From a virus, in the IMG/VR virus record IMGVR_UViG_3300046543_000451, positions 5,376 through 69,375 of that record: DNA of 64,000 nucleotides; one strand, written 5' to 3'. The translations under genes were made by a program, and so were the position numbers. Within the stretch, counting starts at the first letter, position 1; each line of letters opens with the position of its first letter. This document shows positions 1 through 64,000 of the stretch, one piece after another. The notes under the pieces are model-generated. The model was not told where the DNA came from. It saw only the letters and a list, made by a program, of their open reading frames with translations, and made no database searches.

Positions 1-2
1 GC

Positions 3-140
3 TGGACGTTCTTGGGCAAGGCTGGCTATGCCACGCAGTACCTCCGAATGCAGAAGCACCCGAAGGACCGGGACTGGGGCGGCGTGGTCCGCGAGGTCCG
101 CCAAGACCTGATCCTCGACGCGGTGGAGGTCACCGCATGA
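3..140 (+). CDS. 3' end of a hypothetical protein, truncated by the window edge
   Basis: Open frame WTFLGKAGYATQYLRMQKH...EVTA*, whose stop overlaps the next ATG (ATGA). Confidence 0.55.
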   Translation, partial: WTFLGKAGYATQYLRMQKHPKDRDWGGVVREVRQDLILDAVEVTA

Positions 141-397
141 ATGGCCGTGGAGACCCGGCGCTGGTCGCTGGTGGCACACAACCTGTTGCCGGGTCTCGCG
201 GGCCAGTCCATGCCGAGGTCAAGCGTGGCCGGGTCTACGATCAGGTGAGCCGGCGCTGGTACAAGGACGGCTACGCCCCGTTCCAGCTCCCCGAGTTCAT
301 CACCGCATGGTGCCTGCGCTGCGGCAACGAGACGCTCACGATCAGCGTGAAGGGCGCGGTCTGCGCCACCTGCTCGCCGGTCACGAGGGCGGACTGA
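137..397 (+). CDS. Hypothetical protein with CxxC...CxxC zinc ribbon
   Basis: GGAGG RBS, CLRC...CATC, coupled to neighbours. Confidence 0.65.
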   Translation: MNGRGDPALVAGGTQPVAGSRGPVHAEVKRGRVYDQVSRRWYKDGYAPFQLPEFITAWCLRCGNETLTISVKGAVCATCSPVTRAD

Positions 398-606
398 TGC
401 TGTGGATCGCCGTCTGCGGCTACGAGTACGACTCGCCCGACAGCCACTACCCCATCGTCGGGCCGTTCCCTGACGAGGCATCTGCTCAGGCATTCGCCGA
501 TGAGCAGAACCGGATCGAGGAGAAGCCGCTCGTATTCGACGTGTTCACCGATGACATGATGTGGCGCGTCAACTCGCTCGTGAGCCCTGACGGCTACAAC
601 CGATGA
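397..606 (+). CDS. Hypothetical protein
   Basis: ATG at 397 overlaps the previous TGA; MLWIAVCGYEY... Confidence 0.65.
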   Translation: MLWIAVCGYEYDSPDSHYPIVGPFPDEASAQAFADEQNRIEEKPLVFDVFTDDMMWRVNSLVSPDGYNR

Positions 607-731
607 AGCACCACGACGAGCCAGTCCTGATGAAGTGCGGCCACCCTCGCGCGGCCCGCATGATCGAATCCACCAAGACCGGCCTGCGGACTGTTTGCTG
701 GGCCTGCAAGATCGAGAGGGAGACACGATGA
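603..731 (+). CDS. Small Cys/His protein (42 aa, absent from the ORF track)
   Basis: MKHHDEPVLMKCGH...VCWACKIERETR*, with ATGA overlaps at both ends. Confidence 0.55.
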   Translation: MKHHDEPVLMKCGHPRAARMIESTKTGLRTVCWACKIERETR

Positions 732-922
732 GGTTCGTCTTTGAGGTCGAGGTCGAGGTCGAACGCGACGAGGGCAAGTTCGCCAGTCGCGACGAGTTGG
801 CTGAGCAGATCGAGTCGGCCCTGACCGACGCCGACCCCGGCACGCTCGACGGCGATGCCGGTGGCAGCTACTCCACGTCATCGTGGTCAGTCGCAGAGAT
901 CGACCAGAAGGGGAAGAAGTAA
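728..922 (+). CDS. Hypothetical acidic protein
   Basis: GGGAG RBS, MRFVFEVEVEVER... Confidence 0.7.
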   Translation: MRFVFEVEVEVERDEGKFASRDELAEQIESALTDADPGTLDGDAGGSYSTSSWSVAEIDQKGKK

Positions 923-1227
923 TGCCCAACATCGCAATCGTCACGGGCTTTGTTGACTCCGACGTGCGCCGGACCACGACCGGCGGCGGCAAGAAGGTCG
1001 CCGAGTTCCGGGTCAACGACGGATCGGGCTGGGTGGCCTGCAAGGCGTGGGAGGAGATGGCCGACCGGGTGCCCGAGCGCGGCGCCCACGTCATCGTGCA
1101 TGGCCGGATCGCCACCCGGTCCTACGACAAGGACGGCACCAAGGTCTACGTCACCGAGGTCATTGCCTCTGTCATCGAGCAGGTTGGTGCCCCGGCTGCC
1201 GCTGGAGCCGCGACGTTCGACGACTAG
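922..1227 (+). CDS. ssb: Single-stranded DNA-binding protein
   Basis: OB-fold SSB motifs WVACKAW, GAHVIVHGRIATRSY, YVTEVIA; acidic FDD tail. Confidence 0.9.
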   Translation: MPNIAIVTGFVDSDVRRTTTGGGKKVAEFRVNDGSGWVACKAWEEMADRVPERGAHVIVHGRIATRSYDKDGTKVYVTEVIASVIEQVGAPAAAGAATFDD

Positions 1228-1256
1228 GCCAGTCCCGGTCTTTCTGGAGGTTGATC

Positions 1257-1436
1257 GTGTACCAGTATTCCGTCGCGTACTATGCCCACCCGACATCGCG
1301 CCGGGTCGTCCATCGCACCGTGGTCGCCCATGATGCCGACGATGCCCGCGAGCGGGTGAGGGCCATCGACCCGAGATTCATTGCCACCGTCAAGTCGCCG
1401 CGCCGGGGCAAGGCTGTCGTGGAGGCCGGCAAGTGA
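1257..1436 (+). CDS. Hypothetical protein
   Basis: GGAGG RBS then GTG; stop overlaps the AAA gene start. Confidence 0.6.
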   Translation: MYQYSVAYYAHPTSRRVVHRTVVAHDADDARERVRAIDPRFIATVKSPRRGKAVVEAGK

Positions 1437-2602
1437 CCGCCGAGTTCTACGCTCCAGCCCCCGGCGCGGACAGCGAGTTCGACTCGTGGTTCGACAAGGC
1501 GTGGGAGTGGGTCGAGACGTCGGGCATCGACCGGGCGACCGATCCGATCTACGCCTCGATCCGCGAGTTCCAGTCCGAGCACGGGGTCGATGAGGTCACC
1601 GCTGCCCGGAACATCCTTGCCCGGGCGTTCGTGAAGCACGCCGCCAAGACCTTCAAGATCGGCGAGGAGCCGCCGCTGTTCCCGCCGGAGTTGGTCGAGC
1701 AGGCGATGGAGCCGGGGCAGGTCCGCGAACTGCGCCTGCCGGTCGTGCCGACCGAGCCGTACTGGTACGAGAACCCCGACGAGACGGCCTTCATCGAGCA
1801 CCACATCCTCGCCCGCCGGGCGCTGGGTGCGGTCATGCCCGGCGGCCTGCTCATCACCGGTCCGGCGGGATCGGGCAAGACATCGGGCGTGGCCCAGTTG
1901 ATCGACCGGATGAACCGGGAGCGCGGCCTCGACCTGACGCTGCTGAAGATGGACTGCGCCACGGTCACCGATCCGCAGAAGTGGTTTGGCGCCCGCCACA
2001 TCAACAAGACCGGCGACTGGTACGAGAAGTCTGCCTTCGTCGAGGCGGTGGAGACCGGCGCGGTCATCCTGCTCGACGACGTGAAGCGTCTCCACCCGAC
2101 GATCCACAACCCGATTATGAACTGGCTGGCAGGCGACGAGACCGTCCTGCTGTCGGACCTGAACGTCGAGGTCAAGCGCGACCCCGCGACCGTCTTCATC
2201 GGGACGGCCAACGAGGGCGCCATGTTCGGCGGCAACCACCGCATGGACTACGCCATGGACGAGCGCTTCCCCTACCGGGTCGAGCGGTCGTTCCCCGAGA
2301 ACGCCCTCGACGAGATCAGGATCATCACGAGCTGGACCGGCTGCGACGAGGACAGCGCGGGCAAGATGGTCGCGGTCGCCCGCAAGACCCGCGACCTGCA
2401 CTCGACCGGCGACCTTCGGGCACCGATCTCCACCCGGACCCTCGTCCACGCCGGCTGGCTGGTCTACGCCGGCTACACCGTCAAGGAGGCGATGACGTTC
2501 ACCGCCGTCGGCCTGTACGACGACAACGCGGACGGCGCAGTCGGCAACGAGTCCGAGCGCGAGCGGGTGAAGCAGATCGTGGACGGAAAGTTCAAGCGAT
2601 GA
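1433..2602 (+). CDS. MoxR/CbbQ/CobS-like AAA+ ATPase
   Basis: Walker A GPAGSGKT, Walker B ILLDD, FIGTAN sensor, AMDERF, ISTR; VWA partner nearby. Confidence 0.9.
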   Translation: MTAEFYAPAPGADSEFDSWFDKAWEWVETSGIDRATDPIYASIREFQSEHGVDEVTAARNILARAFVKHAAKTFKIGEEPPLFPPELVEQAMEPGQVRELRLPVVPTEPYWYENPDETAFIEHHILARRALGAVMPGGLLITGPAGSGKTSGVAQLIDRMNRERGLDLTLLKMDCATVTDPQKWFGARHINKTGDWYEKSAFVEAVETGAVILLDDVKRLHPTIHNPIMNWLAGDETVLLSDLNVEVKRDPATVFIGTANEGAMFGGNHRMDYAMDERFPYRVERSFPENALDEIRIITSWTGCDEDSAGKMVAVARKTRDLHSTGDLRAPISTRTLVHAGWLVYAGYTVKEAMTFTAVGLYDDNADGAVGNESERERVKQIVDGKFKR

Positions 2603-3225
2603 ACGGCCTCACTGTCGAGCGGATCAACTCAACCGTCGGTAAGACCTTCATCCGCGAGCATCACTACTCGCATGGCTCGCACAACGGGCCGATGTGCTGG
2701 GGCTTGCTCGATGGAGAAGCGCTGGTCGGGGTGCTGGCCTTCGCCACGCCCTGCTCGGAGAATGTCCGGCGATCCGTGTTCGGACCGGAGTACGTCAATC
2801 GCGTGACCGAACTCCATCGACTCGTGATCCTCGACGACTATGGTCGGAACACCGAGTCGTGGTTCATCGTGCGCTGCCTGCGTGACCTGAAGGCCAAGCG
2901 CCCTGACCTGTGGGCGGTGCTGTCATTCGCCGATGCGACCGAGGGCCACGTCGGGACGATCTATCAGGCGACCAACGCCATCTACACCGGATCGAGCGGG
3001 CGTGCGACCTTCTACATGGACGCCGACGGACGCCTTCGCCACCCGCGCCAGAACGGCGTCAACATCACCAGCGATCGAGCGGCTGAACTCGGCTGGCAGC
3101 CAGTCAAGCGCGACGGCAAGCATCGCTACTTGTTCCTCCTGCCCGACAACAAGGGCCATCGGCGTTGGTTGCTTCGTCAACTTCTTCTCCAGTCTCAGCC
3201 TTACCCCAAGGCGGTCGCGGCATGA
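2599..3225 (+). CDS. Mom-like adenine-modification enzyme (GNAT fold)
   Basis: HHYS, ELHRL, RNTESWFI, LSFAD..EGHVGTIYQATN.IYTG motifs typical of the phage Mu Mom family; probable start ATG 2599. Confidence 0.82.
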   Translation: MNGLTVERINSTVGKTFIREHHYSHGSHNGPMCWGLLDGEALVGVLAFATPCSENVRRSVFGPEYVNRVTELHRLVILDDYGRNTESWFIVRCLRDLKAKRPDLWAVLSFADATEGHVGTIYQATNAIYTGSSGRATFYMDADGRLRHPRQNGVNITSDRAAELGWQPVKRDGKHRYLFLLPDNKGHRRWLLRQLLLQSQPYPKAVAA

Positions 3226-5006
3226 TCGAGCCCATCTCCGCGTGGTCGAGCAAGAAGGCCCACAAGGCGCTGGGCGGGACGACGGACAAGGCCGCGCGGC
3301 TGGCGATTGCGCTGGGGTCTGTCCGATCGGTGGTCCGGGTCATCGACCGGACCGTGCCGCCCCTGTCGGTGGACTGGGCCAAGGTCACCGACTTGCCCGA
3401 GGGTTCCGCCCGGTCGTCCTCGTACACCGACATGCGGAACGGCCACATCAGGCTCAATCCGCTCCCCATCTTGGACGGCCGGCTCGACCACGGGCGGGCG
3501 CTGGACGTCTGCATCGGCTTCGGCTGCCACGAGGCCAGCCACAGTCAGGAGTCCCGCGACCGGTACGAGTACCTGTTGAAGAAAGACGAGACGGGCAAGG
3601 AGGTCCCGGCGTTCGAGCCGATGCGGATCGCGGCCTATCTCTGGAACGTGGTCGAGGACGTGCGGATCGAGCGCGTCACGTCCGCCGACTGGCCGGGCTT
3701 CGAGCCGTACTTCGACGCCGTCCTGCTCTATATGTGGGATGAGCTGCGTCTCCACCACGACCTGCCGACGACCTACGGTCCCGACGTGGCCGGGAAGCTG
3801 AAGACGGTCTTCCTCGCCTGTCGCTATCCCCACGAGTCCATCACCCTGCCGACCGAGATGCAGGCCGAGGTCCGCTGGTGGCGCGACTGGCAGGCCGACT
3901 ACCTGTCCGACAAAGTCGACACTCCGACCACGATCCGGCGCGGCCTCGACCATCTGGCCGAGGACGAGCAGACGGCTCAGGAACTGGCCGAGATGGCGCA
4001 GGCCGAGCGGGACGAGCGAGCGGCCGGCGAGAAGATCAGGGCGCAGATCGAGCGGCTCATGCGCGAGGGCGTCGAGGGAGCCTATGGGGTCTGCATCGAC
4101 CAGAACGGCGAGGTCACGCCGCTCGATGCTGAGACGGCGTCCGAGGTCGATCGACTGGTCCGCGAGGGCCTGATCGAGCACAAGACCATCATCACGACAT
4201 CCGGCGCCAGCAGCCCGACCATCCGGGTCCGCAAGCCCGAAGCGACCAGCCAGTCGGCCCGGGCGTACATCGGCAAGCCCGACCCGACCGTCCACGCCAT
4301 GCGGACGGCGCTGGTCTTCCGTAACTCCGCGCCCCAGCATGACGTGAAGCTGCTGAAGTCCGGGGCCATGGACGACGGCGAGCTGTACCGGTGGGGCATG
4401 GGCGACTTCCGGGTCTTCACCGAGCGCGTGATCGAGAGCAAGCCCGACGTGTTCATGGGCCTGCTGGTCGATCTCTCGGGCAGCATGTGGGGCCGCGGCC
4501 TGCACATCGCCCAGCAACTGGCACAGGTCTTCGTCCACGCCGTCCACGATCAGGAGGGCATCGAGACGGCGGTCTGGGGCCACACCGGGGATGACACGCC
4601 GAACGTGTCGGACGTGTACCGCATCTGGGAGCGCGGCGACCCTCTGAACCGCCTCGGCCTGATCTCGACCCTGCCCCACATGAACAACTACGACGGCGCG
4701 GCCATCTCCATCGTGGTCAAGGAGATGCTGAAGGCCGAGCAGCCCGAGAAGGTGCTGCTGGTCCTTGCCGACGGCCTGCCCGCCGGCGCAGGCTACGGTG
4801 GTCAGCCAGCCGCCAACCACGTCCGGGCGGTGACCCGCTGGGCACTCCGTCAGGGAGTCCGGGTGATCCAGATCGCCATCGACCCCGACGGCTTGGAGAT
4901 CGAGGACCAGAACGCGATGTTCGGGGCAGAGAACGTGGTGCCGTTCAAGGACGTGGCGTCCCTGCCCCGCCAGATGACTGCGATCATGGAGAGGTACTTG
5001 CGATGA
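3222..5006 (+). CDS. Zincin plus VWA domain protein (CobT-like partner of the AAA ATPase)
   Basis: HEASH and NVVEDVRIE in the N-terminal part; MIDAS DLSGS and LVLADGLP in the C-terminal part. Confidence 0.87.
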   Translation: MIEPISAWSSKKAHKALGGTTDKAARLAIALGSVRSVVRVIDRTVPPLSVDWAKVTDLPEGSARSSSYTDMRNGHIRLNPLPILDGRLDHGRALDVCIGFGCHEASHSQESRDRYEYLLKKDETGKEVPAFEPMRIAAYLWNVVEDVRIERVTSADWPGFEPYFDAVLLYMWDELRLHHDLPTTYGPDVAGKLKTVFLACRYPHESITLPTEMQAEVRWWRDWQADYLSDKVDTPTTIRRGLDHLAEDEQTAQELAEMAQAERDERAAGEKIRAQIERLMREGVEGAYGVCIDQNGEVTPLDAETASEVDRLVREGLIEHKTIITTSGASSPTIRVRKPEATSQSARAYIGKPDPTVHAMRTALVFRNSAPQHDVKLLKSGAMDDGELYRWGMGDFRVFTERVIESKPDVFMGLLVDLSGSMWGRGLHIAQQLAQVFVHAVHDQEGIETAVWGHTGDDTPNVSDVYRIWERGDPLNRLGLISTLPHMNNYDGAAISIVVKEMLKAEQPEKVLLVLADGLPAGAGYGGQPAANHVRAVTRWALRQGVRVIQIAIDPDGLEIEDQNAMFGAENVVPFKDVASLPRQMTAIMERYLR

Positions 5007-5263
5007 AGCCCCGACTGGTGAACCTCCGGTTCGGCGACGTGATCCGGGTCGACGAGACACAGATCACGACCAAGCAGCCCGACATCCGGCGCTGGGTCAT
5101 CCTCGGCAAGATGGCAGACGGCCGGTGGCTGACGGTCTACATCGAACCGGGCCTGATGCTCTCCCGGCCGGAGTCGTCGATGCTCATCCACTGGCCGCCC
5201 GACCTGTCTGGCTTCCGGTTCGCCGACGAGGACGAGTCGGTCGTCCCGTACTGGGGACTCTAG
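5003..5263 (+). CDS. Hypothetical protein
   Basis: Coupled ORF. Confidence 0.65.
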   Translation: MKPRLVNLRFGDVIRVDETQITTKQPDIRRWVILGKMADGRWLTVYIEPGLMLSRPESSMLIHWPPDLSGFRFADEDESVVPYWGL

Positions 5264-5667
5264 TGACGTACGCCTCCGTGATCGAGCAACTGGGGATCGA
5301 GCGCGTCTGCCTCGGTGGTTGCGGGCTCAACGACTATCGCCACCGGGGCTCGATCTTCCTGAACGTCATCCACTGGCGCGAACGACGGGTGACCCGGCGC
5401 GGCCTGCTCAGGTTCCTCCTGCTCGTGGCGAGGCGGAACCGCGAGAAGGACCCGGGCTACCTGAACGACCGGAAGTTCCGCTTCCTATATACATGGATCG
5501 ACCACCGGGCGGCGGACGACATGGCGGGCCTGCTCGGGATCAGGTTCCCCGTGGCCTTCAGCCGCCGCGAGCGGGCCGGCGTGCTGTGGGACGCCATGCG
5601 CCAGAACATCCACCTCGCCAGCACCCACCCTGCGATCTACGCATGGGCATGGAGGGGAATCGCATGA
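5263..5667 (+). CDS. Hypothetical protein
   Basis: GTG overlaps the previous TAG. Confidence 0.6.
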   Translation: MTYASVIEQLGIERVCLGGCGLNDYRHRGSIFLNVIHWRERRVTRRGLLRFLLLVARRNREKDPGYLNDRKFRFLYTWIDHRAADDMAGLLGIRFPVAFSRRERAGVLWDAMRQNIHLASTHPAIYAWAWRGIA

Positions 5668-5933
5668 GGCAGATCGACGGCTACTACGCGCTCGGCAGCC
5701 GCCGCCCGCGCAACCGGATCAAGCGGGCTGACCTCTGGCTCGGTGACCGCCTGATGGTGAGCATGAACTACCACGACGCCCTCGGCTTCATCTGGACATG
5801 TCATCCGGGCGATGGCCCGATCAACGCCCCTCGTGGGTCAGGTCGTGTCCGGGCGACCGGCGGCTCGCGTCCACTCTACCGTGGCCGATGGCCGGAAGAA
5901 GCCAAGTGGCTCTGGCGGCTGAGTCATGCCTAG
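5664..5933 (+). CDS. Hypothetical protein
   Basis: GGAGG RBS, ATGA coupling, MRQIDGYYALG... Confidence 0.55.
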   Translation: MRQIDGYYALGSRRPRNRIKRADLWLGDRLMVSMNYHDALGFIWTCHPGDGPINAPRGSGRVRATGGSRPLYRGRWPEEAKWLWRLSHA

Positions 5934-6219
5934 TCAGACCGGCCCCGTCAGCCAGCGTGATCTCGTGCCGCTCCTGAACGGCCTGATCGACGCAGCCATG
6001 GCGAAGAACTCGACCGCCCACCGGGACATCGCCCGCTCGAAGCTGCGCGAGTTGCTGTCCGACCCGGCGGTCAACTGGCGAACCTCATTCGTTCTCAACA
6101 ATGTCGGGGCAACGAGGTCCCGCTACGTCGCCTCGATCGGCTTCTGGGTGCCGAGCAAGTGGTTGCTCGTGGACTGGAAGCGACGACCCGGAGAGGACAA
6201 GGCCGATGCCGAAGGGTAA
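5926..6219 (+). CDS. Hypothetical protein
   Basis: ORF fills the operon. Confidence 0.6.
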   Translation: MPSQTGPVSQRDLVPLLNGLIDAAMAKNSTAHRDIARSKLRELLSDPAVNWRTSFVLNNVGATRSRYVASIGFWVPSKWLLVDWKRRPGEDKADAEG

Positions 6220-6442
6220 GGGCCCGTTCCTGAGCCATGTCGCGACCGGCCTGTTCGGCGAGGTGCTGGCCCATCCCTCGGAAGCCTACCGAGGGTTGAA
6301 GTACATGACGCTCGCCCGAGACCATCCGGGGTATCTCCGAGCCATTGTCATCAGTGCTCCGACCAATAGGACGGCGATCGTGGACGAGGTCGGCCAAGTC
6401 ACCACCATCGGCACCGACGGCTGGATCATCGAAGATGACTGA
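6206..6442 (+). CDS. Hypothetical protein
   Basis: GAGGA RBS, MPKGKGPFLSH... Confidence 0.6.
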   Translation: MPKGKGPFLSHVATGLFGEVLAHPSEAYRGLKYMTLARDHPGYLRAIVISAPTNRTAIVDEVGQVTTIGTDGWIIEDD

Positions 6443-6617
6443 CGTCTACGCCGGCGCGGTCAAGCAACTGACCGAGCGCACCTACCATGGCGCGATCAAG
6501 CGCGTCATCAGCCAGCGGCCTCTCCAGACCGAGACACTCTTGGTCTGCCCTCATCATCACCGGCTGATCCGCAAGGCCCGCGACTGCGCGGCCCGGATGT
6601 GGGCGCAACGTGACTGA
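6435..6617 (+). CDS. Hypothetical protein
   Basis: MTDVYAG...CPHHH...C. Confidence 0.55.
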   Translation: MTDVYAGAVKQLTERTYHGAIKRVISQRPLQTETLLVCPHHHRLIRKARDCAARMWAQRD

Positions 6618-7332
6618 GCCGGTCGAACTCATCGTCTCGGCCAGCGCGATGAAGACGTACCTTCGGTGCGGCTACCAGTACCTGCTCGACAGTGTCTGGC
6701 GAGTGCCGGGCGCCCCGAACATGGACATGGCAATCGGGACCGCCGTCCACGCCGGGGCCGAGGCGCTGCACAAGGGCCTCCCAGACCCCCACGGAACCAC
6801 GCTACGGGCGCTCGACAAGGAAATCGAGTCCATGCCCACCCCGGCCCACAAGGAGGTGCTGGAGGCGATCCACGACGCCGAGTTGATGTACCTGCTCTAC
6901 CACTCCGGGCCAGCGGCCACCTTCACCCCGGCCATGGTCGAGCGGTCGTTCGTGGCCCGCATCAACGGCCTCCTGTTCGCCGGCCAGATCGACGTGGCCG
7001 ACACCGAGGACGCGGTCCGCGACACCAAGACCACGGCCAACCTGTCGAAGTTCCGGCCCGAGCGTCACCGGGTCCAGCTCACAGGCTACCGGTTCGGTTT
7101 CAAGTCCATCACCGGGCGCTGGCCGACGCGGCTCCTGCTCGACGTCGTGACCCGCAACCTGAAGTGGAAGACCGTCGAGGTCCAGCCCGACGAGGACGAG
7201 TTCATTGCCGCGCTGACCTTGACGCATGTGGGAGTATTGAACGGAGACTACGAACCGACTGGAGCATCGTCCGGGGCTTGTGCCCGCTGTCCCTATTCGA
7301 CTGGAGTTTGTCGATTTGTACGACTCGATTAG
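6610..7332 (+). CDS. PD-(D/E)XK exonuclease (RecB/Cas4-like, probably Fe-S)
   Basis: SAS...YLRC, GTAVH, E...GQID...DTKT, QLTGY, C-terminal CARCPY...C. Confidence 0.87.
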   Translation: MTEPVELIVSASAMKTYLRCGYQYLLDSVWRVPGAPNMDMAIGTAVHAGAEALHKGLPDPHGTTLRALDKEIESMPTPAHKEVLEAIHDAELMYLLYHSGPAATFTPAMVERSFVARINGLLFAGQIDVADTEDAVRDTKTTANLSKFRPERHRVQLTGYRFGFKSITGRWPTRLLLDVVTRNLKWKTVEVQPDEDEFIAALTLTHVGVLNGDYEPTGASSGACARCPYSTGVCRFVRLD

Positions 7333-7828
7333 GTCCATCTCTCTATCCCGTGGTCTTGCCGCGATCGTCGATGAAGACGATTACGTGCGGCTAGCTGGCT
7401 ATCGCTGGTACGCGCATCTCTCAGGGCGCAACTTCTATGCCCAGCGGCATCCACCTGCTGGCCAGCCGGGCATGATCTACATGCACCGCGAAGTCCTCCG
7501 CGTCAACCAGACGGTCGACCACATCAACGGCGACAGCCTTGACAATCGAAAGGCCAATCTTCGAGTCGCCACCAAGGCCCAGAACGCGGTCAACTCAGCG
7601 ATACGGCCCCATTCCTCGCGGTTTCGGGGTGTCAACTGGTTCCGTCGTAATCGTCTTTGGGTCGCGCACATCACCGAGGACGGCCGCACGCGTCATCTCG
7701 GCAACTTCGACACGGAGGAAGACGCAGCTCGAACTTACGACTGGCACGCTCGTCGTGTCTTTGGCGAGTTCGCTCGTTTGAACTTCCCTGACGATCAACC
7801 GATTCTGCCAGCCCGGCGAGGAGGCTGA
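7316..7828 (+). CDS. HNH-AP2 homing endonuclease
   Basis: VDHINGDSLDNRKANLR followed by an AP2 domain SRFRGV...HLGNF.TEEDAARTYD...FGEFARLNF; likely TTG start after GGAG. Confidence 0.9.
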   Translation: MYDSIRSISLSRGLAAIVDEDDYVRLAGYRWYAHLSGRNFYAQRHPPAGQPGMIYMHREVLRVNQTVDHINGDSLDNRKANLRVATKAQNAVNSAIRPHSSRFRGVNWFRRNRLWVAHITEDGRTRHLGNFDTEEDAARTYDWHARRVFGEFARLNFPDDQPILPARRGG

Positions 7829-7831
7829 CCT

Positions 7832-8104
7832 ATGCCCGACTCGACTAAGCGAATCGGCCACGACTTCATCATCCGCAACCCGGAAGCGACCGGGCACGGC
7901 GGCGAGTTGTGGATCGACGGCCAGAAGATGATCGGCGTGGTCGACGTCCGCGCAGAAATCAGCATGGACGACGTCAACCGAGTCGATGTCCGATTTCTCG
8001 CCGAGTCGATCAACAAGATCGAGCCCGACGATCCCAAGCCCATCCGAACGATCGCGGCTCGGCCTATTCGACCGGAGTATCCGAGTGACAACGCCGATGA
8101 CTGA
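7832..8104 (+). CDS. Hypothetical protein
   Basis: GAGGAGG RBS. Confidence 0.65.
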   Translation: MPDSTKRIGHDFIIRNPEATGHGGELWIDGQKMIGVVDVRAEISMDDVNRVDVRFLAESINKIEPDDPKPIRTIAARPIRPEYPSDNADD

Positions 8105-8546
8105 CGAGACCCGGACCTACGAGATCGTCTGCTCCAACGAGACCTTCCGGTTCACGGTGCCGAGCAACGCCCGGGTGACCTATGCCCCGGTCGTCAGCCC
8201 GGCCGGCGGCCGGTCGTACGGTGGCAACGCCCTGCGCTTCTGGCTCGGGGCCAAGGAGTCGGGCACCCAGCTCGCCCTGTTCAACAACGTCGTCTCGTTC
8301 CGCGACCTGTCCATGGCCCTCCAAGTCCGCGCGGTCCGCAAGTACGGCTCACAGGACTGGATCGAGGATGACGGGACATGGGTCGGCGAGAAGGCCGATC
8401 AAGTCGAGCGCGGCTGGGCCAGCGTCGATGACGCGCTGCCCATCCACATGACCGGCACGACCGAGGACCCGGACGAGGTGTTCACTGTGCCGCTCAGTAG
8501 CCCCTCACGACGCACCATCGCCGCCCGCGCCATGAAGGAGACCTAG
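8097..8546 (+). CDS. Hypothetical protein
   Basis: MTDETRTYEIV..., overlaps the previous stop. Confidence 0.65.
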   Translation: MTDETRTYEIVCSNETFRFTVPSNARVTYAPVVSPAGGRSYGGNALRFWLGAKESGTQLALFNNVVSFRDLSMALQVRAVRKYGSQDWIEDDGTWVGEKADQVERGWASVDDALPIHMTGTTEDPDEVFTVPLSSPSRRTIAARAMKET

Positions 8547-8550
8547 AGAT

Positions 8551-9762
8551 ATGCCGACCAAGACGCCGACCAAGAAGCCTGCCGACATCCCCATGCCGCC
8601 GGAGTGGATCGAGGGGACCGTCATCGAGCAGTTGCCCGCCGAGCCGCCGGATGAGCCTGCTGTCGTCGGCGAACTGCTCGCCCTGACCGAACCGATTGGA
8701 GATGTTCTGACCGTGGACTTGGTGAAGTCGCCCGCGCCGACCAGCAACTCGGTGATCGTCGGTCTCGGCGCACTGGCCGCCATGAGCGACGAGGAGTACG
8801 AGCAGAAGAAGGCGATCATGGCGAAGGGGATCGCCCGGGTGAAAGACATCCAGCAGTCCCTCATGGACGACAAGGAGGACTACGGTCGCGTCCCCGGCAT
8901 CGCCAAGCCGTTCCTGAAGCTGCCCGGCGCCGAGAAGCTGGTCAACTTCTATGGCTATGCGATCCGTCAGGAGGTCGACCGGATCGTCCGCACTCCGGCC
9001 GACAGCAATGACGTCCCGCCACTCTCCTATCACGTCCGCTCGTATGTCCACCTCGGCTCGCTCGACGGGCCGGTCATCGCCATGGGCTACGGCGAGGCCA
9101 ACTCGTACGAGGAGAAGTACAAGTACCGCTTCGAGAAGCCGCTCTGCGAGAAGTGCGGCCACGAGATGAAGCGCGGTAAGCCGGGCGGCAACATGGCCGG
9201 GATGTGGTTCTGCCCGGGCTTCGAGGGTGGCTGCTGGGCGAAGGTCCCGATCGAGTCCATGCCGCCAATGGGCAAGGTCGAGAACACCGAGCCGTACGGT
9301 CTGGCCGAGACTCTGATCCAGATGGCTGCCAAGCGCTCGTTCGTCGCCGCCACCCGCCGGGCGACCGGGACCTCGGGACTGTTCACGCAGGACGAGGACA
9401 GCCCGTCGGTCCAGCAACAGTCATCCGACAGTGGCGAGGGCCAGTCGGGTGACTCGGTGACCGTCGAGCCCGAGTCGATCGGGATCAAGGTCGAGGTCGG
9501 GGCCAAGTCCGAGGCCGCGACACAGGTCCAGCACGACCGGCTGATGAAGGTCGCCAAGGAGAAGGGCCTCAACGGGGCCAAGATCGCGGACCTGCTCCTG
9601 CGCCTGTTCGAGATGGAGGTCGAGCCGACCGGTCAGGCAGCCGGCGCGGCAGTCCAGACCCTCAACGGCAAGCAGATGGGCCAACTCATCATGGCCGTCG
9701 AGACGGGCACCCTGCCGGACGAGCCCGACCCCGTGGCACTGGCAACGGCGCCCAACCAGTGA
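8551..9762 (+). CDS. Putative ssDNA-annealing recombinase (Rad52/ERF-like) with zinc insert
   Basis: DYGRVPG..KPFLKLPGAEKL and MAAKRSFVAATRRATGTSGLFTQD motifs; near the exonuclease; AAGGAG RBS. Confidence 0.62.
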   Translation: MPTKTPTKKPADIPMPPEWIEGTVIEQLPAEPPDEPAVVGELLALTEPIGDVLTVDLVKSPAPTSNSVIVGLGALAAMSDEEYEQKKAIMAKGIARVKDIQQSLMDDKEDYGRVPGIAKPFLKLPGAEKLVNFYGYAIRQEVDRIVRTPADSNDVPPLSYHVRSYVHLGSLDGPVIAMGYGEANSYEEKYKYRFEKPLCEKCGHEMKRGKPGGNMAGMWFCPGFEGGCWAKVPIESMPPMGKVENTEPYGLAETLIQMAAKRSFVAATRRATGTSGLFTQDEDSPSVQQQSSDSGEGQSGDSVTVEPESIGIKVEVGAKSEAATQVQHDRLMKVAKEKGLNGAKIADLLLRLFEMEVEPTGQAAGAAVQTLNGKQMGQLIMAVETGTLPDEPDPVALATAPNQ

Positions 9763-10238
9763 CAGCCGAGTGGAGCGGCGTCAGGCCGATGGTGCTGTGG
9801 CGGCTTCGGCTGAACGTCGGCGGACAGGCCGAATATCTCGGCGCCCTGCTCGACCGTGAGATCAAGACCGAGATGGCCCAACTCGAAGCGGCCCGGAAGT
9901 CCCATGCCCCGGCCCACGAGGTCGAACAGTTGCAGGACGAGGCCGTCCACCTGATCGACATGCGTCGGGACATCACGACCGGGCTGATCGAGGATCACTT
10001 GGAGTTCATCCGGGTCCGGGTCCGCCGGGGCGGACAGGCTGACACCCTCCGCGACGTCCTGCTTGCCGAGCAGGAGACCCTACTGGAGAAGTTGGCCGAC
10101 TGTCGGGCTCGCGGCCTGACCGAAGAAGACCCCGAGATCACCCAGACCCGCGAGGAGTTGTTCTGGCTGGTCAATACCTTGCGCGATGTCGGCATCGCCT
10201 TGGTCGAGCTGGCTGGGCCAAACGTGGACCAGCGATGA
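9759..10238 (+). CDS. Hypothetical helical protein
   Basis: GTGA coupling. Confidence 0.65.
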   Translation: MTAEWSGVRPMVLWRLRLNVGGQAEYLGALLDREIKTEMAQLEAARKSHAPAHEVEQLQDEAVHLIDMRRDITTGLIEDHLEFIRVRVRRGGQADTLRDVLLAEQETLLEKLADCRARGLTEEDPEITQTREELFWLVNTLRDVGIALVELAGPNVDQR

Positions 10239-10408
10239 ACGACTACTTCGACCGCTGGATGGTCCTGCTGGTCGCCGTCCTCGTTCTCGTGGCGGTGCTG
10301 TATGTCGTCGGCCGGGATCGCGACTGTACGAGCAAGGGCGGCTCGATGGACTGGACTGTCGGTCGCTACGGCATCTGCCTGACGCCGGACGGTCGGGTGA
10401 TCCGCTGA
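10235..10408 (+). CDS. Small membrane protein (57 aa, absent from the ORF track)
   Basis: MNDYFDRWMVLLVAVLVLVAVLYVVG..., coupled at both ends. Confidence 0.65.
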   Translation: MNDYFDRWMVLLVAVLVLVAVLYVVGRDRDCTSKGGSMDWTVGRYGICLTPDGRVIR

Positions 10409-10635
10409 TGGGCCTCCAGCGCTATTGCGACGTGTGCGGGTTGATGAACCCGACCATCGAGACGTATGGCCTACGCCGTCAACTCAAACCACCGGGCGCA
10501 CCGTACTGGACGACTGAAGGGGCAGGCTCGATCGAGTTGTGCCTGCCCTGCTGGGAGAAGCTAGCGAAGCCGAAGATGCGAGCATGGAAGAAGAACACGT
10601 TTGCATGGCGCGGCAAGGCCAAGGCAACGCCGTGA
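10408..10635 (+). CDS. Zinc-binding hypothetical protein
   Basis: YCDVCG...ELCLPCW. Confidence 0.65.
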   Translation: MGLQRYCDVCGLMNPTIETYGLRRQLKPPGAPYWTTEGAGSIELCLPCWEKLAKPKMRAWKKNTFAWRGKAKATP

Positions 10636-10901
10636 ACGACGAGATCGTCGAGGACGACTCGCTCCTGTTTATGAAGCCACGCGAGGAGTACGACGCCTGC
10701 ATCCTCGGCGTGGCCGAGAGGTTCGAGAAGGGCGGCCACCATTCGTTCGTCGTCTACGACCGAGCCTGCGTCATCAAGAATCTGATGGTGGACATGGACG
10801 AGGAGGACGCCGAGGAGTTCTTCGAGTTCAACATTGCCGGCGCCTATGTGGGCCCCGCCACGCCGGCTTACCTCGAACCCTTGATCGAAGACGAGCCATG
10901 A
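10632..10901 (+). CDS. Conserved phage hypothetical protein
   Basis: YDACILGV...VVYD...MDEEDAEEFFEFNIAGAYVG..TP. Confidence 0.75.
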   Translation: MNDEIVEDDSLLFMKPREEYDACILGVAERFEKGGHHSFVVYDRACVIKNLMVDMDEEDAEEFFEFNIAGAYVGPATPAYLEPLIEDEP

Positions 10902-11107
10902 TCGCCGAAGGCCGCTGCCCGACCTGCAACGGCGCCCTTCTCATGCTCGATCGGTTCCTCTACTGTCCCAACTCGAAGTGCGGTCCAGCCGGGAGGGTTT
11001 TCAGAAGTGATCCGACGAACGCCGTTGCGAGCCCGCCGTCTTTACCGCCCGCCCGCAAGAACCGATCAGGTGTCGCCCGAGACCGCGCAGGCGGTGTTCA
11101 AACGTGA
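10898..11107 (+). CDS. Small zinc-ribbon protein
   Basis: CPTC...YCPNSKC; overlaps the next ORF by 100 nt. Confidence 0.45.
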   Translation: MIAEGRCPTCNGALLMLDRFLYCPNSKCGPAGRVFRSDPTNAVASPPSLPPARKNRSGVARDRAGGVQT

Positions 11108-11333
11108 CGGCGGATGCTTGGCCCCGCGCCTCGGCGGGTCCGCGATGGACTGCTGGGGGAGGGACCGCATCGAGCACGTCAAGCGGGAGCCGCGCATGGG
11201 CGTCCGAGGCGACCTGCTCGGGACGCTCTGTCAAGGGCACACCGAGGATGGCACCCGCGCCGGCTATTGCTGGGCAACTGACGCCAAGAACCGGCAGGCC
11301 ATGAGAGCGCACCTGCTCCCGTTCTATGACTGA
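11007..11333 (+). CDS. Small HNH-like protein
   Basis: RRTPL...VFKRDGGC...IEHVK...TLCQGH. Confidence 0.55.
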   Translation: MIRRTPLRARRLYRPPARTDQVSPETAQAVFKRDGGCLAPRLGGSAMDCWGRDRIEHVKREPRMGVRGDLLGTLCQGHTEDGTRAGYCWATDAKNRQAMRAHLLPFYD

Positions 11334-11700
11334 CTGGTCATTCACCGTGCCCGGCCTTCCGCCGACGGTCAACCATGCCTACCGCATCTGGTCGGCGCCG
11401 ACCGGTGGTGCCCGAATGACGAAGACCAGCGAAGCTGCCGCCTATCAGGTGGGGGTGGCCGTGGTGGTGCGGACCGCTCGGCCGAAGGACTGGGTGCCAG
11501 CCCGCCGCATCTACATCGTCTACCGGATGTGGTTCGACACCGACCGGCGAGACGCTTCCAACGCGATCAAGCTCCTCGAAGACGGGATCGCCGTGGCCCT
11601 CGGGGTCAACGACAACACGTTCCTCCCGATTGTCGCGAGCAAAGAAGTCGACAAGGCCAACCCGCGCGTCGAGGTCACGGTCCGCAATGTCGAGCCGTAG
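11326..11700 (+). CDS. rusA: RusA-like Holliday junction resolvase
   Basis: PPTVNHAY, RRDASNAIKLLEDGI...ND, NPRVEVTV. Confidence 0.88.
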   Translation: MTDWSFTVPGLPPTVNHAYRIWSAPTGGARMTKTSEAAAYQVGVAVVVRTARPKDWVPARRIYIVYRMWFDTDRRDASNAIKLLEDGIAVALGVNDNTFLPIVASKEVDKANPRVEVTVRNVEP

Positions 11701-12094
11701 AGTCGCCCTCGTGGGCAACAGCACGTTCCCGTTGGATGCCTCGACCGGCGGGCAGGTCGTCAGCCTGATCCGCGAGTGGGGTGACGACGTGACGCTGCTG
11801 ACCCGGAAGCGACCGCCGTTCGATGCCTTCGTGCAGAGCGTGGCGATCGTCCTGAAGCTGCGTTGCTTGACATACGACGCCGAGGGTGGTGCCAGTAATC
11901 TCGCCCGCGACTCGGCCATCGTCGATGACTGCACCGAGCTGCACGGCTTCCTGACACTGGAGGAGTTCGAGCAAGGCGAGGACAGCGGGACCTTCTGGCT
12001 CATCTCGAAGGCCCTCGCGGCGAACAAGCCCACGTATGCTTGGACCTGTGCCGACGGGATGCTCATCCACGTTGGATCGGAGGAGCCGGAATGA
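11687..12094 (+). CDS. SLOG/YspA-like nucleotide-binding protein
   Basis: VALVGN...NLARDSAIV...SGTFWLISKALAANKP. Confidence 0.55.
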   Translation: MSSRRVALVGNSTFPLDASTGGQVVSLIREWGDDVTLLTRKRPPFDAFVQSVAIVLKLRCLTYDAEGGASNLARDSAIVDDCTELHGFLTLEEFEQGEDSGTFWLISKALAANKPTYAWTCADGMLIHVGSEEPE

Positions 12095-12360
12095 TGGCGA
12101 CGCTGGCCGGGCTCAGGTTGAATACGAAGTGGCAGTTCGGGATGATCCTGACCGCCGACTATGTGCCGGAGATGCGCCTGATGGTGCTCGGTCCGGTCGA
12201 CTCTGCCTATCGGACCTCCAGAGATCGCTGGAACGTCATGTGCCTGCGCGACGATACCGACCCTGCTGAAGCCAGCGCGTGGCTGCCCGGTGAGGTCTTC
12301 ACCTTGTCACCGAGCGACGCGGGTCTTAGGATCGTGGCTTCGCCAGAGGAGACCGAGTGA
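12091..12360 (+). CDS. Hypothetical protein
   Basis: GGAGGAG RBS, ATGA coupling. Confidence 0.65.
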   Translation: MMATLAGLRLNTKWQFGMILTADYVPEMRLMVLGPVDSAYRTSRDRWNVMCLRDDTDPAEASAWLPGEVFTLSPSDAGLRIVASPEETE

Positions 12361-12878
12361 CCGACCTCGTGACCGAGACCCTGCGCCTCAACCGCGACGT
12401 CGGGCGGATCATGCGCCAAGCCTCGATCGTGGCCGAGGCGCCGTTGCGTCTCCACAGCCGCGAGATCGACTCGGGCGGGGCACCGGAGCTGCACCCGGCC
12501 TTCCTGCGCTACCTCGGTGATCGTTCAGTCTGCAAGTGCGGCCGGCCGGCGGTCTGCGCGACGGGCTGCCGGGCGACCCGCTTCGATGAGCATCTCCCGG
12601 CCTGCGAGCCCGCCTGCCCGAAAGGCGACGTCCGCTACCACGCCAGCACCCACAAGAACCAGCCCAACCGGATGAAGCGGGCCCTCCGCGAGATCAGGCG
12701 GCTCAACCCCAAGGCGTACGACCTTGTCTACCTGATCGTCGCCCGGGGCTACTCGTGGGAGAACGCCACCGAGAAGCTGAACGCCGACCACCTGAGCCGC
12801 GGCCAGATGCCCAAGAGCGACGCCGAGTTCGCCGTCCTCTGGATCAGCGGCGCGAGCATGATGATCGGGGCGTTCTGA
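12357..12878 (+). CDS. Putative transcription regulator (Cys-rich region plus sigma-4-like HTH)
   Basis: C-terminal RALREI...YDLVYLIVARGYSWENATEKLN resembles a region-4 HTH; position typical of late activators. Confidence 0.4.
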   Translation: MTDLVTETLRLNRDVGRIMRQASIVAEAPLRLHSREIDSGGAPELHPAFLRYLGDRSVCKCGRPAVCATGCRATRFDEHLPACEPACPKGDVRYHASTHKNQPNRMKRALREIRRLNPKAYDLVYLIVARGYSWENATEKLNADHLSRGQMPKSDAEFAVLWISGASMMIGAF

Positions 12879-13219
12879 TGGAGATCAAGGCCGACGGCTG
12901 GCACCATATCGCCGTCACCAAGGTAGGAAGCGATATCACGGTCTACGACCGCGCTCTCTCGACCGGCGAGGTCACCAAGCATTACGAGAAGGCAGTTCTC
13001 GCCGAAAGCCCTGTCGCCTACTGGCGCCTCGGAGACACGGCCCACCCCGACTGGAAGTTCGGGGACGTGGTTCAACACCCCGACATGGGACCTCCGGTCT
13101 TCATCACCGCTCAGGTTGGTGCGGTGTTCCTTGGCGTCACCCTCGACGGTGGCCTCTTGTACTCGATCCCGGTTGAGATCGCCGGGCAGTGGAAACTCGT
13201 ACCCGAGCCGGACGACTGA
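12878..13219 (+). CDS. Small protein built from LamG-like motifs in permuted order
   Basis: WHHIAVT...VYDRALSTGEVTKHY followed by AVLAESPVAYWRLGD. Confidence 0.6.
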   Translation: MEIKADGWHHIAVTKVGSDITVYDRALSTGEVTKHYEKAVLAESPVAYWRLGDTAHPDWKFGDVVQHPDMGPPVFITAQVGAVFLGVTLDGGLLYSIPVEIAGQWKLVPEPDD

Positions 13220-13791
13220 ATCGAAAGAGCCCCGTCACCCGCCGCATTCGGCAGGTGATCGGGGCGGTAGTCCTGACGGGGCTTCTTTCAGGCAACGTCG
13301 GGGCAGAGCCACCATCGGTGGTGGCGCCAGTCACCGGGTTCCGGCCTGTGGCGACCTACGAGGCACCCCGGCGGGCCGATACGGCGAAAGTGGACCCCAC
13401 GTCCATTCCGGGTCCGCTGGCGACTCCTGAGCCTTCCCACAGACCGCGGCCCGAGGTCCACCAGATCGCTCAGGCCAAGCCAGTGAAGGTGCCGCCGGGT
13501 GGTGGAAGCAGCCGGACCGGCGGCCATCGGATTGTAGGTGTCGCGACGTGGTTCTGTGAGCCGGGCGTCTCGGTCTGCACTCGGGGCTTCCCGGCGTCAG
13601 GAGCCTATGCCGCGGCAGGGCCAGAACTACGGGCTGCTCTCGGTCATTGGCGCGGACGATATGTCTTCGTCAACGGGGTCCGGGTTCAGCTCACCGATTG
13701 GTGCGCCTGTTCTGGCGACCACGTCATCGACGTGTACCACTCGACGTGGCTTCGCATCCCCCATCCGAACCACGCGGTCGTGACGTGGTGA
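13189..13791 (+). CDS. Exported RlpA/DPBB-like (expansin/lytic transglycosylase) protein
   Basis: N-terminal hydrophobic segment, Pro-rich linker, GVATWF...YAAA...V.LTDWCAC...IDV; start uncertain. Confidence 0.65.
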   Translation: METRTRAGRLNRKSPVTRRIRQVIGAVVLTGLLSGNVGAEPPSVVAPVTGFRPVATYEAPRRADTAKVDPTSIPGPLATPEPSHRPRPEVHQIAQAKPVKVPPGGGSSRTGGHRIVGVATWFCEPGVSVCTRGFPASGAYAAAGPELRAALGHWRGRYVFVNGVRVQLTDWCACSGDHVIDVYHSTWLRIPHPNHAVVTW

Positions 13792-14118
13792 CTACGTGTG
13801 CCAGCCGAACCATGACGCGATCCCGAAGAACGCACCAACGAGACCGGCAACAGTCGCGACACCGGTTACGAGGCGCCAACTCCCGCGCCACTCCGAGCGC
13901 CAGCCTTCGAGCGACTTGACCCTGAGTTCGAGGTCCGTGATGTCCCCGGCGTTATCACGCGACCTCTGGAGCAGATTGCGGCCGAGCGGGCTGGCCTCTG
14001 GCTCACTGATGAGCATGTCCCTGATCTCACCGACCGTCTCCTTGATGTCGGAGAGTTCAGACTTGAACTCAGCGAAACGCTCGTCGTCGGCTCGCCGAAG
14101 CGGCGGCGCCGGCGGCAT
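13792..14118 (-). CDS. Coiled-coil protein with C-terminal TM segment (lysis-cassette type)
   Basis: MPPAPPLRRADD...LELRVKSLEGW...VATVAGLVGAFFGIASWFG. Confidence 0.7.
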   Translation of the reverse strand: MPPAPPLRRADDERFAEFKSELSDIKETVGEIRDMLISEPEASPLGRNLLQRSRDNAGDITDLELRVKSLEGWRSEWRGSWRLVTGVATVAGLVGAFFGIASWFGWHT

Positions 14119-14267
14119 CAGATCGACTGGCCGATCTGGTTGAAGATCGAGCTGATCTGGTTCCCGAGGAACACCAAGGCCACGATCGCCACGATGGCGA
14201 TCAGGACGAGGATCAGTGCATATTCGGCGAGACCCTGACCGCGGTCGCGGCGCCAGACTGGCTTCAT
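14118..14267 (-). CDS. flp: Flp/Fap type IVc (Tad) major pilin
   Basis: MKPVWRRDRG|QGLAEYALILVLIAIVAIVALVFLGNQISSIFNQIGQSI: G|Q cleavage site, E+5 Y+6 Flp motif, GAGGAGG RBS. Confidence 0.92.
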   Translation of the reverse strand: MKPVWRRDRGQGLAEYALILVLIAIVAIVALVFLGNQISSIFNQIGQSI

Positions 14268-14500
14268 CTTGTCCTCCTCTGAGAACCCGCCAAGCGGGTC
14301 GAACTCCCGTCGAATGGTTCCCAGCGGCTTGCGCTTGGGCAATGGGACGAACTCCGGCCACAGCTTACGCGCGGCGTCGAGGAGTCCTTCGAGCAGGTAG
14401 CCGAGCAGGAGCTGGGCGTCCCGCCGGTTGGAGCGCAGGATCATCTCCAGCGGCAACGGGGCGAAGTTCACCCGCGCGGCCTTCCCGGTCGTGTTGTCGA

Positions 14501-14878
14501 TCAGGAGGAGGGAGAAGCGGCCTCGCTGGGGCTTGGGGAGGCGGGCACGGATGGCCTCTCCGCCAGCTCCCGGCTCGTCATCGGCAGGCCGCCCCAGCCC
14601 GGGATCACGTGGGGCTGGTACTGGCACGTCGCCGTCACCACCACGACGTCCTTGGTCGTCTCGGAAAGGGAAACGTCGCACCCGGGTAGCTCATGCGCCG
14701 CGAGTGCGTGCCATGAGTCGTTGTCGTGCTGCGCCGCGTACTCGGCCACGACCGCCGTGGTCCGGTCCTGCTGGGCCTTGGAGATCACGAGGAAGCCGAC
14801 CTCGGTGAAGCCGAGGGCGATGAACATCGCCACTGGCAACATGATCGCCATCTCGACGATCGCCTGTCCGCGACTCAC
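14501..14878 (-). CDS. tadE: TadE-like pseudopilin
   Basis: RG|QAIVEMAIMLPVAMFIALGFTEVG...AEYAA...VVVTATCQY. Confidence 0.86.
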   Translation of the reverse strand: MSRGQAIVEMAIMLPVAMFIALGFTEVGFLVISKAQQDRTTAVVAEYAAQHDNDSWHALAAHELPGCDVSLSETTKDVVVVTATCQYQPHVIPGWGGLPMTSRELAERPSVPASPSPSEAASPSS

Positions 14879-15124
14879 TCACCGGGCCTCCGTTCTCTCC
14901 CTGCCGGACGATGCTTGGGGGCCCGACGTTGCAATGTCAATAAGGAATGTTCCGCATTCCGGGCATTCCTTCGGCGGTCGCGGCACGCCGAGGAACCAGA
15001 GCGACCGAGGGAGATGGAGATAGCCGACGTACTCGGCCATTGGCAGCCAGCCGACGATCCGCGAGCCGTTGAGCCTGCGGATCACCGGCGGCTTGCACTT
15101 CGGGCAGGCTAGGACGTGGACCAA
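14879..15124 (-). CDS. Zinc-ribbon hypothetical protein
   Basis: CPKC...CPECG. Confidence 0.55.
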   Translation of the reverse strand: MVHVLACPKCKPPVIRRLNGSRIVGWLPMAEYVGYLHLPRSLWFLGVPRPPKECPECGTFLIDIATSGPQASSGRERTEAR

Positions 15125-15357
15125 CGGAGAGCTGCACGGTACAGCGCCCCGACCACCGCCCCACCGATGGCGACGATCGCCGTCAGGAGCGCAGCCTGAT
15201 CCTGCGGAACACCCGTGACCCCGACTGCGAGCAGGGCGGGCGGGATGCCCATCAGGGCGTCAGCCACGAAGTCCTTGACGAACTTCTTGACCGTGATCGG
15301 TGAGACCCCGGTGCCATCCGTCAGGACGTTGCCGGTGGTCTGGGCTGGACCGGACAT
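15109..15357 (-). CDS. Putative holin
   Basis: 82 aa, two hydrophobic segments, basic C-terminus, GAGGAGG RBS, downstream of the tail genes. Confidence 0.6.
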   Translation of the reverse strand: MSGPAQTTGNVLTDGTGVSPITVKKFVKDFVADALMGIPPALLAVGVTGVPQDQAALLTAIVAIGGAVVGALYRAALRWSTS

Positions 15358-15372
15358 GCCTTCCTCCTCTGG

Positions 15373-15582
15373 TCAGCGGGGGCCGAATGTCGGACCGAAC
15401 CCGCCGCCCACGAAATCGAGAATACCCACAACGATCCCGATCGGCCATGCCCAAGTTCCGAGGAAGTCCCCGATGCTGGTGATGACCGGGACGTGGATCG
15501 CCGGGAGGACTGCCGCGAGAAGCAGGCAGATCAGGCCGGCGACGAAGCCGACCGCGATGGCGTGAATGACGCGGATCAACAT
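15373..15582 (-). CDS. Small two-TM membrane protein
   Basis: Highly hydrophobic, 69 aa. Confidence 0.7.
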   Translation of the reverse strand: MLIRVIHAIAVGFVAGLICLLLAAVLPAIHVPVITSIGDFLGTWAWPIGIVVGILDFVGGGFGPTFGPR

Positions 15583-15591
15583 GGGTCTCTC

Positions 15592-17082
15592 CTATGCGCT
15601 ACTGGGCTGCGTGAGGCAGACCACGTAGAGGAACTTGGTGGAAGCGGGTGCCACGGTCATTACGAACTCGCCCGTATCCGGGTCACTTTCCGTGAAATCC
15701 GTACCGGTTGTGAGCAGGGCGGCGCCCGGAGTCCCGACCGTGCCGATGTAGACCTGAAGGGTCGTCGCGATGTACGGGAAGCGAACGAAGAAGGTCGTGG
15801 TCACGTTGTTGGTCGCCGGCGTCGGGGTCCCCTGATAGATCGCCCCGTAGGCCGCGGTGGTCGAGGAGTCGTTGACCGCGGCCGGGCTGACTTGGATCGT
15901 GTTCAGGCGGACCTGCTGCTTCAAGAGGTAGGCCCAGAGGGTGAACGGGTCCGAGGTCTGAAGGCCGAACGTCCCGTCGAACTGGACGAGGTGGGTTCCG
16001 TCGGTCTCGAAGCCATCGGGGAACGAGATGTGGAGGCTCCGCAGCGGCAGCAACTTCGACACGCTAAAGGTGTTCATGTCGATCTGCATGATGTCGCCCG
16101 CGAGAACGTGCTCTCCGTTCGGGACATCCTCGCTGAACCATGTAAAGGTGAACTGCCACTGCGTATAGCGGAGGCCCTTCTGCTGGCCTTCGATGTCCGC
16201 CCCGGGCGGCCCGTAGAGGATGTCGTGGGCTCGGGCATCGACTCCGTACTGGGTCTTGTAGTGCAACTCGCCGAAGTGCGTCTCGGCATATTGCCAGCGC
16301 CCATAGGTCGACTCGCTGGTGGAGTCCTGCATTCGCGCTACGACCGTGGCCCCAACCCCAGCAAACTCGGAGCCGCCCCAGATCAGCACGTCATTCTCGA
16401 TGTATGAGCCGTCCTCGGTAGCCTCGACCTGCCGAAACCCGATGCTCGTCGGCGGGCTAGGCTGGTCCGAGAAACCCCATGATTTGGTGACATTCTCGAA
16501 CGGCGTATAGATGATCGTCTTGTCAGGAGCGATGTACCAGACGGCACCCCCGAAGAAGGACAGGTTATTGAACGGCTCGCGAAGGGTCTTGCCCTGCTGC
16601 CAGATATCGCCCTCGGGGATCGAGGCGATGTTCTGGATGCCGGACGAATCGAAACCGCTCATGTCGGTATAGGCATCCACGATCTGACGAAGGATCGCGC
16701 CATCGGTCACGAAGGCCGTCAGGTCGATGAGCCCGAGGTAGTTGGAGGTATCGCGCAGGACCCGGCGGTCGAACAGGATGTTGTAGTCGGCGCCGCGGAG
16801 GTTCCACGCCCGGAGCGTGTAGTCGGACAGATTGGCCGTATCGGCGGCCGGCGCGAAGTGGATCATGCTGACCTGAGTCACGAAGCCGCCGAACATCAGC
16901 AGGCCGTCGATGGTCAGGCTGATCTCCTTGCCCGACGAGAACGTCTTGTTCCGTTGCGGATCGCGGATCACGACGTCGAACGAACCCGGCGCCGCGTTCA
17001 TGCTAGTGTCGAAGGAGCAGCGCTCGAAGACGGCCGAGTCCGTCTCGTCCACGCCGTCGATCAAGAGGACGATGATACTCAC
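15592..17082 (-). CDS. Minor tail (hub/tip) protein
   Basis: Follows the tape-measure block; paralogous to the middle of 17079-20564. Confidence 0.78.
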   Translation of the reverse strand: MSIIVLLIDGVDETDSAVFERCSFDTSMNAAPGSFDVVIRDPQRNKTFSSGKEISLTIDGLLMFGGFVTQVSMIHFAPAADTANLSDYTLRAWNLRGADYNILFDRRVLRDTSNYLGLIDLTAFVTDGAILRQIVDAYTDMSGFDSSGIQNIASIPEGDIWQQGKTLREPFNNLSFFGGAVWYIAPDKTIIYTPFENVTKSWGFSDQPSPPTSIGFRQVEATEDGSYIENDVLIWGGSEFAGVGATVVARMQDSTSESTYGRWQYAETHFGELHYKTQYGVDARAHDILYGPPGADIEGQQKGLRYTQWQFTFTWFSEDVPNGEHVLAGDIMQIDMNTFSVSKLLPLRSLHISFPDGFETDGTHLVQFDGTFGLQTSDPFTLWAYLLKQQVRLNTIQVSPAAVNDSSTTAAYGAIYQGTPTPATNNVTTTFFVRFPYIATTLQVYIGTVGTPGAALLTTGTDFTESDPDTGEFVMTVAPASTKFLYVVCLTQPSSA

Positions 17083-20000
17083 GCGGTGTTGCCTCCCCCG
17101 TCAAGGACGTTGCCCGCGCTCGACCAGAAGTTGCCGCCCGAGTTGTAGGTGCCCCGCGACAGCGGGCCGCAGGACCCGTGGCCGTTCGACCCCGAGACGA
17201 CGCCCGAGGCGTTGTTGTTGGGCAGGTCCACGATCGCGTCGACCGTGGCGTCGCAGTTGGTCCCGTTCCAGCCGCTCATCGTGACCCCCGTGGCATCCCC
17301 CCAGATGTAGGCCCAGCGGTGGAGATTCGAGACGGTCCAGTTGTTGGCTGTCAAGCCACTGATGTTCGGGTTGTGGAAGGTCTGGAGGCCGTTGAGGGTC
17401 CGGGCTCCGTCACCGACCACGGTCCAGTCGTTGGCCGTGAGGTTCGTACCGTGGTGGACGAGATCGGAGTTGACGTAGAGGCAATGGCTCTGGTTCTGGC
17501 TCGCGACACCGGAGCAGTTGACGATGTTGAAGCCGTTGAGGGTCATGTGGTCGACCCAGCCGGTGAGGATCAGGCCGAACGAGCCGATGTGGTAGTTCTG
17601 GATCGTGAAACTGCCGCCGGTCCCAGCCGGATCGAAGGTGATGTAGTCCATGACGAAACCCGGCGTGCCGGGGCCCGGCAGCGCGTTGAAGTTGAACGGG
17701 CCATTCGTACCGGCGCCCAGTCCACTCCCGTCCCAGACCACGTTGGCGCCCGAGGCTGGCCGGATCGTCAACGGCCGTGCGGCGCGGCTGACGTTCTTGA
17801 TGTCGAGCTGCCAGTTGTCGTACTGGCCATCCTGCATCTCGATGATGTCGTAGGCCATGTTCCCGAACAGGGAGAGGAAGGCTGCTTCGGTGTTCGGACC
17901 GGTTCCCGGGAAGAAGGCGATGGCGCCGGTCGCGAAGACAGGCGGCAGCGGTCCGGTCGCGGTGTAGGTCGCCGAGACGGTGGTCGTGTCGGAGATCGGG
18001 GTCGCGAGCGTGACCACCCCGGTCGAGGTGTCGACGGTGTAGTCCGTGTTCTCGGCCAGTAGGGAGCCACCGACAGACAGTTTCAGGGAGCCGGTCGCGA
18101 CCGTCCGGGTCAACTGCATCAGGGTGTCGCTGAGATGGCGCAGGATTTCCGTGAAGCCGCCGCCGGAGACCGGGCCCGGGGCCGTGTAGGTGCAGTTGGT
18201 CGGGCCGTTGCCGTTGAAGTCGACCCAGTCGATATTGACACGAGGCACTTCTGGCTGCGGCACGAGGCCGCCGCCGCTATTGGTGCTGATGCCGGTCGGA
18301 CCCGTGATGACCACGCGGTTGATCGTCATGTCGATCGAGACGGGCGTCGTCACGTCCCAAGCATCAGGCTCGACGTCGACCCAAGCCCAACGCTTGGTGC
18401 GAACCCGGGAGTGACTCGGCTCCCACGAGAGCTTGTAGACCATCCACTCGCCACCCGGGGAGTTGACCGGGCACGTCCCGATGTTCGAGTCGTTCTTCAC
18501 CGTGGGCGACGTCGGGCCGTCCATGATGAGCGAGAACTGCTCTCGGGCGGTGCCGGACGTCGGGGTCGGAGCGATCGGGAACTGGTACTTGATAGTGATG
18601 AACCAGTCCGAGGAGCCCATGGCCGGGCCACTGGTCAAGCGTGCGCCGAAGGACTCGGACGGGACGCCGGCCGTTCCGTAGGCGGTGTCTTCCATGACGC
18701 CGCTGCCATTGATGACGCCAAACAACTGGGGGGTGTTGCCGGCGATCGTGTGCCACTGGAAGCCGTTGAGAGAGGTGCTTCCCCAAGCGGCGTTGCCCGG
18801 TGAGACGACGCCATTCGTCAGGGGCAGGAACCGGTCATCGAAGGTGTCGAAGACGTTGGAGAAGTCGGTGCAGACATAGGACGGCGGAACGGTGGTGTTG
18901 GGCGGGACGATGGAGCCGAGCGAGATGCCGGGCAGGGCCGGCAGCTTCCAGCGGAACGGGTCGAAGAACGACCACGGCACGTCGATCTCGTGGGACAGCG
19001 TCAGCTCGTAGCGCGGCACGTCCGGTGCCGGGAAGGTGACCTCCATCTTGCGGATGGGAATGACGGTGTCGTAGCCGAAGACCTCGCTCGTGAAGGCAAC
19101 CTTCTGGGCCGGCAGCAAGCCGTCCTCGAAGGTCACCAGCGTCACGGCGATCCGGTCGTCCTTGGCACCCCGGTGGTGCTCTGGGCTGCCGTTCAGGATG
19201 GAGTCTGCGATCCGGTTGATCGTGCTCTGCTTGTAGACCCCGAATGTCGTCTGGCCGAGCTGCCACAGGCCGTGCTCGGTCTGGCTGGTGGCATCCTGCG
19301 CCCGGGTGAAGACCGGGACGTTGCTGCCGTAGCCGGCGCCCCACGCGAGCACGTCGTTGGCGAGGTTCGTCCCGTCGAACAGGACTTCCATCTCACGGTA
19401 GCCCTTGGTCGTCACCCCATCGGGCACGTCGGACAGGCCGAACGGTGCATCCGGGGTGTCGGCATCGACGTAGGCGAACTCCCAGTTGGGCCGGATGTAG
19501 TAGATCGAGGCGGGCAGCGCGGTGATGCTCTGCATCGCCTGACCCCACGTATCGCTGCCTTCCCACGCCCGCGCCTGCTGGTCCTCGTTGATCCGGGCGA
19601 CCGCCTCCACGCCGGTCGAGGTATCGAGTCCGTCACCGGTCAGGTCGAGCCAGCCCGCGAACAGGTCGCCGATCGCGGTGACGTCGGGGGTGAAGGGCGG
19701 GTAGAGGGGCGCCAGTACGTTCGCCGGGTCCGACTGGTTGAAGACGATCCGTCGGGCGAACAGGGTATTGAGGTCCGTCCCGACGATGTCGAAGAACCGG
19801 GTCGGCCCGAAGTCGTCCACGTTCAGCGCCGGGAAAGCGTAGACACGCTTGACGTTCGTCACGAACCCCGTCCAGACCCGACCACCGTTGATGATGAGTT
19901 CGAGGCTCTGGCCGGGGACGTAGCTCAGGACGCCAAGATCGTCACGGACCCGGATGCTGGCCTCGCCGGGTACGCCGTTGACCGCCGACATGAAGCGGGC

Positions 20001-20564
20001 CGTCTCGAACAAGACTGCCCCTGCCCCGAGGATTTCGACCACGTTGGCGCCGTCGATGAAGATGGCCGGACCGGTCGTCGTGGGCGTGCTGTGCTGGATC
20101 GCGGCATCCGTCGCGCTGACCGAGTCACTGGTCGTTCGGTGCAGGATGGCCGTGCGAGTCGCGATACCAGATGCAACGACATGGTCAGTCGTCGAGAGGA
20201 CGTACCCGCGAACGACCGTGTCGCTGGTGGAGATGGCCTCGGTGGCCGAGCGGTGGAGGACAGCGGTCCGCCGTGCGACGTCGACCGCGAAGACCGTCGC
20301 CTGCGTGGCGGTCCGGCTCTGCCCGCGCGACCGGATCGCGACGTCACTGGTCGAGATGGCCTCGGTCGTGGTCCGGGCGACTTGGTTGATGACCGCGACA
20401 TCAGATGTCGTGACGGTCTGGGAGACCGTGCGATGGAGCGACGCGCTCCGGGTGGCCGACTGGGACGCGGTCAGGGAGTCAGTGGCAGTCCGGGTGACAT
20501 TGTTGCCGGCGTCCTCTTGGAACGCATCACTCTGGAAGGCGTTGGACTGGAACGCCCCAGCCAC
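17079..20564 (-). CDS. Large tail-tip protein: Thr-rich repeats, hub domain and C-terminal beta-helix
   Basis: Immediately after the tape measure; AFQxxAFQ start, about 7 repeats of TxxxxxxDxAxR, hub domain, Asn/Gly-rich beta-helix. Confidence 0.8.
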   Translation of the reverse strand: MAGAFQSNAFQSDAFQEDAGNNVTRTATDSLTASQSATRSASLHRTVSQTVTTSDVAVINQVARTTTEAISTSDVAIRSRGQSRTATQATVFAVDVARRTAVLHRSATEAISTSDTVVRGYVLSTTDHVVASGIATRTAILHRTTSDSVSATDAAIQHSTPTTTGPAIFIDGANVVEILGAGAVLFETARFMSAVNGVPGEASIRVRDDLGVLSYVPGQSLELIINGGRVWTGFVTNVKRVYAFPALNVDDFGPTRFFDIVGTDLNTLFARRIVFNQSDPANVLAPLYPPFTPDVTAIGDLFAGWLDLTGDGLDTSTGVEAVARINEDQQARAWEGSDTWGQAMQSITALPASIYYIRPNWEFAYVDADTPDAPFGLSDVPDGVTTKGYREMEVLFDGTNLANDVLAWGAGYGSNVPVFTRAQDATSQTEHGLWQLGQTTFGVYKQSTINRIADSILNGSPEHHRGAKDDRIAVTLVTFEDGLLPAQKVAFTSEVFGYDTVIPIRKMEVTFPAPDVPRYELTLSHEIDVPWSFFDPFRWKLPALPGISLGSIVPPNTTVPPSYVCTDFSNVFDTFDDRFLPLTNGVVSPGNAAWGSTSLNGFQWHTIAGNTPQLFGVINGSGVMEDTAYGTAGVPSESFGARLTSGPAMGSSDWFITIKYQFPIAPTPTSGTAREQFSLIMDGPTSPTVKNDSNIGTCPVNSPGGEWMVYKLSWEPSHSRVRTKRWAWVDVEPDAWDVTTPVSIDMTINRVVITGPTGISTNSGGGLVPQPEVPRVNIDWVDFNGNGPTNCTYTAPGPVSGGGFTEILRHLSDTLMQLTRTVATGSLKLSVGGSLLAENTDYTVDTSTGVVTLATPISDTTTVSATYTATGPLPPVFATGAIAFFPGTGPNTEAAFLSLFGNMAYDIIEMQDGQYDNWQLDIKNVSRAARPLTIRPASGANVVWDGSGLGAGTNGPFNFNALPGPGTPGFVMDYITFDPAGTGGSFTIQNYHIGSFGLILTGWVDHMTLNGFNIVNCSGVASQNQSHCLYVNSDLVHHGTNLTANDWTVVGDGARTLNGLQTFHNPNISGLTANNWTVSNLHRWAYIWGDATGVTMSGWNGTNCDATVDAIVDLPNNNASGVVSGSNGHGSCGPLSRGTYNSGGNFWSSAGNVLDGGGNTA

Positions 20565-23500
20565 TTAGCCGATCCCTCTGAGCCCCTTCAGCGAGGCATC
20601 GCGGCCCAGTGCCTTCGTGACGGCCTGCGTGACCTTTTCGAGACTCGCCTGCGAGTCGGTGTGAATGTCGCCGTTGAACTGGACGACCACGCTGCCGCCG
20701 CCGTTGCCGCCGAAGCCGTTGACGGCGCGCGGATTGCGGAGGATCGCGACTGTCTCGCCTTGGGCCTCACCGACGGTCATGGTCGTCTTGCCGGTGGTCG
20801 TCCCGACGAAGCCGGACGCGAAGTGCGGCGTCAGGTTGCCACTCTTGCCGTTGTCGTAGTAGGAGCCGATCGCCGCGAACTTGGCGAGTTGGCTGCTCAG
20901 ACCCTTGATGACGATGCCGAACTGGGCCAGCACCTGCACCGCGACCGTCTCCAGCGCCTTGCCCGCGGCGGCTTCGAGTTGCTGGATGTCGGCGAACGCC
21001 TGACCGACCAACTTGTCCACGGCGTTCAAGTAGGTCTGGACCTTGGCGACGTTCTGCTGCTGGAGTTGCTGGAGCCGGAGGAGTTGCTGCTCGCGGGCGG
21101 CCGTGTCGATCGTGACCTGTCGGCCACGGGTGAGCAAGGCGATCTGGCGGACGAGGTCGGCCCCTTGGCGGAGGTTGCCGATGTCGACGATCTTCACCTG
21201 ATTGGAGAACTGCTGCTTCTGGATGTTCAGTTGCTTCTGGGCGTACTCGGCCTCGATCTTCGCCTCGGCGATCCGGGCCTGCCGCTCCTCCGGGGTGATG
21301 CCCGGGGCTTGGAACCCGGCGAGGGCCTGCTGGAAGTTGATCTGGCGCTGGGAGAGGTTGAACTGGAGCTGCTGGCCCTGCCGTGACAGGAGCAAGTTCT
21401 GGTGTTCGAGGATGCCCAGCTCGGACTCGCCGGCGCCGAGGTTCTTTCCGATCAGGCCGCCGATGTCGGACAGGTTGCGCTTGGCGATCAGGAGTTGGAA
21501 GTTGTACTGGGCGACCTGATACTGGGCCTGCTCGTTGCTGATCCCGGCTTGGATGCTGGCGATCTGCTGGCCGGTCGCCTTGACCGCGTTGAGGGCGGCA
21601 TCAAACGCCTGACCGGCGGCCTGACCGAAGTTCTGGACGATGGCCGGGCGGTAGGTATTCTCGATGATGTCCTGACCCTGAGCGTAGTAGGCGTTCAGTT
21701 GCTGCTGTTCGGTCTGGGCGGCCTTCAACTGGCCGACGACCTTGCCCTGATCCGACCGGGCGATACCGGTCCCGACCGGAACGTTCGGGTTGGCAAGCGC
21801 CGCGAGGGCCGCCTGTGCGGGCAACTGCGTCCCAATGGCGAACTGGGTCTGGCGGTTGGCCGCCGCGATCTCGCTGGGACGGACATATGCCTGCTGGGAC
21901 TGGATGGCTGGGAGGTTGGCGGCAGCCTCGCGCTGGCGCTGCTGCTCTGCGAACAGGTTGGCTCGCCCCAACTGCTCGGGCGGCGTGATGCTCAGGCCGA
22001 TGCCAACCTGCTCCAAGCCCTTCGTGGCATCCGTGACTGACGTGGTGAAGCCACCGGGACCGACAAGGACTTCGTTCGACTTGGCCGCGAGGTCCTTCAG
22101 TTCCTGCGGCAAGTTCGAGTTGGCGACGCGCTGTGCCTGATCCCCAACGGCCTGCGCGAAGTGAAACGCCTCCTTGGTCGAAAGACCTTGGGCCTGCGCC
22201 CCACGCTTGGCGGCTTGGTTGTAGGTATCCTCCAACTTCGCCCGGTCATCGGCCAGTTGCGCCAAGCGGGCGGGCCGCTGGTCGTTCGGGGTCTGGAGGT
22301 TCTGCTGCTGCTGCGAGGTCAGGTATTGACGGCCGATCGTTGGTGTCTGCGGCGTGATGAGTCGACCCGATGAGAGATCGCTGACCGCGCTCGTGATGTC
22401 GCCGAACGAACTCTTGATCGTCTCAGCCAGACCGGCTCCGCCACCGAGTTGCTGGGCGAACAGCGCACCGCCGCCAAGTCCACCGTAGCCGCCGAACAGG
22501 CCCTGTGGGGTCTGCTGGTTGGCCCCGATCGCCGCCCGGAACAAGCCACCGGTCTGACCTGCCGCCGCCGCGCCGGCCTTGACCTGTGTCGTCAGCCTCA
22601 ACTGGTTGTCGATCGCCTCTGCGGCGCTGCTGGAAAGACTCGCCTGAGCATCTGCGGTCGCCAGCACGGCATTGACATTGCCGTGGGCCGCTGCTGTCTG
22701 CTGGGCCAGTGCCTGCGTGACCTTGTTGCTGACCGCTCCGAAGCCGGACGCCTTGTCAATGGCGTCGCCAATGGCCGGTGCGACAGCCGAAAGGCCGACA
22801 TCAACGATCTTGATGGCAGCACCGAAGGCCAGACCGGCGGCCGTGACGGCGAGCAGGTTCCGGGCAAGGTTCAGCGGGTTCTTGCTGAACTTGTCGAGAT
22901 TGGCCTGCGCCTTATCCTGTCGTTCGAGGGCAGCCGCCTCATCGGCAAGAGCCTTCTTGTAGTCGGGCCGCTGGCGGATGGCCTCAGCCTCTTTCCGTAG
23001 CGTGTCAGCCCGACGCCCGCCGACGACATTCGCCTCGGCTTCCTTGTCGATCGCCAGCTTGTCGATGCTGGAACGGAAGGACGTCGCCGAACCAAGGTCA
23101 CGACTTGATTCCGACAACTCCTTCTCCAGCCGCAGGCGCTCGCGTCCCGGGCCGATGATGAATCCGCCAGCGGTCGACGCCGCCGTGCGCTGTGTCCGGC
23201 CGGCGGTGAGGATATTGGCCTCGTTCCGGGCGGACAGGACGTCGGCGTTCCGCCGGATGGCGGCCTGCTGGATTTCCCGGTTGGCCTCCGCCCGCCGGAT
23301 CGTTCGCTCCTCACGAAGCGCCTGACTCCTGAGGCGGTTTTCCTCGTTGACACGCGCTCGGGCCACGACCTGCTCGACTCGAACCTGCTCGCGGTCGGTC
23401 AGGGGTGACGTCCGTGGGGCCGGGCGTGGACCGAGCCCCGGCAGGATGGATTGCGGCTGGTTCGGCTGGTCGTCCCGACCGGGGACATAGACCACGGCCG

Positions 23501-24302
23501 AGGTCTGAGCAGGGGTTCGGAAGACCCGGTTGCTCCGGGTCAGCGCGTCCTGATCGAGTTGCGGCGTTGCCGGACGTCCCTCGTCTTCGGGCGCCGGTCC
23601 AGCCACTGCAACCCGCCGTCCTCGTCCACCGCCGCCGCGCCCACCACGACCGCCAGCGCCAGCAGCGGCCGGGGCAACAGGAGAGGCTGCGATCTCCTTC
23701 AGAGTGGCCGCAATGTCGTTCAGGGTCCCGAGGACGGTCTGGAGTTCGGCATTAGCCGCTTGGGCAGGGATGTGGAGTTCGAGCGGCTTCTCGCTCTGGA
23801 CTCGCAGTTCGTTGATCTGCGCCGTCACCTGCTGGGTCGAGACATGGACCGGGATGTCGACTGGCTCGTCGCCCAGCGTCTTGGCGATCTGTGCTCGCAT
23901 CTCGGGGCTCTTGATGTCCCCGAGTTCGATCCCCTTCGTTTGTCCGGCCCCGCCACGGAGCCCGAGGGCGCTGGCTTCCTGCTCGGCCCTTCGGAGCGCC
24001 TTGACATTGCTGGCACTGAGGGCGCCAGTCAGCTTGGCGAGTTGTGCCTCGATCGCATGGAGTTCAGGAGATGCTGCGGCTGCGGCTGGAGTTCCGACAG
24101 TCGTGGACGCCGCAACCGCCCCACCACGCTGGGCCTGAGCAGCCGTCGGCTGCTGGACCTGTACGCCGATCGTCGCGAAGCGGGGTTCCTTGGCCCACGC
24201 CTCGATGATCCGGTCGGCCTCCTCCAGATCGCCGGGCAGGCGGGAATGGGAGGCACCGATTTGGACGCTGATGCCGCCGATATCTTCGGCTTCCATATTC
24301 AT
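20565..24302 (-). CDS. Tape measure protein
   Basis: 1245 aa, Ala/Gln-rich and helical; C-terminal HFASG...VGEAQGETVAI; follows the chaperone. Confidence 0.87.
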   Translation of the reverse strand: MNMEAEDIGGISVQIGASHSRLPGDLEEADRIIEAWAKEPRFATIGVQVQQPTAAQAQRGGAVAASTTVGTPAAAAASPELHAIEAQLAKLTGALSASNVKALRRAEQEASALGLRGGAGQTKGIELGDIKSPEMRAQIAKTLGDEPVDIPVHVSTQQVTAQINELRVQSEKPLELHIPAQAANAELQTVLGTLNDIAATLKEIAASPVAPAAAGAGGRGGRGGGGRGRRVAVAGPAPEDEGRPATPQLDQDALTRSNRVFRTPAQTSAVVYVPGRDDQPNQPQSILPGLGPRPAPRTSPLTDREQVRVEQVVARARVNEENRLRSQALREERTIRRAEANREIQQAAIRRNADVLSARNEANILTAGRTQRTAASTAGGFIIGPGRERLRLEKELSESSRDLGSATSFRSSIDKLAIDKEAEANVVGGRRADTLRKEAEAIRQRPDYKKALADEAAALERQDKAQANLDKFSKNPLNLARNLLAVTAAGLAFGAAIKIVDVGLSAVAPAIGDAIDKASGFGAVSNKVTQALAQQTAAAHGNVNAVLATADAQASLSSSAAEAIDNQLRLTTQVKAGAAAAGQTGGLFRAAIGANQQTPQGLFGGYGGLGGGALFAQQLGGGAGLAETIKSSFGDITSAVSDLSSGRLITPQTPTIGRQYLTSQQQQNLQTPNDQRPARLAQLADDRAKLEDTYNQAAKRGAQAQGLSTKEAFHFAQAVGDQAQRVANSNLPQELKDLAAKSNEVLVGPGGFTTSVTDATKGLEQVGIGLSITPPEQLGRANLFAEQQRQREAAANLPAIQSQQAYVRPSEIAAANRQTQFAIGTQLPAQAALAALANPNVPVGTGIARSDQGKVVGQLKAAQTEQQQLNAYYAQGQDIIENTYRPAIVQNFGQAAGQAFDAALNAVKATGQQIASIQAGISNEQAQYQVAQYNFQLLIAKRNLSDIGGLIGKNLGAGESELGILEHQNLLLSRQGQQLQFNLSQRQINFQQALAGFQAPGITPEERQARIAEAKIEAEYAQKQLNIQKQQFSNQVKIVDIGNLRQGADLVRQIALLTRGRQVTIDTAAREQQLLRLQQLQQQNVAKVQTYLNAVDKLVGQAFADIQQLEAAAGKALETVAVQVLAQFGIVIKGLSSQLAKFAAIGSYYDNGKSGNLTPHFASGFVGTTTGKTTMTVGEAQGETVAILRNPRAVNGFGGNGGGSVVVQFNGDIHTDSQASLEKVTQAVTKALGRDASLKGLRGIG

Positions 24303-24616
24303 CAGTCACCTCCTTCCCGCTGCGGATCGCCCGGCTTCCAGATCACGGACGAGCCCTTGCGCTCGCCCGTTTCCATCCCGGCGAGTCGCATGACGTCTTC
24401 GAGGGTCACCCCGTAGTCGGCCACGATGTCGGCCCACGGGGTGTTGTTCTTGATCGCGGCCTTGACGTACGAGTCGCGCTCGGCCTTGATCGCGTCGGCG
24501 GTGAACCGTTCCATGCGCCTCAGTTCGCGCATGGGCAGGTGACCTAGATCGTCGGGGATGCGTCTCCACCATCGGGCGACGTTGGCCCGGCTGATCCAGC
24601 CGGCGGAGTAGGGTTT
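24302..24616 (-). CDS. -1 frameshift extension of the tail chaperone (GT-like)
   Basis: Slippery A AAC CCT at 24616-24610; the -1 frame is open to the tape-measure start. Confidence 0.72.
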   Translation of the reverse strand, partial: KPYSAGWISRANVARWWRRIPDDLGHLPMRELRRMERFTADAIKAERDSYVKAAIKNNTPWADIVADYGVTLEDVMRLAGMETGERKGSSVIWKPGDPQREGGD

Positions 24617-24948
24617 GCGTCGTCGATCGAGTTCAGCTTGTTGAACGCCCGGAGCATCGTCGTGTACTTCCGGCCGCCCCACTTGCCGACCCGATCGGCT
24701 CCGGTTGCCGGTTCGACAATCGACTTCGCGAGCAGGAACCGCGTGTTCAGGCGGTTGTTGGTCTTGGTGCCCTTCGAGGGGTCTTTCGGGTCAAGCGGCT
24801 CCTGTGCCGCCTCGAAGATGTCGTCACCCTCGTCGACACTGAGTTCGCGCAGGGTCCAGAGAGTTCCCTCGTAATCGAACGTCTCGGTCGCGTAGGTCTC
24901 GCCATCGACCACGACCGTTCCCGGGCCGATCTCGCGCTTGTCTGCCAT
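24544..24948 (-). CDS. Tail assembly chaperone (G-like)
   Basis: WTLRELSVDE...LLAKSIVEP; lies between tail tube and tape measure. Confidence 0.8.
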   Translation of the reverse strand: MADKREIGPGTVVVDGETYATETFDYEGTLWTLRELSVDEGDDIFEAAQEPLDPKDPSKGTKTNNRLNTRFLLAKSIVEPATGADRVGKWGGRKYTTMLRAFNKLNSIDDANPTPPAGSAGPTSPDGGDASPTI

Positions 24949-24963
24949 GTCGTTCTCCCTCTG

Positions 24964-25317
24964 CTATGAACGAAGCGGGGCGGTGTCGAACGCGGAGATG
25001 TTCTCCAGTTCGAGCATCCCGTCGTCGTTGACCTTCCACTGGTCCCACTCGACGATATCGATCTGCTCCTTCCCCTTGGACGGGCTGTTGATGTAGACCC
25101 GGACGCGGCCCTTGATCGTGCCGTTCTGGCACATCTTCATCAACATCGGCTGCTGCCACGAGAACCACGCCCGGAAGCGCAGTTTCGGGCGGCCGTCGGG
25201 GTAGACCCCCGAGCGGGTGATCGTCCAGCGGGCGATGATGGCGACCTTGGCTCCCCCGAGCCCGGTGATCTCGCCATCGGGTCCCATGATCCGGCCGAAG
25301 CCGTCAGGTCCAAACAT
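24964..25317 (-). CDS. Hypothetical protein in the tail module
   Basis: GAGGGAG RBS, 117 aa. Confidence 0.7.
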   Translation of the reverse strand: MFGPDGFGRIMGPDGEITGLGGAKVAIIARWTITRSGVYPDGRPKLRFRAWFSWQQPMLMKMCQNGTIKGRVRVYINSPSKGKEQIDIVEWDQWKVNDDGMLELENISAFDTAPLRS

Positions 25318-25338
25318 CTATCTCCCTCAAACCGAGAG

Positions 25339-25409
25339 ACCCCCTGCCACGCAGGCAATAGAAACCAGCGGGGATCGGACCGCCAGTCTACGCCTGCGTG
25401 GCAGGGGGT
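25339..25409. repeat. Perfect 18-bp inverted repeat downstream of the HNH gene
   Basis: ACCCCCTGCCACGCAGGC (25339-25356) and its reverse complement (25392-25409), 35-nt loop. Confidence 0.9.
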
Positions 25410-25416
25410 TGGGACG

Positions 25417-25926
25417 TTAGTTGGTTTCTTCGGGCAAGTGCTTCCAACGCACTCGCCGGTTGATCTGCGTCACGGTAACGCGGGATACGCCGAACGTCTC
25501 GGCCACGACGGAATGAGAGACGCCATTCGCGCACAAGCGACGAATGGCGTAGACCTGATCGACTGTCAGGCGGGCGTTGTGGTGAGCTACGCCGGGCCGA
25601 GGATTGATGTTGGCCTTCTTGCGGCCCTTGCGATAGGCGTCCCGCATGTTGTCGCCGTGCGTGCCAGCCCAGAGATGGCTTGGGCGGACGCAGGGTGGGT
25701 TGTCGCAGGTGTGGCAAGCCTCACGGCCGTTGAGCGGTCCGTTGATCTGCTCGTACACCCAGCGGTGAACCGAGACCTGCTTGCCCCAGTTGTCGACCGT
25801 GCTTGCGTATCGGCTTGGCGATCTGGACCACGGCCATGTGATGCACTCAGGCCCTTCGCCGACCGTTCTCAGATATGCGATGAACTCCATCCGACGAGTG
25901 AGCGTCGAGATGGTCCGCTTCGGCAT
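25417..25926 (-). CDS. HNH homing endonuclease with C-terminal HTH
   Basis: ECITW, VHRWVY, CHTCDNPPCVRPSHLWAGTHGDNMRD, NARLT..QV..IR...A..FGVS. Confidence 0.92.
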   Translation of the reverse strand: MPKRTISTLTRRMEFIAYLRTVGEGPECITWPWSRSPSRYASTVDNWGKQVSVHRWVYEQINGPLNGREACHTCDNPPCVRPSHLWAGTHGDNMRDAYRKGRKKANINPRPGVAHHNARLTVDQVYAIRRLCANGVSHSVVAETFGVSRVTVTQINRRVRWKHLPEETN

Positions 25927-25928
25927 TG

Positions 25929-25980
25929 CTACCTCCTGTGACAGTCAGCCACGCTTGCGGCATCGTATCACAGGAGGTAG
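25929..25980 (-). promoter_or_regulatory. 13-bp hairpin sequestering the HNH ribosome-binding site
   Basis: On the - strand CTACCTCCTGTGA (25980-25968) pairs with TCACAGGAGGTAG (25941-25929), which holds AGGAGG just before ATG 25926. Confidence 0.78.
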
Positions 25981-25994
25981 TAGCCTTGCTAGCC

Positions 25995-26426
25995 CTAGGC
26001 CGAGATGGTCCAGTTAGCGGAGGCACGGAAGGCCCCCGTGGCCTTGCACATGTCGTTCAGGCTGATGTCGACGGTGGCGTCGAGGAAGCCCGAACCGTGC
26101 GCGACCTCGTACGGCGCACCGGCAAGGGACGAAGCGCCCTGACCGGTGTCGCTGTAGAGGTAGATGAGCTGCGCGCCGAGGGCCGCCGCCCGGACGAGGT
26201 TGTCGCCCGAGAGGTCGAGCAGGCCGGCCCATGTGCCCTGCGAGTCACGAAGGCCGGCGAACCAGCGCTTGTTCGTGTCGCTGAAGGCCGACCCGTCGAA
26301 GAAGTCGCGGGTGTTGCTGTAGGTGAACTGGGTCTTGGCTGCGACCAGCGTGCCACCGCTGCTGATCGGGCCGCCAAGGACGATGCCGCCGTTGATACCG
26401 GCAGCACGAATGTCCGTGTTCGCCAC
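25995..26426 (-). CDS. Major tail (tube) protein
   Basis: FDGSAFSDTNKRWFAGLRDSQGTW; position after the tail terminator; AAAGGA RBS. Confidence 0.75.
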   Translation of the reverse strand: MANTDIRAAGINGGIVLGGPISSGGTLVAAKTQFTYSNTRDFFDGSAFSDTNKRWFAGLRDSQGTWAGLLDLSGDNLVRAAALGAQLIYLYSDTGQGASSLAGAPYEVAHGSGFLDATVDISLNDMCKATGAFRASANWTISA

Positions 26427-26448
26427 GAGGGCGTTCCTTTCTCGGCAA

Positions 26449-26940
26449 TCAGCCGATGGTGCTGGTCAACGTCACCGCGAGGGTCCGGTTGACCGGGTTG
26501 GATTGCGCCACTTGGACCGAATAGATGCCCCCTTGCTGGAACACCGTGTCGGTCCCGTCCGGGGCCGCGTCTACCAGTGAGTACGTCGAGACGCGACGGC
26601 AGACGAGCGAAGTTAGCCCGCCTTCGAGGTCCAGCCTTGCATCCTGCAAGGTGGCGAACACGAGCTGGTCGAGGCTGGCTGCCTCGCCCTGTGTCTTCGA
26701 GAACACGCCGACGTCGATCCCGCTGACGGTGACCCACCCGCTCCAGTCGTACTCGCCCGGCGAGTAGTGGAGTTGGTAGATGCCACGGGGGAAATCCGTG
26801 TCCTTCGGGGCAACACCCTCCGACCATCCTCCCGGCAACTGGCCTTCGAGGACCAGATTGGAACGGAGGAGCCGGGTGAATGCCTGCCGGATATAGACCC
26901 ACGGATCGACCAGAGCAATCGGCGCTGCAAGCGTCATCAC
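26449..26940 (-). CDS. Tail terminator/completion protein
   Basis: GVAPKDTDFP...IDVGVFSKT..EA; synteny. Confidence 0.7.
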   Translation of the reverse strand: MMTLAAPIALVDPWVYIRQAFTRLLRSNLVLEGQLPGGWSEGVAPKDTDFPRGIYQLHYSPGEYDWSGWVTVSGIDVGVFSKTQGEAASLDQLVFATLQDARLDLEGGLTSLVCRRVSTYSLVDAAPDGTDTVFQQGGIYSVQVAQSNPVNRTLAVTLTSTIG

Positions 26941-27689
26941 TGGCCTCCGAGCTTCTGGCGGAGCTGCTGGGCGAGAACTCGCTTCAGCCGCGTCCGGTTG
27001 TCATGGAGCGCCGGGAGCAGGAACGGCTGAGCCGCGTTGTGCGTCGTCGGGAACTCGACGAACTTCGCGTACCGAACGCCTGCCGTGACCGTTGCCACAG
27101 CACCTTCTCCGGTCGAGATGACGCCCTCGGACTCGATGGACGCCTTCAACTTCCCGCCGATCTGGATGCGAACGCTGCCAGAGGCGAGGACTTCTCGATG
27201 GATGGCCCGGCCGGACCGGACCTCGTATGCCCCGCGTGCCGTCAGGAGCGGCCGGAGCGACGGGCTGACGTAGCCCGAGCGAACGCGACTGGCATCGACC
27301 CGCGGCCGGAAGACCCGGGAGTCGCCGCCCTGAAGTCGAACCGCTCGCTCGGTGCCGAGGTTCCGAAGCGTCCGCGACTGGGCGAGCGCATTGAGGCTGC
27401 CCCGGCGTGGCACTTCCGCCCGAGCGTAGCTGCGGAGGTAGGCCACCGAGCGCCGGCGCTGGAAGTCGTTGTAGCCCTGATACGCCTGTGCCCGCTTGAT
27501 CGCGAGGTGGCGCTCCTTGGACGTCAGGGGCCGGAACTTGCGGCGGAAGCCCTTGGCCTCCTTGAAGACCTTGCGGATCGGCGCCCGGGCCCGCGCATCG
27601 GCCACGACTGCCGCGGCAACCTCCTCCAGCGCGTCCTCCTCTGCCGCCTCGACCAGTTGCAAGATGCGGGCGACATTGAGGACGCTCAT
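26937..27689 (-). CDS. HK97 gp10-like neck protein with Arg-rich insertion
   Basis: ARARAP...GKLKASI...YAKFVEFPT...AQPFLLPAL. Confidence 0.78.
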   Translation of the reverse strand: MSVLNVARILQLVEAAEEDALEEVAAAVVADARARAPIRKVFKEAKGFRRKFRPLTSKERHLAIKRAQAYQGYNDFQRRRSVAYLRSYARAEVPRRGSLNALAQSRTLRNLGTERAVRLQGGDSRVFRPRVDASRVRSGYVSPSLRPLLTARGAYEVRSGRAIHREVLASGSVRIQIGGKLKASIESEGVISTGEGAVATVTAGVRYAKFVEFPTTHNAAQPFLLPALHDNRTRLKRVLAQQLRQKLGGQ

Positions 27690-28051
27690 TCGAGCAGGCG
27701 GCAGGCAAACTCCCACCACGCGGGGTACGTGTCGCTCTGGTTGCCAGCCTCGACGGTGTAGAGATCGCCGTCGATCCCGAGGTGGTCACCGCCCGCGATC
27801 ACCGTTCCGATCGGTACCCGGACGTTCACCAACTGGGCGATGGCGACCGCGCCGGAGACAGCACCGAGCGTGGACGAGTCGCCGAGGATTTGCTTGACCC
27901 AGCAGATCGTATCGCCCGAGTCGGCCCAGCCGCTCTCCTGACCGTCAGGAGTCTCGGCCGTGAACCGGGTCAAGATGGTCGCGATCGTGGTCATGCCACT
28001 CTGGGCGACGGACTGGATGGCGCCCAGTTCCTCTGCGGTCAGGAGTGACAT
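27686..28051 (-). CDS. Head closure protein
   Basis: MSLLTAEEL...VRVPIGTVI..GD...IDG..YTV; GGAGG RBS; synteny. Confidence 0.72.
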   Translation of the reverse strand: MSLLTAEELGAIQSVAQSGMTTIATILTRFTAETPDGQESGWADSGDTICWVKQILGDSSTLGAVSGAVAIAQLVNVRVPIGTVIAGGDHLGIDGDLYTVEAGNQSDTYPAWWEFACRLLE

Positions 28052-28059
28052 CGCCCCTC

Positions 28060-29136
28060 CTAGTTGAAGCTGTTGCCGCCGCCGTCGGTCAGCAGCGGAT
28101 CGTCCCAGCGATTGGCACCCGAACCCGTCGCATGGGTATTGCGGACAATGCCTTGAATCTGGTTCAGCGGCGGGAGGGCCGGCGCTTCGATCGGGACGTT
28201 GACGTTGCTGATCGTCACGCCATCGACGAGGAAGTCGATCCCGTCCGAGTAGGCGTAGGTAAAGCGGTTGAGATTGCTCCAAGTCCCGCCGATGACGTGG
28301 ACGTTATTCGTCCCGGTCGGCGTGTCATGGGCGTAGACCTGAACCCCGTTGATGCTCTTGGTCGTCGGGCCAACGATATCGAAGTCCTGAATCGTCACAC
28401 CCTGTCCACGGTGGATCATGTCTGACTCGACGTAGACGACGTGGCTGAAGCTGCCGCCCAGACCGGTCACGTTGCGGACCTTGGCGTTCTTGAAGATGAC
28501 CCCGTCGACCCAGCCGGCCATCAGGATGCCGAACTTCGCCATGTTGTAGTTCTGGAGCGTTGACCCCGCGAAGTCGAATGTCATCTGGCCGACCTGAGCC
28601 GGGACGCCGGGGCCATCGTTGGTTCCGACATGGATCGCCCCGGTCCCGCTGCCGCCGCCATCGAAGATCACGCCGGACTGACAGCGCCAGAGCAAGGGTC
28701 GCGTCCGGGCCTGCTTCAAGTACAGCGTGGCGAAGTTGGCGAATGTGCCAGCCGCGAACTCGATCACGTCCAGCGTGTTGTCAACTGCCCAAGACTGAAG
28801 GGTGATAAGGCTCGTGGTCGGAGAAGCCACTCGAACCACTTGGTTCGGCGGCGGCGGAGTCACCACGGCCTGCACGACGATCGAGACCGGCAGGCCGGCG
28901 TTCACCCACGAACCATTGACGGACTGCTGGGCCTGAAGCGTCTGGGTCTTGGGCGTACTGCTGACCGTGATCCCAACGTTGAACGTACCATCCCGACGCG
29001 GCCGGAAGATGTTGGTCGTCGCCCCAGCCCCATCTAGCAGAAGCCGGGTCTTGTTGTTCGGAAACCCGGAGCCGGCCACCGCCACGACCGACGAGGGCGC
29101 GGCGGGATTGGGGCTCACCACGAGTTGGATGGTCAC
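28060..29136 (-). CDS. Ig-like plus beta-helix protein, paralogous to the C-terminus of the tail-tip protein
   Basis: Shared motifs RPL, QNY...FG....GWVD, SH..YV.SD..H.G, NG.Q, SNL.R, DGGGN; probable GTG start after GGGGAG (track start is 29187). Confidence 0.75.
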   Translation of the reverse strand: MTIQLVVSPNPAAPSSVVAVAGSGFPNNKTRLLLDGAGATTNIFRPRRDGTFNVGITVSSTPKTQTLQAQQSVNGSWVNAGLPVSIVVQAVVTPPPPNQVVRVASPTTSLITLQSWAVDNTLDVIEFAAGTFANFATLYLKQARTRPLLWRCQSGVIFDGGGSGTGAIHVGTNDGPGVPAQVGQMTFDFAGSTLQNYNMAKFGILMAGWVDGVIFKNAKVRNVTGLGGSFSHVVYVESDMIHRGQGVTIQDFDIVGPTTKSINGVQVYAHDTPTGTNNVHVIGGTWSNLNRFTYAYSDGIDFLVDGVTISNVNVPIEAPALPPLNQIQGIVRNTHATGSGANRWDDPLLTDGGGNSFN

Positions 29137-29222
29137 CGGAAGTCTCCCCTGTAGTAGTGCGGCGACGGTTCCGACGACTCCCAACATGAATGTCCGCCGG
29201 CCCAGAACCCCCGGTGTGTCAC

Positions 29223-30128
29223 TCAGAACACCGATCCGAAGGTATAGGCACCATCGAGCAGGCTGGCCGCGGTCGCAGGGATGGTGGCTCCGTTCTTGGT
29301 CACCATCTGGGTCGGCTGGAGAGCCGTCAGGGCGACCTCGGCCACCTTGATCGACTGGAGCCCGGTCATGCCGCGCTGGGCCATCCGGGCTGCTCCGAGG
29401 TCGGCGGTCGCGGTGATCCCCACGGCCTGCACGACCGGGTCGGGCGCGAGGTAGGTGTAGTCGACGGCCACCTCGACGCCCGGATCGGGGGCGACGGTGA
29501 AGTTGATGACGCCGTCGTTGTAGTCGACCGTGTAGCCGCTCGCCTGCACCACGTCATCGAGGTAGACGACCGGGATGACCGTGGTGTCCCAGTTGCCGTA
29601 CGAGGCGCTGAAGGACGTGGTCGTCTCGGCTTCGAGGATGTCGCCCTCGACCGGAAAGGACCAGCCGTAGTCGTAGGTCACCCGGGCGATCGGGTTGTAG
29701 AGACCAAGGCTGACCGCGAGCGGGTAGTAGGCGATGATGACCGGGTTCAGGGCCACGATCTCGATGTACTGCTCCATCGAGTTGACGTAGATGTTCGGTG
29801 GCAGAATCTGGACCAAGTACGTCAGGCCGAGGTCGAGGTGGAAGTCGGACACCGTCTTGATCGGGCCGGCGTTGAGGTAGGTCCGCCGGGCGCCCGGGCC
29901 ATAGGCCAGTGGGTTGACCAGCTTCCACTGCTGTCGCTCGTCGGTCATGGTGCCGCCGAGCCAGCTCCACGGGTTGGGCTGCTTGGGCACGTTGCAGTAG
30001 CGATCGACTTCTGCCTGAGCGCGGATCAGCGTGGACCGCAGCGTCGAGAGCGAGAAGTCGGAGGGAAGCGCCAGACCGTAGCCCTGCCGCAGGTAGCGCC
30101 TCGGCGAGAGGAGCGTCGTTCGAGCCAT
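29223..30128 (-). CDS. Head-tail adaptor protein
   Basis: Directly after the capsid gene; LIRAQAEVDRYC, VTYDYGW, PDPVVQAV; GGAGG RBS. Confidence 0.75.
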   Translation of the reverse strand: MARTTLLSPRRYLRQGYGLALPSDFSLSTLRSTLIRAQAEVDRYCNVPKQPNPWSWLGGTMTDERQQWKLVNPLAYGPGARRTYLNAGPIKTVSDFHLDLGLTYLVQILPPNIYVNSMEQYIEIVALNPVIIAYYPLAVSLGLYNPIARVTYDYGWSFPVEGDILEAETTTSFSASYGNWDTTVIPVVYLDDVVQASGYTVDYNDGVINFTVAPDPGVEVAVDYTYLAPDPVVQAVGITATADLGAARMAQRGMTGLQSIKVAEVALTALQPTQMVTKNGATIPATAASLLDGAYTFGSVF

Positions 30129-30199
30129 CTGACCTCCTCTTGACACGGCTGAGATGATGCGTATCCGACTCGCCAGCGATCGCGAGCCGGATGAGAGCG

Positions 30200-30238
30200 A
30201 GAAGCCCGGTCTCTGGGGGAGGCCGGGCTTCTTGTTTG
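30200..30238 (+). terminator. Rho-independent terminator-like hairpin oriented on the + strand
   Basis: 14-bp stem AGAAGCCCGGTCTC/GAGGCCGGGCTTCT with one G-U pair, followed by TGTTTG. Confidence 0.55.
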
Positions 30239-30332
30239 TCCCCCGAGTTGCGGCCGGACCAGCGGCAGGAGGGAGTCCGCGCTGGTCCGGCCTAACGACC
30301 GCCGGGGGGTGCGATCGTCATGTGTTCAGCGA

Positions 30333-31664
30333 CTAGCTGGTCCGCTGCTCGGCGCGGAGCTTGACGCTGTGGAGGTTGGACGACAGTTCGAGCCCGAACA
30401 TGCCCCACACGATGTAGAGCCGAGTGAGCTGCCCCGAGACTCCCGGCGGAATCTCGATCACGCTCGGACCAGCCGGCCCGAGGTGAGGGATGCGGAGCTG
30501 CTGCTCGTTGATCATGTACAGGTCCGCCACGTCACGGCTGGAGTCAGTCGTGGCCGTGTAGTGACCGATGGCGTCACCGGGGATCGGGACGATCGGCATC
30601 TGCCCGACGGCGGTCATCACGGCGGGGACTTCCACGCCGGGGATGAACTCGGTCTTGTCGACCGTCCGCTGGATCGAGGTCTGCTGGTTGGAGAGCTGGG
30701 CAACCTCGTCGTACCGCGCATAGGTCACCGTCGGTCCAACACCAACCTGATTGGTGATGTTGACGATGCCCTGATTGAAGGCGTTGACGAAGTTGTTGGG
30801 GCTCGTGGTCAGGTACGGCGCGAAGTTGACCGCTGCGGTCGAGTTCGTGATCGAGTTGTTGAGCAGGTAGCGGAGACCGGTGAAGGCGTTGGCGTCATAG
30901 GCGCCGTCCTCACCCGTCGAGAGGCCACCGGAGCTGGTCGCATTCCCTTGGAAGATCGTCTTCTGGAGGTCGTGCGCCATCTGGGTCAGGCCGTTCTGGA
31001 TTTCCAGTCGAGCCGAGTCCCACTGCATTCCGCCGGCCGGAACCGCGAGCTGCTGCTTGAACGACACGCCCCGGCGCTGCCCGTAGACCGCGATCGGCGT
31101 GGTCTGACGAACGTACACGCCGGTCTTGTCGACCACGGTGCCCAGCTCCGAGATGAACGACGAGGTCGTCAGGTCAGAGGCGTACGCCGTGAGCTGGTCC
31201 CAAGCGTGGACGAGGCCGTTGGCAGGCACCTTCTGGATGCGCTGCCAAGCCGGGAAGATCGAGACGAACATCGACACGAGGAACGGTTCGAGGTCCTGAC
31301 GGATCAGGGCTGAACCACCCGCGGTGTCGAGGGCCTTCTGCACGTAGGCAGGCGCCGAGGCGTTGCCTTCCTGCATCTGGGCCCACTGCCATGCCTGAAG
31401 CGGCACGCCGCTACCGGCTCCGGCGTCGATCTGCTTCTGGAGCAGAAAACCCTTCTCCTCCCACGACAGCGGGTTCAGCTTGCGCTGGAGCAACATGCTG
31501 TCGGTCTTGGAGAGGAAGTCGAACTGCCGGCCATACGGCTGCGCGAGGTCGTCGCCGACGCTGCGAGCCGAGGTCGGCGGCGCGACCTCCGTGTCGTTGC
31601 CCTTCTTGATCTCCGGCCCGATCTCGTCGAGCAGAGCGTTGAGGGCCTTGAGGTCGAGTGTCAT
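30333..31664 (-). CDS. Major capsid protein
   Basis: KALDT..GSALIRQDLE, E...IFQGN...AFTGL; follows the protease. Confidence 0.87.
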   Translation of the reverse strand: MTLDLKALNALLDEIGPEIKKGNDTEVAPPTSARSVGDDLAQPYGRQFDFLSKTDSMLLQRKLNPLSWEEKGFLLQKQIDAGAGSGVPLQAWQWAQMQEGNASAPAYVQKALDTAGGSALIRQDLEPFLVSMFVSIFPAWQRIQKVPANGLVHAWDQLTAYASDLTTSSFISELGTVVDKTGVYVRQTTPIAVYGQRRGVSFKQQLAVPAGGMQWDSARLEIQNGLTQMAHDLQKTIFQGNATSSGGLSTGEDGAYDANAFTGLRYLLNNSITNSTAAVNFAPYLTTSPNNFVNAFNQGIVNITNQVGVGPTVTYARYDEVAQLSNQQTSIQRTVDKTEFIPGVEVPAVMTAVGQMPIVPIPGDAIGHYTATTDSSRDVADLYMINEQQLRIPHLGPAGPSVIEIPPGVSGQLTRLYIVWGMFGLELSSNLHSVKLRAEQRTS

Positions 31665-33097
31665 CGGTTGTCTCCTGCGGACTTGGTCAGGAACTCCTTG
31701 ACCTCCGGGGCAAGGAAGTCCGGCAGCTTCTTGTTCAGGTCCGCCACGTCGGCAACGGCCTTCGGCCGGAGCGGCATCGCGAGGACCTTCTCGATCAGCT
31801 TCTTCGCTTCCTCGTTCTCGTCGGCCAGTTGGTCTCGCTCGGCCTTCAGCGTCACGATCTCGTCATCACGGTCACTGACCGCCTTGACGAGTTCCCTGAC
31901 GTGTCCGGCGAGTTCGACCACATCGGTCGCGGCGAACGTAAACGCCTTCTCCTCGGTGGGAGGGTCGGTCGTCTCGTCCTCGCCTTCCTCGGCGGCCGGT
32001 GTCTCAGGGGTCTCCTCCGGGGTCTCCTCGACCTCGGCGGATTCCTGAACGTCCGCATCGACGGCTGGGGTCTCGTCCTCGGTCTTGATCTCCAAGCCGA
32101 GGTCTTCGAGTGACTTGGTGTTGTTCTGGGTGTGCATGGAACCTCCGCAATCGCAGGTCGCGCAATCGCAATCGGACTGATGGCCGCAGCTATCGCAGAG
32201 GCCCTGTGTCTGAAGGGCAGAACCACCCTCGGTGTCGAGCGCCCACGTGAGCAGATCGTCGTCGCTCATGGACGCCGCCTTCTTGTCGCCGTGATCGCCG
32301 ATCCCCATCCGCCGGGCGGCGGCCAGAATCTTGTCCCGACCGCACTGGTCGTTGGACGGATCGGCAATCCGGCTGAGAGCGGCCCGGACGTGGGCCTTGT
32401 CGTTGATCGGGTACTTGCGCTTCTCTGGGCAGGCGAACTGGTCGGCGTCGAGATCACTTCGGGCGCCGGCGTCAAGCGTGCCCTTCTCGACCTCGTCCTC
32501 CTCGTCGTCCCAGACGCTGTCCTCGATCTCGTCGAGCTGGTTGGCCGCCTTAGCCGCCTTGTACGTCCACGACCGCTGGTTCATCGGGATGCCGACCAGC
32601 GACCCCTCCTTGCCGGAGAGGTGGTAGATGTCGATCCCGCCGGCCTTGTTGCGCTTGTGCTCGCGGACGCGGGCCCCGATCGAGGCACCGAAGGTGACGA
32701 AGCCACCGTCGATCGAGTCGGCCAGTTGCACCATCCGCGGGTTGGGCGTGTTGACCACGCCCGCGACGTGGAGGTCGTAGACCGGGAAGCCGGTCTTCGG
32801 ATCGACCATCCCGGCCTGCCTGATGTCGGCATAGTCCGACCGACCGAAGACGTTGTCGACCTTGTGCTCGTGGTCGGTAAAGATGTTCAGGCCACCGGCG
32901 AAGTCTCGACGCAAGTCTTCGAGCGCCGACATCTTGATCTCGTCATTGCCCTCGTCCACGACGGTCGACGACATGACCACCTTGAAACGACGCCTGCCGT
33001 CTTCGCCCGGTGGCTCGATCGAGATGGCCTTGGTGACGAACCGGAACTCCCCCGGTGCGAGGGGCGGCATCTTCTTGGCCGCCAGTGGTGCAGTCAT
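31661..33097 (-). CDS. Prohead protease with scaffold-like extension
   Basis: SSTVVD..ND.I, DH, GASIG, E.SLV.IPMN; acidic and coiled-coil C-terminus; AAGGAGG RBS. Confidence 0.82.
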   Translation of the reverse strand: MTAPLAAKKMPPLAPGEFRFVTKAISIEPPGEDGRRRFKVVMSSTVVDEGNDEIKMSALEDLRRDFAGGLNIFTDHEHKVDNVFGRSDYADIRQAGMVDPKTGFPVYDLHVAGVVNTPNPRMVQLADSIDGGFVTFGASIGARVREHKRNKAGGIDIYHLSGKEGSLVGIPMNQRSWTYKAAKAANQLDEIEDSVWDDEEDEVEKGTLDAGARSDLDADQFACPEKRKYPINDKAHVRAALSRIADPSNDQCGRDKILAAARRMGIGDHGDKKAASMSDDDLLTWALDTEGGSALQTQGLCDSCGHQSDCDCATCDCGGSMHTQNNTKSLEDLGLEIKTEDETPAVDADVQESAEVEETPEETPETPAAEEGEDETTDPPTEEKAFTFAATDVVELAGHVRELVKAVSDRDDEIVTLKAERDQLADENEEAKKLIEKVLAMPLRPKAVADVADLNKKLPDFLAPEVKEFLTKSAGDNR

Positions 33098-33126
33098 GGC
33101 TCCTCCTTGGCGGATGCCGCTCAGTG

Positions 33127-33150
33127 AAAGACCCCGGCGAGACCGGGGTC
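33127..33150 (-). terminator. Terminator-like hairpin closing the glycosylation block
   Basis: GACCCCGG-N5-CCGGGGTC followed by TTT on the - strand. Confidence 0.5.
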
Positions 33151-33155
33151 ATGGG

Positions 33156-34376
33156 CTAGACCGCGACGGGCTCGGCCGGCGGCGCTTGCTGCTGAATGGA
33201 CTCGGTGGCAATCCGGTCGAAGCCGGCTGCGGTGTAGTCCCACGAGAACCTCTGGGCCTGTGCGACGGCAGCCTTGGCGAGTTTCCGCCTGACACCGCCG
33301 GCGAGGTAGAGGTGCTCGATCTCGCGGGTGAACGCTTCGATGTCGGGCAGGCACTGGTCCTGACCCATCGGGACGCTGATCCGACCCTTCGGCGGGATCA
33401 GGACTCCACCGGGCCCGACGACTTCGGTCAGGGCGGAGCAGTCCTGCGCGATGACCGGCGTACCGCAGGCCATGGCTTGTAGCGGGCCGAGACCGAAGCC
33501 TTCGCCCCAGCTCGTGCTGATGTACAGGTCGGCCGCCGCGTACAGGACCGCCATGGTCTGGTCGGACCAGCCGCTGAAGCCCGTCATGTTCGGCGGGAAG
33601 TTGACCCGGTCGCGGATGTCCTCGTCGTTGAACATCACACCCCGAAGGTCGTAGCCATCGTAGGAGTCGACGAGGCAGTGGAAGTGGACGTCGATGTCGG
33701 GGTACTTCTGGAGCAGCGGCCTGAGCGCCTTCCACGACGCCGGGTAGTCCTTGCGCGCAGAGTTCTTGTCGACCCGCAGGATCAGGAACCGATCGGGGTC
33801 GTAGCCGAGCATCCGCTTGGCCTCGGCCTTGTCCATCGGCTTGTAGAGGTCCGTGTCGACGCCGTGCCAGAGAACCTCTGCCTCGGGCAATGCTGTGTCC
33901 CGGCCGAACTTCGTCATCGCGATCCGGGTGACCCGCTGGCTCAGGATGTCCCACGAGCGGGGCGAGTCGTAGCCGTCGACCGGCAGGTAGGCGAGGATCG
34001 GCGGCTTGTAGGTCACGTCACCGATCTCGGCGCCAGCCCACAGGACATGCTGCGCGTCGTACTTGTTGTCGAGCAGGAAGCGCATGACCACCTGCGGATC
34101 GTTGATGAAGACCACGACGTCGGGCACGACCTTGCCGAGCATTTCGACGAGCCGACTGAAGCCGTAGACGTCCTTCTGCTCGATCTGGTTGGCCGGGTAG
34201 AGCTTCATCTTCGTCGGCCAGTAGTCGCCCCGGTAGTTGGCCGCCAGACAATGGACATCCCAGCCCATGTCGACCAGCCGGTCGCCGATGTTCTGGGCCA
34301 CCTGCCCGAACCCGGACGGCACTCCCGCGTCACTGACGAGCAGCATTCTCCTGCTCGGTGCCACTGCGATCCCCAT
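33156..34376 (-). CDS. GT-B (GT4-like) glycosyltransferase
   Basis: SGFGQVA, HGVDT, RKD, LYAAADLYISTSWGEGFGLGPLQAMACGTPVI, FSWD. Confidence 0.93.
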   Translation of the reverse strand: MGIAVAPSRRMLLVSDAGVPSGFGQVAQNIGDRLVDMGWDVHCLAANYRGDYWPTKMKLYPANQIEQKDVYGFSRLVEMLGKVVPDVVVFINDPQVVMRFLLDNKYDAQHVLWAGAEIGDVTYKPPILAYLPVDGYDSPRSWDILSQRVTRIAMTKFGRDTALPEAEVLWHGVDTDLYKPMDKAEAKRMLGYDPDRFLILRVDKNSARKDYPASWKALRPLLQKYPDIDVHFHCLVDSYDGYDLRGVMFNDEDIRDRVNFPPNMTGFSGWSDQTMAVLYAAADLYISTSWGEGFGLGPLQAMACGTPVIAQDCSALTEVVGPGGVLIPPKGRISVPMGQDQCLPDIEAFTREIEHLYLAGGVRRKLAKAAVAQAQRFSWDYTAAGFDRIATESIQQQAPPAEPVAV

Positions 34377-34390
34377 CGCGTCTCTCCCTC

Positions 34391-34960
34391 TCAGAACAGG
34401 TTGTTCCAGCTCGATCCGTTCCAGCAGCGTGGCTTGTGGAGCGTGGTGTCGTAGTACATCTCGCCCTCGATCTCCACCCCCGAGTGCGGAGCGGCACTGT
34501 ACTTCGGCAGCATTCCGAGAGATGGGATCGCCACCCCGCCGTCCACCCCCTCGGTGAACTCGAAGCGCCCGTTCTCCGACTGCTCGCGGAAGTTGACGTT
34601 GTAGCCGTCCGGCCCGCCACCCGTGTAGACCTGAATGGTCCCGGGGCTGGCGCTGGCGCTCTGCTGCACTACCCGAAGTTCGAGATTGGCTGGGCCAATG
34701 GACATGATGACGCCCGTCGCAGTCATGTCCCCGTGACCCGTTCCACCGAAGATATAGACCGAGTCATCCTGAATGAGTTGGAAGCCGCCCTGCCCGTTGT
34801 TCCATCCGTTGTCCGAGTAGAGATCAAGTTCCGTGCTCGTCGTCGGCTGGATGTGGTCGACGACCATGTCGTCATTCCAGTCCACCGGGCGGACCAGCGT
34901 CGTGTCACCGCCGTCGGCGATGGCGCTGTGCTTGCTGTGGCTAATCCCGCTCGCGGTCAT
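34391..34960 (-). CDS. Putative virion structural protein
   Basis: LVRPVDWN..., C-terminal GEMYYDTT.....WNGSSW fibre motif. Confidence 0.7.
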   Translation of the reverse strand: MTASGISHSKHSAIADGGDTTLVRPVDWNDDMVVDHIQPTTSTELDLYSDNGWNNGQGGFQLIQDDSVYIFGGTGHGDMTATGVIMSIGPANLELRVVQQSASASPGTIQVYTGGGPDGYNVNFREQSENGRFEFTEGVDGGVAIPSLGMLPKYSAAPHSGVEIEGEMYYDTTLHKPRCWNGSSWNNLF

Positions 34961-35271
34961 TCGCTCTCGACCAAGATCGTGTTCTCCGGGTCACTGTGCT
35001 GCGTGCTGCCGTCCGACCAGTTGACCCGCCAGCGCATGACGTAGTTGCCGGGATCGAGCAGTTGGCCCGGCGACCAGTCGTAGCGGACCGCCCCAAGCGC
35101 CGGCGTGACGATGTTGGCCAAGCTGTTGACTGAGAGGCGTCGGTCGATCGCCGGGCGCATCTCGAAGTAGACGCTGGTCGCGCCGGTCAGGTTGAGGACG
35201 ACCCCGTTGACGGCCAGCGTGCCGAAGATGGACGGCTGGTCATCGGATGCGACGAAGGTCAAGTCGGCCAT
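34957..35271 (-). CDS. BppU-like small structural protein
   Basis: LNLTGAT...GAVRYDW...D.GNY....V.W.DG. Confidence 0.65.
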   Translation of the reverse strand: MADLTFVASDDQPSIFGTLAVNGVVLNLTGATSVYFEMRPAIDRRLSVNSLANIVTPALGAVRYDWSPGQLLDPGNYVMRWRVNWSDGSTQHSDPENTILVESE

Positions 35272-38200
35272 CAGGTCACCTCACTCGTGATCTTAGCCGC
35301 CGTGACGGTCGAGGTTGCGGTGCCCGCGCTCACCGTGGACGTGACCCTCGCCGCCGTCACCGTCGAGCCGGCTGTTCGGGCAGAGACGGTCGAGCCAGCG
35401 GTGTCTGCGCTGATGGTCGAGGTGATCCGTCCGCGCTTCGAGAGGTGGAGACGCGCGTGATCGGCAGCCGTGAACGCCTGCGCGATGATCCGGTAGCCGA
35501 CGAACTGGCGACTGACGGACTGGCTCGCCCCGACGGAGTCGGCAGCGAACCGGGCGATGGTGTGGCCTTCGACCTCGGCCGAGTCGGTCGCGGTGACGTT
35601 GTCGGCAGTGGTCCGAGAAGCCGAGAGCTGGCGACTGACCGCGTCGCTGGTGGTGAGGCTCTCGGCAGCGCTCCGGTGAGCGGACAGGCTCCGAGTCGTG
35701 GTGTCTGCTGTCGAGATGGACTCAGAGGTCGTGAACGAGGACTGGACCACGACAACGGTCGCGACGTCGCTCGTCGTCGGGTGGTCGCTTGTCGAACGGG
35801 CTTCGTCCAGATGCCGGCTGACCGTGTCGCTCGTTGCGATGGCTTCGCTGGCCGAGCGGATGATGACCCGGCTCGCAGTCGCGACATCCGACGTCGTGAT
35901 GGCTTCGGCAGCGGTCCGGTGGAACGACCCAGTCCGGGTTGCCGTGTCGGCAGTCGTCGGATGGTCGGTCGTGGTCGGAGTGGCGCCCTTGGTCTGGGTC
36001 GCGACATCCGACGTGACCGGGTGATCCGTCGTCGTCCGAAGCCCGACGAACGTGCGTGTCGTCGTCTCGGAGATCGTCGGGGTTTCGGTCGCGGTTCGGA
36101 CGGATGTCTTGACGACGGTCGCGACGTCGCTGGTATGCGGAGCGTCCGTGGCGTCCCGGCTGAACGTGCCAGACCGGGTGACGACATCAGCGGTGTGAGG
36201 AGCATCAGTCGTCGTGCGCGGGAACGTCCCGGTCCGAGTCGCCACGTCCGCCGTGGTCGGAGCCTCGGTCGTGGCACGGTGGAATGAGCCCGTCCGGGTA
36301 ACCACGTCGCTGGTATGCGGTGCGTCTGACGTCGAGCGCAGGGCGCCCGAGGTCGCCGCGTCGGTGGTGTTGATCGCCTCGGTCGCGGTCCGACTGAAGG
36401 TCCCGGACCGAGTCGCGACATCGGAGGTATGCGGCGCGTCCGTGGTCGTGCGGACGACACTCCGCACCTGAGTCGCGACATCGGCCGTGCTGATGGCCTC
36501 GGTCGTGGATCGGGAGAAGGTCCCGGTCCGCGTCGCGACGTCGGCCGTCGTTGGGACATCCGTGGTGGTCTTGTGGAAGGAGCCCGTTCGAGTGGCGACA
36601 TCACTGGTGGTCGGGCTGTCGGTGGTCGTACGAGTAGCGGACTTCAGGACGGTCGCGACGTCCGACGTCGTAGGAGCGTCCGTGGCGGCCCGCGTGAAGG
36701 TCCCGGTCCGGGTTGCCGCATCCGACGTTGCCGGGGCATCAGTGGTCGTCTTGTGCAGGTCTGCGGTCCGCGTTGCCACGTCCGCGGTCGAGATCGCCTC
36801 GGTGGTGGCCCGCGACAGGGTGACGGTTCGCGTCGCCACGTCGCTGGTGGTCGGGGCGTCGGTCGTGGTCTTGTGGAAGCTGCCGGTACGAGTCGCGACG
36901 TCAGATGTCGTCGGCGCATCTGTCGTGGCGCGAGTGAAAGTCCCGCTTCGCGTCGCGACATCCGCAGTCGTCGGCGCGTCAGTGGTCGTGCGAACCGATG
37001 ACTTGACAACGGTTGCCACGTCCGCCGTGTGGGGAGCATCCGTCGTCGCACGAGTGAACGTGGCCGTCCGCGTAGCAACATCGGCGGTCGTCGGGGCGTC
37101 GCTGGTCGAGCGACTGGCCGACTTGATGACGGTCGCGACATCTGCCGTCGCCGGAGCCTCAGTCGTCGCCCGGGTGAAGCTGGCGGTCCGCGTCGCGACA
37201 TCGGCAGTCGAGATCGCTTCGGTTGTCGAACGAAGGAACGTCCGTGAGGCAACTGCCACGTCAGCAGTCGAGATGGCTTCCGTGGTCGCTCGGCTGAACG
37301 TCCCGTTCCGGGTGGCGACGTCAGCGGTTGTCGGCGCGTCGGTGACGGTGCGGGGCTCGGTCTGCGACTGCGACGCGAGGTCGGTGATGATGAGGGCTTC
37401 GGTCGTCGTCCGAGACGTCGAGATCGTCCGGGTCGCAACATCCGCGAACGTGGGACTGTCGGTCGTCGTTCGAGCAGAGACCTTGACGACGGTCGCGACG
37501 TCCGCAGTGTGAGGAGCGTCAGTCGTGGCGCGGCTGAAGGTTCCCGTGCGCGTGGCGACGTCGGCCGTGGTCGGCGCATCCGTGGTCGTGGCATGGAAGC
37601 TGCCGGTACGAGTCGCAACGTCGGCGGTGGTCGGCGAGTCGGTCGTCGTGCGTGTCGCAGACTTGACGACCGTTGCGACATCGGAAGTGTGGGGAGCGTC
37701 CGTGTCGGTCCGGCTGAACGAACCCGTCCGCGTCGCCACGTCTGCCGTGGTCGGGCTATCAGTCGCAGTCCGTGTCTTGACGGTGATCTGGACCGCGACA
37801 TCGGCGGTCGTGATCGCTTCGCTGGTCGACCGGACGAAGGTGGCATTCCGCGTCGCGACGTCAGCAGTTGTCGGGGAATCCGTATCGGTCCGGTTGAAGG
37901 ACCCGTTGCGTGTCGCAACGTCGGCGGTCGTGGGCGCTTCAGTCGCCGTGCGGAACGCAGACTTCAGGACGGTGGCAACGTCCGCCGTCGTCGGCGCGTC
38001 GGTCGTGGTGGCGTGGAACGAACCAGTGCGCGTCGCCACGTCGGCGGTGTGGGGCGCATCCGTGGTCGTCCGGCTGGTCGAGAAGTTCCGGGTAGCGACG
38101 TCGGCAGTGGTAGGAGCATCGGTCGTGGCCCGGTTGAACGACCCTGTCCGGGTCGCAGCATCAACGGGCGAGAAGGCCGGCGACTCAGATGTCGTCTTGT

Positions 38201-39059
38201 GGAAGCTGCCGGTTCGGGTTGCGACGTCCGCAGTGGTTGGGGCGTCCGTCGTGGTTGCGTGGAAGGAGCCTGTCCGGGTCGCAACGTCCGCCGTGGTCGG
38301 AGCATCGGTCGTCGAGGCGGTCTTCGTGCCGCCGCCGGCCGCATTGAAGTGGGCCTGAATCTGGGTCAGCGTCAGCGCCGTGCCGTAGTAGGCGACACGA
38401 CCCAGTGACCCACCGTACGGAGTCGAGCCATCCCGGTCTGCCGCGATGCCCAGCTCGTCGAAGTTGGCGGCCATCGTGGCGTTCGTGACCGCGCCCGTGC
38501 GGTCGACGCCGTCGATGACGATCAGGGTTGAAGTCGCACCGTTCTTGGCGATCGCGACGTGGTGCCAGTTCCCCGTGGACGGCACTGTGGTCGACGTGGA
38601 GATCGTGCTGACGTTCGACTTGTTGAGCCGGACGTTGCCAGCGGCCGTGAACTCGACGTAGACGTTGTTGGTGCCACGACTGAAGACCGTCTGGGCTGCT
38701 GCTGCCCCACCCGGCTTGGCCCAGAACTCGACCGTGAACGTGTCGTAGTTCGTGAAGGTGAATCTGCCCTGCGTGACGTGGGCGTATTCACTGACCCCAT
38801 CGAACTGGACCGCAGTGGCGAGGTCTCCGCTGATCCCGGTGGAAACACCGAACGTCGGTCCGTTCAGGTAGTCGGCGTCTGGTCCGCCGAAGTAGTTACC
38901 AGCGGTCAGGCCACCGGCTTCGGACAGAATCCAGTAGGCCAGCGGGTTGTCGAGAAGGACGGCCGAGTCGTAGGCGTGATACCACGTATCACGGGCGGTA
39001 TGGGCGTTGAGGCGGCGCCGTTGCGGGTTCGGGACTTGCCGGAACAGGCCGCGAGCCAT
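35271..39059 (-). CDS. LamG/concanavalin-like head plus long Thr-rich tandem-repeat protein (putative fibre)
   Basis: AVLLDNPLAYW...FTVEFW...WHHVAI...VAYY.TALT..QI.AHF, then about 45-50 repeats of about 19 aa. Confidence 0.87.
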   Translation of the reverse strand: MARGLFRQVPNPQRRRLNAHTARDTWYHAYDSAVLLDNPLAYWILSEAGGLTAGNYFGGPDADYLNGPTFGVSTGISGDLATAVQFDGVSEYAHVTQGRFTFTNYDTFTVEFWAKPGGAAAAQTVFSRGTNNVYVEFTAAGNVRLNKSNVSTISTSTTVPSTGNWHHVAIAKNGATSTLIVIDGVDRTGAVTNATMAANFDELGIAADRDGSTPYGGSLGRVAYYGTALTLTQIQAHFNAAGGGTKTASTTDAPTTADVATRTGSFHATTTDAPTTADVATRTGSFHKTTSESPAFSPVDAATRTGSFNRATTDAPTTADVATRNFSTSRTTTDAPHTADVATRTGSFHATTTDAPTTADVATVLKSAFRTATEAPTTADVATRNGSFNRTDTDSPTTADVATRNATFVRSTSEAITTADVAVQITVKTRTATDSPTTADVATRTGSFSRTDTDAPHTSDVATVVKSATRTTTDSPTTADVATRTGSFHATTTDAPTTADVATRTGTFSRATTDAPHTADVATVVKVSARTTTDSPTFADVATRTISTSRTTTEALIITDLASQSQTEPRTVTDAPTTADVATRNGTFSRATTEAISTADVAVASRTFLRSTTEAISTADVATRTASFTRATTEAPATADVATVIKSASRSTSDAPTTADVATRTATFTRATTDAPHTADVATVVKSSVRTTTDAPTTADVATRSGTFTRATTDAPTTSDVATRTGSFHKTTTDAPTTSDVATRTVTLSRATTEAISTADVATRTADLHKTTTDAPATSDAATRTGTFTRAATDAPTTSDVATVLKSATRTTTDSPTTSDVATRTGSFHKTTTDVPTTADVATRTGTFSRSTTEAISTADVATQVRSVVRTTTDAPHTSDVATRSGTFSRTATEAINTTDAATSGALRSTSDAPHTSDVVTRTGSFHRATTEAPTTADVATRTGTFPRTTTDAPHTADVVTRSGTFSRDATDAPHTSDVATVVKTSVRTATETPTISETTTRTFVGLRTTTDHPVTSDVATQTKGATPTTTDHPTTADTATRTGSFHRTAAEAITTSDVATASRVIIRSASEAIATSDTVSRHLDEARSTSDHPTTSDVATVVVVQSSFTTSESISTADTTTRSLSAHRSAAESLTTSDAVSRQLSASRTTADNVTATDSAEVEGHTIARFAADSVGASQSVSRQFVGYRIIAQAFTAADHARLHLSKRGRITSTISADTAGSTVSARTAGSTVTAARVTSTVSAGTATSTVTAAKITSEVT
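35500..38330 (-). repeat. Coding tandem repeat with a unit of about 57 bp (TTDAPTTADVATRTGSFHR consensus)
   Basis: Visible in the translation and as recurring GTCGCGACGTC/GTCGCGACATC on the + strand; boundaries approximate. Confidence 0.92.
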
Positions 39060-39060
39060 A

Positions 39061-39393
39061 TCAGCTCAGTCGAGCGAGGACATTCTCCGGGGTGATCCCA
39101 ACGGCCGGGTAGTTCGGATCGTCGGTCACGATCTCCCAGCGCTCCTCGGTCGTCTTCCCGACCGCGATGTGCTCCTCGTCGTAGACGCGCTCGACGTGAT
39201 CGAACCGGTGGATGGTGCCAGTCACCCTGACGATCACCGGGTCGCCAGCCTTGACCGGCACCGGGTAGTCCTCGCGATTGGACTGGCTCACGCGCTCGTG
39301 GACCTCGGCGTAGTAGCCGTGGGCCAGCTCGAACGTACCTGTATCGCCATCGCTGATCTTCGTGCCGTCGCGGGCCTTGAAGGAAGTCGCCAT
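39061..39393 (-). CDS. Hypothetical protein
   Basis: GAGGAGG RBS, coupled. Confidence 0.7.
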   Translation of the reverse strand: MATSFKARDGTKISDGDTGTFELAHGYYAEVHERVSQSNREDYPVPVKAGDPVIVRVTGTIHRFDHVERVYDEEHIAVGKTTEERWEIVTDDPNYPAVGITPENVLARLS

Positions 39394-39887
39394 CAGTTGA
39401 CCTCCTCGAACTCCAGCGTGGCGTTCCAGCCGGTCAGCGTGGTCGGCGTTCCCTGAAGCTGGAGGACGAAGGAAAGGTCCAGCCCGATCAGGGGGCGGTC
39501 CTCCGGCAGAAAAATCTTCTCCCAGCCGTTGAGGTTGTTGAAGCCCTCGATGCCCATCACCGTCAGGGTGCCGGCGCCGTTGGCACTAGAGTCGGTTCCG
39601 CAGGTGGCTGCTGCGTTCGTCGTACCGCCGGCAATGCCCGACGCCACGGCGTTGAGGACGACCGGAGCAGGCGTGGTGCTGGTCATCGTCCCGAAAGCCG
39701 ACGCCTTCATGCCCCAGCGGACGGAGAGCTGTTGGCTCGTCGAGGTGCCGTTCTGGCCGCACGTCATTCGCAGGATGCGAAGGATCGACGCCCGGCTCGT
39801 GGCGGCGGTCGCGGCCCGGATGATAATCATCTCGGAGTCCGCGATCACTGTCTGGTTCGCCATGGTGACCGTGTACAGACTGGACAT
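39393..39887 (-). CDS. Putative structural protein
   Basis: Thr/Gly-rich with C-terminal LEFEE; GAGGAGG RBS. Confidence 0.72.
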   Translation of the reverse strand: MSSLYTVTMANQTVIADSEMIIIRAATAATSRASILRILRMTCGQNGTSTSQQLSVRWGMKASAFGTMTSTTPAPVVLNAVASGIAGGTTNAAATCGTDSSANGAGTLTVMGIEGFNNLNGWEKIFLPEDRPLIGLDLSFVLQLQGTPTTLTGWNATLEFEEVN

Positions 39888-39897
39888 CGCGCCTCCT

Positions 39898-41175
39898 CTA
39901 CTGGGCCAGCAGGGCTGGGCTCATGCGCCGGCTGGGGATGAAGCTGTTGGGCGACACGACGACTTGGTCCGCGACATCGGCAAACGTCGGCGCGTCAGTT
40001 GACGTTGCGTGGAACGAACCGATCCGGGTGACGACGTCGGCCGTCGTTGGAGCGTCAGTCGTCGTACCGGTCTTCACGGCGGCGGGCGTCCATGCGACCA
40101 CCATGCCCATGAAGTCGACACAGGCGAGACGGGACTCACTGACCCGGGAGGCGCGGATCGTCGGACTGGTTCCGAAGTTGCCCGACGTCGGCAGTGATGC
40201 CGTCGTGAGCGTGCCGAACGTCGTCACCCACAAACCGGTCTCGGCGCCATGCGCCCCGGCGTCACCGCCAACAGTGATCGAAGCCCCAGCCACAGTCGGG
40301 TTCGTCAGGGCGCCGACGTTCTGCATCGTCTTCGTACCGGTCGCGATGTCCTCGCCTTGACGAACAAGCGACTGGACCGCGATGAGGGTATCCCCCGACC
40401 CGACCCCCAGCGTCGTATACGTCGCGAGGTTGGCGATGTAGTTGTCGGTCGCGCTGGCCGTGAAGTGCATCCCCTTCTTGGCGTTCGCCGCCTCGTTGGC
40501 CGAGGCAACACCAGCCGGAGGAACATTCGAGACGCACTGCCAGATGTTGGTCGTCACGCCGTTGTTGTCGGTGACCCCGGTGACCGTGTTGTCGCTGATC
40601 GGCAGGGCCGTGTTGACCTTGGACGGGGCGAGGAAGCCCGCGCTATCAATGATGATGTCGTCGATATAGATGTCGGCCGCCGACGCTGCGGAGTCGTTGA
40701 ACCCGATGTTGACGTTCAGCGTGCTCGTGATGGTTTGCGTCGCGTTGACCGCGGAGGCACCGTTGATCTGGAGCCAGTCCACGTTCGTCCCCGTGGTCGG
40801 TGGCCGGAGACCGATCCAGTACCACTGGCCTGTCGAGAGCGCGGACGAGTTCGAGCCGATCTGAGTCGAGGCACCATCGAACACACCCAGCGTGCCCGTG
40901 CTGTTCAGTTTCAGCGTATACGTCGTGCCGCCGGCGCCGACGATGATCCGTGTCAGCGACGGCAGCGTCGCGATGTACAAGCCGAAGTGCAGCCAGTTGC
41001 CAGCCGCCCAGTTCGTGTAGGTGAACGACCCGAACGCACCGCTCGCCGGGTTGCACCGCACCGATCGCGTGCCGGTCCGAGCTTGGACCGTGCTGAACGC
41101 GGTATTGCTACCGAGGGAAATACTTTCTGTTGAGGCATCGGCGGACTCGAATCCCGACATCGAGGTTACGGCCAT
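39898..41175 (-). CDS. Beta-rich (lectin-like) structural protein with two copies of the Thr repeat
   Basis: LSTGQWYWI, IYIDDIII; C-terminal TTTDAPTTADVVTRIGSFHATSTDAPTFADVA. Confidence 0.78.
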   Translation of the reverse strand: MAVTSMSGFESADASTESISLGSNTAFSTVQARTGTRSVRCNPASGAFGSFTYTNWAAGNWLHFGLYIATLPSLTRIIVGAGGTTYTLKLNSTGTLGVFDGASTQIGSNSSALSTGQWYWIGLRPPTTGTNVDWLQINGASAVNATQTITSTLNVNIGFNDSAASAADIYIDDIIIDSAGFLAPSKVNTALPISDNTVTGVTDNNGVTTNIWQCVSNVPPAGVASANEAANAKKGMHFTASATDNYIANLATYTTLGVGSGDTLIAVQSLVRQGEDIATGTKTMQNVGALTNPTVAGASITVGGDAGAHGAETGLWVTTFGTLTTASLPTSGNFGTSPTIRASRVSESRLACVDFMGMVVAWTPAAVKTGTTTDAPTTADVVTRIGSFHATSTDAPTFADVADQVVVSPNSFIPSRRMSPALLAQ

Positions 41176-41184
41176 CTCAGCGGC

Positions 41185-41691
41185 TCACCGGTAGAGGCTC
41201 GCCAGTTCGTCGAAGTCGTCCTGCGTCGGGTGCGGCCCGTACCACGCGGGCGCCATGCAGGAAGGCGCGGAGGGGACGTCCGTCCGGTGATCGGGCATCC
41301 CCAAGGCGTGTCCGATCTCCTGACAGATGACGATCTGCGGCACGTTGCAGAGGTCGTTGACCGTGATCGCGGCCGACTTCAAGTGTCCGTTGGAGAGACT
41401 CACCGTCGTCCAACCGCACGGAGCGGTCAGGGACGCGATGTTCGAGATGGTCACCTTGATCCGGCCGCTGCCGCCGACCACCACGTCAGCGGTGCCCGAC
41501 GCCGACCAGTCGGCCGCGGACACTGCGACCAGCGCGGGCCATGAGCCCCTAGTGTGATCGACGACCGCGAGGGTGAACGGATTGTTGGTCGCCCACTGGA
41601 TGCCGCTGTCAGACCACGTCCCAGCGGCGTGGACTGTCCCAGTGAAGACGAGGGCAAGGGCAACCGCGATCCACAGGGCAAGACGCTTCAC
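41185..41691 (-). CDS. Secreted matrixin-like metallopeptidase (QExGH variant)
   Basis: Signal peptide VKRLALWIAVALALVFTGTVHA; CQEIGHALGMPDH...SCM...P...D...L..LY. Confidence 0.75.
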   Translation of the reverse strand: MKRLALWIAVALALVFTGTVHAAGTWSDSGIQWATNNPFTLAVVDHTRGSWPALVAVSAADWSASGTADVVVGGSGRIKVTISNIASLTAPCGWTTVSLSNGHLKSAAITVNDLCNVPQIVICQEIGHALGMPDHRTDVPSAPSCMAPAWYGPHPTQDDFDELASLYR

Positions 41692-42737
41692 GACATCCCC
41701 TCCCTGAACACCGCAGCCCACTCTCCCGCGCGCTTGGCTGGATCGTACTCGGCGTCGAGACGCTCCTGAGCCGCTGCGACGAAGTCGGCCCGCATCCCCG
41801 GATTCCTTGCGAGCAGGGCGACCGAGCCGACCCACTCGGAGTGGCCGCGGGCGAGGAAGCCGTCCTTGCCGCTCCTGATGACGGAGTACGGGCTGTCGCC
41901 CATCATCCGCTGGGCCACGACCGGGATGCCGGCGGCGGAGTAGTCGAGCCAGTGCAGCTCGCTCTTGAAGACATCGAAGTTGTCGCCCGACAAGGGTGCC
42001 AGCCCCACCACCGCGCGGGTGCTCACCAGTGCCCGGGCGAAGTTCCGCAAGTCGTGGTCGTACGGGACGATCCGGCTGAACTCGCGGGGGATGGTCTGGC
42101 CGACGCCCTCGTCTCCCATCCAGATCACTGGTAGCCGGGCCGCCGTGACCGCAGCGTGGGCATAGCCACCCTGATGACTGCCCCGGGCGTCATAAGCCCC
42201 GAAGTAGTCCGTCAGGCGCGCCCGGCTACCGTAGAAAATGGCCGTCGGAGCCACGTCCTGTCGAAAGTCCGTGGACGACGGCTGGTAGAGGTTCCTGTCG
42301 ATCGCGTTCCGCACGACGATCGGCGGCCTGCGCGAGTAGACGGCGTACTGCTTGGCGAGAGCCGGCGTCGACACCGCGACCACGTCAGCTTCGCGGGCCA
42401 TCTGCTCGACCTGTGCGACGTGCTTCAGGATCAGGTCGCGGTGGGGAATCTTCTTGTTCGGGCTGATGTCCCAGTCGTCGGTGTCGTAGACCCGGGCCTT
42501 GCCCCGGAGACCGGCTTCACGCCAAGCCTCCGGGGTGGTCGGGTCCTGATACCAGCGCCGGAAGACGACGACATCAGCCCAGTCGAGAGGCCGCCAGTCC
42601 TCCGCCGCCCGGGGGAAATCCGGGTAGCGGAGGTAGGCAGCTTCCACCCCGTACAGCGGCCAGTGGTCGCGAAACTGCTGGCCGCGGTAGTACGGGATCG
42701 GGGTCCACTCTTCGTGGCCCCAGTAGAGGACCTTCAG
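41688..42737 (-). CDS. GT-B glycosyltransferase, probable CTG start
   Basis: WADVVVFRR, VYDTDD, VSTPALA, RNAID, GLAPL....F...KSELHWLDYSAAGIPVV; frame extends to LKVLYWG at 42737. Confidence 0.85.
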   Translation of the reverse strand: MKVLYWGHEEWTPIPYYRGQQFRDHWPLYGVEAAYLRYPDFPRAAEDWRPLDWADVVVFRRWYQDPTTPEAWREAGLRGKARVYDTDDWDISPNKKIPHRDLILKHVAQVEQMAREADVVAVSTPALAKQYAVYSRRPPIVVRNAIDRNLYQPSSTDFRQDVAPTAIFYGSRARLTDYFGAYDARGSHQGGYAHAAVTAARLPVIWMGDEGVGQTIPREFSRIVPYDHDLRNFARALVSTRAVVGLAPLSGDNFDVFKSELHWLDYSAAGIPVVAQRMMGDSPYSVIRSGKDGFLARGHSEWVGSVALLARNPGMRADFVAAAQERLDAEYDPAKRAGEWAAVFREGMS

Positions 42738-42741
42738 GGGA

Positions 42742-43599
42742 CTAGCCCGAGAGGGTGATGGTGTCGGTCACGGTCAACGTGTCGCCGTTGACCACCGTCG
42801 CATCCGCGTTGAGGACTGATTCGAACATCATCACCCCGACGCTCGTCAGGGTGCTGGTGCTGAACAGGCCCATCTTGTGCAGCGCGGTGATCGTGCCCGA
42901 CGGGCTCCACTGCTTCTGGAGCGTCATCGTGGCGTTGCCGTACGTGTGGGCGTACGTCGCGAGCGACCGGGTGACCGAGTTGGCGTTGTTCTCGCTTGCG
43001 AGCGCCGTGTCGGTCGCGTTGGCCGCCGCAGCATCCGTGGTGAGCGCCATGAAGCGCGGGCTCGGCGGTCCGCCTGCGCCGAGGATGAACGAACTGGTCG
43101 ACGAAGGCGTGGTGCCCGTGCCGTCAGCCGCCGTCCACCACTGGTCGATGGTGATGACGTTGGTCGTGTTGCTGCCAACGTTGGCGTAGACCGGCGCGGT
43201 CGCCGTGTTGGTGATCGGCGCGTAGACCCGGAGGCCGAGCAGGCCGAGCTGGGGCGTGCCTTGGTTGGATGCCGTCCAGACCGAGCCCGTGCCGGTGATG
43301 CTGGTCGCGGTGGCAGCCGTCGCCGGGGTGCCCTGACCGCCTGCCGGAATCTTCGCCCCGAGGGCGTCCGACCAGAGGTCGCGGCCGATGTTGGTCAGCA
43401 GGTTGTAGCTGATCCCGAGGTCCTCGATCTCGCCATCCTTGTGGATGATGATCGCGCTGACCTCGTTGCGGCCGAGGTGGAAGGAGTCCAGCGTCCGGCC
43501 CTGTCGCATCAGGCGGATAAGGGCGCCGTCCGGCTCGGCTTCGGTGTGGATGAAGGGATGCACATCGGGAATGATGTGGTCCCCAACGAGCTTGCTCAT
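42742..43599 (-). CDS. Putative structural protein
   Basis: NLLTNIGRD, DTALASE, GLF...G.M......ATVVNGDTLTVT. Confidence 0.75.
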   Translation of the reverse strand: MSKLVGDHIIPDVHPFIHTEAEPDGALIRLMRQGRTLDSFHLGRNEVSAIIIHKDGEIEDLGISYNLLTNIGRDLWSDALGAKIPAGGQGTPATAATATSITGTGSVWTASNQGTPQLGLLGLRVYAPITNTATAPVYANVGSNTTNVITIDQWWTAADGTGTTPSSTSSFILGAGGPPSPRFMALTTDAAAANATDTALASENNANSVTRSLATYAHTYGNATMTLQKQWSPSGTITALHKMGLFSTSTLTSVGVMMFESVLNADATVVNGDTLTVTDTITLSG

Positions 43600-43949
43600 G
43601 CCTGATCCTCTCCGCCGATGGTCTCATCAGCACTGCGGTCGATGCTCATCGGCTCGCGATCGGCGGCCGACAAGGTGGGCGTGTGGGCGACGATTCGCAT
43701 CGTCTCCGGGTCAATCCCGTAGTCCGACTCGATCTTGGCTCGGTCCTTGTCACTGAGAGCAGCGAGGACGATCCAGTTCTCGGGCTGGAGGATGCGGGCG
43801 CCCGTCTCCTCGTCGAAGGTCACGCCCTTGCCGCAGATGCGGCAGGCGGTCGGGACTTCCAGTTCGCCGGCTGCGTCAGGTCCCTCGAAGCTGTTGCAGT
43901 TGGCGCACTGGAAGGCGTACTCGATCTTCCCGTCATTGGGATTCGCCAT
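43596..43949 (-). CDS. Zinc-binding hypothetical protein
   Basis: QCANC...ACRICG; AGGAG RBS. Confidence 0.7.
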   Translation of the reverse strand: MANPNDGKIEYAFQCANCNSFEGPDAAGELEVPTACRICGKGVTFDEETGARILQPENWIVLAALSDKDRAKIESDYGIDPETMRIVAHTPTLSAADREPMSIDRSADETIGGEDQA

Positions 43950-44017
43950 GGCGGTTCTCCTGATTGGTCTGGGTGCCTTGAAGCGACGCTCGGGGTGACG
44001 ACGGGCCACCATAGGCG

Positions 44018-44341
44018 TCAGGCCACTACGACCGAGGCCGTCGCGACCGAGGAGTCGTCACTCGTCTTGTAGATGCCGACGGTCCACGTCCCGGCCGACG
44101 GGAAGATCAAGTTGTCCCACTCGGCAATCTGGGCGGCACTGGTCGACAGGACCGGACCCTTCAGATCGTTCGAGCCCGACTTGGACGCCTTGAAGTAGTA
44201 CGTCACTTGCGGAGAGGCCGGATAGTTGGCCGTGCTGTATCCGGTGGCCGTGTTGCTGGCGACGGCCGAGCAGGTGACCCGGGTAACCGTCTTGACCGCA
44301 GTGATGCTGCCCGATGCGGGCGTGATGGCGACTGCCGCCAT
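44018..44341 (-). CDS. Small Ig-like beta protein (possible head decoration)
   Basis: FPSAGTWTV, Ser/Thr-rich; AAGGAGG RBS. Confidence 0.7.
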   Translation of the reverse strand: MAAVAITPASGSITAVKTVTRVTCSAVASNTATGYSTANYPASPQVTYYFKASKSGSNDLKGPVLSTSAAQIAEWDNLIFPSAGTWTVGIYKTSDDSSVATASVVVA

Positions 44342-44355
44342 GGTTCAGTCCTCCT

Positions 44356-45060
44356 TCAGCCCCTTCGGGGCCATGCTTGATTGCGGAGGCGCTCGATGTC
44401 GAGACGCCAGTCGCCTTGATGACCGCCCTTGTCGAACGGTGTCTGGAATGTCTCGCCACCGGCCTTGGGTCCGCCCCACTTCTGGGCGTAGTAGGCATCG
44501 TTGGCGCCGTGGGTCGCGCCGTTGGCAGCGCGCAGGACCGGATCGGACATGATGGTCGCCGATCCGACGTGCTTGCCGGTGAAGCCGGTCTCGACCGTGA
44601 CGACTCCGGCAAGTTGCATCCGGCGGTGCCAGTCGAGGTCTTCGTCGTAGGCCGGGTGGATGTTCTCGTCCGCCCAGCCCGCGGCCTGAAGCGTCGGGCG
44701 GGTGATCGCGAACGACGCCATCCCAAACATGAAGTAGACCGCCCCGGCCCGGGGATCGACCGCCTCCTCCAGCCGGCCGAGGTCCCCGGGCCCGAACTCG
44801 ATGTCGTGGTTGACGATCAGCCACCACGGGGCCTGCGGGGTGACCTTGATCCCGAGGTTCCAGCTCGCCGCGACGCCGAGGTTGTGGCCGGGCCGGATGA
44901 CTCGATCGAGGACCATGTCGTGGCCCATGTCCCAGTCGACCGTCACGTCGCCGTTGTCGATCACGACGATCGTGTCGATCGGGTGGTCGATGGACCGAAG
45001 CATCCGGTCGAGCAGTTCCGGCTGGGTCAGGATCGGGACGATCAGCGCCGGGATGCTCAC
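44356..45060 (-). CDS. GT2 glycosyltransferase
   Basis: IVVIDNG, NLGVAASWNLG, IVNHD, DEN..PAY.EDLDW. Confidence 0.9.
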   Translation of the reverse strand: MSIPALIVPILTQPELLDRMLRSIDHPIDTIVVIDNGDVTVDWDMGHDMVLDRVIRPGHNLGVAASWNLGIKVTPQAPWWLIVNHDIEFGPGDLGRLEEAVDPRAGAVYFMFGMASFAITRPTLQAAGWADENIHPAYDEDLDWHRRMQLAGVVTVETGFTGKHVGSATIMSDPVLRAANGATHGANDAYYAQKWGGPKAGGETFQTPFDKGGHQGDWRLDIERLRNQAWPRRG

Positions 45061-45692
45061 GGCGGCCAGTTCCGCCAGTATTTATGCACGAGGACCGGCT
45101 CGAAGTGGAACTTCACGCCGTCGGCGTACATCCGGTTCCACATGTCCGCGTCGCCCGCGTAGCCGCGATCCCAGCAGTCGAGAGCGAAGCGGTAGCCGAG
45201 GCTCCGTCGCCAGAGGTTCGCGCCGTTCGCGAGTTGGCCGTCGCCCGGCGGCCACGCGCCGTAGTTCTGCTGGGTGTAGACGCCGTCCTTGATCGTGGTG
45301 CTGATGCCGTAGACGTGGTCGGCGCCTGACTTATCGGCGGCTTCGAGCAGGAAGCGATGGTGGTTCGACATGAACTCGTCGTCGTCGCCGAGGACCGCGA
45401 TCCACTCACCCTGCGCCCGGTCGAGCCCGAAGTTGATGGCCTCCAGACCGTACAGGCCCCAAGCCGTGTCGTGATCCTCGGGGTACGGGTAGTGCGGCAG
45501 GTTCCAGAACCAGAGATTGTCGTGCTGCTTCATCAGCTCGCGGACGCCGGCCTCGGTCTCGCGATCCGTGCCGTCGCCGACGACGAGGACTTCCTGATCC
45601 TGCTCGGTCTGGCCGAAGACGCTCGGCAATGCCCGTTTGAGCAAGAGGTCCGCCCGGTTGTAGGTCGGGATGATGACGCTGATGAGGGTCAC
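45057..45692 (-). CDS. GT2 glycosyltransferase
   Basis: ISVIIPTYNR, LVVGDG, N.GL..AQGEWIAVLGDDD. Confidence 0.92.
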   Translation of the reverse strand: MTLISVIIPTYNRADLLLKRALPSVFGQTEQDQEVLVVGDGTDRETEAGVRELMKQHDNLWFWNLPHYPYPEDHDTAWGLYGLEAINFGLDRAQGEWIAVLGDDDEFMSNHHRFLLEAADKSGADHVYGISTTIKDGVYTQQNYGAWPPGDGQLANGANLWRRSLGYRFALDCWDRGYAGDADMWNRMYADGVKFHFEPVLVHKYWRNWPP

Positions 45693-46369
45693 GCTGCGCC
45701 TGCTGCTGCCGCCACGATCCGCTGGTGGAGGGCTTCGATCCGGGGGTGGGACTCGGGCGGATAGCCGTCCCGGTAGTAGGCCGTCCACGGGTACTGGATC
45801 GAGAGCCAGCGGAGATCGGTCACCGGCTTCAGGTTGCCGCCGACGAGCGCCATGCCCGGCGGGACGTTCTTGGTGATCGTCGTGTTGGCTCCCACGAACG
45901 AGCCGTAGCCGACGATCACGCCGGCGACGACCACGCAGCCGATCGCGAGCACCGCGCCCTCCCCGATGACCGCCTCTTGGTTGACGTTGCTCGGTGGCAG
46001 CTTGTTGTCGGTGATGTAGCAGTTGGCGTAGACCCGGGCGAAGTCCGAGATCATGCCCTTGGTCATCTCGACCCGGCCGTGGATGCGGACGTAGTCACCG
46101 ACGATGCCGCCGCCTTCGAGCGAGCTGCCCGTCCCGATCCGTAGGTTCCGGCCGATCACGTTCCCCGCCCGGATGAGAACGTGATGGCCGGTTTCGAGGT
46201 CCGGACCGATCGTCGAACCGCCCTCGATGATCGAGTGGCTGCGGATGATCGACTTGCCGTTGACGACCAGCGGCCCATGCTCGGAGCCGATGATGCAGAA
46301 CGGCTCGACCTCGACATCCGGTCCGAGGTGGACGTTGCGGTGGATGATGGCCGTCGGGTGAATGCTCAT
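45689..46369 (-). CDS. Hexapeptide-repeat (LbH) sugar acyltransferase
   Basis: IHPTAIIH...; VIGEGAVLA...V.VG.GSFVGANTTITKNVP. Confidence 0.9.
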   Translation of the reverse strand: MSIHPTAIIHRNVHLGPDVEVEPFCIIGSEHGPLVVNGKSIIRSHSIIEGGSTIGPDLETGHHVLIRAGNVIGRNLRIGTGSSLEGGGIVGDYVRIHGRVEMTKGMISDFARVYANCYITDNKLPPSNVNQEAVIGEGAVLAIGCVVVAGVIVGYGSFVGANTTITKNVPPGMALVGGNLKPVTDLRWLSIQYPWTAYYRDGYPPESHPRIEALHQRIVAAAAGAA

Positions 46370-46638
46370 CGCATCATCAACTGCTGCCCGAAGTCGCGCG
46401 GGTGGTCGTCTGTGCCGTGGAGGAATGCGAGACGCTCGGGAGACTCATCCACGACGACTCGCTTGTAGAGCAGCCAGACGTAGGTCGCGTAGTCCTTGGG
46501 CATCCCGTGACGGTCGAGGTTCAGTCGCGGCTCTCCGGTCGGGGCCGATCCGAAGCCCGACACGCCAGAGTAGACCGCGTAGAGCCGCGCCAACTGGTCG
46601 GAGACCCCAACAGGAAGGGGCGGCGGGATGTAGCCCAT
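46366..46638 (-). CDS. Hypothetical protein
   Basis: MGYIPPPLP..., coupled to the acyltransferase. Confidence 0.55.
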   Translation of the reverse strand: MGYIPPPLPVGVSDQLARLYAVYSGVSGFGSAPTGEPRLNLDRHGMPKDYATYVWLLYKRVVVDESPERLAFLHGTDDHPRDFGQQLMMR

Positions 46639-46645
46639 CAGTGGA

Positions 46646-46861
46646 TCACGGCTTATGCCAGCCCGTTCGCTGCCACCAAGTCTCGGGGATGTCGTCGTAG
46701 AAGGAGTTGATGAGCCGCGCTGGATGAAGTTGGCATCCGTAGAAGGGCGACTCGCGCCCTGTTCGGTTTTCGTACCAACGGGCGATTCGGTTGATTGGAC
46801 CACCGAGCACGCCGCACAGCTTGATGCCAGCGTTCCACAAGAGGAACCGGAACGCCCTCAT
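46646..46861 (-). CDS. Hypothetical protein
   Basis: ATGA coupling to the SGNH gene. Confidence 0.5.
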   Translation of the reverse strand: MRAFRFLLWNAGIKLCGVLGGPINRIARWYENRTGRESPFYGCQLHPARLINSFYDDIPETWWQRTGWHKP

Positions 46862-47409
46862 CCGCGAGCCGCGGCGTCGAGCGCCTTCTGGACGGTCTCG
46901 GCGTAGACCTCGTGGCCGCGCTCCGAGAGGTGCAGGCCGTCCGCCAGCAGGAACCCGTCGCCCGCGCCGAACGCCGCTCGGACGTCGATGAGGCGGACGC
47001 TCTCGTCATCGGCCACGCGGCGGACGATCTGGTCATAGTGGGCCACGTCCTCGGCGAACCCGGCGTTGCGGAACGTCGGTGTCAGCGAGCACAGCATCGG
47101 CTCGGCCTTGAACGTCCGAGACCGGTCGACCATCTCGATCAGGTTGACCTTGAAGGCCGCCGGGCTGACCCGGTGGAGGCCCCGGTCGGTCTTCCAGCGG
47201 TTGGCATCGTTGTGGCCGAACTGGATGATGACGATCGAGGGTTCCTGCTCCTGAACGTCCTTCGGGAAGCGCTCCAGCCCAAGCCGGGTCGTGTCGCCGG
47301 GAACGCCACGAGACAGAACGCGCTTGGACTGGAGCAGGAACGGCCACGCCTTGGCGCTGTCAGCGAGGAGCTGGCCGTAGGTGATCGAGTCGCCGATGCA
47401 GACGATCAT
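46858..47409 (-). CDS. SGNH/GDSL hydrolase (esterase or acetyltransferase)
   Basis: GDSIT, GVPGDTT, FGHNDA, DGLHL. Confidence 0.93.
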   Translation of the reverse strand: MIVCIGDSITYGQLLADSAKAWPFLLQSKRVLSRGVPGDTTRLGLERFPKDVQEQEPSIVIIQFGHNDANRWKTDRGLHRVSPAAFKVNLIEMVDRSRTFKAEPMLCSLTPTFRNAGFAEDVAHYDQIVRRVADDESVRLIDVRAAFGAGDGFLLADGLHLSERGHEVYAETVQKALDAAARG

Positions 47410-48185
47410 GCCATCACGAAGTCGTAGCTGTAAGTCGGCCGGGGAAGGTCGGGCCGGTCATCCTCCTGACCGGTCTTCTCGACGATCTCGATCCGGTCGT
47501 TGAGGAACGCCCGGCTGGCCTTGATCTGGGCCTCGGTTCGGAACAGCGTCCGATGCTCGATCTCGTAGTCCCTATTCATGTCCTGACCCTCGATGAGCCG
47601 CATCGAGCCGTCGCCGCCCCAGAGCCAGACGGAGTGGCCGTCCTTGACCGCCGCGTACCACCAATGGCGCTTCTCGACGCGCATCCCGGGGAGTGCCCGC
47701 CAGAGGTGAGGAATGAACACGCGCTCAACCGCCTGTTCGACGTGCCACTGGCCGACGGCGCTGCGATCGAGTGGCCGGCGCGGATTGAGCGGAGTCACGT
47801 AGGGGACATTGATGACGTCGCCGCGGTGCTGGCTCAGGAAGTTGCGGATGATCTCGCGGTCGGCCGTGATGACGTGGTCCGCGTCCACAGTGGCGATCCA
47901 GTCGCTGTCCGCCGATGCGATGGCGAGCAGGGCGGAGCGCTTGGCGACTTGCCCGGCCCACAGGAAGTCCGGCTGGACGATGCGGCACTCGATGTTGACC
48001 GCCGCGGCTGCCTCACGAATGGCGGCAATCTGCTCCTTCGGGCTATGCGGCGTGGCGCCGGGATAGCGGACGTAGGCGCCGTCGAGGAAGACCACTCGGT
48101 CGGCGATCTGGCCGAGGCCGCGAACACAGGCGTCGAGGTCCTCGGGACGCTCGTTCCACGCGCACAGGGCCCCCGTGACGATCAC
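47406..48185 (-). CDS. GT-A-like glycosyltransferase
   Basis: AWNE..., DRVVFLDGAY, QVAKRS, DWIATVDADH. Confidence 0.75.
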   Translation of the reverse strand: MIVTGALCAWNERPEDLDACVRGLGQIADRVVFLDGAYVRYPGATPHSPKEQIAAIREAAAAVNIECRIVQPDFLWAGQVAKRSALLAIASADSDWIATVDADHVITADREIIRNFLSQHRGDVINVPYVTPLNPRRPLDRSAVGQWHVEQAVERVFIPHLWRALPGMRVEKRHWWYAAVKDGHSVWLWGGDGSMRLIEGQDMNRDYEIEHRTLFRTEAQIKASRAFLNDRIEIVEKTGQEDDRPDLPRPTYSYDFVMA

Positions 48186-48400
48186 TGCTTGAAGATCATG
48201 TCGCCGATCGGCTCCGGCAGGACCTCGATCGTCGTCTCGGGAACGTACTGCGACGCGGGCACAGAGCCGTCCGCGTTGGCCTTCGGCTGAACGATCAGCG
48301 TTCGCTGCGGCTGGGACTCCCACTCCACGATCCCGACGATCCTCCCGACGAGGCCGGTGCGGATATCGCGGACCGTCATGCCGAACAACTGGTCCTTCAT
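48182..48400 (-). CDS. Hypothetical SH3-like small protein
   Basis: G.TVRDIRTGLVG...VQP....DG. Confidence 0.65.
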   Translation of the reverse strand: MKDQLFGMTVRDIRTGLVGRIVGIVEWESQPQRTLIVQPKANADGSVPASQYVPETTIEVLPEPIGDMIFKQ

Positions 48401-49272
48401 GCGTCGAGGAGGTCGTACCACGGGGCTCGGCTGAACGGCTTGGCTGGATCAGGCACGTAGCCGATCCGGGCCTCGATGAACGACCGGACTGGCTCGACCT
48501 GAGCCCACTTCCAGAGCGGGATCGGGAAACCGCGCTTGTCCTTCCGGTCGATGATCGCGTCGGGCACGATGCCCCGGACCAGTTCGCGCAGGTGGCGCTT
48601 GCCGACGCGCTCGTGGATCGGCAGGCTCAGGCCGTACTCGACGATGCGCTGGTCGGTGAACGGGGCCCGGGCCTTGATGTCGAAGGCCCCCAGCATCCGG
48701 TCATCAACCGCGAGGAGGTCGGGAAGCATCGCGAAGTCATAGTTGAGGGCTTCGCGCAGGGTGGTCGGATACCCGTCCGGCAGGGTGTAGTCCTCGTAGC
48801 CGACCGGCGGCTCCTCGCCGGCGACGATCATCTGGCGGGCGTAGCCGCCGAACAGCTCGTCGCTGCCCTCGCCGGAGATCGCCATCGTGATCCCCTGCGA
48901 GGCAAGGTACTTGGCGACCATCCACTGGCCGAAGGCGCCCATGCCCGGCCGCAGCCCCTTCAGGTGCGGCTTCATGGCGTCGAAGTTCTCGACGAAGTCC
49001 TCGGGCACGATCCCGATCTCGTAGTGGTCGTGGTGCCGGGCGAGGTCGGCGTACTCGCGCTCGTCGAAGCCCGGCTCGTCGTAGTAGGCCGTGAACGTCG
49101 GCAGGCCCGGACGGATGTGGTCGGCGACGCAGGCGACGGTCGAGGAGTCCAGCCCGCCGGAGAGGACGATCCCGACCTTGTCGTCATCAGCGTGCGCTTC
49201 GTCGAGGATCACGTCGATCGCCGAGCCGATCAAGTCAACAAGGTCGGTTGTGCCCAGAGTCGCCAGTGCCAT
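48397..49272 (-). CDS. Asparagine-synthase-like amide ligase (synthetase domain only)
   Basis: LSGGLDSS, ISGEGSDELFGGY, LPDLLAVDDRM, RAPF.D, K.GF.IP; no N-terminal Cys glutaminase domain. Confidence 0.88.
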   Translation of the reverse strand: MALATLGTTDLVDLIGSAIDVILDEAHADDDKVGIVLSGGLDSSTVACVADHIRPGLPTFTAYYDEPGFDEREYADLARHHDHYEIGIVPEDFVENFDAMKPHLKGLRPGMGAFGQWMVAKYLASQGITMAISGEGSDELFGGYARQMIVAGEEPPVGYEDYTLPDGYPTTLREALNYDFAMLPDLLAVDDRMLGAFDIKARAPFTDQRIVEYGLSLPIHERVGKRHLRELVRGIVPDAIIDRKDKRGFPIPLWKWAQVEPVRSFIEARIGYVPDPAKPFSRAPWYDLLDA

Positions 49273-50171
49273 CACTTCACTCCCGCAAGATGGGTGTACG
49301 TAGTCTCGACGCCGTTGGCCTTGTACCATTCGACGGCCTGACGGATGCCCGAGACGAGCGGGGTCCGGGCTGACCAACCGAACTCCGCCAGCGTCTCGGA
49401 CGGATCGAGCAGAATGGTCTCGGCGTCGTCGGGTCCACGCGAGAGGCGGGTCGGGAGCGAAGGCTGGACGCCCACGGCCCCCACCATCTCGTTGTAGATG
49501 TCCTCGATGGCGACATCGCCGCCAGAGGCAACGTGGTAGACGCCACGCCCCTGCGTCGCGGCCTTGACGGCGACATCGACGAGGTCGTCGATGTAGACGA
49601 AGTCCCGGCGGGAGTCGACGACCGTGCAGGGCTCGCCCTCCGACAACCGCTTGAAGAAAGTCGGGACCGGGCCGGACAGGTTCCGGGGACCGTAGATGTT
49701 GGCGAGCCGGAGGCTGACGTAGTCCACGCCGGAGTCCCGGATGTAACTCTCGCCGGCCGTCTTGCTGACGGCGTAAGACCCGGTCGGCCGGAGAGGGGCT
49801 TCCAAGCCGACCGGGCTGTCAGGGTTCAGGCCGTAGCAGAGGCTGGTCTGGAAGTAGACGATCTTGGCGCCAGTCCGTTGTGCTTCCCGCACAACATTGA
49901 TCGTCCCGAGGACGTTGGTCGAGGCGTCCCGCTCCCACTCGGCGCGGTCCTTGTACGAGGCCGCGCAGTGGTAGATGACATCGAACTCCTTGGACCCGAT
50001 CGCGTTCGCCAGACCGGTCCGGATGTCTCCCTCGTAATAGTCGATCGAGGTGTTCCCGATCCGACCGGTCGAGAGGTTGTCAATCCCATCGACCTCGTGG
50101 CCCTGCTCTTGCAAGGAGTCCGCAATCGTGCTTCCGATGAAGCCAGCGATCCCGGTGATGAACACACGCAA
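49272..50171 (-). CDS. NAD-dependent nucleotide-sugar epimerase/reductase (WbmG/WbmH-like extended SDR)
   Basis: GIAGFIG, AASYKD, FQTSLCYG, SYAVSK, RLANIYGPRNLSGP, GPDDA..ILLDPS. Confidence 0.92.
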   Translation of the reverse strand: MRVFITGIAGFIGSTIADSLQEQGHEVDGIDNLSTGRIGNTSIDYYEGDIRTGLANAIGSKEFDVIYHCAASYKDRAEWERDASTNVLGTINVVREAQRTGAKIVYFQTSLCYGLNPDSPVGLEAPLRPTGSYAVSKTAGESYIRDSGVDYVSLRLANIYGPRNLSGPVPTFFKRLSEGEPCTVVDSRRDFVYIDDLVDVAVKAATQGRGVYHVASGGDVAIEDIYNEMVGAVGVQPSLPTRLSRGPDDAETILLDPSETLAEFGWSARTPLVSGIRQAVEWYKANGVETTYTHLAGVK

Positions 50172-50184
50172 GGTGCGTCTCCCT

Positions 50185-50640
50185 CTACGCCTCGGCCCAG
50201 CCGAATGTCAGTGCCTGCGGGCTGATCGCCCCCGATGGCGCCCCCAGCGCCACGACCTCTTGGAGCACGAGGTATCGCGTGTGCTCCCCGACCCCATCCA
50301 TGACCCCCGTGTCAAAGATGAACTTACGCCCTGCCGTCAAGTCCATGGTAGCGACTGTCGAGACCGTGTTCTTGGGCGTTGCGCCGGTATCGGTCACGCC
50401 GAACTTGATGGTGACGCCGGTCGGCAGGCTGCCGGTGCAGATGACGTAGAAGTTCGTCGCCCCGTGGGTCGGAGCCGAGTCGCACCGGAGCGCCACCCAG
50501 CGCTCGTAGCTGACACTGCCCGGCAGGACGTTGCCGCCCGAGACCGCGTCGGCATCGGTCAGGGAGGCGGACGACTGGCCCGTGTGCTCGGTCCCGGCGT
50601 TCGTCCCGGTGAAGACGCTCATCGAGATGGTCGCGGTCAC
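50185..50640 (-). CDS. Putative structural protein
   Basis: GTGA coupled to the portal; SYERW, TRYLVLQ. Confidence 0.7.
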   Translation of the reverse strand: MTATISMSVFTGTNAGTEHTGQSSASLTDADAVSGGNVLPGSVSYERWVALRCDSAPTHGATNFYVICTGSLPTGVTIKFGVTDTGATPKNTVSTVATMDLTAGRKFIFDTGVMDGVGEHTRYLVLQEVVALGAPSGAISPQALTFGWAEA

Positions 50641-52175
50641 TTCGGAGGTGCCTTCTTGGCCGGAGCCGGGGCTACGGGCTTCGGCTGGGCGGCGGCAACT
50701 TCCTTGGCGTTCTGGGCCGCCGCGTCGGCGTTGTCCGCGTCGATCTGGCCCTGATTCTCCGCCACGTCCTTCTGGGCGTCGGCCGCGATCTGGGCGAGCT
50801 GCTCCTCACCGAGATACTTGTTGGTGGTGATGTCGAGCATGCCCTTGGGGGTGTTCGTCAGGAGGTGGTTGAAGACGTTGTCCTCGTCCTGCGGATCGCC
50901 GATCGGCGCCCGGCCGTCCGTCCGGCGGGCCTCGTTGACCGACTTGGTCGGGACGCCCGGCATGGCGACCTTGTTGATGTTGGCCTTCGCCAGCGTCTCG
51001 TCGAGGGTCAGGTCGGCGAACTTGAAGGCGAGGTTGGCGTCCTTGCCACCGAACGACTTGTCCCAGACGATCTCCCGGGTCATGTAGTTCTGGAACAGGC
51101 TCATCAGGGGCCGCAGGCCACGGTCCTCGGTGTTGCTGGTCTGGGTCTCGGCCGTGCTCCGGTTGACGTCGAACGTGATCGCGAGGTCCATCGGGCTCAG
51201 TCCGAGCACGGTGGCGATGCAGCGGATCAGGTAGTCCTGCCACTCGCGGAACTGCATGTCCCGGTTGCTGCCGCGGAAGGGCATCCACGACGGACCCTTG
51301 TAGCCACCGATGATCGCCATCGCGCCCTGCCCGAAGATTTCGGACTGGAACTTGGACTGGGCCTTCTGGACGTCCTCGGGGCTGGCTGACTCGCCGATGT
51401 TGAGCACGCCGTCCGGGGCCGCGCCCATGACCTGCCGGCGGTTGTACTCGTTGCCCTGAAGCTCGCTCTCGATGATCGAGCGGAGAATCTGCATCGGGGA
51501 GAGTCCGACAGCACTGTTGGCGCGCTGGTTGGCGATCATGTAGACCATGTCGTCGTTCCGAAAGGTCGCACGCACCGTGCCGTCGGGAATGAAGTAGTAG
51601 CGAGGCTTCTCGGGATCGGAACCATCCCAGCGCTCGTCTACCGCGATCCAGTCCCCGCGACTGGGCCAGAGTTCAGCGATCGTCCCATCCGGGTAGCGGA
51701 CCTTCTCGATCGGGGCGCCGTCGAGGGTCAACAGCTCGTCGATCACGGTGGCCGCGAACGACTGGAACGAGTCGAGCTTGGCGGAAGGCTGGTTGAACAG
51801 TTCGAGCAGGCGCTTCCGGTTCGTGGCCGAGAAGCGCTTGGTGTTGTCGAAGGGGACGATGTCCCAGTCCGCGCTCGACACTTGGTTCTTGCGGATGTTG
51901 ATGCCGGCGAAGACCCACGGGGTCTGGGCATAGGCCCGGTAGGTGTCCGAGCCACTCGGCATCCGCAGCGCCGTGTTCTGGGTGACCATCGTGAACGCGC
52001 CGACCGTCGTGTCGCCGAGGACGTTGCCGGTGATGTACGGCAGGCCGGCGGGGCTCGTTCGGGGGCGGAGGGCCTTCAAGACCTGCTGCATGAACGTCGG
52101 CTTGATCTCGGGCACGACGACAGGCACGAGGGCCCGCGGCGACGGGCGCTGGTCGGGATGAAGGTCCTGCATCAT
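50637..52175 (-). CDS. Portal protein (HK97-like)
   Basis: WVFAGI, GLSPM, PDGVL, DMQF.E......IA..LGLSP, SVNEARR. Confidence 0.93.
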   Translation of the reverse strand: MMQDLHPDQRPSPRALVPVVVPEIKPTFMQQVLKALRPRTSPAGLPYITGNVLGDTTVGAFTMVTQNTALRMPSGSDTYRAYAQTPWVFAGINIRKNQVSSADWDIVPFDNTKRFSATNRKRLLELFNQPSAKLDSFQSFAATVIDELLTLDGAPIEKVRYPDGTIAELWPSRGDWIAVDERWDGSDPEKPRYYFIPDGTVRATFRNDDMVYMIANQRANSAVGLSPMQILRSIIESELQGNEYNRRQVMGAAPDGVLNIGESASPEDVQKAQSKFQSEIFGQGAMAIIGGYKGPSWMPFRGSNRDMQFREWQDYLIRCIATVLGLSPMDLAITFDVNRSTAETQTSNTEDRGLRPLMSLFQNYMTREIVWDKSFGGKDANLAFKFADLTLDETLAKANINKVAMPGVPTKSVNEARRTDGRAPIGDPQDEDNVFNHLLTNTPKGMLDITTNKYLGEEQLAQIAADAQKDVAENQGQIDADNADAAAQNAKEVAAAQPKPVAPAPAKKAPPK

Positions 52176-53746
52176 CGGTTGAAGCGACCGAAGATCGCGT
52201 TGTTGATGAAGGCCGACTCGTTCCGGCGGTTGGCAAGGGTCACGGCTTCCTCCTTGCTGTACCGCTCGACCTCGATGCCTTCGAGCATCTTGGCGAGGTA
52301 GGCCGGGACGTACTCGGTCCCCGTGTTGAAGCGGAGGTACTCGCCGGGGCTCGTCTGAGCGTCTACGACGCCCTGTGACGGCCCGGAAACCGCGGCGAAG
52401 GACCCGGACACCGCTCGGATGTCCATCGCCAGTCCAAGGGCGTCGATCTGGTCGTCGTGGCCCTTCGGGAAGTTGAGCATCTCGGCTTCGAGTTCGCCGC
52501 CCTTCAGCGAACGATGGTGATGGACCCGGTGGGACTCGTAGCGGGCAGCCACCGACCGGGCCCGGGTCCGCTTGTCGATGTCGGTCTTGCGGCCGACCAC
52601 CGGAAGCGTCGTCTCGTTGAGGAGGTCCTGTACCAAGGTGCTCTGGTGCTGGTTGGTCTCGATGATGATCTTGCTGATCCCGGGGAAGGCCGCAGCCCCG
52701 TCCTTGACGAACTGGCGATGGCCCGACTCGGTCTTGACCCGGTAGGTTCCGAGGACCCAGTGCTCATGGAACTCGTCCTCCGCCACCACGACCCGGGCCG
52801 TCCAGTCGGCCCGCTCCCGTTCGCTGGACGCGAGGTCGACGCCCATGGTGAGGATGAAGCGCCGGTCTCGGGGCAGCTCGTCGAAGTAGTCGAACCAGTC
52901 CTTGCGGAAGATCAGGCCCTCGCGCTGACCCGAGATGTCGTTGAGGTACGAGCAGGCGAAGTTGTCCCAGCCGACGTCATCACGCTCGGCGTACAGCCGC
53001 TCCAAGGGCCAGACGTCCGGCCAGTAGCTCACGTCGTTGCCGTCGTCGTCGAGCGTGATGGCCGGGATGACGAGGTGCGGCCAGTGGTTGGTCTCGATCA
53101 GGCGCTCGTACAGGTCGCCCTCGACCCAGCGCGTCCCGACGACGATGATCGAGGCGCCCTCGGCCGCCTGCGCCGGCTTCATCGTCTTCCAGAACCAGTC
53201 CTCGGTCTTCTCCCGGCGGTCGATGTTGTAGGTGTTCTCGGCGTCGAGGATGTCGTCGCAGAAGATGAGGTCGAAGCGCTTGGACACCGCCGACGAGTTG
53301 TTGACCCCGCCGGTCACCATCGTCCGGTCCTTCGACGTCGTCCAGCGGCTGCCCTTGCGGAGCCACTCGGCGTCCGACCACTTGGACTCGCCGCGGAGGT
53401 TGCCGAAGACGTCGCGGAACGCCTCGGACTCCGACAGGGTCCAGCGGATGGCGTTCGACATCGCCTCGGCCTTCTTGTCCTTCTGGCTGAACAGGCCGAT
53501 GCGGATGTCCGCGTTCTTGGCGACCTGATGGGCCAGCCAGCCGGTCGTCAGGCTGGTGGTCTTGGTCGAGCCGCGGGGCGCCAGCACGACGCCGTTCTCG
53601 CGCTTGGCGATGCGCTCCTCGACGAACTCGACCATCTGCCGGATGTGGGGCGCCGGCTTGTAGCCGAAGACGTACTCCTGAAAGGCGTAGTAGTCAGTCC
53701 TCGCCAACTGCTTCAGGAGGTTCCGACGGAGCATCTCCCTGTCCAT
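52172..53746 (-). CDS. terL: Terminase large subunit
   Basis: APRGSTKTT, DLIFCDD, VGTRW...DLY, GVDLA...D, IETN, FP.G.HDDQIDAL. Confidence 0.95.
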   Translation of the reverse strand: MDREMLRRNLLKQLARTDYYAFQEYVFGYKPAPHIRQMVEFVEERIAKRENGVVLAPRGSTKTTSLTTGWLAHQVAKNADIRIGLFSQKDKKAEAMSNAIRWTLSESEAFRDVFGNLRGESKWSDAEWLRKGSRWTTSKDRTMVTGGVNNSSAVSKRFDLIFCDDILDAENTYNIDRREKTEDWFWKTMKPAQAAEGASIIVVGTRWVEGDLYERLIETNHWPHLVIPAITLDDDGNDVSYWPDVWPLERLYAERDDVGWDNFACSYLNDISGQREGLIFRKDWFDYFDELPRDRRFILTMGVDLASSERERADWTARVVVAEDEFHEHWVLGTYRVKTESGHRQFVKDGAAAFPGISKIIIETNQHQSTLVQDLLNETTLPVVGRKTDIDKRTRARSVAARYESHRVHHHRSLKGGELEAEMLNFPKGHDDQIDALGLAMDIRAVSGSFAAVSGPSQGVVDAQTSPGEYLRFNTGTEYVPAYLAKMLEGIEVERYSKEEAVTLANRRNESAFINNAIFGRFNR

Positions 53747-54236
53747 CGGCTGGGTCTACCTCGCCACTTTCGAGCATGGCGAGCCCGCGCCGGATCGCGT
53801 CGATCGACATCGGCGTGTCTTCATTGAGCAGGCCCTCCTCGCCGGGCTGGCGCTCGGCGGCGGCGTCCGCGGTGAAGGTGCGGACCATCCCGGCGATCCC
53901 GAGCATATCGCGGGTCGAGACCTTGATCTCGCCGGACTTCAGCGCCTTCTCGTACTGGGCGAGGTATTCCAGCCCGACCGACATGATCCGCTCGCGGGTC
54001 GCGATCTGGAACTTGGTCAGCTCGTCGAGCATGGCCTCGGTCGTCTTGATGCCGAGGGTCTCGCGGAACGTCCGGCGCTGGCCGGTCCAGTCCTCGCGGG
54101 CTCCTCGATCAGTGAGGAGCGACCGGGACATCCCGTACTTGTCGGCCAGATCGGTGTACGAGATCGGCGGCGAGCCGGCGTCGTAGATGTACTCGCGCTT
54201 GATGATCTCGTAGTCGTACTTCCGGTTTCGGGTCAT
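53694..54236 (-). CDS. terS: Terminase small subunit
   Basis: N-terminal HTH (YEIIKREYI...SYTDLADKYGMS...EDW...R) directly upstream of terL. Confidence 0.75.
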   Translation of the reverse strand: MTRNRKYDYEIIKREYIYDAGSPPISYTDLADKYGMSRSLLTDRGAREDWTGQRRTFRETLGIKTTEAMLDELTKFQIATRERIMSVGLEYLAQYEKALKSGEIKVSTRDMLGIAGMVRTFTADAAAERQPGEEGLLNEDTPMSIDAIRRGLAMLESGEVDPADGQGDAPSEPPEAVGED

Positions 54237-54249
54237 CGTTCTTTCCTTG

Positions 54250-54372
54250 GTGACACTGCGGCGGGGACATCAGAGTGACAGTGGACACCACCCCCTTTAG
54301 GGGGTGTCACTGTGTCACTGTCCCCGGGTGACAGTATTAGTGACACTGTCACTGACTGTCACCAAGTGTCAT
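54250..54372. repeat. Cluster of GTGACA/TGTCAC hexamers around a CACCCCCT/AGGGGGTG palindrome (candidate origin or packaging site)
   Basis: GTGACA at 54250, 54275, 54328, 54340; TGTCAC at 54305, 54313, 54347, 54357; near-copies in between. Confidence 0.82.
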
Positions 54373-55752
54373 TGGGAGCCTCTCCCATTTGCTCGAAGGA
54401 AGCCGGTTGAACATCCTGCCCGAGTAGCGGTACAGAACCCGTTTCACGCTCGGAACGGAGTAGAGAACGATCTTCGACAACTCCTCGACGGTCAGGTTGG
54501 AGCCGTCCAGAGCGTCATAGATCAACTCCCGAAGACGGACCGGCTCGGCACGCTCGGTGACACTGTCCTCGACTGTCTCTACGACCTCGTCCCGGTGGAA
54601 CGTGATGTGCTCGTAGATGCCGCTCTCGGGGGCCGGCGGGTCGTAGCTGATCTTCACCGCCTGCGGCTCGACCTTGCCGAGCAGGGCATCGGGCTTGGTG
54701 TTCTTCATCACGATGACCCGCTCGCCGATCCCCTCGGACTGGGCGTACAGGCTGTACGAGCCGCGGGCGTTGTCGCGCTTGCGGACGGCTCCGAACTCGC
54801 GCTCGGCACCGCCCTTGATGTTCGCGCCGGTCACGTGGTCGATGAGGATGTTGGTCGTCCCGAACGAGCGGAGGATTTCGTACAGCTCGTCGACCGGGGC
54901 GTTGATGTTGTCGCCGTGGTCACGAGTCGCTCGGCCGACGGGGCTCACGACCACCAGTTCGATCGCGTTGGCGGCGACGTAGTTGCCGATCTCGTCCGCC
55001 ACGTCATACAGGGGCCGGGCCATCCGCTTGTAGTGGTACGCCGCCGCCAGATCGACGCGGTAGGCGTTGCGGATCGCGTAGAGCCGGACCTGCTCCTCCT
55101 CCTTGCCCTCGTCCCAGTCGAGGACCAGCGAGCAGTACGGTCGCGACGGCATCCAGCCCGGGACGATCTCGTGACCCGAGCAGGCCGCCACGATCAAGCC
55201 GTCGACCAGCGTCGTCTTGCCGGCGCTGCCCGGGCCGAAGATCGACATCGTCCGGCCCTCGCGGATGCGGCCGTTGAACACGAACGGAGGCTGCTGCTCC
55301 ACGCGCTGGAAGGACATGGTCGAGAAGGTTCCGTTGTTGGCTCCGGCGTTGGCCTGCTTCGCCCGACCGATCAGGTAGACGATCCGGCGGGCCCAGTCCA
55401 GCTTCGCCCCGCCGAGCGTTTCGGTCAGGCGGGAGACGCAGGTGTTGAAGTTGGTGCCGCCGTTGGCTCCGACCGAGTGACTGAAGACCAGCCAGTCGAG
55501 GTCGCCGAAAGCGTTGACGTGGTTCGGGGCGTAGACCGTCAGGAGGGCAGCCGGGTCCTTGGCCCCGAAGTCGAGCCGCGATAGGACGAGGTGCCACGAC
55601 TTGTCCGGCGCTTCGAGGCCCCATGATCGGAAGCCGACCTTCAGGAACTCGCAGTCGGTCAGGGCATCGCCGGGGGGCGGCGTCCATGAGCCGTTCTGGA
55701 GGGCTACGGCGAGGTCGGATCGGACGGCAAGCAGGTCTTCGGCGATGGTCAT
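54349..55752 (-). CDS. RecA-fold (AAA_25/RepA-like) replicative helicase with C-terminal wHTH
   Basis: IFGPGSAGKT, LVLDWDE, ILIDH, FGAV; follows Prim-Pol. Confidence 0.82.
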   Translation of the reverse strand: MTIAEDLLAVRSDLAVALQNGSWTPPPGDALTDCEFLKVGFRSWGLEAPDKSWHLVLSRLDFGAKDPAALLTVYAPNHVNAFGDLDWLVFSHSVGANGGTNFNTCVSRLTETLGGAKLDWARRIVYLIGRAKQANAGANNGTFSTMSFQRVEQQPPFVFNGRIREGRTMSIFGPGSAGKTTLVDGLIVAACSGHEIVPGWMPSRPYCSLVLDWDEGKEEEQVRLYAIRNAYRVDLAAAYHYKRMARPLYDVADEIGNYVAANAIELVVVSPVGRATRDHGDNINAPVDELYEILRSFGTTNILIDHVTGANIKGGAEREFGAVRKRDNARGSYSLYAQSEGIGERVIVMKNTKPDALLGKVEPQAVKISYDPPAPESGIYEHITFHRDEVVETVEDSVTERAEPVRLRELIYDALDGSNLTVEELSKIVLYSVPSVKRVLYRYSGRMFNRLPSSKWERLPMTLGDSQ

Positions 55753-56531
55753 GCCGCGACGCTTTCGGCGTCGAGGGCGGACTCGATCGTCTGGTGGACC
55801 TCGTGACGCTCCAGACCGGACTCGATCCCGGCAGTCGTCAGGACCCGGCGGGCTGATGCAGCCGGGACGCCCTCCTCGACCGCCCGGCGCATGGCCCAGT
55901 AGAGGTAGTTGTTGCGGCTGCCCTCGCCGGCGCTGATGACCGAGCCCGCCAGACGGCCGAGGACGGCCACCACGTCGTCAGGGGTCGCCAAGCGCGTCGG
56001 CAGGGTCTTGCGGAGCGTGGCGGGCCGTTCTAGGAGCCCACGGAGCCAATCCGGGGCCTCCGGCAACTCCAGCCGGTCCGGCAGGTAGCTCCAGCGGTAC
56101 ATCTGATCGGTGAAGGACGGGCAGACGAGGATGAAGCCGCCGCGGGACTTCAGCTCCCCGATGTGCTTCCCGTCGAGGTACAGGTAGCGCGTCCCGTCGA
56201 CCCCGGTCGGCTTGGTCAGGATGTGCCAGCCGCCGCGGCCGGTCGAGGCCAGCGGAGCCTCGGTGACCGCCGTGTGCTCCTCGGCGTACTTCGCGAAGTC
56301 CTCGACGTGGTCGACCTCGATGTCCCATGCGTCGAACGACTCGCCGCAGACAAGGCCCATGTTCCGCTCGGGATCGCCGAAGTACTGCTCGATCATCGAG
56401 GAGTCGGTCGTGGCGTCTTTCTGCCAGCCGGCGAACATCGGTCGCTTCTCACCGGCCCAGACGGGGAATGATCTCCAGCCTGCGCGAGCGTAGAACTGAG
56501 CCCATGCGATAGAAGGGTTGGGCTGCTGCAT
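55749..56531 (-). CDS. Bifunctional primase-polymerase (Prim-Pol) with PriCT-like tail
   Basis: YARAGW..FP....KRP, ATTD, NMGL.CG...WDIE, TGRGGWH, GGFILVCPS, EGSRNN.L. Confidence 0.9.
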   Translation of the reverse strand: MQQPNPSIAWAQFYARAGWRSFPVWAGEKRPMFAGWQKDATTDSSMIEQYFGDPERNMGLVCGESFDAWDIEVDHVEDFAKYAEEHTAVTEAPLASTGRGGWHILTKPTGVDGTRYLYLDGKHIGELKSRGGFILVCPSFTDQMYRWSYLPDRLELPEAPDWLRGLLERPATLRKTLPTRLATPDDVVAVLGRLAGSVISAGEGSRNNYLYWAMRRAVEEGVPAASARRVLTTAGIESGLERHEVHQTIESALDAESVAA

Positions 56532-56660
56532 GACGGGACCCTCGGTGACAGGTTGAGGGCGAGTTGGGGGATCAAGGGTCACCGCCTCGATCCCCCGCCC
56601 TCGCGTAGGCGGCCCGACCGTCGCCGGGGTGACGCTTACGTTACAACCGGATGTCAACGA

Positions 56661-56969
56661 TCATTGCGGCAGCAACGGCATCGGCTCGTGGACCGAGGGA
56701 TGCTCGGAGTGCCACGCGAGGGCGGCGTCAATCCGAGCATCGGACTCGTCACGCATGATCTTCGCCCGCCGGGCCTCGATGGCGGCGAGGTGAACCGAGT
56801 TCAGGTGCTGGCCGCAATAACCCTTGCCGTCGACCGTGCCGATCCCCCAGTGGTCACACTGGCGGTTCTCGTCGAGCATGGACGAGCACTGGCCGATCGC
56901 GACTCGGCGGGCCTTCTCGCAGGCGGCCTTGGACGTGAACTCGCAGACGCTGTGGCCCTTGTGCGCCAC
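56661..56969 (-). CDS. Cys/His-rich hypothetical protein
   Basis: C...QC...YCGQH. Confidence 0.65.
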   Translation of the reverse strand: MAHKGHSVCEFTSKAACEKARRVAIGQCSSMLDENRQCDHWGIGTVDGKGYCGQHLNSVHLAAIEARRAKIMRDESDARIDAALAWHSEHPSVHEPMPLLPQ

Positions 56970-57391
56970 TAGACCTCGATCCGCCCCTCGCGGATGCCGC
57001 GGATGAACTCGTCCACGAAGAACTGGTCCATGTCGAGGTGCTCGGCGAAATCCCGGCCTGCCTTGGGCGCCGTTGGACCACCGGAGCCGTAGGCGAACAG
57101 GCCGCTAGCCGCATGACCGAAGTACATCGTGCCGGGCACTCCGGGCTTCGCGACGTGGAGGGTGGTGCTCGTGGTACTCAGCGTGTAGCCGCTCACGGTG
57201 CCCGAGAAGACGTCTGAGGCACCGTCCGAGATGGTCAGCGTCTCGCCGAGGAGCCCGGAGTGGACGCCGGGGATCGTGATGGTCGCGTCACCTGATCCGC
57301 CAAGACCGTAGTTGATGCTGAAGTCATCAGGCGGGATGGCCGTCATCGACCCGGCGGTGATCTTGAAGTCCTTGGCCGTGATCTTCTTCAT
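56969..57391 (-). CDS. Hypothetical protein sharing its C-terminal motif with its neighbour
   Basis: Ends DMDQFFVDEFIRGIREGRIEV. Confidence 0.72.
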   Translation of the reverse strand: MKKITAKDFKITAGSMTAIPPDDFSINYGLGGSGDATITIPGVHSGLLGETLTISDGASDVFSGTVSGYTLSTTSTTLHVAKPGVPGTMYFGHAASGLFAYGSGGPTAPKAGRDFAEHLDMDQFFVDEFIRGIREGRIEV

Positions 57392-57705
57392 ACCTCGATC
57401 CGGCCTTCCCGCATCCCCCGGACGAAGTCGTCGATGAAGAACCGGTCGAGATCGAAGTCGTCGGTCGGCACGACCTTCACACGGCCGCTGAACGAGCCAG
57501 TGACGGCTCCTGCCACCCTCATCGTCCCGGCCGTTCCAGTCGGGGGATCGGTGTACTCGTAGGTGAACGTGACCGTGTCGCCGTTCATCACCGTGATGGG
57601 GTCCGAGAAGACGATCTCGGTCGTCGCGGTCCCGGTCAAGCCGGTGAGGCTCCAGTCGATCTTGTCGCTGACGTCCTTGCCATCGACGTAGGTCTTCAGG
57701 CTCAT
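57388..57705 (-). CDS. Hypothetical protein sharing its C-terminal motif with its neighbour
   Basis: MSLKTYVDG...; ends DLDRFFIDDFVRGMREGRIEV. Confidence 0.72.
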   Translation of the reverse strand: MSLKTYVDGKDVSDKIDWSLTGLTGTATTEIVFSDPITVMNGDTVTFTYEYTDPPTGTAGTMRVAGAVTGSFSGRVKVVPTDDFDLDRFFIDDFVRGMREGRIEV

Positions 57706-57905
57706 CCGACTTTCCTCACGACGAAGGTGGGCGAGACGTACTCGTGGGGGTTCTTGCGGTTCGGAGCCGGGCGGTAGGTGCCGTATTCCTCGTCGAAGGC
57801 GCATTCCGGGCAATACAGCGTCCCGCGGAAGACCTCTGGCCGGTGGGTCTCGCGGCCACAGCGGCACTTGAAGGGTCGTTCGCCGCGGATTTCGGGGTGG
57901 CTCAC
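57702..57905 (-). CDS. Small zinc-binding protein
   Basis: CRCG...YCPEC. Confidence 0.6.
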   Translation of the reverse strand: MSHPEIRGERPFKCRCGRETHRPEVFRGTLYCPECAFDEEYGTYRPAPNRKNPHEYVSPTFVVRKVG

Positions 57906-57978
57906 GCCGGGATACTCCAGTAAGCCTTCGCGACACGAAGGCAAGCAGACCCGCTCGCTGGGGAGTATCGCATGGATG

Positions 57979-58269
57979 TCAAGTTCGCTCCCTCACCTTG
58001 TCGATGAACGATTGCAGGACGTCGTCAGGACGGGTGTAGGTGAAGGTCGGGGACCACTCTGGAATCAGGCAAGCCTCGCCAACCTCGTCGAAGGCCGAGG
58101 ACGTGACCTTCATCACGACACTAGCAAAGCGGTCCCGATCCATCTGGATGTCGACCACCTCGGCGTCCTCGGGCCAGTCCGACGTGAGCGCCGACATCGG
58201 GTGACCCGCGAACATGCGCGATAGCAATGAGGGATGCAGGCGCACGATCACGATCCGGTTCTCGTTCAT
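57979..58269 (-). CDS. Hypothetical protein
   Basis: ATGA coupling. Confidence 0.65.
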   Translation of the reverse strand: MNENRIVIVRLHPSLLSRMFAGHPMSALTSDWPEDAEVVDIQMDRDRFASVVMKVTSSAFDEVGEACLIPEWSPTFTYTRPDDVLQSFIDKVRERT

Positions 58270-58532
58270 CTCAGGACGATGATCGCGGTGTTCCGGTCGA
58301 GGTCGAAGTCGACGGTCGAGACGAGGCCGCGGGTGTCCTTGTCGACGGTGACGGACTCGCCCTGCTGGGGCAGCCGCCAGCCCGCCGGCCAGTTGACCTC
58401 CTGTTCGATGCCCGGATCGTTCCAGACCTGCTTGAAGCTGATGATGACCTTGGTGGCCGTGCGGAGCGGAACGTACTGCTCTCGTTCGAGCAGGAGCGAA
58501 CCGGTCTCGGTCGCCGGTCGGCCCTTAGCCAT
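58266..58532 (-). CDS. Hypothetical protein
   Basis: MAKGRPATETG... Confidence 0.6.
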   Translation of the reverse strand: MAKGRPATETGSLLLEREQYVPLRTATKVIISFKQVWNDPGIEQEVNWPAGWRLPQQGESVTVDKDTRGLVSTVDFDLDRNTAIIVLR

Positions 58533-58731
58533 CGACCGTCTCGGTGTCGCCGGTCGTGTCGTCGAGCGGAGCATCCGTGACATCGGCCGCGAACTCGGGG
58601 GTGCCGTCGTTCGACAGCGATCCGGTGGGGTCTCCGTCGATGGCTCGCAGGGCCCGGACGGTGTCCTCGAAGACGGCCTTGACGTCCTCCGGCGCGGCTC
58701 CGTTTCCGGTGAGCGTGATCGAGTAGGTCAT
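58525..58731 (-). CDS. Hypothetical acidic protein
   Basis: AAGGAG RBS. Confidence 0.65.
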   Translation of the reverse strand: MTYSITLTGNGAAPEDVKAVFEDTVRALRAIDGDPTGSLSNDGTPEFAADVTDAPLDDTTGDTETVDG

Positions 58732-58741
58732 GTCGTTCTCC

Positions 58742-59551
58742 TTAGACCTTGACGGCGCTGACGCCGGCGCCGATGTGGACGTACTTGCCCGCGAACTTCC
58801 CAGCGGTCACCCGGACGACAGTGGCGTCCTTGCCAGCGCACTGGGCGACCTTGTGGGGAGTGCCGCACGGGGCACTCGACGGCTTGGAACCCCAGTGATA
58901 CGAGGTCCAGCTCTTGATGCACTTGCCGGCGAAGTTGGCGACCTTGACGGTGGCCCCGGCGCTGATGTGGAGGCGATAGGTGGCTGGCGGCGTGGTGACC
59001 GCCTTGGGCACCGCGTGGTCGAAGACACCGAACCAGATGCCGCTGTTCAGCTTCGCGGCGTAGCGGTGGAGGATGTAGTCGTACTCCCAGCGGCCGGTCT
59101 TGCAGATCGGATCGTCGATCCAATGCTGGCGGAGGCCGTTGACGACGCGGGTCGCCGGGTGGATGCCGATGCAGTGGTTCCCGTTGAAGGCGCCCGAGCA
59201 AGTGCTGTTGCTGAACTGGTCACTGTCGCCCTGACAGTCGACGTAGTGGCCGGTCGCGAGGAACGAGGTGAGCGCCGCCCAACCGTCACCGTCGTGGTTC
59301 GTGAACGCGACGCCCATCTTGGCTGCCGCGTGGTCGGCGTCGACCATGGACCAGCCGGGCGTGACCGGATCGGACTCCTGACTCCGCGGGATCAGGGCCC
59401 GGACCTGTCCTCCGCTCATGTTGACTTGGCCACCGGTCGCAGCGTTCGCTCCGTTGGCGACGCTCGTGGGGGTGCAGTTCTGGTCCTCGTAGACCGATCC
59501 GTCGAACTGCGTCCGATGTGGGTTCAGGTAGTAGCCGCCGAGCGTTGCCAT
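58742..59551 (-). CDS. Putative endolysin (C39-like cysteine peptidase)
   Basis: Q...NCTPTS.A, GNHCIGI, WIDDP catalytic pattern; basic C-terminal putative binding domain. Confidence 0.68.
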   Translation of the reverse strand: MATLGGYYLNPHRTQFDGSVYEDQNCTPTSVANGANAATGGQVNMSGGQVRALIPRSQESDPVTPGWSMVDADHAAAKMGVAFTNHDGDGWAALTSFLATGHYVDCQGDSDQFSNSTCSGAFNGNHCIGIHPATRVVNGLRQHWIDDPICKTGRWEYDYILHRYAAKLNSGIWFGVFDHAVPKAVTTPPATYRLHISAGATVKVANFAGKCIKSWTSYHWGSKPSSAPCGTPHKVAQCAGKDATVVRVTAGKFAGKYVHIGAGVSAVKV

Positions 59552-59724
59552 CAGTCGGTCTCCCTCGTTCGGGCCAAGATGCGCCGGATGTCGGCATTGG
59601 CGATCCTCTGGCCGACACTGTACCCCCGCTGGGAACCCCGATCCCAGCCCTCGACGTAGCCGAAGGCGATCCCGCCGGCGAAGGTCAGGATGGCGATGAA
59701 GGTCGCGATGCTCGGGTCGATCAC
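59551..59724 (-). CDS. Small membrane protein
   Basis: VIDPSIATFIAILTFAGGIAFGY..G...G...GY. Confidence 0.6.
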   Translation of the reverse strand: MIDPSIATFIAILTFAGGIAFGYVEGWDRGSQRGYSVGQRIANADIRRILARTRETD

Positions 59725-60215
59725 ACCCTCTCCAGTTCCACTTCGATGTCCATCAGGGAGTCCCAGTAGTCGGGGCGGTAGACGGCCACCTCCTTGCCGC
59801 GCGACCGGATGTTGGTCATCACGAAGTCGACGTCGGTGTCGTAGTGGTCGAGCTTGGCCTCCCGGCGCCACGCGGCGTTCAGGTAGGACCACGTCTCGGT
59901 CGGGATGAAGCGCTCGTGGGTCGGGTCCTGAAAGGCCCGGACCGTCTTCAGGTAGGGGTGGATGACGGTGACCTTGGCGCCGGGCCGGCAGATGCGGTGG
60001 ACCTCCTCCCAGAACATCCACCAGCCGTCCTTCTGCCAGCCCGGGCGCCAGTGCGGGATGTGCTCGACGAAGTGAGATACGTGGGCTGCCTCGACCGCCC
60101 CGGTCTCGATCGGCCACGGGAAGGTGAACAGGTCGTGGATGATGTCCGCCCCGACGAGGTCGATCCCGGTGAAGCCCTCGCGTGGCCGCTGGCCGGACGC
60201 GATGTCGAGCCTCAC
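59721..60215 (-). CDS. Class I SAM-dependent methyltransferase
   Basis: RLDIASG, GID, HDL...PWP, SHFVEHI, EVHRICRPGA, AFQDPTH. Confidence 0.88.
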   Translation of the reverse strand: MRLDIASGQRPREGFTGIDLVGADIIHDLFTFPWPIETGAVEAAHVSHFVEHIPHWRPGWQKDGWWMFWEEVHRICRPGAKVTVIHPYLKTVRAFQDPTHERFIPTETWSYLNAAWRREAKLDHYDTDVDFVMTNIRSRGKEVAVYRPDYWDSLMDIEVELERV

Positions 60216-60310
60216 CGGAACGCCAAGTAGCCGAAGGCCGCGCCGGTCAGGAGACAGGCGAACCAGAAGGCGAAGTCGTCCGCGAGCGGGTGCCGGCGGT
60301 AGCGCCTCAT
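60212..60310 (-). CDS. Tiny membrane peptide (32 aa)
   Basis: MRRYRRHPLADDFAFWFACLLTGAAFGYLAFR, coupled at both ends. Confidence 0.5.
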   Translation of the reverse strand: MRRYRRHPLADDFAFWFACLLTGAAFGYLAFR

Positions 60311-60582
60311 CGCTTCTTCCTGACCGGCTTGGGTGCTGGGCGGAACGACATCTGCGTGTCGCCGAGGTCCGGCACGGTCACGACTACCGCGCCCGGCTCG
60401 GCCATCTGCACGGGGGCCTCGCGTTCCAGTGCCGCGATGGTGCGCTGGCGGCGCTCGGCCTTGAAGGCTTCAGGCAGGGCCGGCGTGTAGACCGCGATCG
60501 GGCGGCCCAAGACCGTGACCGTGACAGGTTCGGTCAGGCGGGCAAAGGTCCGCCTGAACTCGGAGCTGGAGAGAGTCTTCAC
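60307..60582 (-). CDS. Phd/YefM-like antitoxin-fold DNA-binding protein
   Basis: VKTLSSSEFRRTFARL..PVTVTVLGRPIAVYTP; AAGGAG RBS. Confidence 0.65.
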   Translation of the reverse strand: MKTLSSSEFRRTFARLTEPVTVTVLGRPIAVYTPALPEAFKAERRQRTIAALEREAPVQMAEPGAVVVTVPDLGDTQMSFRPAPKPVRKKR

Positions 60583-61166
60583 GATTGCTCCTTGTCGGGC
60601 GGAATAGCCGCCGGCGTCCCGCTGGCTCCCTCGTCGCGGAGGCGGGCGACCAGCTTGTCGATGCCGTCGTTGAAGCCGCGCCAGTAGTCGGACGTGCCAC
60701 CGCCGCCCGCGAAGCGAACGTCGTCGGCTGCCACGTCCAGCCCGGACGACGCGGGGGCGGCGATGGCGTCGGCATACAACTCGGTGAACGTGTGCGGCCC
60801 ACGGAACGGGTGATCGTGGACGCCGATCTGCGGGCATTGTGTCGTGACGCCTCCCGGCTCCTCGGAAGGGCTGGCGATGGCGGCGACATTCGCGAGGAAA
60901 CGAGTCACGACGAACGCGCGGCCCTCCTTGCGGGAGAAGGCGTTGCCGCCGCACGTCTCGGCCTCGGCATCGAAGGCGTCGTCCAGCGCCTCTCGCAGCC
61001 CCGCTGGTGCCGTGGGGGCGGGGGCGAGTCTGATGCCCGCCGCGATGAGAAGGTCGGCCAGAGCCTTAGGCGTCAGGTGGCCCCAGTCACCCTCCTGTCG
61101 TTCGAGCCGCCAGAGGATCGTGACTAGCGCATCACGTTCCGCTGCCGGGACGGGCTGGTCGGTCAT
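60579..61166 (-). CDS. Mosaic hypothetical protein
   Basis: MTDQPVP..., coupled. Confidence 0.65.
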   Translation of the reverse strand: MTDQPVPAAERDALVTILWRLERQEGDWGHLTPKALADLLIAAGIRLAPAPTAPAGLREALDDAFDAEAETCGGNAFSRKEGRAFVVTRFLANVAAIASPSEEPGGVTTQCPQIGVHDHPFRGPHTFTELYADAIAAPASSGLDVAADDVRFAGGGGTSDYWRGFNDGIDKLVARLRDEGASGTPAAIPPDKEQS

Positions 61167-61514
61167 CGGACGGTCACTCCGCGCTTGTGGTCGTCGTGAT
61201 CCTCGATGGACGCCGGATCGGCCCGGAGGTAAATGCCGCTCACGGTGTGGCGACCGCAGAAGCAGCAGTGCTCGATGTCGCCCTGACCCCGGCGCGGCGA
61301 TGGTCGATCCGGCTGCTGCTCGTCCCAGCAGTCGTCGCAGATCGCGTGCGTCCAGTCACTCATTCGGCTCTCCTTCGACAGGCTCCGGGGTGGCGGGGTT
61401 GATGAGGGCGCGGAGTTCTTCCCGTCCGTCGAAGACATCGGGGTCATCCAGCCATTCACGGACGAGCCCGAGAATGCGTGGCAGCCCCGCTGGTGCCGTG
61501 GGGGCGGGGGCGAG
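60995..61514. repeat. Perfect 34-bp direct repeat in two genes
   Basis: GCAGCCCCGCTGGTGCCGTGGGGGCGGGGGCGAG at 60995-61028 and 61481-61514 (encodes LAPAPTAPAGL). Confidence 0.92.
61163..61363 (-). CDS. Small zinc-binding protein
   Basis: ICDDCW...CCFCG; AAGGAG RBS. Confidence 0.7.
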   Translation of the reverse strand: MSDWTHAICDDCWDEQQPDRPSPRRGQGDIEHCCFCGRHTVSGIYLRADPASIEDHDDHKRGVTVR

Positions 61515-61691
61515 GGCGGCGATCTCGTACCCGCGCTGGTAGAGCATCTCGATGAACCGGTCCACATCCTCACCGGAGTCGCACGAGAAGTGAGCGGCTT
61601 CCAGCGCAGCGGCGATTGCCACGCCGCGCACCCATTCCGTAGGGATGTCGGGCAGCTCCACGCTCTCGGGGGTCGGCTCGGGGTGGGTCAT
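61356..61691 (-). CDS. Mosaic hypothetical protein
   Basis: MTHPEPTPESV... Confidence 0.65.
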   Translation of the reverse strand: MTHPEPTPESVELPDIPTEWVRGVAIAAALEAAHFSCDSGEDVDRFIEMLYQRGYEIAALAPAPTAPAGLPRILGLVREWLDDPDVFDGREELRALINPATPEPVEGEPNE

Positions 61692-61783
61692 CGGAGGGCC
61701 TTCCACAGTAGGTAGGCGATGACGAACAGTTCCGCGACCGCAGCGACGGTCATCCAGAACGCTTCGTCCTTGATCGGCTTCAC
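61688..61783 (-). CDS. Tiny membrane peptide
   Basis: VKPIKDEAFWMTVAAVAELFVIAYLLWKALR; GGAGGAG RBS. Confidence 0.6.
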   Translation of the reverse strand: MKPIKDEAFWMTVAAVAELFVIAYLLWKALR

Positions 61784-62076
61784 GTCGGCTCTCCTCCGCT
61801 GGCGTCCGGGGCGAGGGCGGCACGGAGGGCTCGCCGTGCATCGACCAGCGCCCAGATGGTCCGCTCCGCCTCCCCTCCGTTGATGTGGCGCGTCACGGCG
61901 CTGTCCAGCCCCCGTGCTGCCGCCTCCACCCGTGCCCGCGCCTCCTGTTCGGCGTGGAGGGCGGCGAGGAGGACGTGACGGTCGCGGGCACGCTGCACGA
62001 GGGAGTCCTCGTCTGAGGTGTCGAAGGACCAGTAGGCCGCGTCCCGCGCCTCGATCGCTGCCAACTCGTCGGTCAT
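61780..62076 (-). CDS. Hypothetical protein
   Basis: MTDELAAIEARD... Confidence 0.65.
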   Translation of the reverse strand: MTDELAAIEARDAAYWSFDTSDEDSLVQRARDRHVLLAALHAEQEARARVEAAARGLDSAVTRHINGGEAERTIWALVDARRALRAALAPDASGGEPT

Positions 62077-62336
62077 GCCTTCCACCCTCCCCGACCGTCG
62101 GGTGACGGGACGTAGTAGATCGCCGGACGGTCAGCCGCTGGCGGATCGCTGGCGACCAGTGCCGCGATGATCTCCTCGTCGCTCCTCGGATCGTCCCCGC
62201 TGACGATGATGCTGCCCCAGACCGGAGCGTCCTCGGGGATGTCGACCCAGCGAAGACCGTCGCGCCCGGCCATGTAGCGGAACGCAGCCGCCTTCTCGGC
62301 GGCCTCATCGGCAAGCTCGTTGTAGCGGTCGGTCAT
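62073..62336 (-). CDS. Hypothetical protein
   Basis: MTDRYNELAD... Confidence 0.65.
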   Translation of the reverse strand: MTDRYNELADEAAEKAAAFRYMAGRDGLRWVDIPEDAPVWGSIIVSGDDPRSDEEIIAALVASDPPAADRPAIYYVPSPDGRGGWKA

Positions 62337-62533
62337 GCCCGGGCCACCGGGAGCTGGAGGACCACGCCCAGCGCGGCCAACTCCTGCTTGTACGTCTCGT
62401 CGCAGGCGTCCCAGCCCTTCCGCCATGCTTCCATCAGCAGCCGGCCGAGGGCGTCCTCGCGCTGCTTCATGGTCGGCGCGGTGAACACGGCCACTCCGTC
62501 GTCGAGGTCAAAGGGAAACTCCTCGTCGGTCAT
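62333..62533 (-). CDS. Hypothetical protein
   Basis: MTDEEFPFDL... Confidence 0.65.
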   Translation of the reverse strand: MTDEEFPFDLDDGVAVFTAPTMKQREDALGRLLMEAWRKGWDACDETYKQELAALGVVLQLPVARA

Positions 62534-62700
62534 CGCCGTGTCGACCCGATGGCAGCGTTGATCGACAAGATGGCCTCCCACGCGGCAACGGCGTACATCC
62601 ACGACGGGCCGTGCGTGATCGCGATGGCGAGACACAGGCCAGAGATGCAGGCGAGGACGAAGGCCCCGAAGACCAAGAGCGCGGCGGAGTTGTCGGTCAT
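62530..62700 (-). CDS. Small two-TM membrane protein
   Basis: MTDNSAALLVFGAFVLACISGLCLAIAI... Confidence 0.65.
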   Translation of the reverse strand: MTDNSAALLVFGAFVLACISGLCLAIAITHGPSWMYAVAAWEAILSINAAIGSTRR

Positions 62701-62873
62701 CGCCCCAGCCTCATCAGGCCAGAGCCGCCGCAATCCGGGCAGGTGGCACGCTCCCAGCCGGGCCGGCCGACGAGACGCACCGTTCCGGTCCCCATGCACG
62801 TTCGGCAGGCATGTCCGTGGCCGCGGGCTGAACGATGGGCCCGCTCGTCGGACGGAAGTTGCAGGTCACTCAT
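62697..62873 (-). CDS. DnaJ-type CxxCxGxG zinc-finger mini-protein (58 aa, absent from the ORF track)
   Basis: CRTCMGTG...CPDCGGSG; GGAG RBS; first gene after the leftward promoter. Confidence 0.7.
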   Translation of the reverse strand: MSDLQLPSDERAHRSARGHGHACRTCMGTGTVRLVGRPGWERATCPDCGGSGLMRLGR

Positions 62874-62898
62874 TCGATCTCCAGTAGCGTGTCACCAC

Positions 62899-62927
62899 AA
62901 GGTACTTCGTGGTACTTGCAATGTCAA
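62899..62927 (-). promoter_or_regulatory. Sigma70-type leftward promoter
   Basis: TTGACA-17 nt-TACCTT on the - strand at the strand-divergence point, overlapped by GGTACTT repeats. Confidence 0.72.
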
Positions 62928-62991
62928 GTAGGGAAAGTACCTCAACGTACCGTCTGGTGCAAGTCTTGACCGTCTCGTGCAGAATACGGCG

Positions 62992-63141
62992 ATGAGCGCC
63001 TACTACCGGCCCGTTCCCAAGCGTCCGTGGCGCTGTGTGCGTTGCAGCCGGACCTTCAGCACCGGCCGGAAGCTCATGCAGCACAAGATGATCGCCCACC
63101 CAAGACCTATCAACGCCATTGATAGGGTGCCTCCTACTTGA
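62992..63141 (+). CDS. C2H2 zinc-finger mini-protein (49 aa, absent from the ORF track)
   Basis: PWRCVRCSRTFSTGRKLMQHKMIAH matches C-x2-C-x3-F-x5-L-x2-H-x4-H. Confidence 0.68.
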   Translation: MSAYYRPVPKRPWRCVRCSRTFSTGRKLMQHKMIAHPRPINAIDRVPPT

Positions 63142-63159
63142 CAGGGGGGTCTACACTCC

Positions 63160-63340
63160 GAACGAACGTCGAAGCGACAACGAACCGACGTTCGCCCGTA
63201 AGGGACCCGAAGCGACAGCCGTGCTCGAAGGCCATGCCTCGCCGGCCTGCCGCAAACCTGTACCGCATAAATCCAGATGACGCCTCTCGAACGGGTCCAG
63301 AGCCGGTCCGGGTTTCCGGCGACTAGGGGTGGGGGCCTAG
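63160..63340 (+). ncRNA. Candidate structured non-coding RNA or leader
   Basis: Stems 63163-71/63186-94, CCC-GTAA-GGG, 63203-09/63292-98, 63302-06/63316-20, 63323-27/63336-40; promoter-like motif upstream. Confidence 0.35.
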
Positions 63341-63385
63341 AGTGTAAGCATGGTCAATCTATCCTCTAGACTGGAGGCTAAGCCC

Positions 63386-63643
63386 GTGGCTACGCACGTC
63401 CAATCCTCGCGCGTTCACTGCTCACGCGTGGACGGACTCCCCGGTGAGCCGTGCAAGACATGCGGCCGCATGGTCGTGCGCAAGGGCACAGGCAAGGCCC
63501 TGTACCGTCTCACGCACGCGCAGACAAGCGACCAGACAGGGGCGCCTGAGACGGCCCTACAGGCTCGGCGTGAACCTGTACCCACCCAGCACACGGCCGA
63601 AACCTACCAGCGTCGCGCGTGGCGCGAGCGCGAGGGAGAGTAG
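63386..63643 (+). CDS. Hypothetical protein with Cys motifs
   Basis: GGAGG RBS then GTG; GEPCKTCG. Confidence 0.55.
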   Translation: MATHVQSSRVHCSRVDGLPGEPCKTCGRMVVRKGTGKALYRLTHAQTSDQTGAPETALQARREPVPTQHTAETYQRRAWREREGE

Positions 63644-63718
63644 CCTCTAGCCCACACTCCCGGCCCGTACGCGGGCCGTGGGCGTGCGCTAGCACGGTAC
63701 TGGACTGGAGGTACGATC

Positions 63719-63904
63719 ATGGATGCTACTGGCCGGATCGACCGGTGCGACGCCTGCGGCGCAGGCTACGCGGCCGATGCATGGTGCGCCGGGTGCGGGC
63801 CGACGGTCCCCAAGACGCGCGTACGGGCACGCAGGATCGACCGTGCGCGCAGGCTCCCGGTCATTCGGGCGCAACTACAGGCAGAAAGGGGGCGGATGCC
63901 ATGA
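63719..63904 (+). CDS. Small zinc-binding protein
   Basis: GGAGG RBS; CDACG...WCAGC. Confidence 0.6.
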   Translation: MDATGRIDRCDACGAGYAADAWCAGCGPTVPKTRVRARRIDRARRLPVIRAQLQAERGRMP

Positions 63905-64000
63905 ATGACGAGACTCCCCGGACAGTCGGATATACCCGTCGCTGGGGTGATGCTGACAAGCGAGCGCGGGCGGCACAGAAGCTTTGGACCGACCGAGGCA

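What the first reader, a model, noticed from the sequence alone, without database searches (positions are those of the whole stretch)
14118..14878. Phage encodes its own Tad pilus subunits (Flp pilin plus TadE pseudopilin) at the end of the late operon
Seen: a 49-aa Flp pilin (RG|QGLAEYALIL, E+5/Y+6, strong RBS) and a TadE-like protein (RG|QAIVEMAIMLP). Both lie on the late strand among holin-like genes, each overlapping or abutting a flanking phage gene. No Tad ATPase, secretin or prepilin peptidase is in the window. Known: Tad/Flp pili are receptors for several phages, and these subunits need host TadV/CpaA processing. Inference: the phage supplies subunits to the host pilus machine. This could change or jam the receptor (superinfection exclusion), protect progeny from adsorbing to debris, or alter host adhesion. 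It is the best candidate here for an undescribed system.
Basis: partly seen in the sequence, partly recalled or inferred. Interest (0 to 1): 0.85.

Follow-up and report, generated by a model that had tools for sequence, protein, structure and literature searches.

The report
Phage-borne Tad pilin cassette
An uncultured soil phage carries genes for two subunits of its host's adhesive Tad pilus, one of them joined to an unusual extra domain, probably so that it can remodel or block the host's pili, a trick so far described only for another type of pilus.

Summary
A TadE-like pseudopilin (14501-14878, Pfam TadE above cut-off) and a Flp pilin (14118-14267; G|QGLAEY; 27-30 of 39 mature residues identical to Chloroflexota Flp) lie at the end of the late strand of a 69-kb phage. 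The phage has no Tad ATPase, platform, peptidase or secretin. The Flp is not a free 49-aa gene. It is in frame with a conserved upstream domain of about 100 aa ("mid", invariant PxWRR) in a 187-aa ORF that overlaps the tadE 3' end. About 30 protein clusters carry mid. In most it is fused to Flp. In others it is a separate ORF whose stop overlaps the start of a nearly leaderless Flp.

The cassette TadE / mid+Flp / coiled-coil membrane protein recurs in four other DNA contexts, three of them viral records, always beside holin- or lysin-like genes where flanks are visible. It is absent from the closest near-complete relative. It is under purifying selection, and independent metagenomes confirm the sequence.

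Use of the host Tad machine is well supported. The purpose is inferred: receptor masking is most likely, and a role in lysis is the main rival. I class it as a new variant of phage-encoded pilus subunits (P-FimU, P-PilA). First-stage notes of this scan describe similar pairs in other phages.

The parts
14501..14878 (-). TadE-like pseudopilin, 125 aa; N-terminal MSRG|QAIVEMAI (Glu +5), one hydrophobic helix, then a short domain with two Cys
   Evidence: Pfam TadE 25.5 bits > 22.9. Relatives of 69% and 51% identity in L001 and L009. dN/dS 0.18-0.37 in the part not overlapped by the next ORF. Only 6 clusters found by word search.
14118..14681 (-). 187-aa ORF: long-leader Flp precursor (N-terminal region overlapping tadE, then the mid domain, then the Flp pilin)
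   Evidence: Open frame. GC3 shows coding in this frame from about 14560. 63% identity over all 188 aligned residues in L001. A start codon at the same place in relatives: GTG in the window and L001, ATG in L009 and G410. No indels in independent contigs.
14241..14549 (-). 'mid' domain, residues 45-147 of the ORF: RLPKP..GRFSLLLID..TGKA.RV...PL.LE.ILRS.RRD..LL.GYL...AA.KLWPEF, a variable linker, then an invariant Trp in PxWRR just before the cleavage site
   Evidence: Alignments A2 and A5. About 30 of the 150 best representatives carry it. AlphaFold2 on 31 sequences: mean pLDDT 84, a beta-hairpin plus two helices. No Pfam, PHROG, NCBIfam or PADLOC match.
14118..14267 (-). Flp pilin part (49 aa from the internal ATG with GAGGAGGA upstream). 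Mature pilin QGLAEY...GQSI is 14121-14237 (39 aa); the stop is 14118-14120
   Evidence: Flp_Fap E 1.7e-5, 25.0 bits, below the cut-off. 27-30 of 39 identical to Chloroflexota Flp. Sources name relatives Flp pilin, and several carry PF04964.
13792..14118 (-). 108-aa protein: cytoplasmic coiled coil with an invariant ..SEPE.SPLGR.LL.. motif and a C-terminal membrane helix. Its ATG overlaps the Flp stop (TGATG). It follows Flp in every copy of the cassette
   Evidence: Homologues directly after Flp in L001, L009, L097 and G410. 12 clusters in the protein collection. Alignment A6. No family match. Atlas nearest named cluster is XhlA, 0.91 with 159 shared features: a lead only.
14879..15124 (-). 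Context: 81-aa zinc-ribbon protein abutting tadE. Not part of the cassette, because relatives without the cassette have it too
   Evidence: Weak zinc-ribbon matches. Homologues in L003, L004 and L005, which lack TadE and Flp.
15109..15357 (-). Context: 82-aa membrane protein, holin-like by look only. Homologues lie near the cassette in L097 and G410
   Evidence: tblastn hit in L007. Similar ORFs by eye at L097 10847-11104 and L098 5506-5835. No family match.
15373..15582 (-). Context: 69-aa membrane protein directly after the 496-aa tail protein
   Evidence: ORF and GC3. Homologue in L003.

Best explanation
This is an accessory cassette of a tailed phage whose host is probably a soil Chloroflexota bacterium. 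It encodes structural subunits of the host's Tad (type IVc) pilus and none of the machine.

Three translationally coupled genes make:
1. A short TadE-like minor pilin.
2. A Flp major pilin synthesised behind a conserved leader of about 140 aa. The leader holds a folded ~60-aa domain and a PxWRR motif next to the G|Q cleavage site.
3. A tail-anchored coiled-coil membrane protein.

Shown: what the parts are, their conservation and selection, the lack of a phage-encoded machine, and the presence of TadE genes and an A24 peptidase in candidate hosts.

Inferred: the host prepilin peptidase cuts at G|Q and releases the leader domain into the cytoplasm. The host Tad ATPase and platform then build the phage Flp and TadE into, or onto, host filaments. 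The filament-core part of the pilin (first 25 residues) is almost host-identical, while the outward-pointing C-terminal 14 residues differ. The result would be pili with a phage-specified surface or tip, or blocked pili.

The most likely pay-off is to stop phages, whether competitors or the phage's own progeny, from adsorbing to Tad pili of an infected or lysogenic cell. P-FimU does this for type IVa pili. My odds: about 0.75 that the subunits use the host Tad machine, and about 0.4 that the purpose is receptor masking or exclusion. The confidence given here is for the whole statement, purpose included.
For: - Motifs and HMMs identify the two subunits.
- The mature Flp has the same length (39 aa) as cellular Flp and is 27-30 of 39 identical to them. 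There are only 1-3 differences in the first 25 residues; the rest fall in the last 14 (10 of 80 loci compared).
- 68 of the 80 best cellular Flp loci, and the top 24, are titled as Chloroflexota.
- All 5 of 5 candidate host genomes have TadE matches over the cut-off. All 5 have an A24 peptidase match, 4 of them over the cut-off.
- The phage record has no T2SSE, T2SSF, A24 or secretin match.
- The cassette recurs in L001/G406, L009, L097/G407 and G410 under purifying selection.
- It is absent from the closest relatives by the tail protein: L003-L006, and G408, which is 98% complete.
- Precedent: prophage FimU-like and PilA-like proteins are built into type IVa pili and block adsorption (PMC12952977, abstract and section 17 read).
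Against: - No expression, processing or assembly data exist, and no RNA run was listed.
- Flp_Fap is below Pfam's cut-off.
- The cassette sits at the end of the late strand, tightly packed with tail and lysis-type genes and with no promoter-like site of its own. Late expression is a poor time for superinfection exclusion.
- Wherever flanks are visible the cassette lies beside holin- or lysin-like genes, and its third gene resembles XhlA-type lysis proteins in architecture. This fits a lysis role as well.
- No integrase or resolvase was found in this phage, so a lysogenic-conversion reading does not apply here.
- The host is inferred from Flp similarity alone. A portal search of 401 Chloroflexota genomes gave only 7 distant matches at 22-28% identity (one of the 7 is the unpublished G150).
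- It is not known whether Tad pili are a receptor for this phage or for any phage of this host.
Confidence: 0.42

Rival explanations
1. Lysis or egress device. The pilin-like proteins and the XhlA-like partner act with the holin-like genes at the end of infection. They might perturb the membrane, or they might turn the host Tad machine into a piston or channel that helps a secreted lysin or the virions through the envelope.
For: The cassette lies in or next to the lysis-type block in all 4 of 4 contexts with visible flanks: the window, L001, L097 and G410. Translation is coupled to a coiled-coil, C-terminal-helix protein whose nearest named Atlas cluster is XhlA. In the relative L004 the same position holds lysin-like and holin-like genes and a different membrane coiled-coil protein. 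No lysin-like gene is seen next to the tail genes in this phage.
Against: A membrane-damaging peptide would not need to keep the G|Q..EY site, the exact 39-aa length and a near host-identical filament core. It would also not need a TadE partner. No XhlA HMM match. I know of no precedent, and the searches found none. The end of a late operon is also a classic site for accessory genes unrelated to lysis (established for lambda lom and bor; recalled).
Confidence: 0.22
2. Host-behaviour conversion. The phage pilins change adhesion, aggregation or surface sensing of the infected or lysogenic cell, for example to detach or clump cells. The benefit would have nothing to do with phage adsorption.
For: Tad pili mediate adherence and surface sensing (abstracts of PMC11067988 and PMC7196804). 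In L001 the cassette lies directly after an integrase and an excisionase-like gene, a typical place for conversion genes.
Against: This phage shows no integrase or resolvase. The cassette is also carried by a 131-kb phage within its tail and lysis-type block. A benefit within one lytic cycle is hard to see.
Confidence: 0.13
3. Machine jamming. The oversized leader, or the free mid protein, blocks the host prepilin peptidase or the Tad platform, so that host pili are simply lost. The pilins would serve mainly as bait.
For: The most conserved feature of mid is PxWRR, directly before the cleavage site. In split forms mid ends in an acidic ..DDDGG[IV] tail that resembles the end of host Flp leaders (..RRDEDG|Q).
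Against: Pure jamming does not explain purifying selection on the mature pilin and on TadE, nor the leaderless Flp genes kept in the split forms. The acidic GG tail also encodes the ribosome-binding site of the next gene, which may be why it is conserved.
Confidence: 0.15
4. Artefact or passenger: host DNA mis-joined to a phage contig, or decaying genes picked up by chance.
For: IMG/VR classes the record as linear and CheckV puts it at 60% complete.
Against: Phage genes lie on both sides. Contigs from four other samples are identical and bridge all junctions. The cassette is in three other viral records and one short metagenome contig. dN/dS is 0.2-0.6. mid was not found in 401 Chloroflexota genomes beyond 5 marginal hits.
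Confidence: 0.03

Closest known systems
P-FimU of Pseudomonas aeruginosa F10-like prophages, and the P-PilA proteins of Xylella prophages and Pseudomonas phages (Sztanko et al., Cell Rep 2026, PMC12952977; abstract and section 17 read)
   Same: A phage-encoded copy of a host pilus structural subunit without the assembly machine. P-FimU is incorporated into the host pilus and blocks adsorption of pilus-binding phages. PilA-like genes also occur in non-temperate phages.
   Different: Those are type IVa pilins with globular heads. Here it is a Tad (type IVc) major pilin plus a TadE minor pilin. The pilin carries a conserved ~140-aa leader, or is leaderless next to a free leader protein. There is a third conserved membrane protein, and the cassette lies in the late, lysis-type block. 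Function here is untested. The paper's supplementary Table S3, which lists the phage PilA-like groups, could not be opened and might bear on novelty.
Cellular Flp prepilins and TadE pseudopilins of tad loci (Pfam PF04964 and PF07811), e.g. the Flp genes of Chloroflexota MAGs in L010-L089
   Same: G|Q(G/S)L(A/V)EY site, a 39-aa purely helical mature pilin, 69-77% identity in the mature part. TadE N-terminal motif above the Pfam cut-off.
   Different: Host leaders in the loci I read are about 15-25 residues. The phage precursor has up to 148, and the split forms have 2-3. There is no adjacent tadA, tadB, tadC or tadV. The TadE is a short, rare form with only 6 clusters.
Phage proteins that switch off type IV pili by binding the machine: Zip (listing and abstract only, 10.1101/2024.03.05.583538); Tip and Aqs1 (recalled, not looked up)
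   Same: Phage interference with a pilus that serves as a receptor, as a form of superinfection exclusion.
   Different: Those are inhibitors with no likeness to pilus subunits. Here the phage supplies the subunits. Only the mid domain could act as such an inhibitor, and that is untested.
XhlA of the Bacillus PBSX lysis cassette (Pfam PF10779)
   Same: The third gene has the same size and the same layout: a coiled coil followed by one C-terminal membrane helix, next to holin-like genes. It is the Atlas nearest named cluster (0.91).
   Different: No HMM match. Only 159 shared features, which the tool treats as a lead. It has its own invariant SEPE.SPLGR motif. XhlA's role in lysis is recalled, not looked up.

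Membership tests
Flp/Fap pilin (PF04964) | Match to the family HMM at the curated cut-off | tested here: inconclusive
   25.0 bits against a cut-off of 32.2, E 1.7e-5. Only profile positions 12-45 of 46 match, because the leader is unlike. Close relatives P0003, P0005 and P0008 carry PF04964 in the precomputed table.
Flp/Fap pilin (PF04964) | Prepilin site G|XXXXEY followed by one hydrophobic helix; small mature pilin without a globular head | tested here: met
   RG|QGLAEYALILVLIAIVAIVALVFLG...; mature part is 39 aa. AlphaFold2 gives a single helix, residues 151-186, pLDDT 81-95.
Flp/Fap pilin (PF04964) | Sequence kinship with pilins of bona fide tad-bearing genomes | tested here: met
   27-30 of 39 identical to Flp genes in 10 Chloroflexota loci. 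Genomes holding five of the loci (four of them among the ten compared) have TadE and A24 peptidase matches.
Flp/Fap pilin (PF04964) | Cleavage by a TadV/CpaA-type peptidase and polymerisation by TadA | not testable with these tools
   Needs co-expression and pilus preparations.
TadE-like pseudopilin (PF07811) | Match to the family HMM at the curated cut-off, and the N-terminal G|Q...E(+5) hydrophobic segment | tested here: met
   25.5 bits against 22.9, residues 4-35 on profile positions 1-32 of 43; MSRG|QAIVEMAI. The HMM covers only the N-terminal segment. The rest of the protein has no family.
Phage-encoded pilus subunit acting in superinfection exclusion (P-FimU type) | Phage-borne homologue of a host pilus subunit, with no assembly machine in the phage | tested here: met
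   Phage identity from portal, terminase and Prim-Pol matches.
Phage-encoded pilus subunit acting in superinfection exclusion (P-FimU type) | Incorporation into the host pilus and a block of phage adsorption | not testable with these tools
   No cultured host. No RNA run was listed.
XhlA (PF10779), for the third gene | Match to the family HMM | tested here: not met
   No XhlA match at E up to 1. The Atlas likeness of 0.91 with 159 shared features is only a lead. I do not file it as XhlA.

The most novel reading that the evidence does not exclude
The mid domain is a detached or oversized Flp leader that works as a take-over device. It would be anchored at the membrane face by PxWRR and would present a leader-like acidic ..GG end. 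In that position it occupies the host prepilin peptidase or the Tad platform, so host prepilins are shut out. The phage's own pilins are either released from mid by one cut or made almost leaderless (MRG|Q, MA|Q), and they are the ones assembled. The phage would thus re-programme the host Tad machine to build a phage-specified filament at the time of lysis, for receptor masking or for egress. The fused and split gene forms would be two solutions to the same problem.
Probability: 0.15. Interest if true: 0.85.

Novelty: new variant of a known kind. Interest (0 to 1): 0.62.

Why it matters
Replacement of a host surface part by a phage-encoded copy has been shown experimentally for a type IVa minor pilin (P-FimU). 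If Tad pilins are used in the same way, the principle extends to the most widespread adhesive pilus class and to soil Chloroflexota, a phylum with almost no phage biology.

The leader domain is a new, confidently folded family tied to a prepilin cleavage site. Fused and split forms both exist. This gives a direct handle on how prepilins are recognised by the peptidase and platform, and a possible natural inhibitor or re-programmer of Tad machines.

The steady link to lysis-type genes raises the testable idea that pilus machines take part in phage release.

Tried and rejected
Family searches. PHROGs gave no match for 10 of 10 proteins of the region. NCBIfam and PADLOC gave nothing usable for 8 of 8. 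blastn and tblastn against 50,697 GenBank phage records gave no match for the region, TadE or the 187-aa ORF.

Structure. Fold searches with the 187-aa model matched only the long helix (best Z 4.9; Foldseek viral E >= 0.44). Searches with the mid-only model gave Foldseek PDB E >= 1.6 and best VIA Z 3.5. No fold is assigned, and this does not show that the fold is new. The Atlas gave no usable hit for mid. Complex prediction for mid with the cytoplasmic part of the third protein returned no verdict.

Wider searches for the cassette. A mid search of genome contigs with exact words found none. The mid profile in 401 Chloroflexota genomes gave 5 marginal hits (E 2.8e-4 to 9.9e-4, three with internal stops), which I take as chance. 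L002 was a 19-residue chance match.

Readings rejected.
- Programmed -1 frameshift joining TadE to mid: I found no slippery heptamer conserved between the window and L001 (read by eye). A start codon is conserved instead.
- Sequencing frameshift or chimera: rejected.
- Own promoter or terminator: none found inside the cassette.

Other. No RNA holder was listed. Endolysin: relatives' lysin-like proteins gave one weak hit, at 59045-59530, with no Pfam support. Literature: searches found no paper describing phage-encoded Flp or TadE; one search showed that the single hit is unrelated. Supplements were closed, so Table S3 of PMC12952977 was not seen.
Full report
What the record is. The window is bases 5376-69375 of a single 69,375-base virus record. 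It encodes a portal, a large terminase, a Prim-Pol, a DnaB-like ATPase and an HK97 gp10-like tail component. The first and last 177 bases are a direct repeat with one mismatch. The genome is therefore probably complete, although IMG/VR lists it as linear and CheckV puts it at 60%. Its closest near-complete relative, G408, has 70,378 bases. Genes run on the plus strand up to about 13.8 kb of the window and on the minus strand from there on. The finding therefore lies at the 3' end of the long minus-strand block, directly after three large tail proteins.

The observation. On the minus strand the order is:
- a 496-aa tail protein (15592-17082);
- a 69-aa membrane protein (15373-15582);
- an 82-aa membrane protein (15109-15357);
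- an 81-aa zinc-ribbon protein (14879-15124);
- the TadE-like gene (14501-14878);
- the Flp frame (14118-14681);
- a 108-aa protein (13792-14118).

These genes abut or overlap. TadE passes the Pfam cut-off (25.5 against 22.9 bits). Flp_Fap is significant but below the cut-off (25.0 against 32.2 bits, E 1.7e-5), because only the mature part matches. Both proteins have Gly at -1 and Glu at +5, and Flp has Tyr at +6. The record has no T2SSE ATPase, T2SSF platform, A24 peptidase or secretin, and only one Flp. It also has no integrase or resolvase.

The gene model has to change. Third-position GC follows the tadE frame down to about 14570. It then follows the Flp frame without a break from about 14560 to 14118. 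No stop codon lies between 14681 and the Flp ATG at 14267. The viral contig L001 keeps the whole 187-codon frame open, at 63% identity. In a collection of 5.8 billion proteins, 15 of the 38 hits to this ORF carry the upstream part. A profile search of 1.84 billion representatives found 12,201 proteins at E <= 0.001, most of them plain Flp of 56-100 aa. About 30 of the 150 best extend into the upstream domain.

The conserved core is RLPKP..GRFSLLLID..TGKA.RV..PL.LE.ILRS.RRD..LLxGYL....AA.KLWPEF. A variable linker follows, and then PxWRR with an invariant Trp just before the pilin's G|Q. Folded alone with 31 sequences, this domain gives a confident model: mean pLDDT 84, above 93 for residues 10-70, with a beta-hairpin, a short helix and a long helix. 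I found no structural or family match for it.

Fused and split forms. In the window, L001, L097 and most protein clusters, the domain and the pilin form one ORF. In L009 and in the 131-kb phage G410, the domain ORF ends in an acidic ..DDDGGI or ..DDTGAI tail. Its stop overlaps the ATG of a separate Flp gene whose leader is only MRG or MA. Four further clusters end the same way (P0056, P0058, P0061, P0158). In L009 that tail also encodes the GGAGG ribosome-binding site of Flp. In the window a strong GAGGAGGA-ATG lies inside the linker, so a short 49-aa Flp may be made as well as the 187-aa precursor. In other fused relatives that Met is missing or shifted, so the fusion is the conserved product.

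No canonical start lies just before the conserved domain. Instead, a start codon sits at the same place inside tadE's ELPGCDV codons in four DNA copies: GTG in the window and L001, ATG in L009 and G410. Gene callers begin several relatives there. The ORF therefore overlaps the tadE 3' end out of frame by about 175-220 bases. In L097 the two genes do not overlap, and the precursor has a different, longer N-terminus. I looked for a conserved -1 slippery site and found none. Contigs from four other samples show no indel.

A conserved three-gene cassette. TadE, the domain plus Flp, and a coiled-coil protein with one C-terminal membrane helix occur in the same order in five DNA contexts:
- the window;
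- L001/G406, 91% complete, where the cassette lies directly after an excisionase-like gene and an integrase and before lysin-like and holin-like genes;
- L009, a 2.4-kb contig;
- L097/G407, between tail-fibre-like and lysin- or holin-like genes;
- G410, 100% complete by CheckV, after a tail-protein paralogue, a holin-like gene and a zinc-ribbon gene.

The third protein has an invariant ..SEPE.SPLGR.LL.. motif and only 12 clusters of relatives. Its nearest named Atlas neighbour is XhlA, which is a lead only. Pairwise dN/dS among the window, L001 and L009 is 0.18-0.37 for TadE (non-overlapped part), 0.31-0.60 for the domain, 0.20-0.45 for mature Flp and 0.41-0.52 for the third gene, with dS of 0.5-1.4.

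The cassette is accessory. L003-L006 share the 496-aa tail protein at 56-62% identity but have no TadE, domain or Flp. The record of L004 (G408, 98% complete) has no TadE match anywhere. In L004 the same position holds lysin-like genes, three small membrane proteins, the zinc-ribbon gene and a different membrane coiled-coil protein.

Not an artefact. Logan contigs of four runs from other samples and studies tile 12800-16200 at 100% identity. They bridge every gene junction and show no indels. One X3 contig differs at eight nearby bases around 14400-14417 and probably belongs to a variant strain.

Host and kinship of the pilin. Of the 80 best cellular loci with a similar Flp, 68 are titled as Chloroflexota lineages, including the top 24. 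In the 10 that I compared, the mature pilin has the same 39 residues in length. It is 27-30 of 39 identical, with 1-3 changes in the first 25 residues and the rest in the last 14. Host leaders in the loci I read are ordinary, about 15-25 residues ending in ..RRDEDG|Q or similar. None of the 80 loci holds the domain, the short TadE or the third gene. The domain was not found in 401 sampled Chloroflexota genomes beyond chance-level hits. Five candidate host genomes all have TadE genes and an A24 peptidase match. The host call rests on the pilin alone, because portal homologues in 401 genomes were all distant.

How it most likely works. A pilin that keeps the cleavage site, the exact length and a near host-identical core, together with a minor pilin and no machine, is best explained as a subunit made to be handled by the host's peptidase and Tad ATPase. 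[quoted passage not shown] The phage-specific residues would therefore lie on the filament surface.

The nearest tested precedent is P-FimU, a prophage copy of a type IVa minor pilin. It is built into the pilus and blocks phages that bind its tip. The same paper lists PilA-like genes in temperate and virulent phages (PMC12952977). By analogy I favour receptor masking or exclusion. The late position, the tight coupling to lysis-type genes in every visible context and the XhlA-like partner keep a role in lysis or egress open. The leader domain invites a third idea, take-over or jamming of the peptidase or platform, which I give as the most novel reading. None of these functions can be tested with the tools at hand.

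Novelty. I found no paper on phage-encoded Flp or TadE. There were no PHROG families for these proteins and no relatives in GenBank phages. The scan's own first-stage notes report Flp/TadE pairs in other phages. One of them, e1-6169731, is the G410 phage, which I reached independently. Another note had already remarked on the open N-terminal extension of this very Flp (e1-6181822). I therefore class the finding as a new variant of a known kind, phage-encoded pilus subunits. Its own new element is a leader-domain family that exists fused to, or split from, the pilin.

Noticed in passing
G000 bases 1-177 and 69199-69375 (the second copy is window 63824-64000): A 177-base direct terminal repeat with one mismatch. 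The genome is probably complete, although IMG/VR lists it as linear and CheckV gives 60%.
   Followed up: partly
window 14501-14681; L001 3379-3553; L009 1137-1359; L098 4681-4870: The 5' end of the leader-domain ORF overlaps the tadE 3' end out of frame by about 175-220 bases in four copies. A start codon is conserved inside tadE's ELPGCDV codons. In L097 the genes do not overlap. It is not settled whether the overlapped 45 codons are translated.
   Followed up: partly
L098 (G410:C1:106000-116000) 3922-5076: A 131-kb phage carries the cassette in split form. Its 43-aa Flp starts MA|QSLVEY, and its TadE has Ala rather than Gly before the Gln. It is unclear whether a prepilin peptidase is needed for these at all.
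   Followed up: partly
window 13189-13791 (+): A 200-aa protein with an N-terminal signal-like segment converges on the cassette. It has homologues next to the lysis-type block in L007 and L004. No Pfam match. By eye it recalls RlpA-type double-psi barrel proteins and might be the phage's wall hydrolase; this is recalled, not tested.
   Followed up: no
window 15592-24302 and 58742-59551: No lysin-like gene follows the tail genes in this phage, unlike in relatives L004 and L005. The only weak likeness to a relative's lysin-like protein is far away, at 59045-59530 (24% identity, E 2.7e-5), with no Pfam support.
   Followed up: partly
L001 1-2640: In the 38-kb viral contig the cassette lies directly after a RuvC-like gene, a secreted protein like the one at window 13189-13791, an excisionase-like gene and a 380-aa ORF that I read by eye as a tyrosine integrase (no family search was run on it). 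The same cassette therefore sits in an apparently temperate phage and in an apparently virulent one.
   Followed up: no
window 14400-14417: One contig of run X3 differs at eight bases within 18, inside the leader-domain coding region. The other three runs are identical to the window. This is probably a co-occurring strain variant.
   Followed up: no
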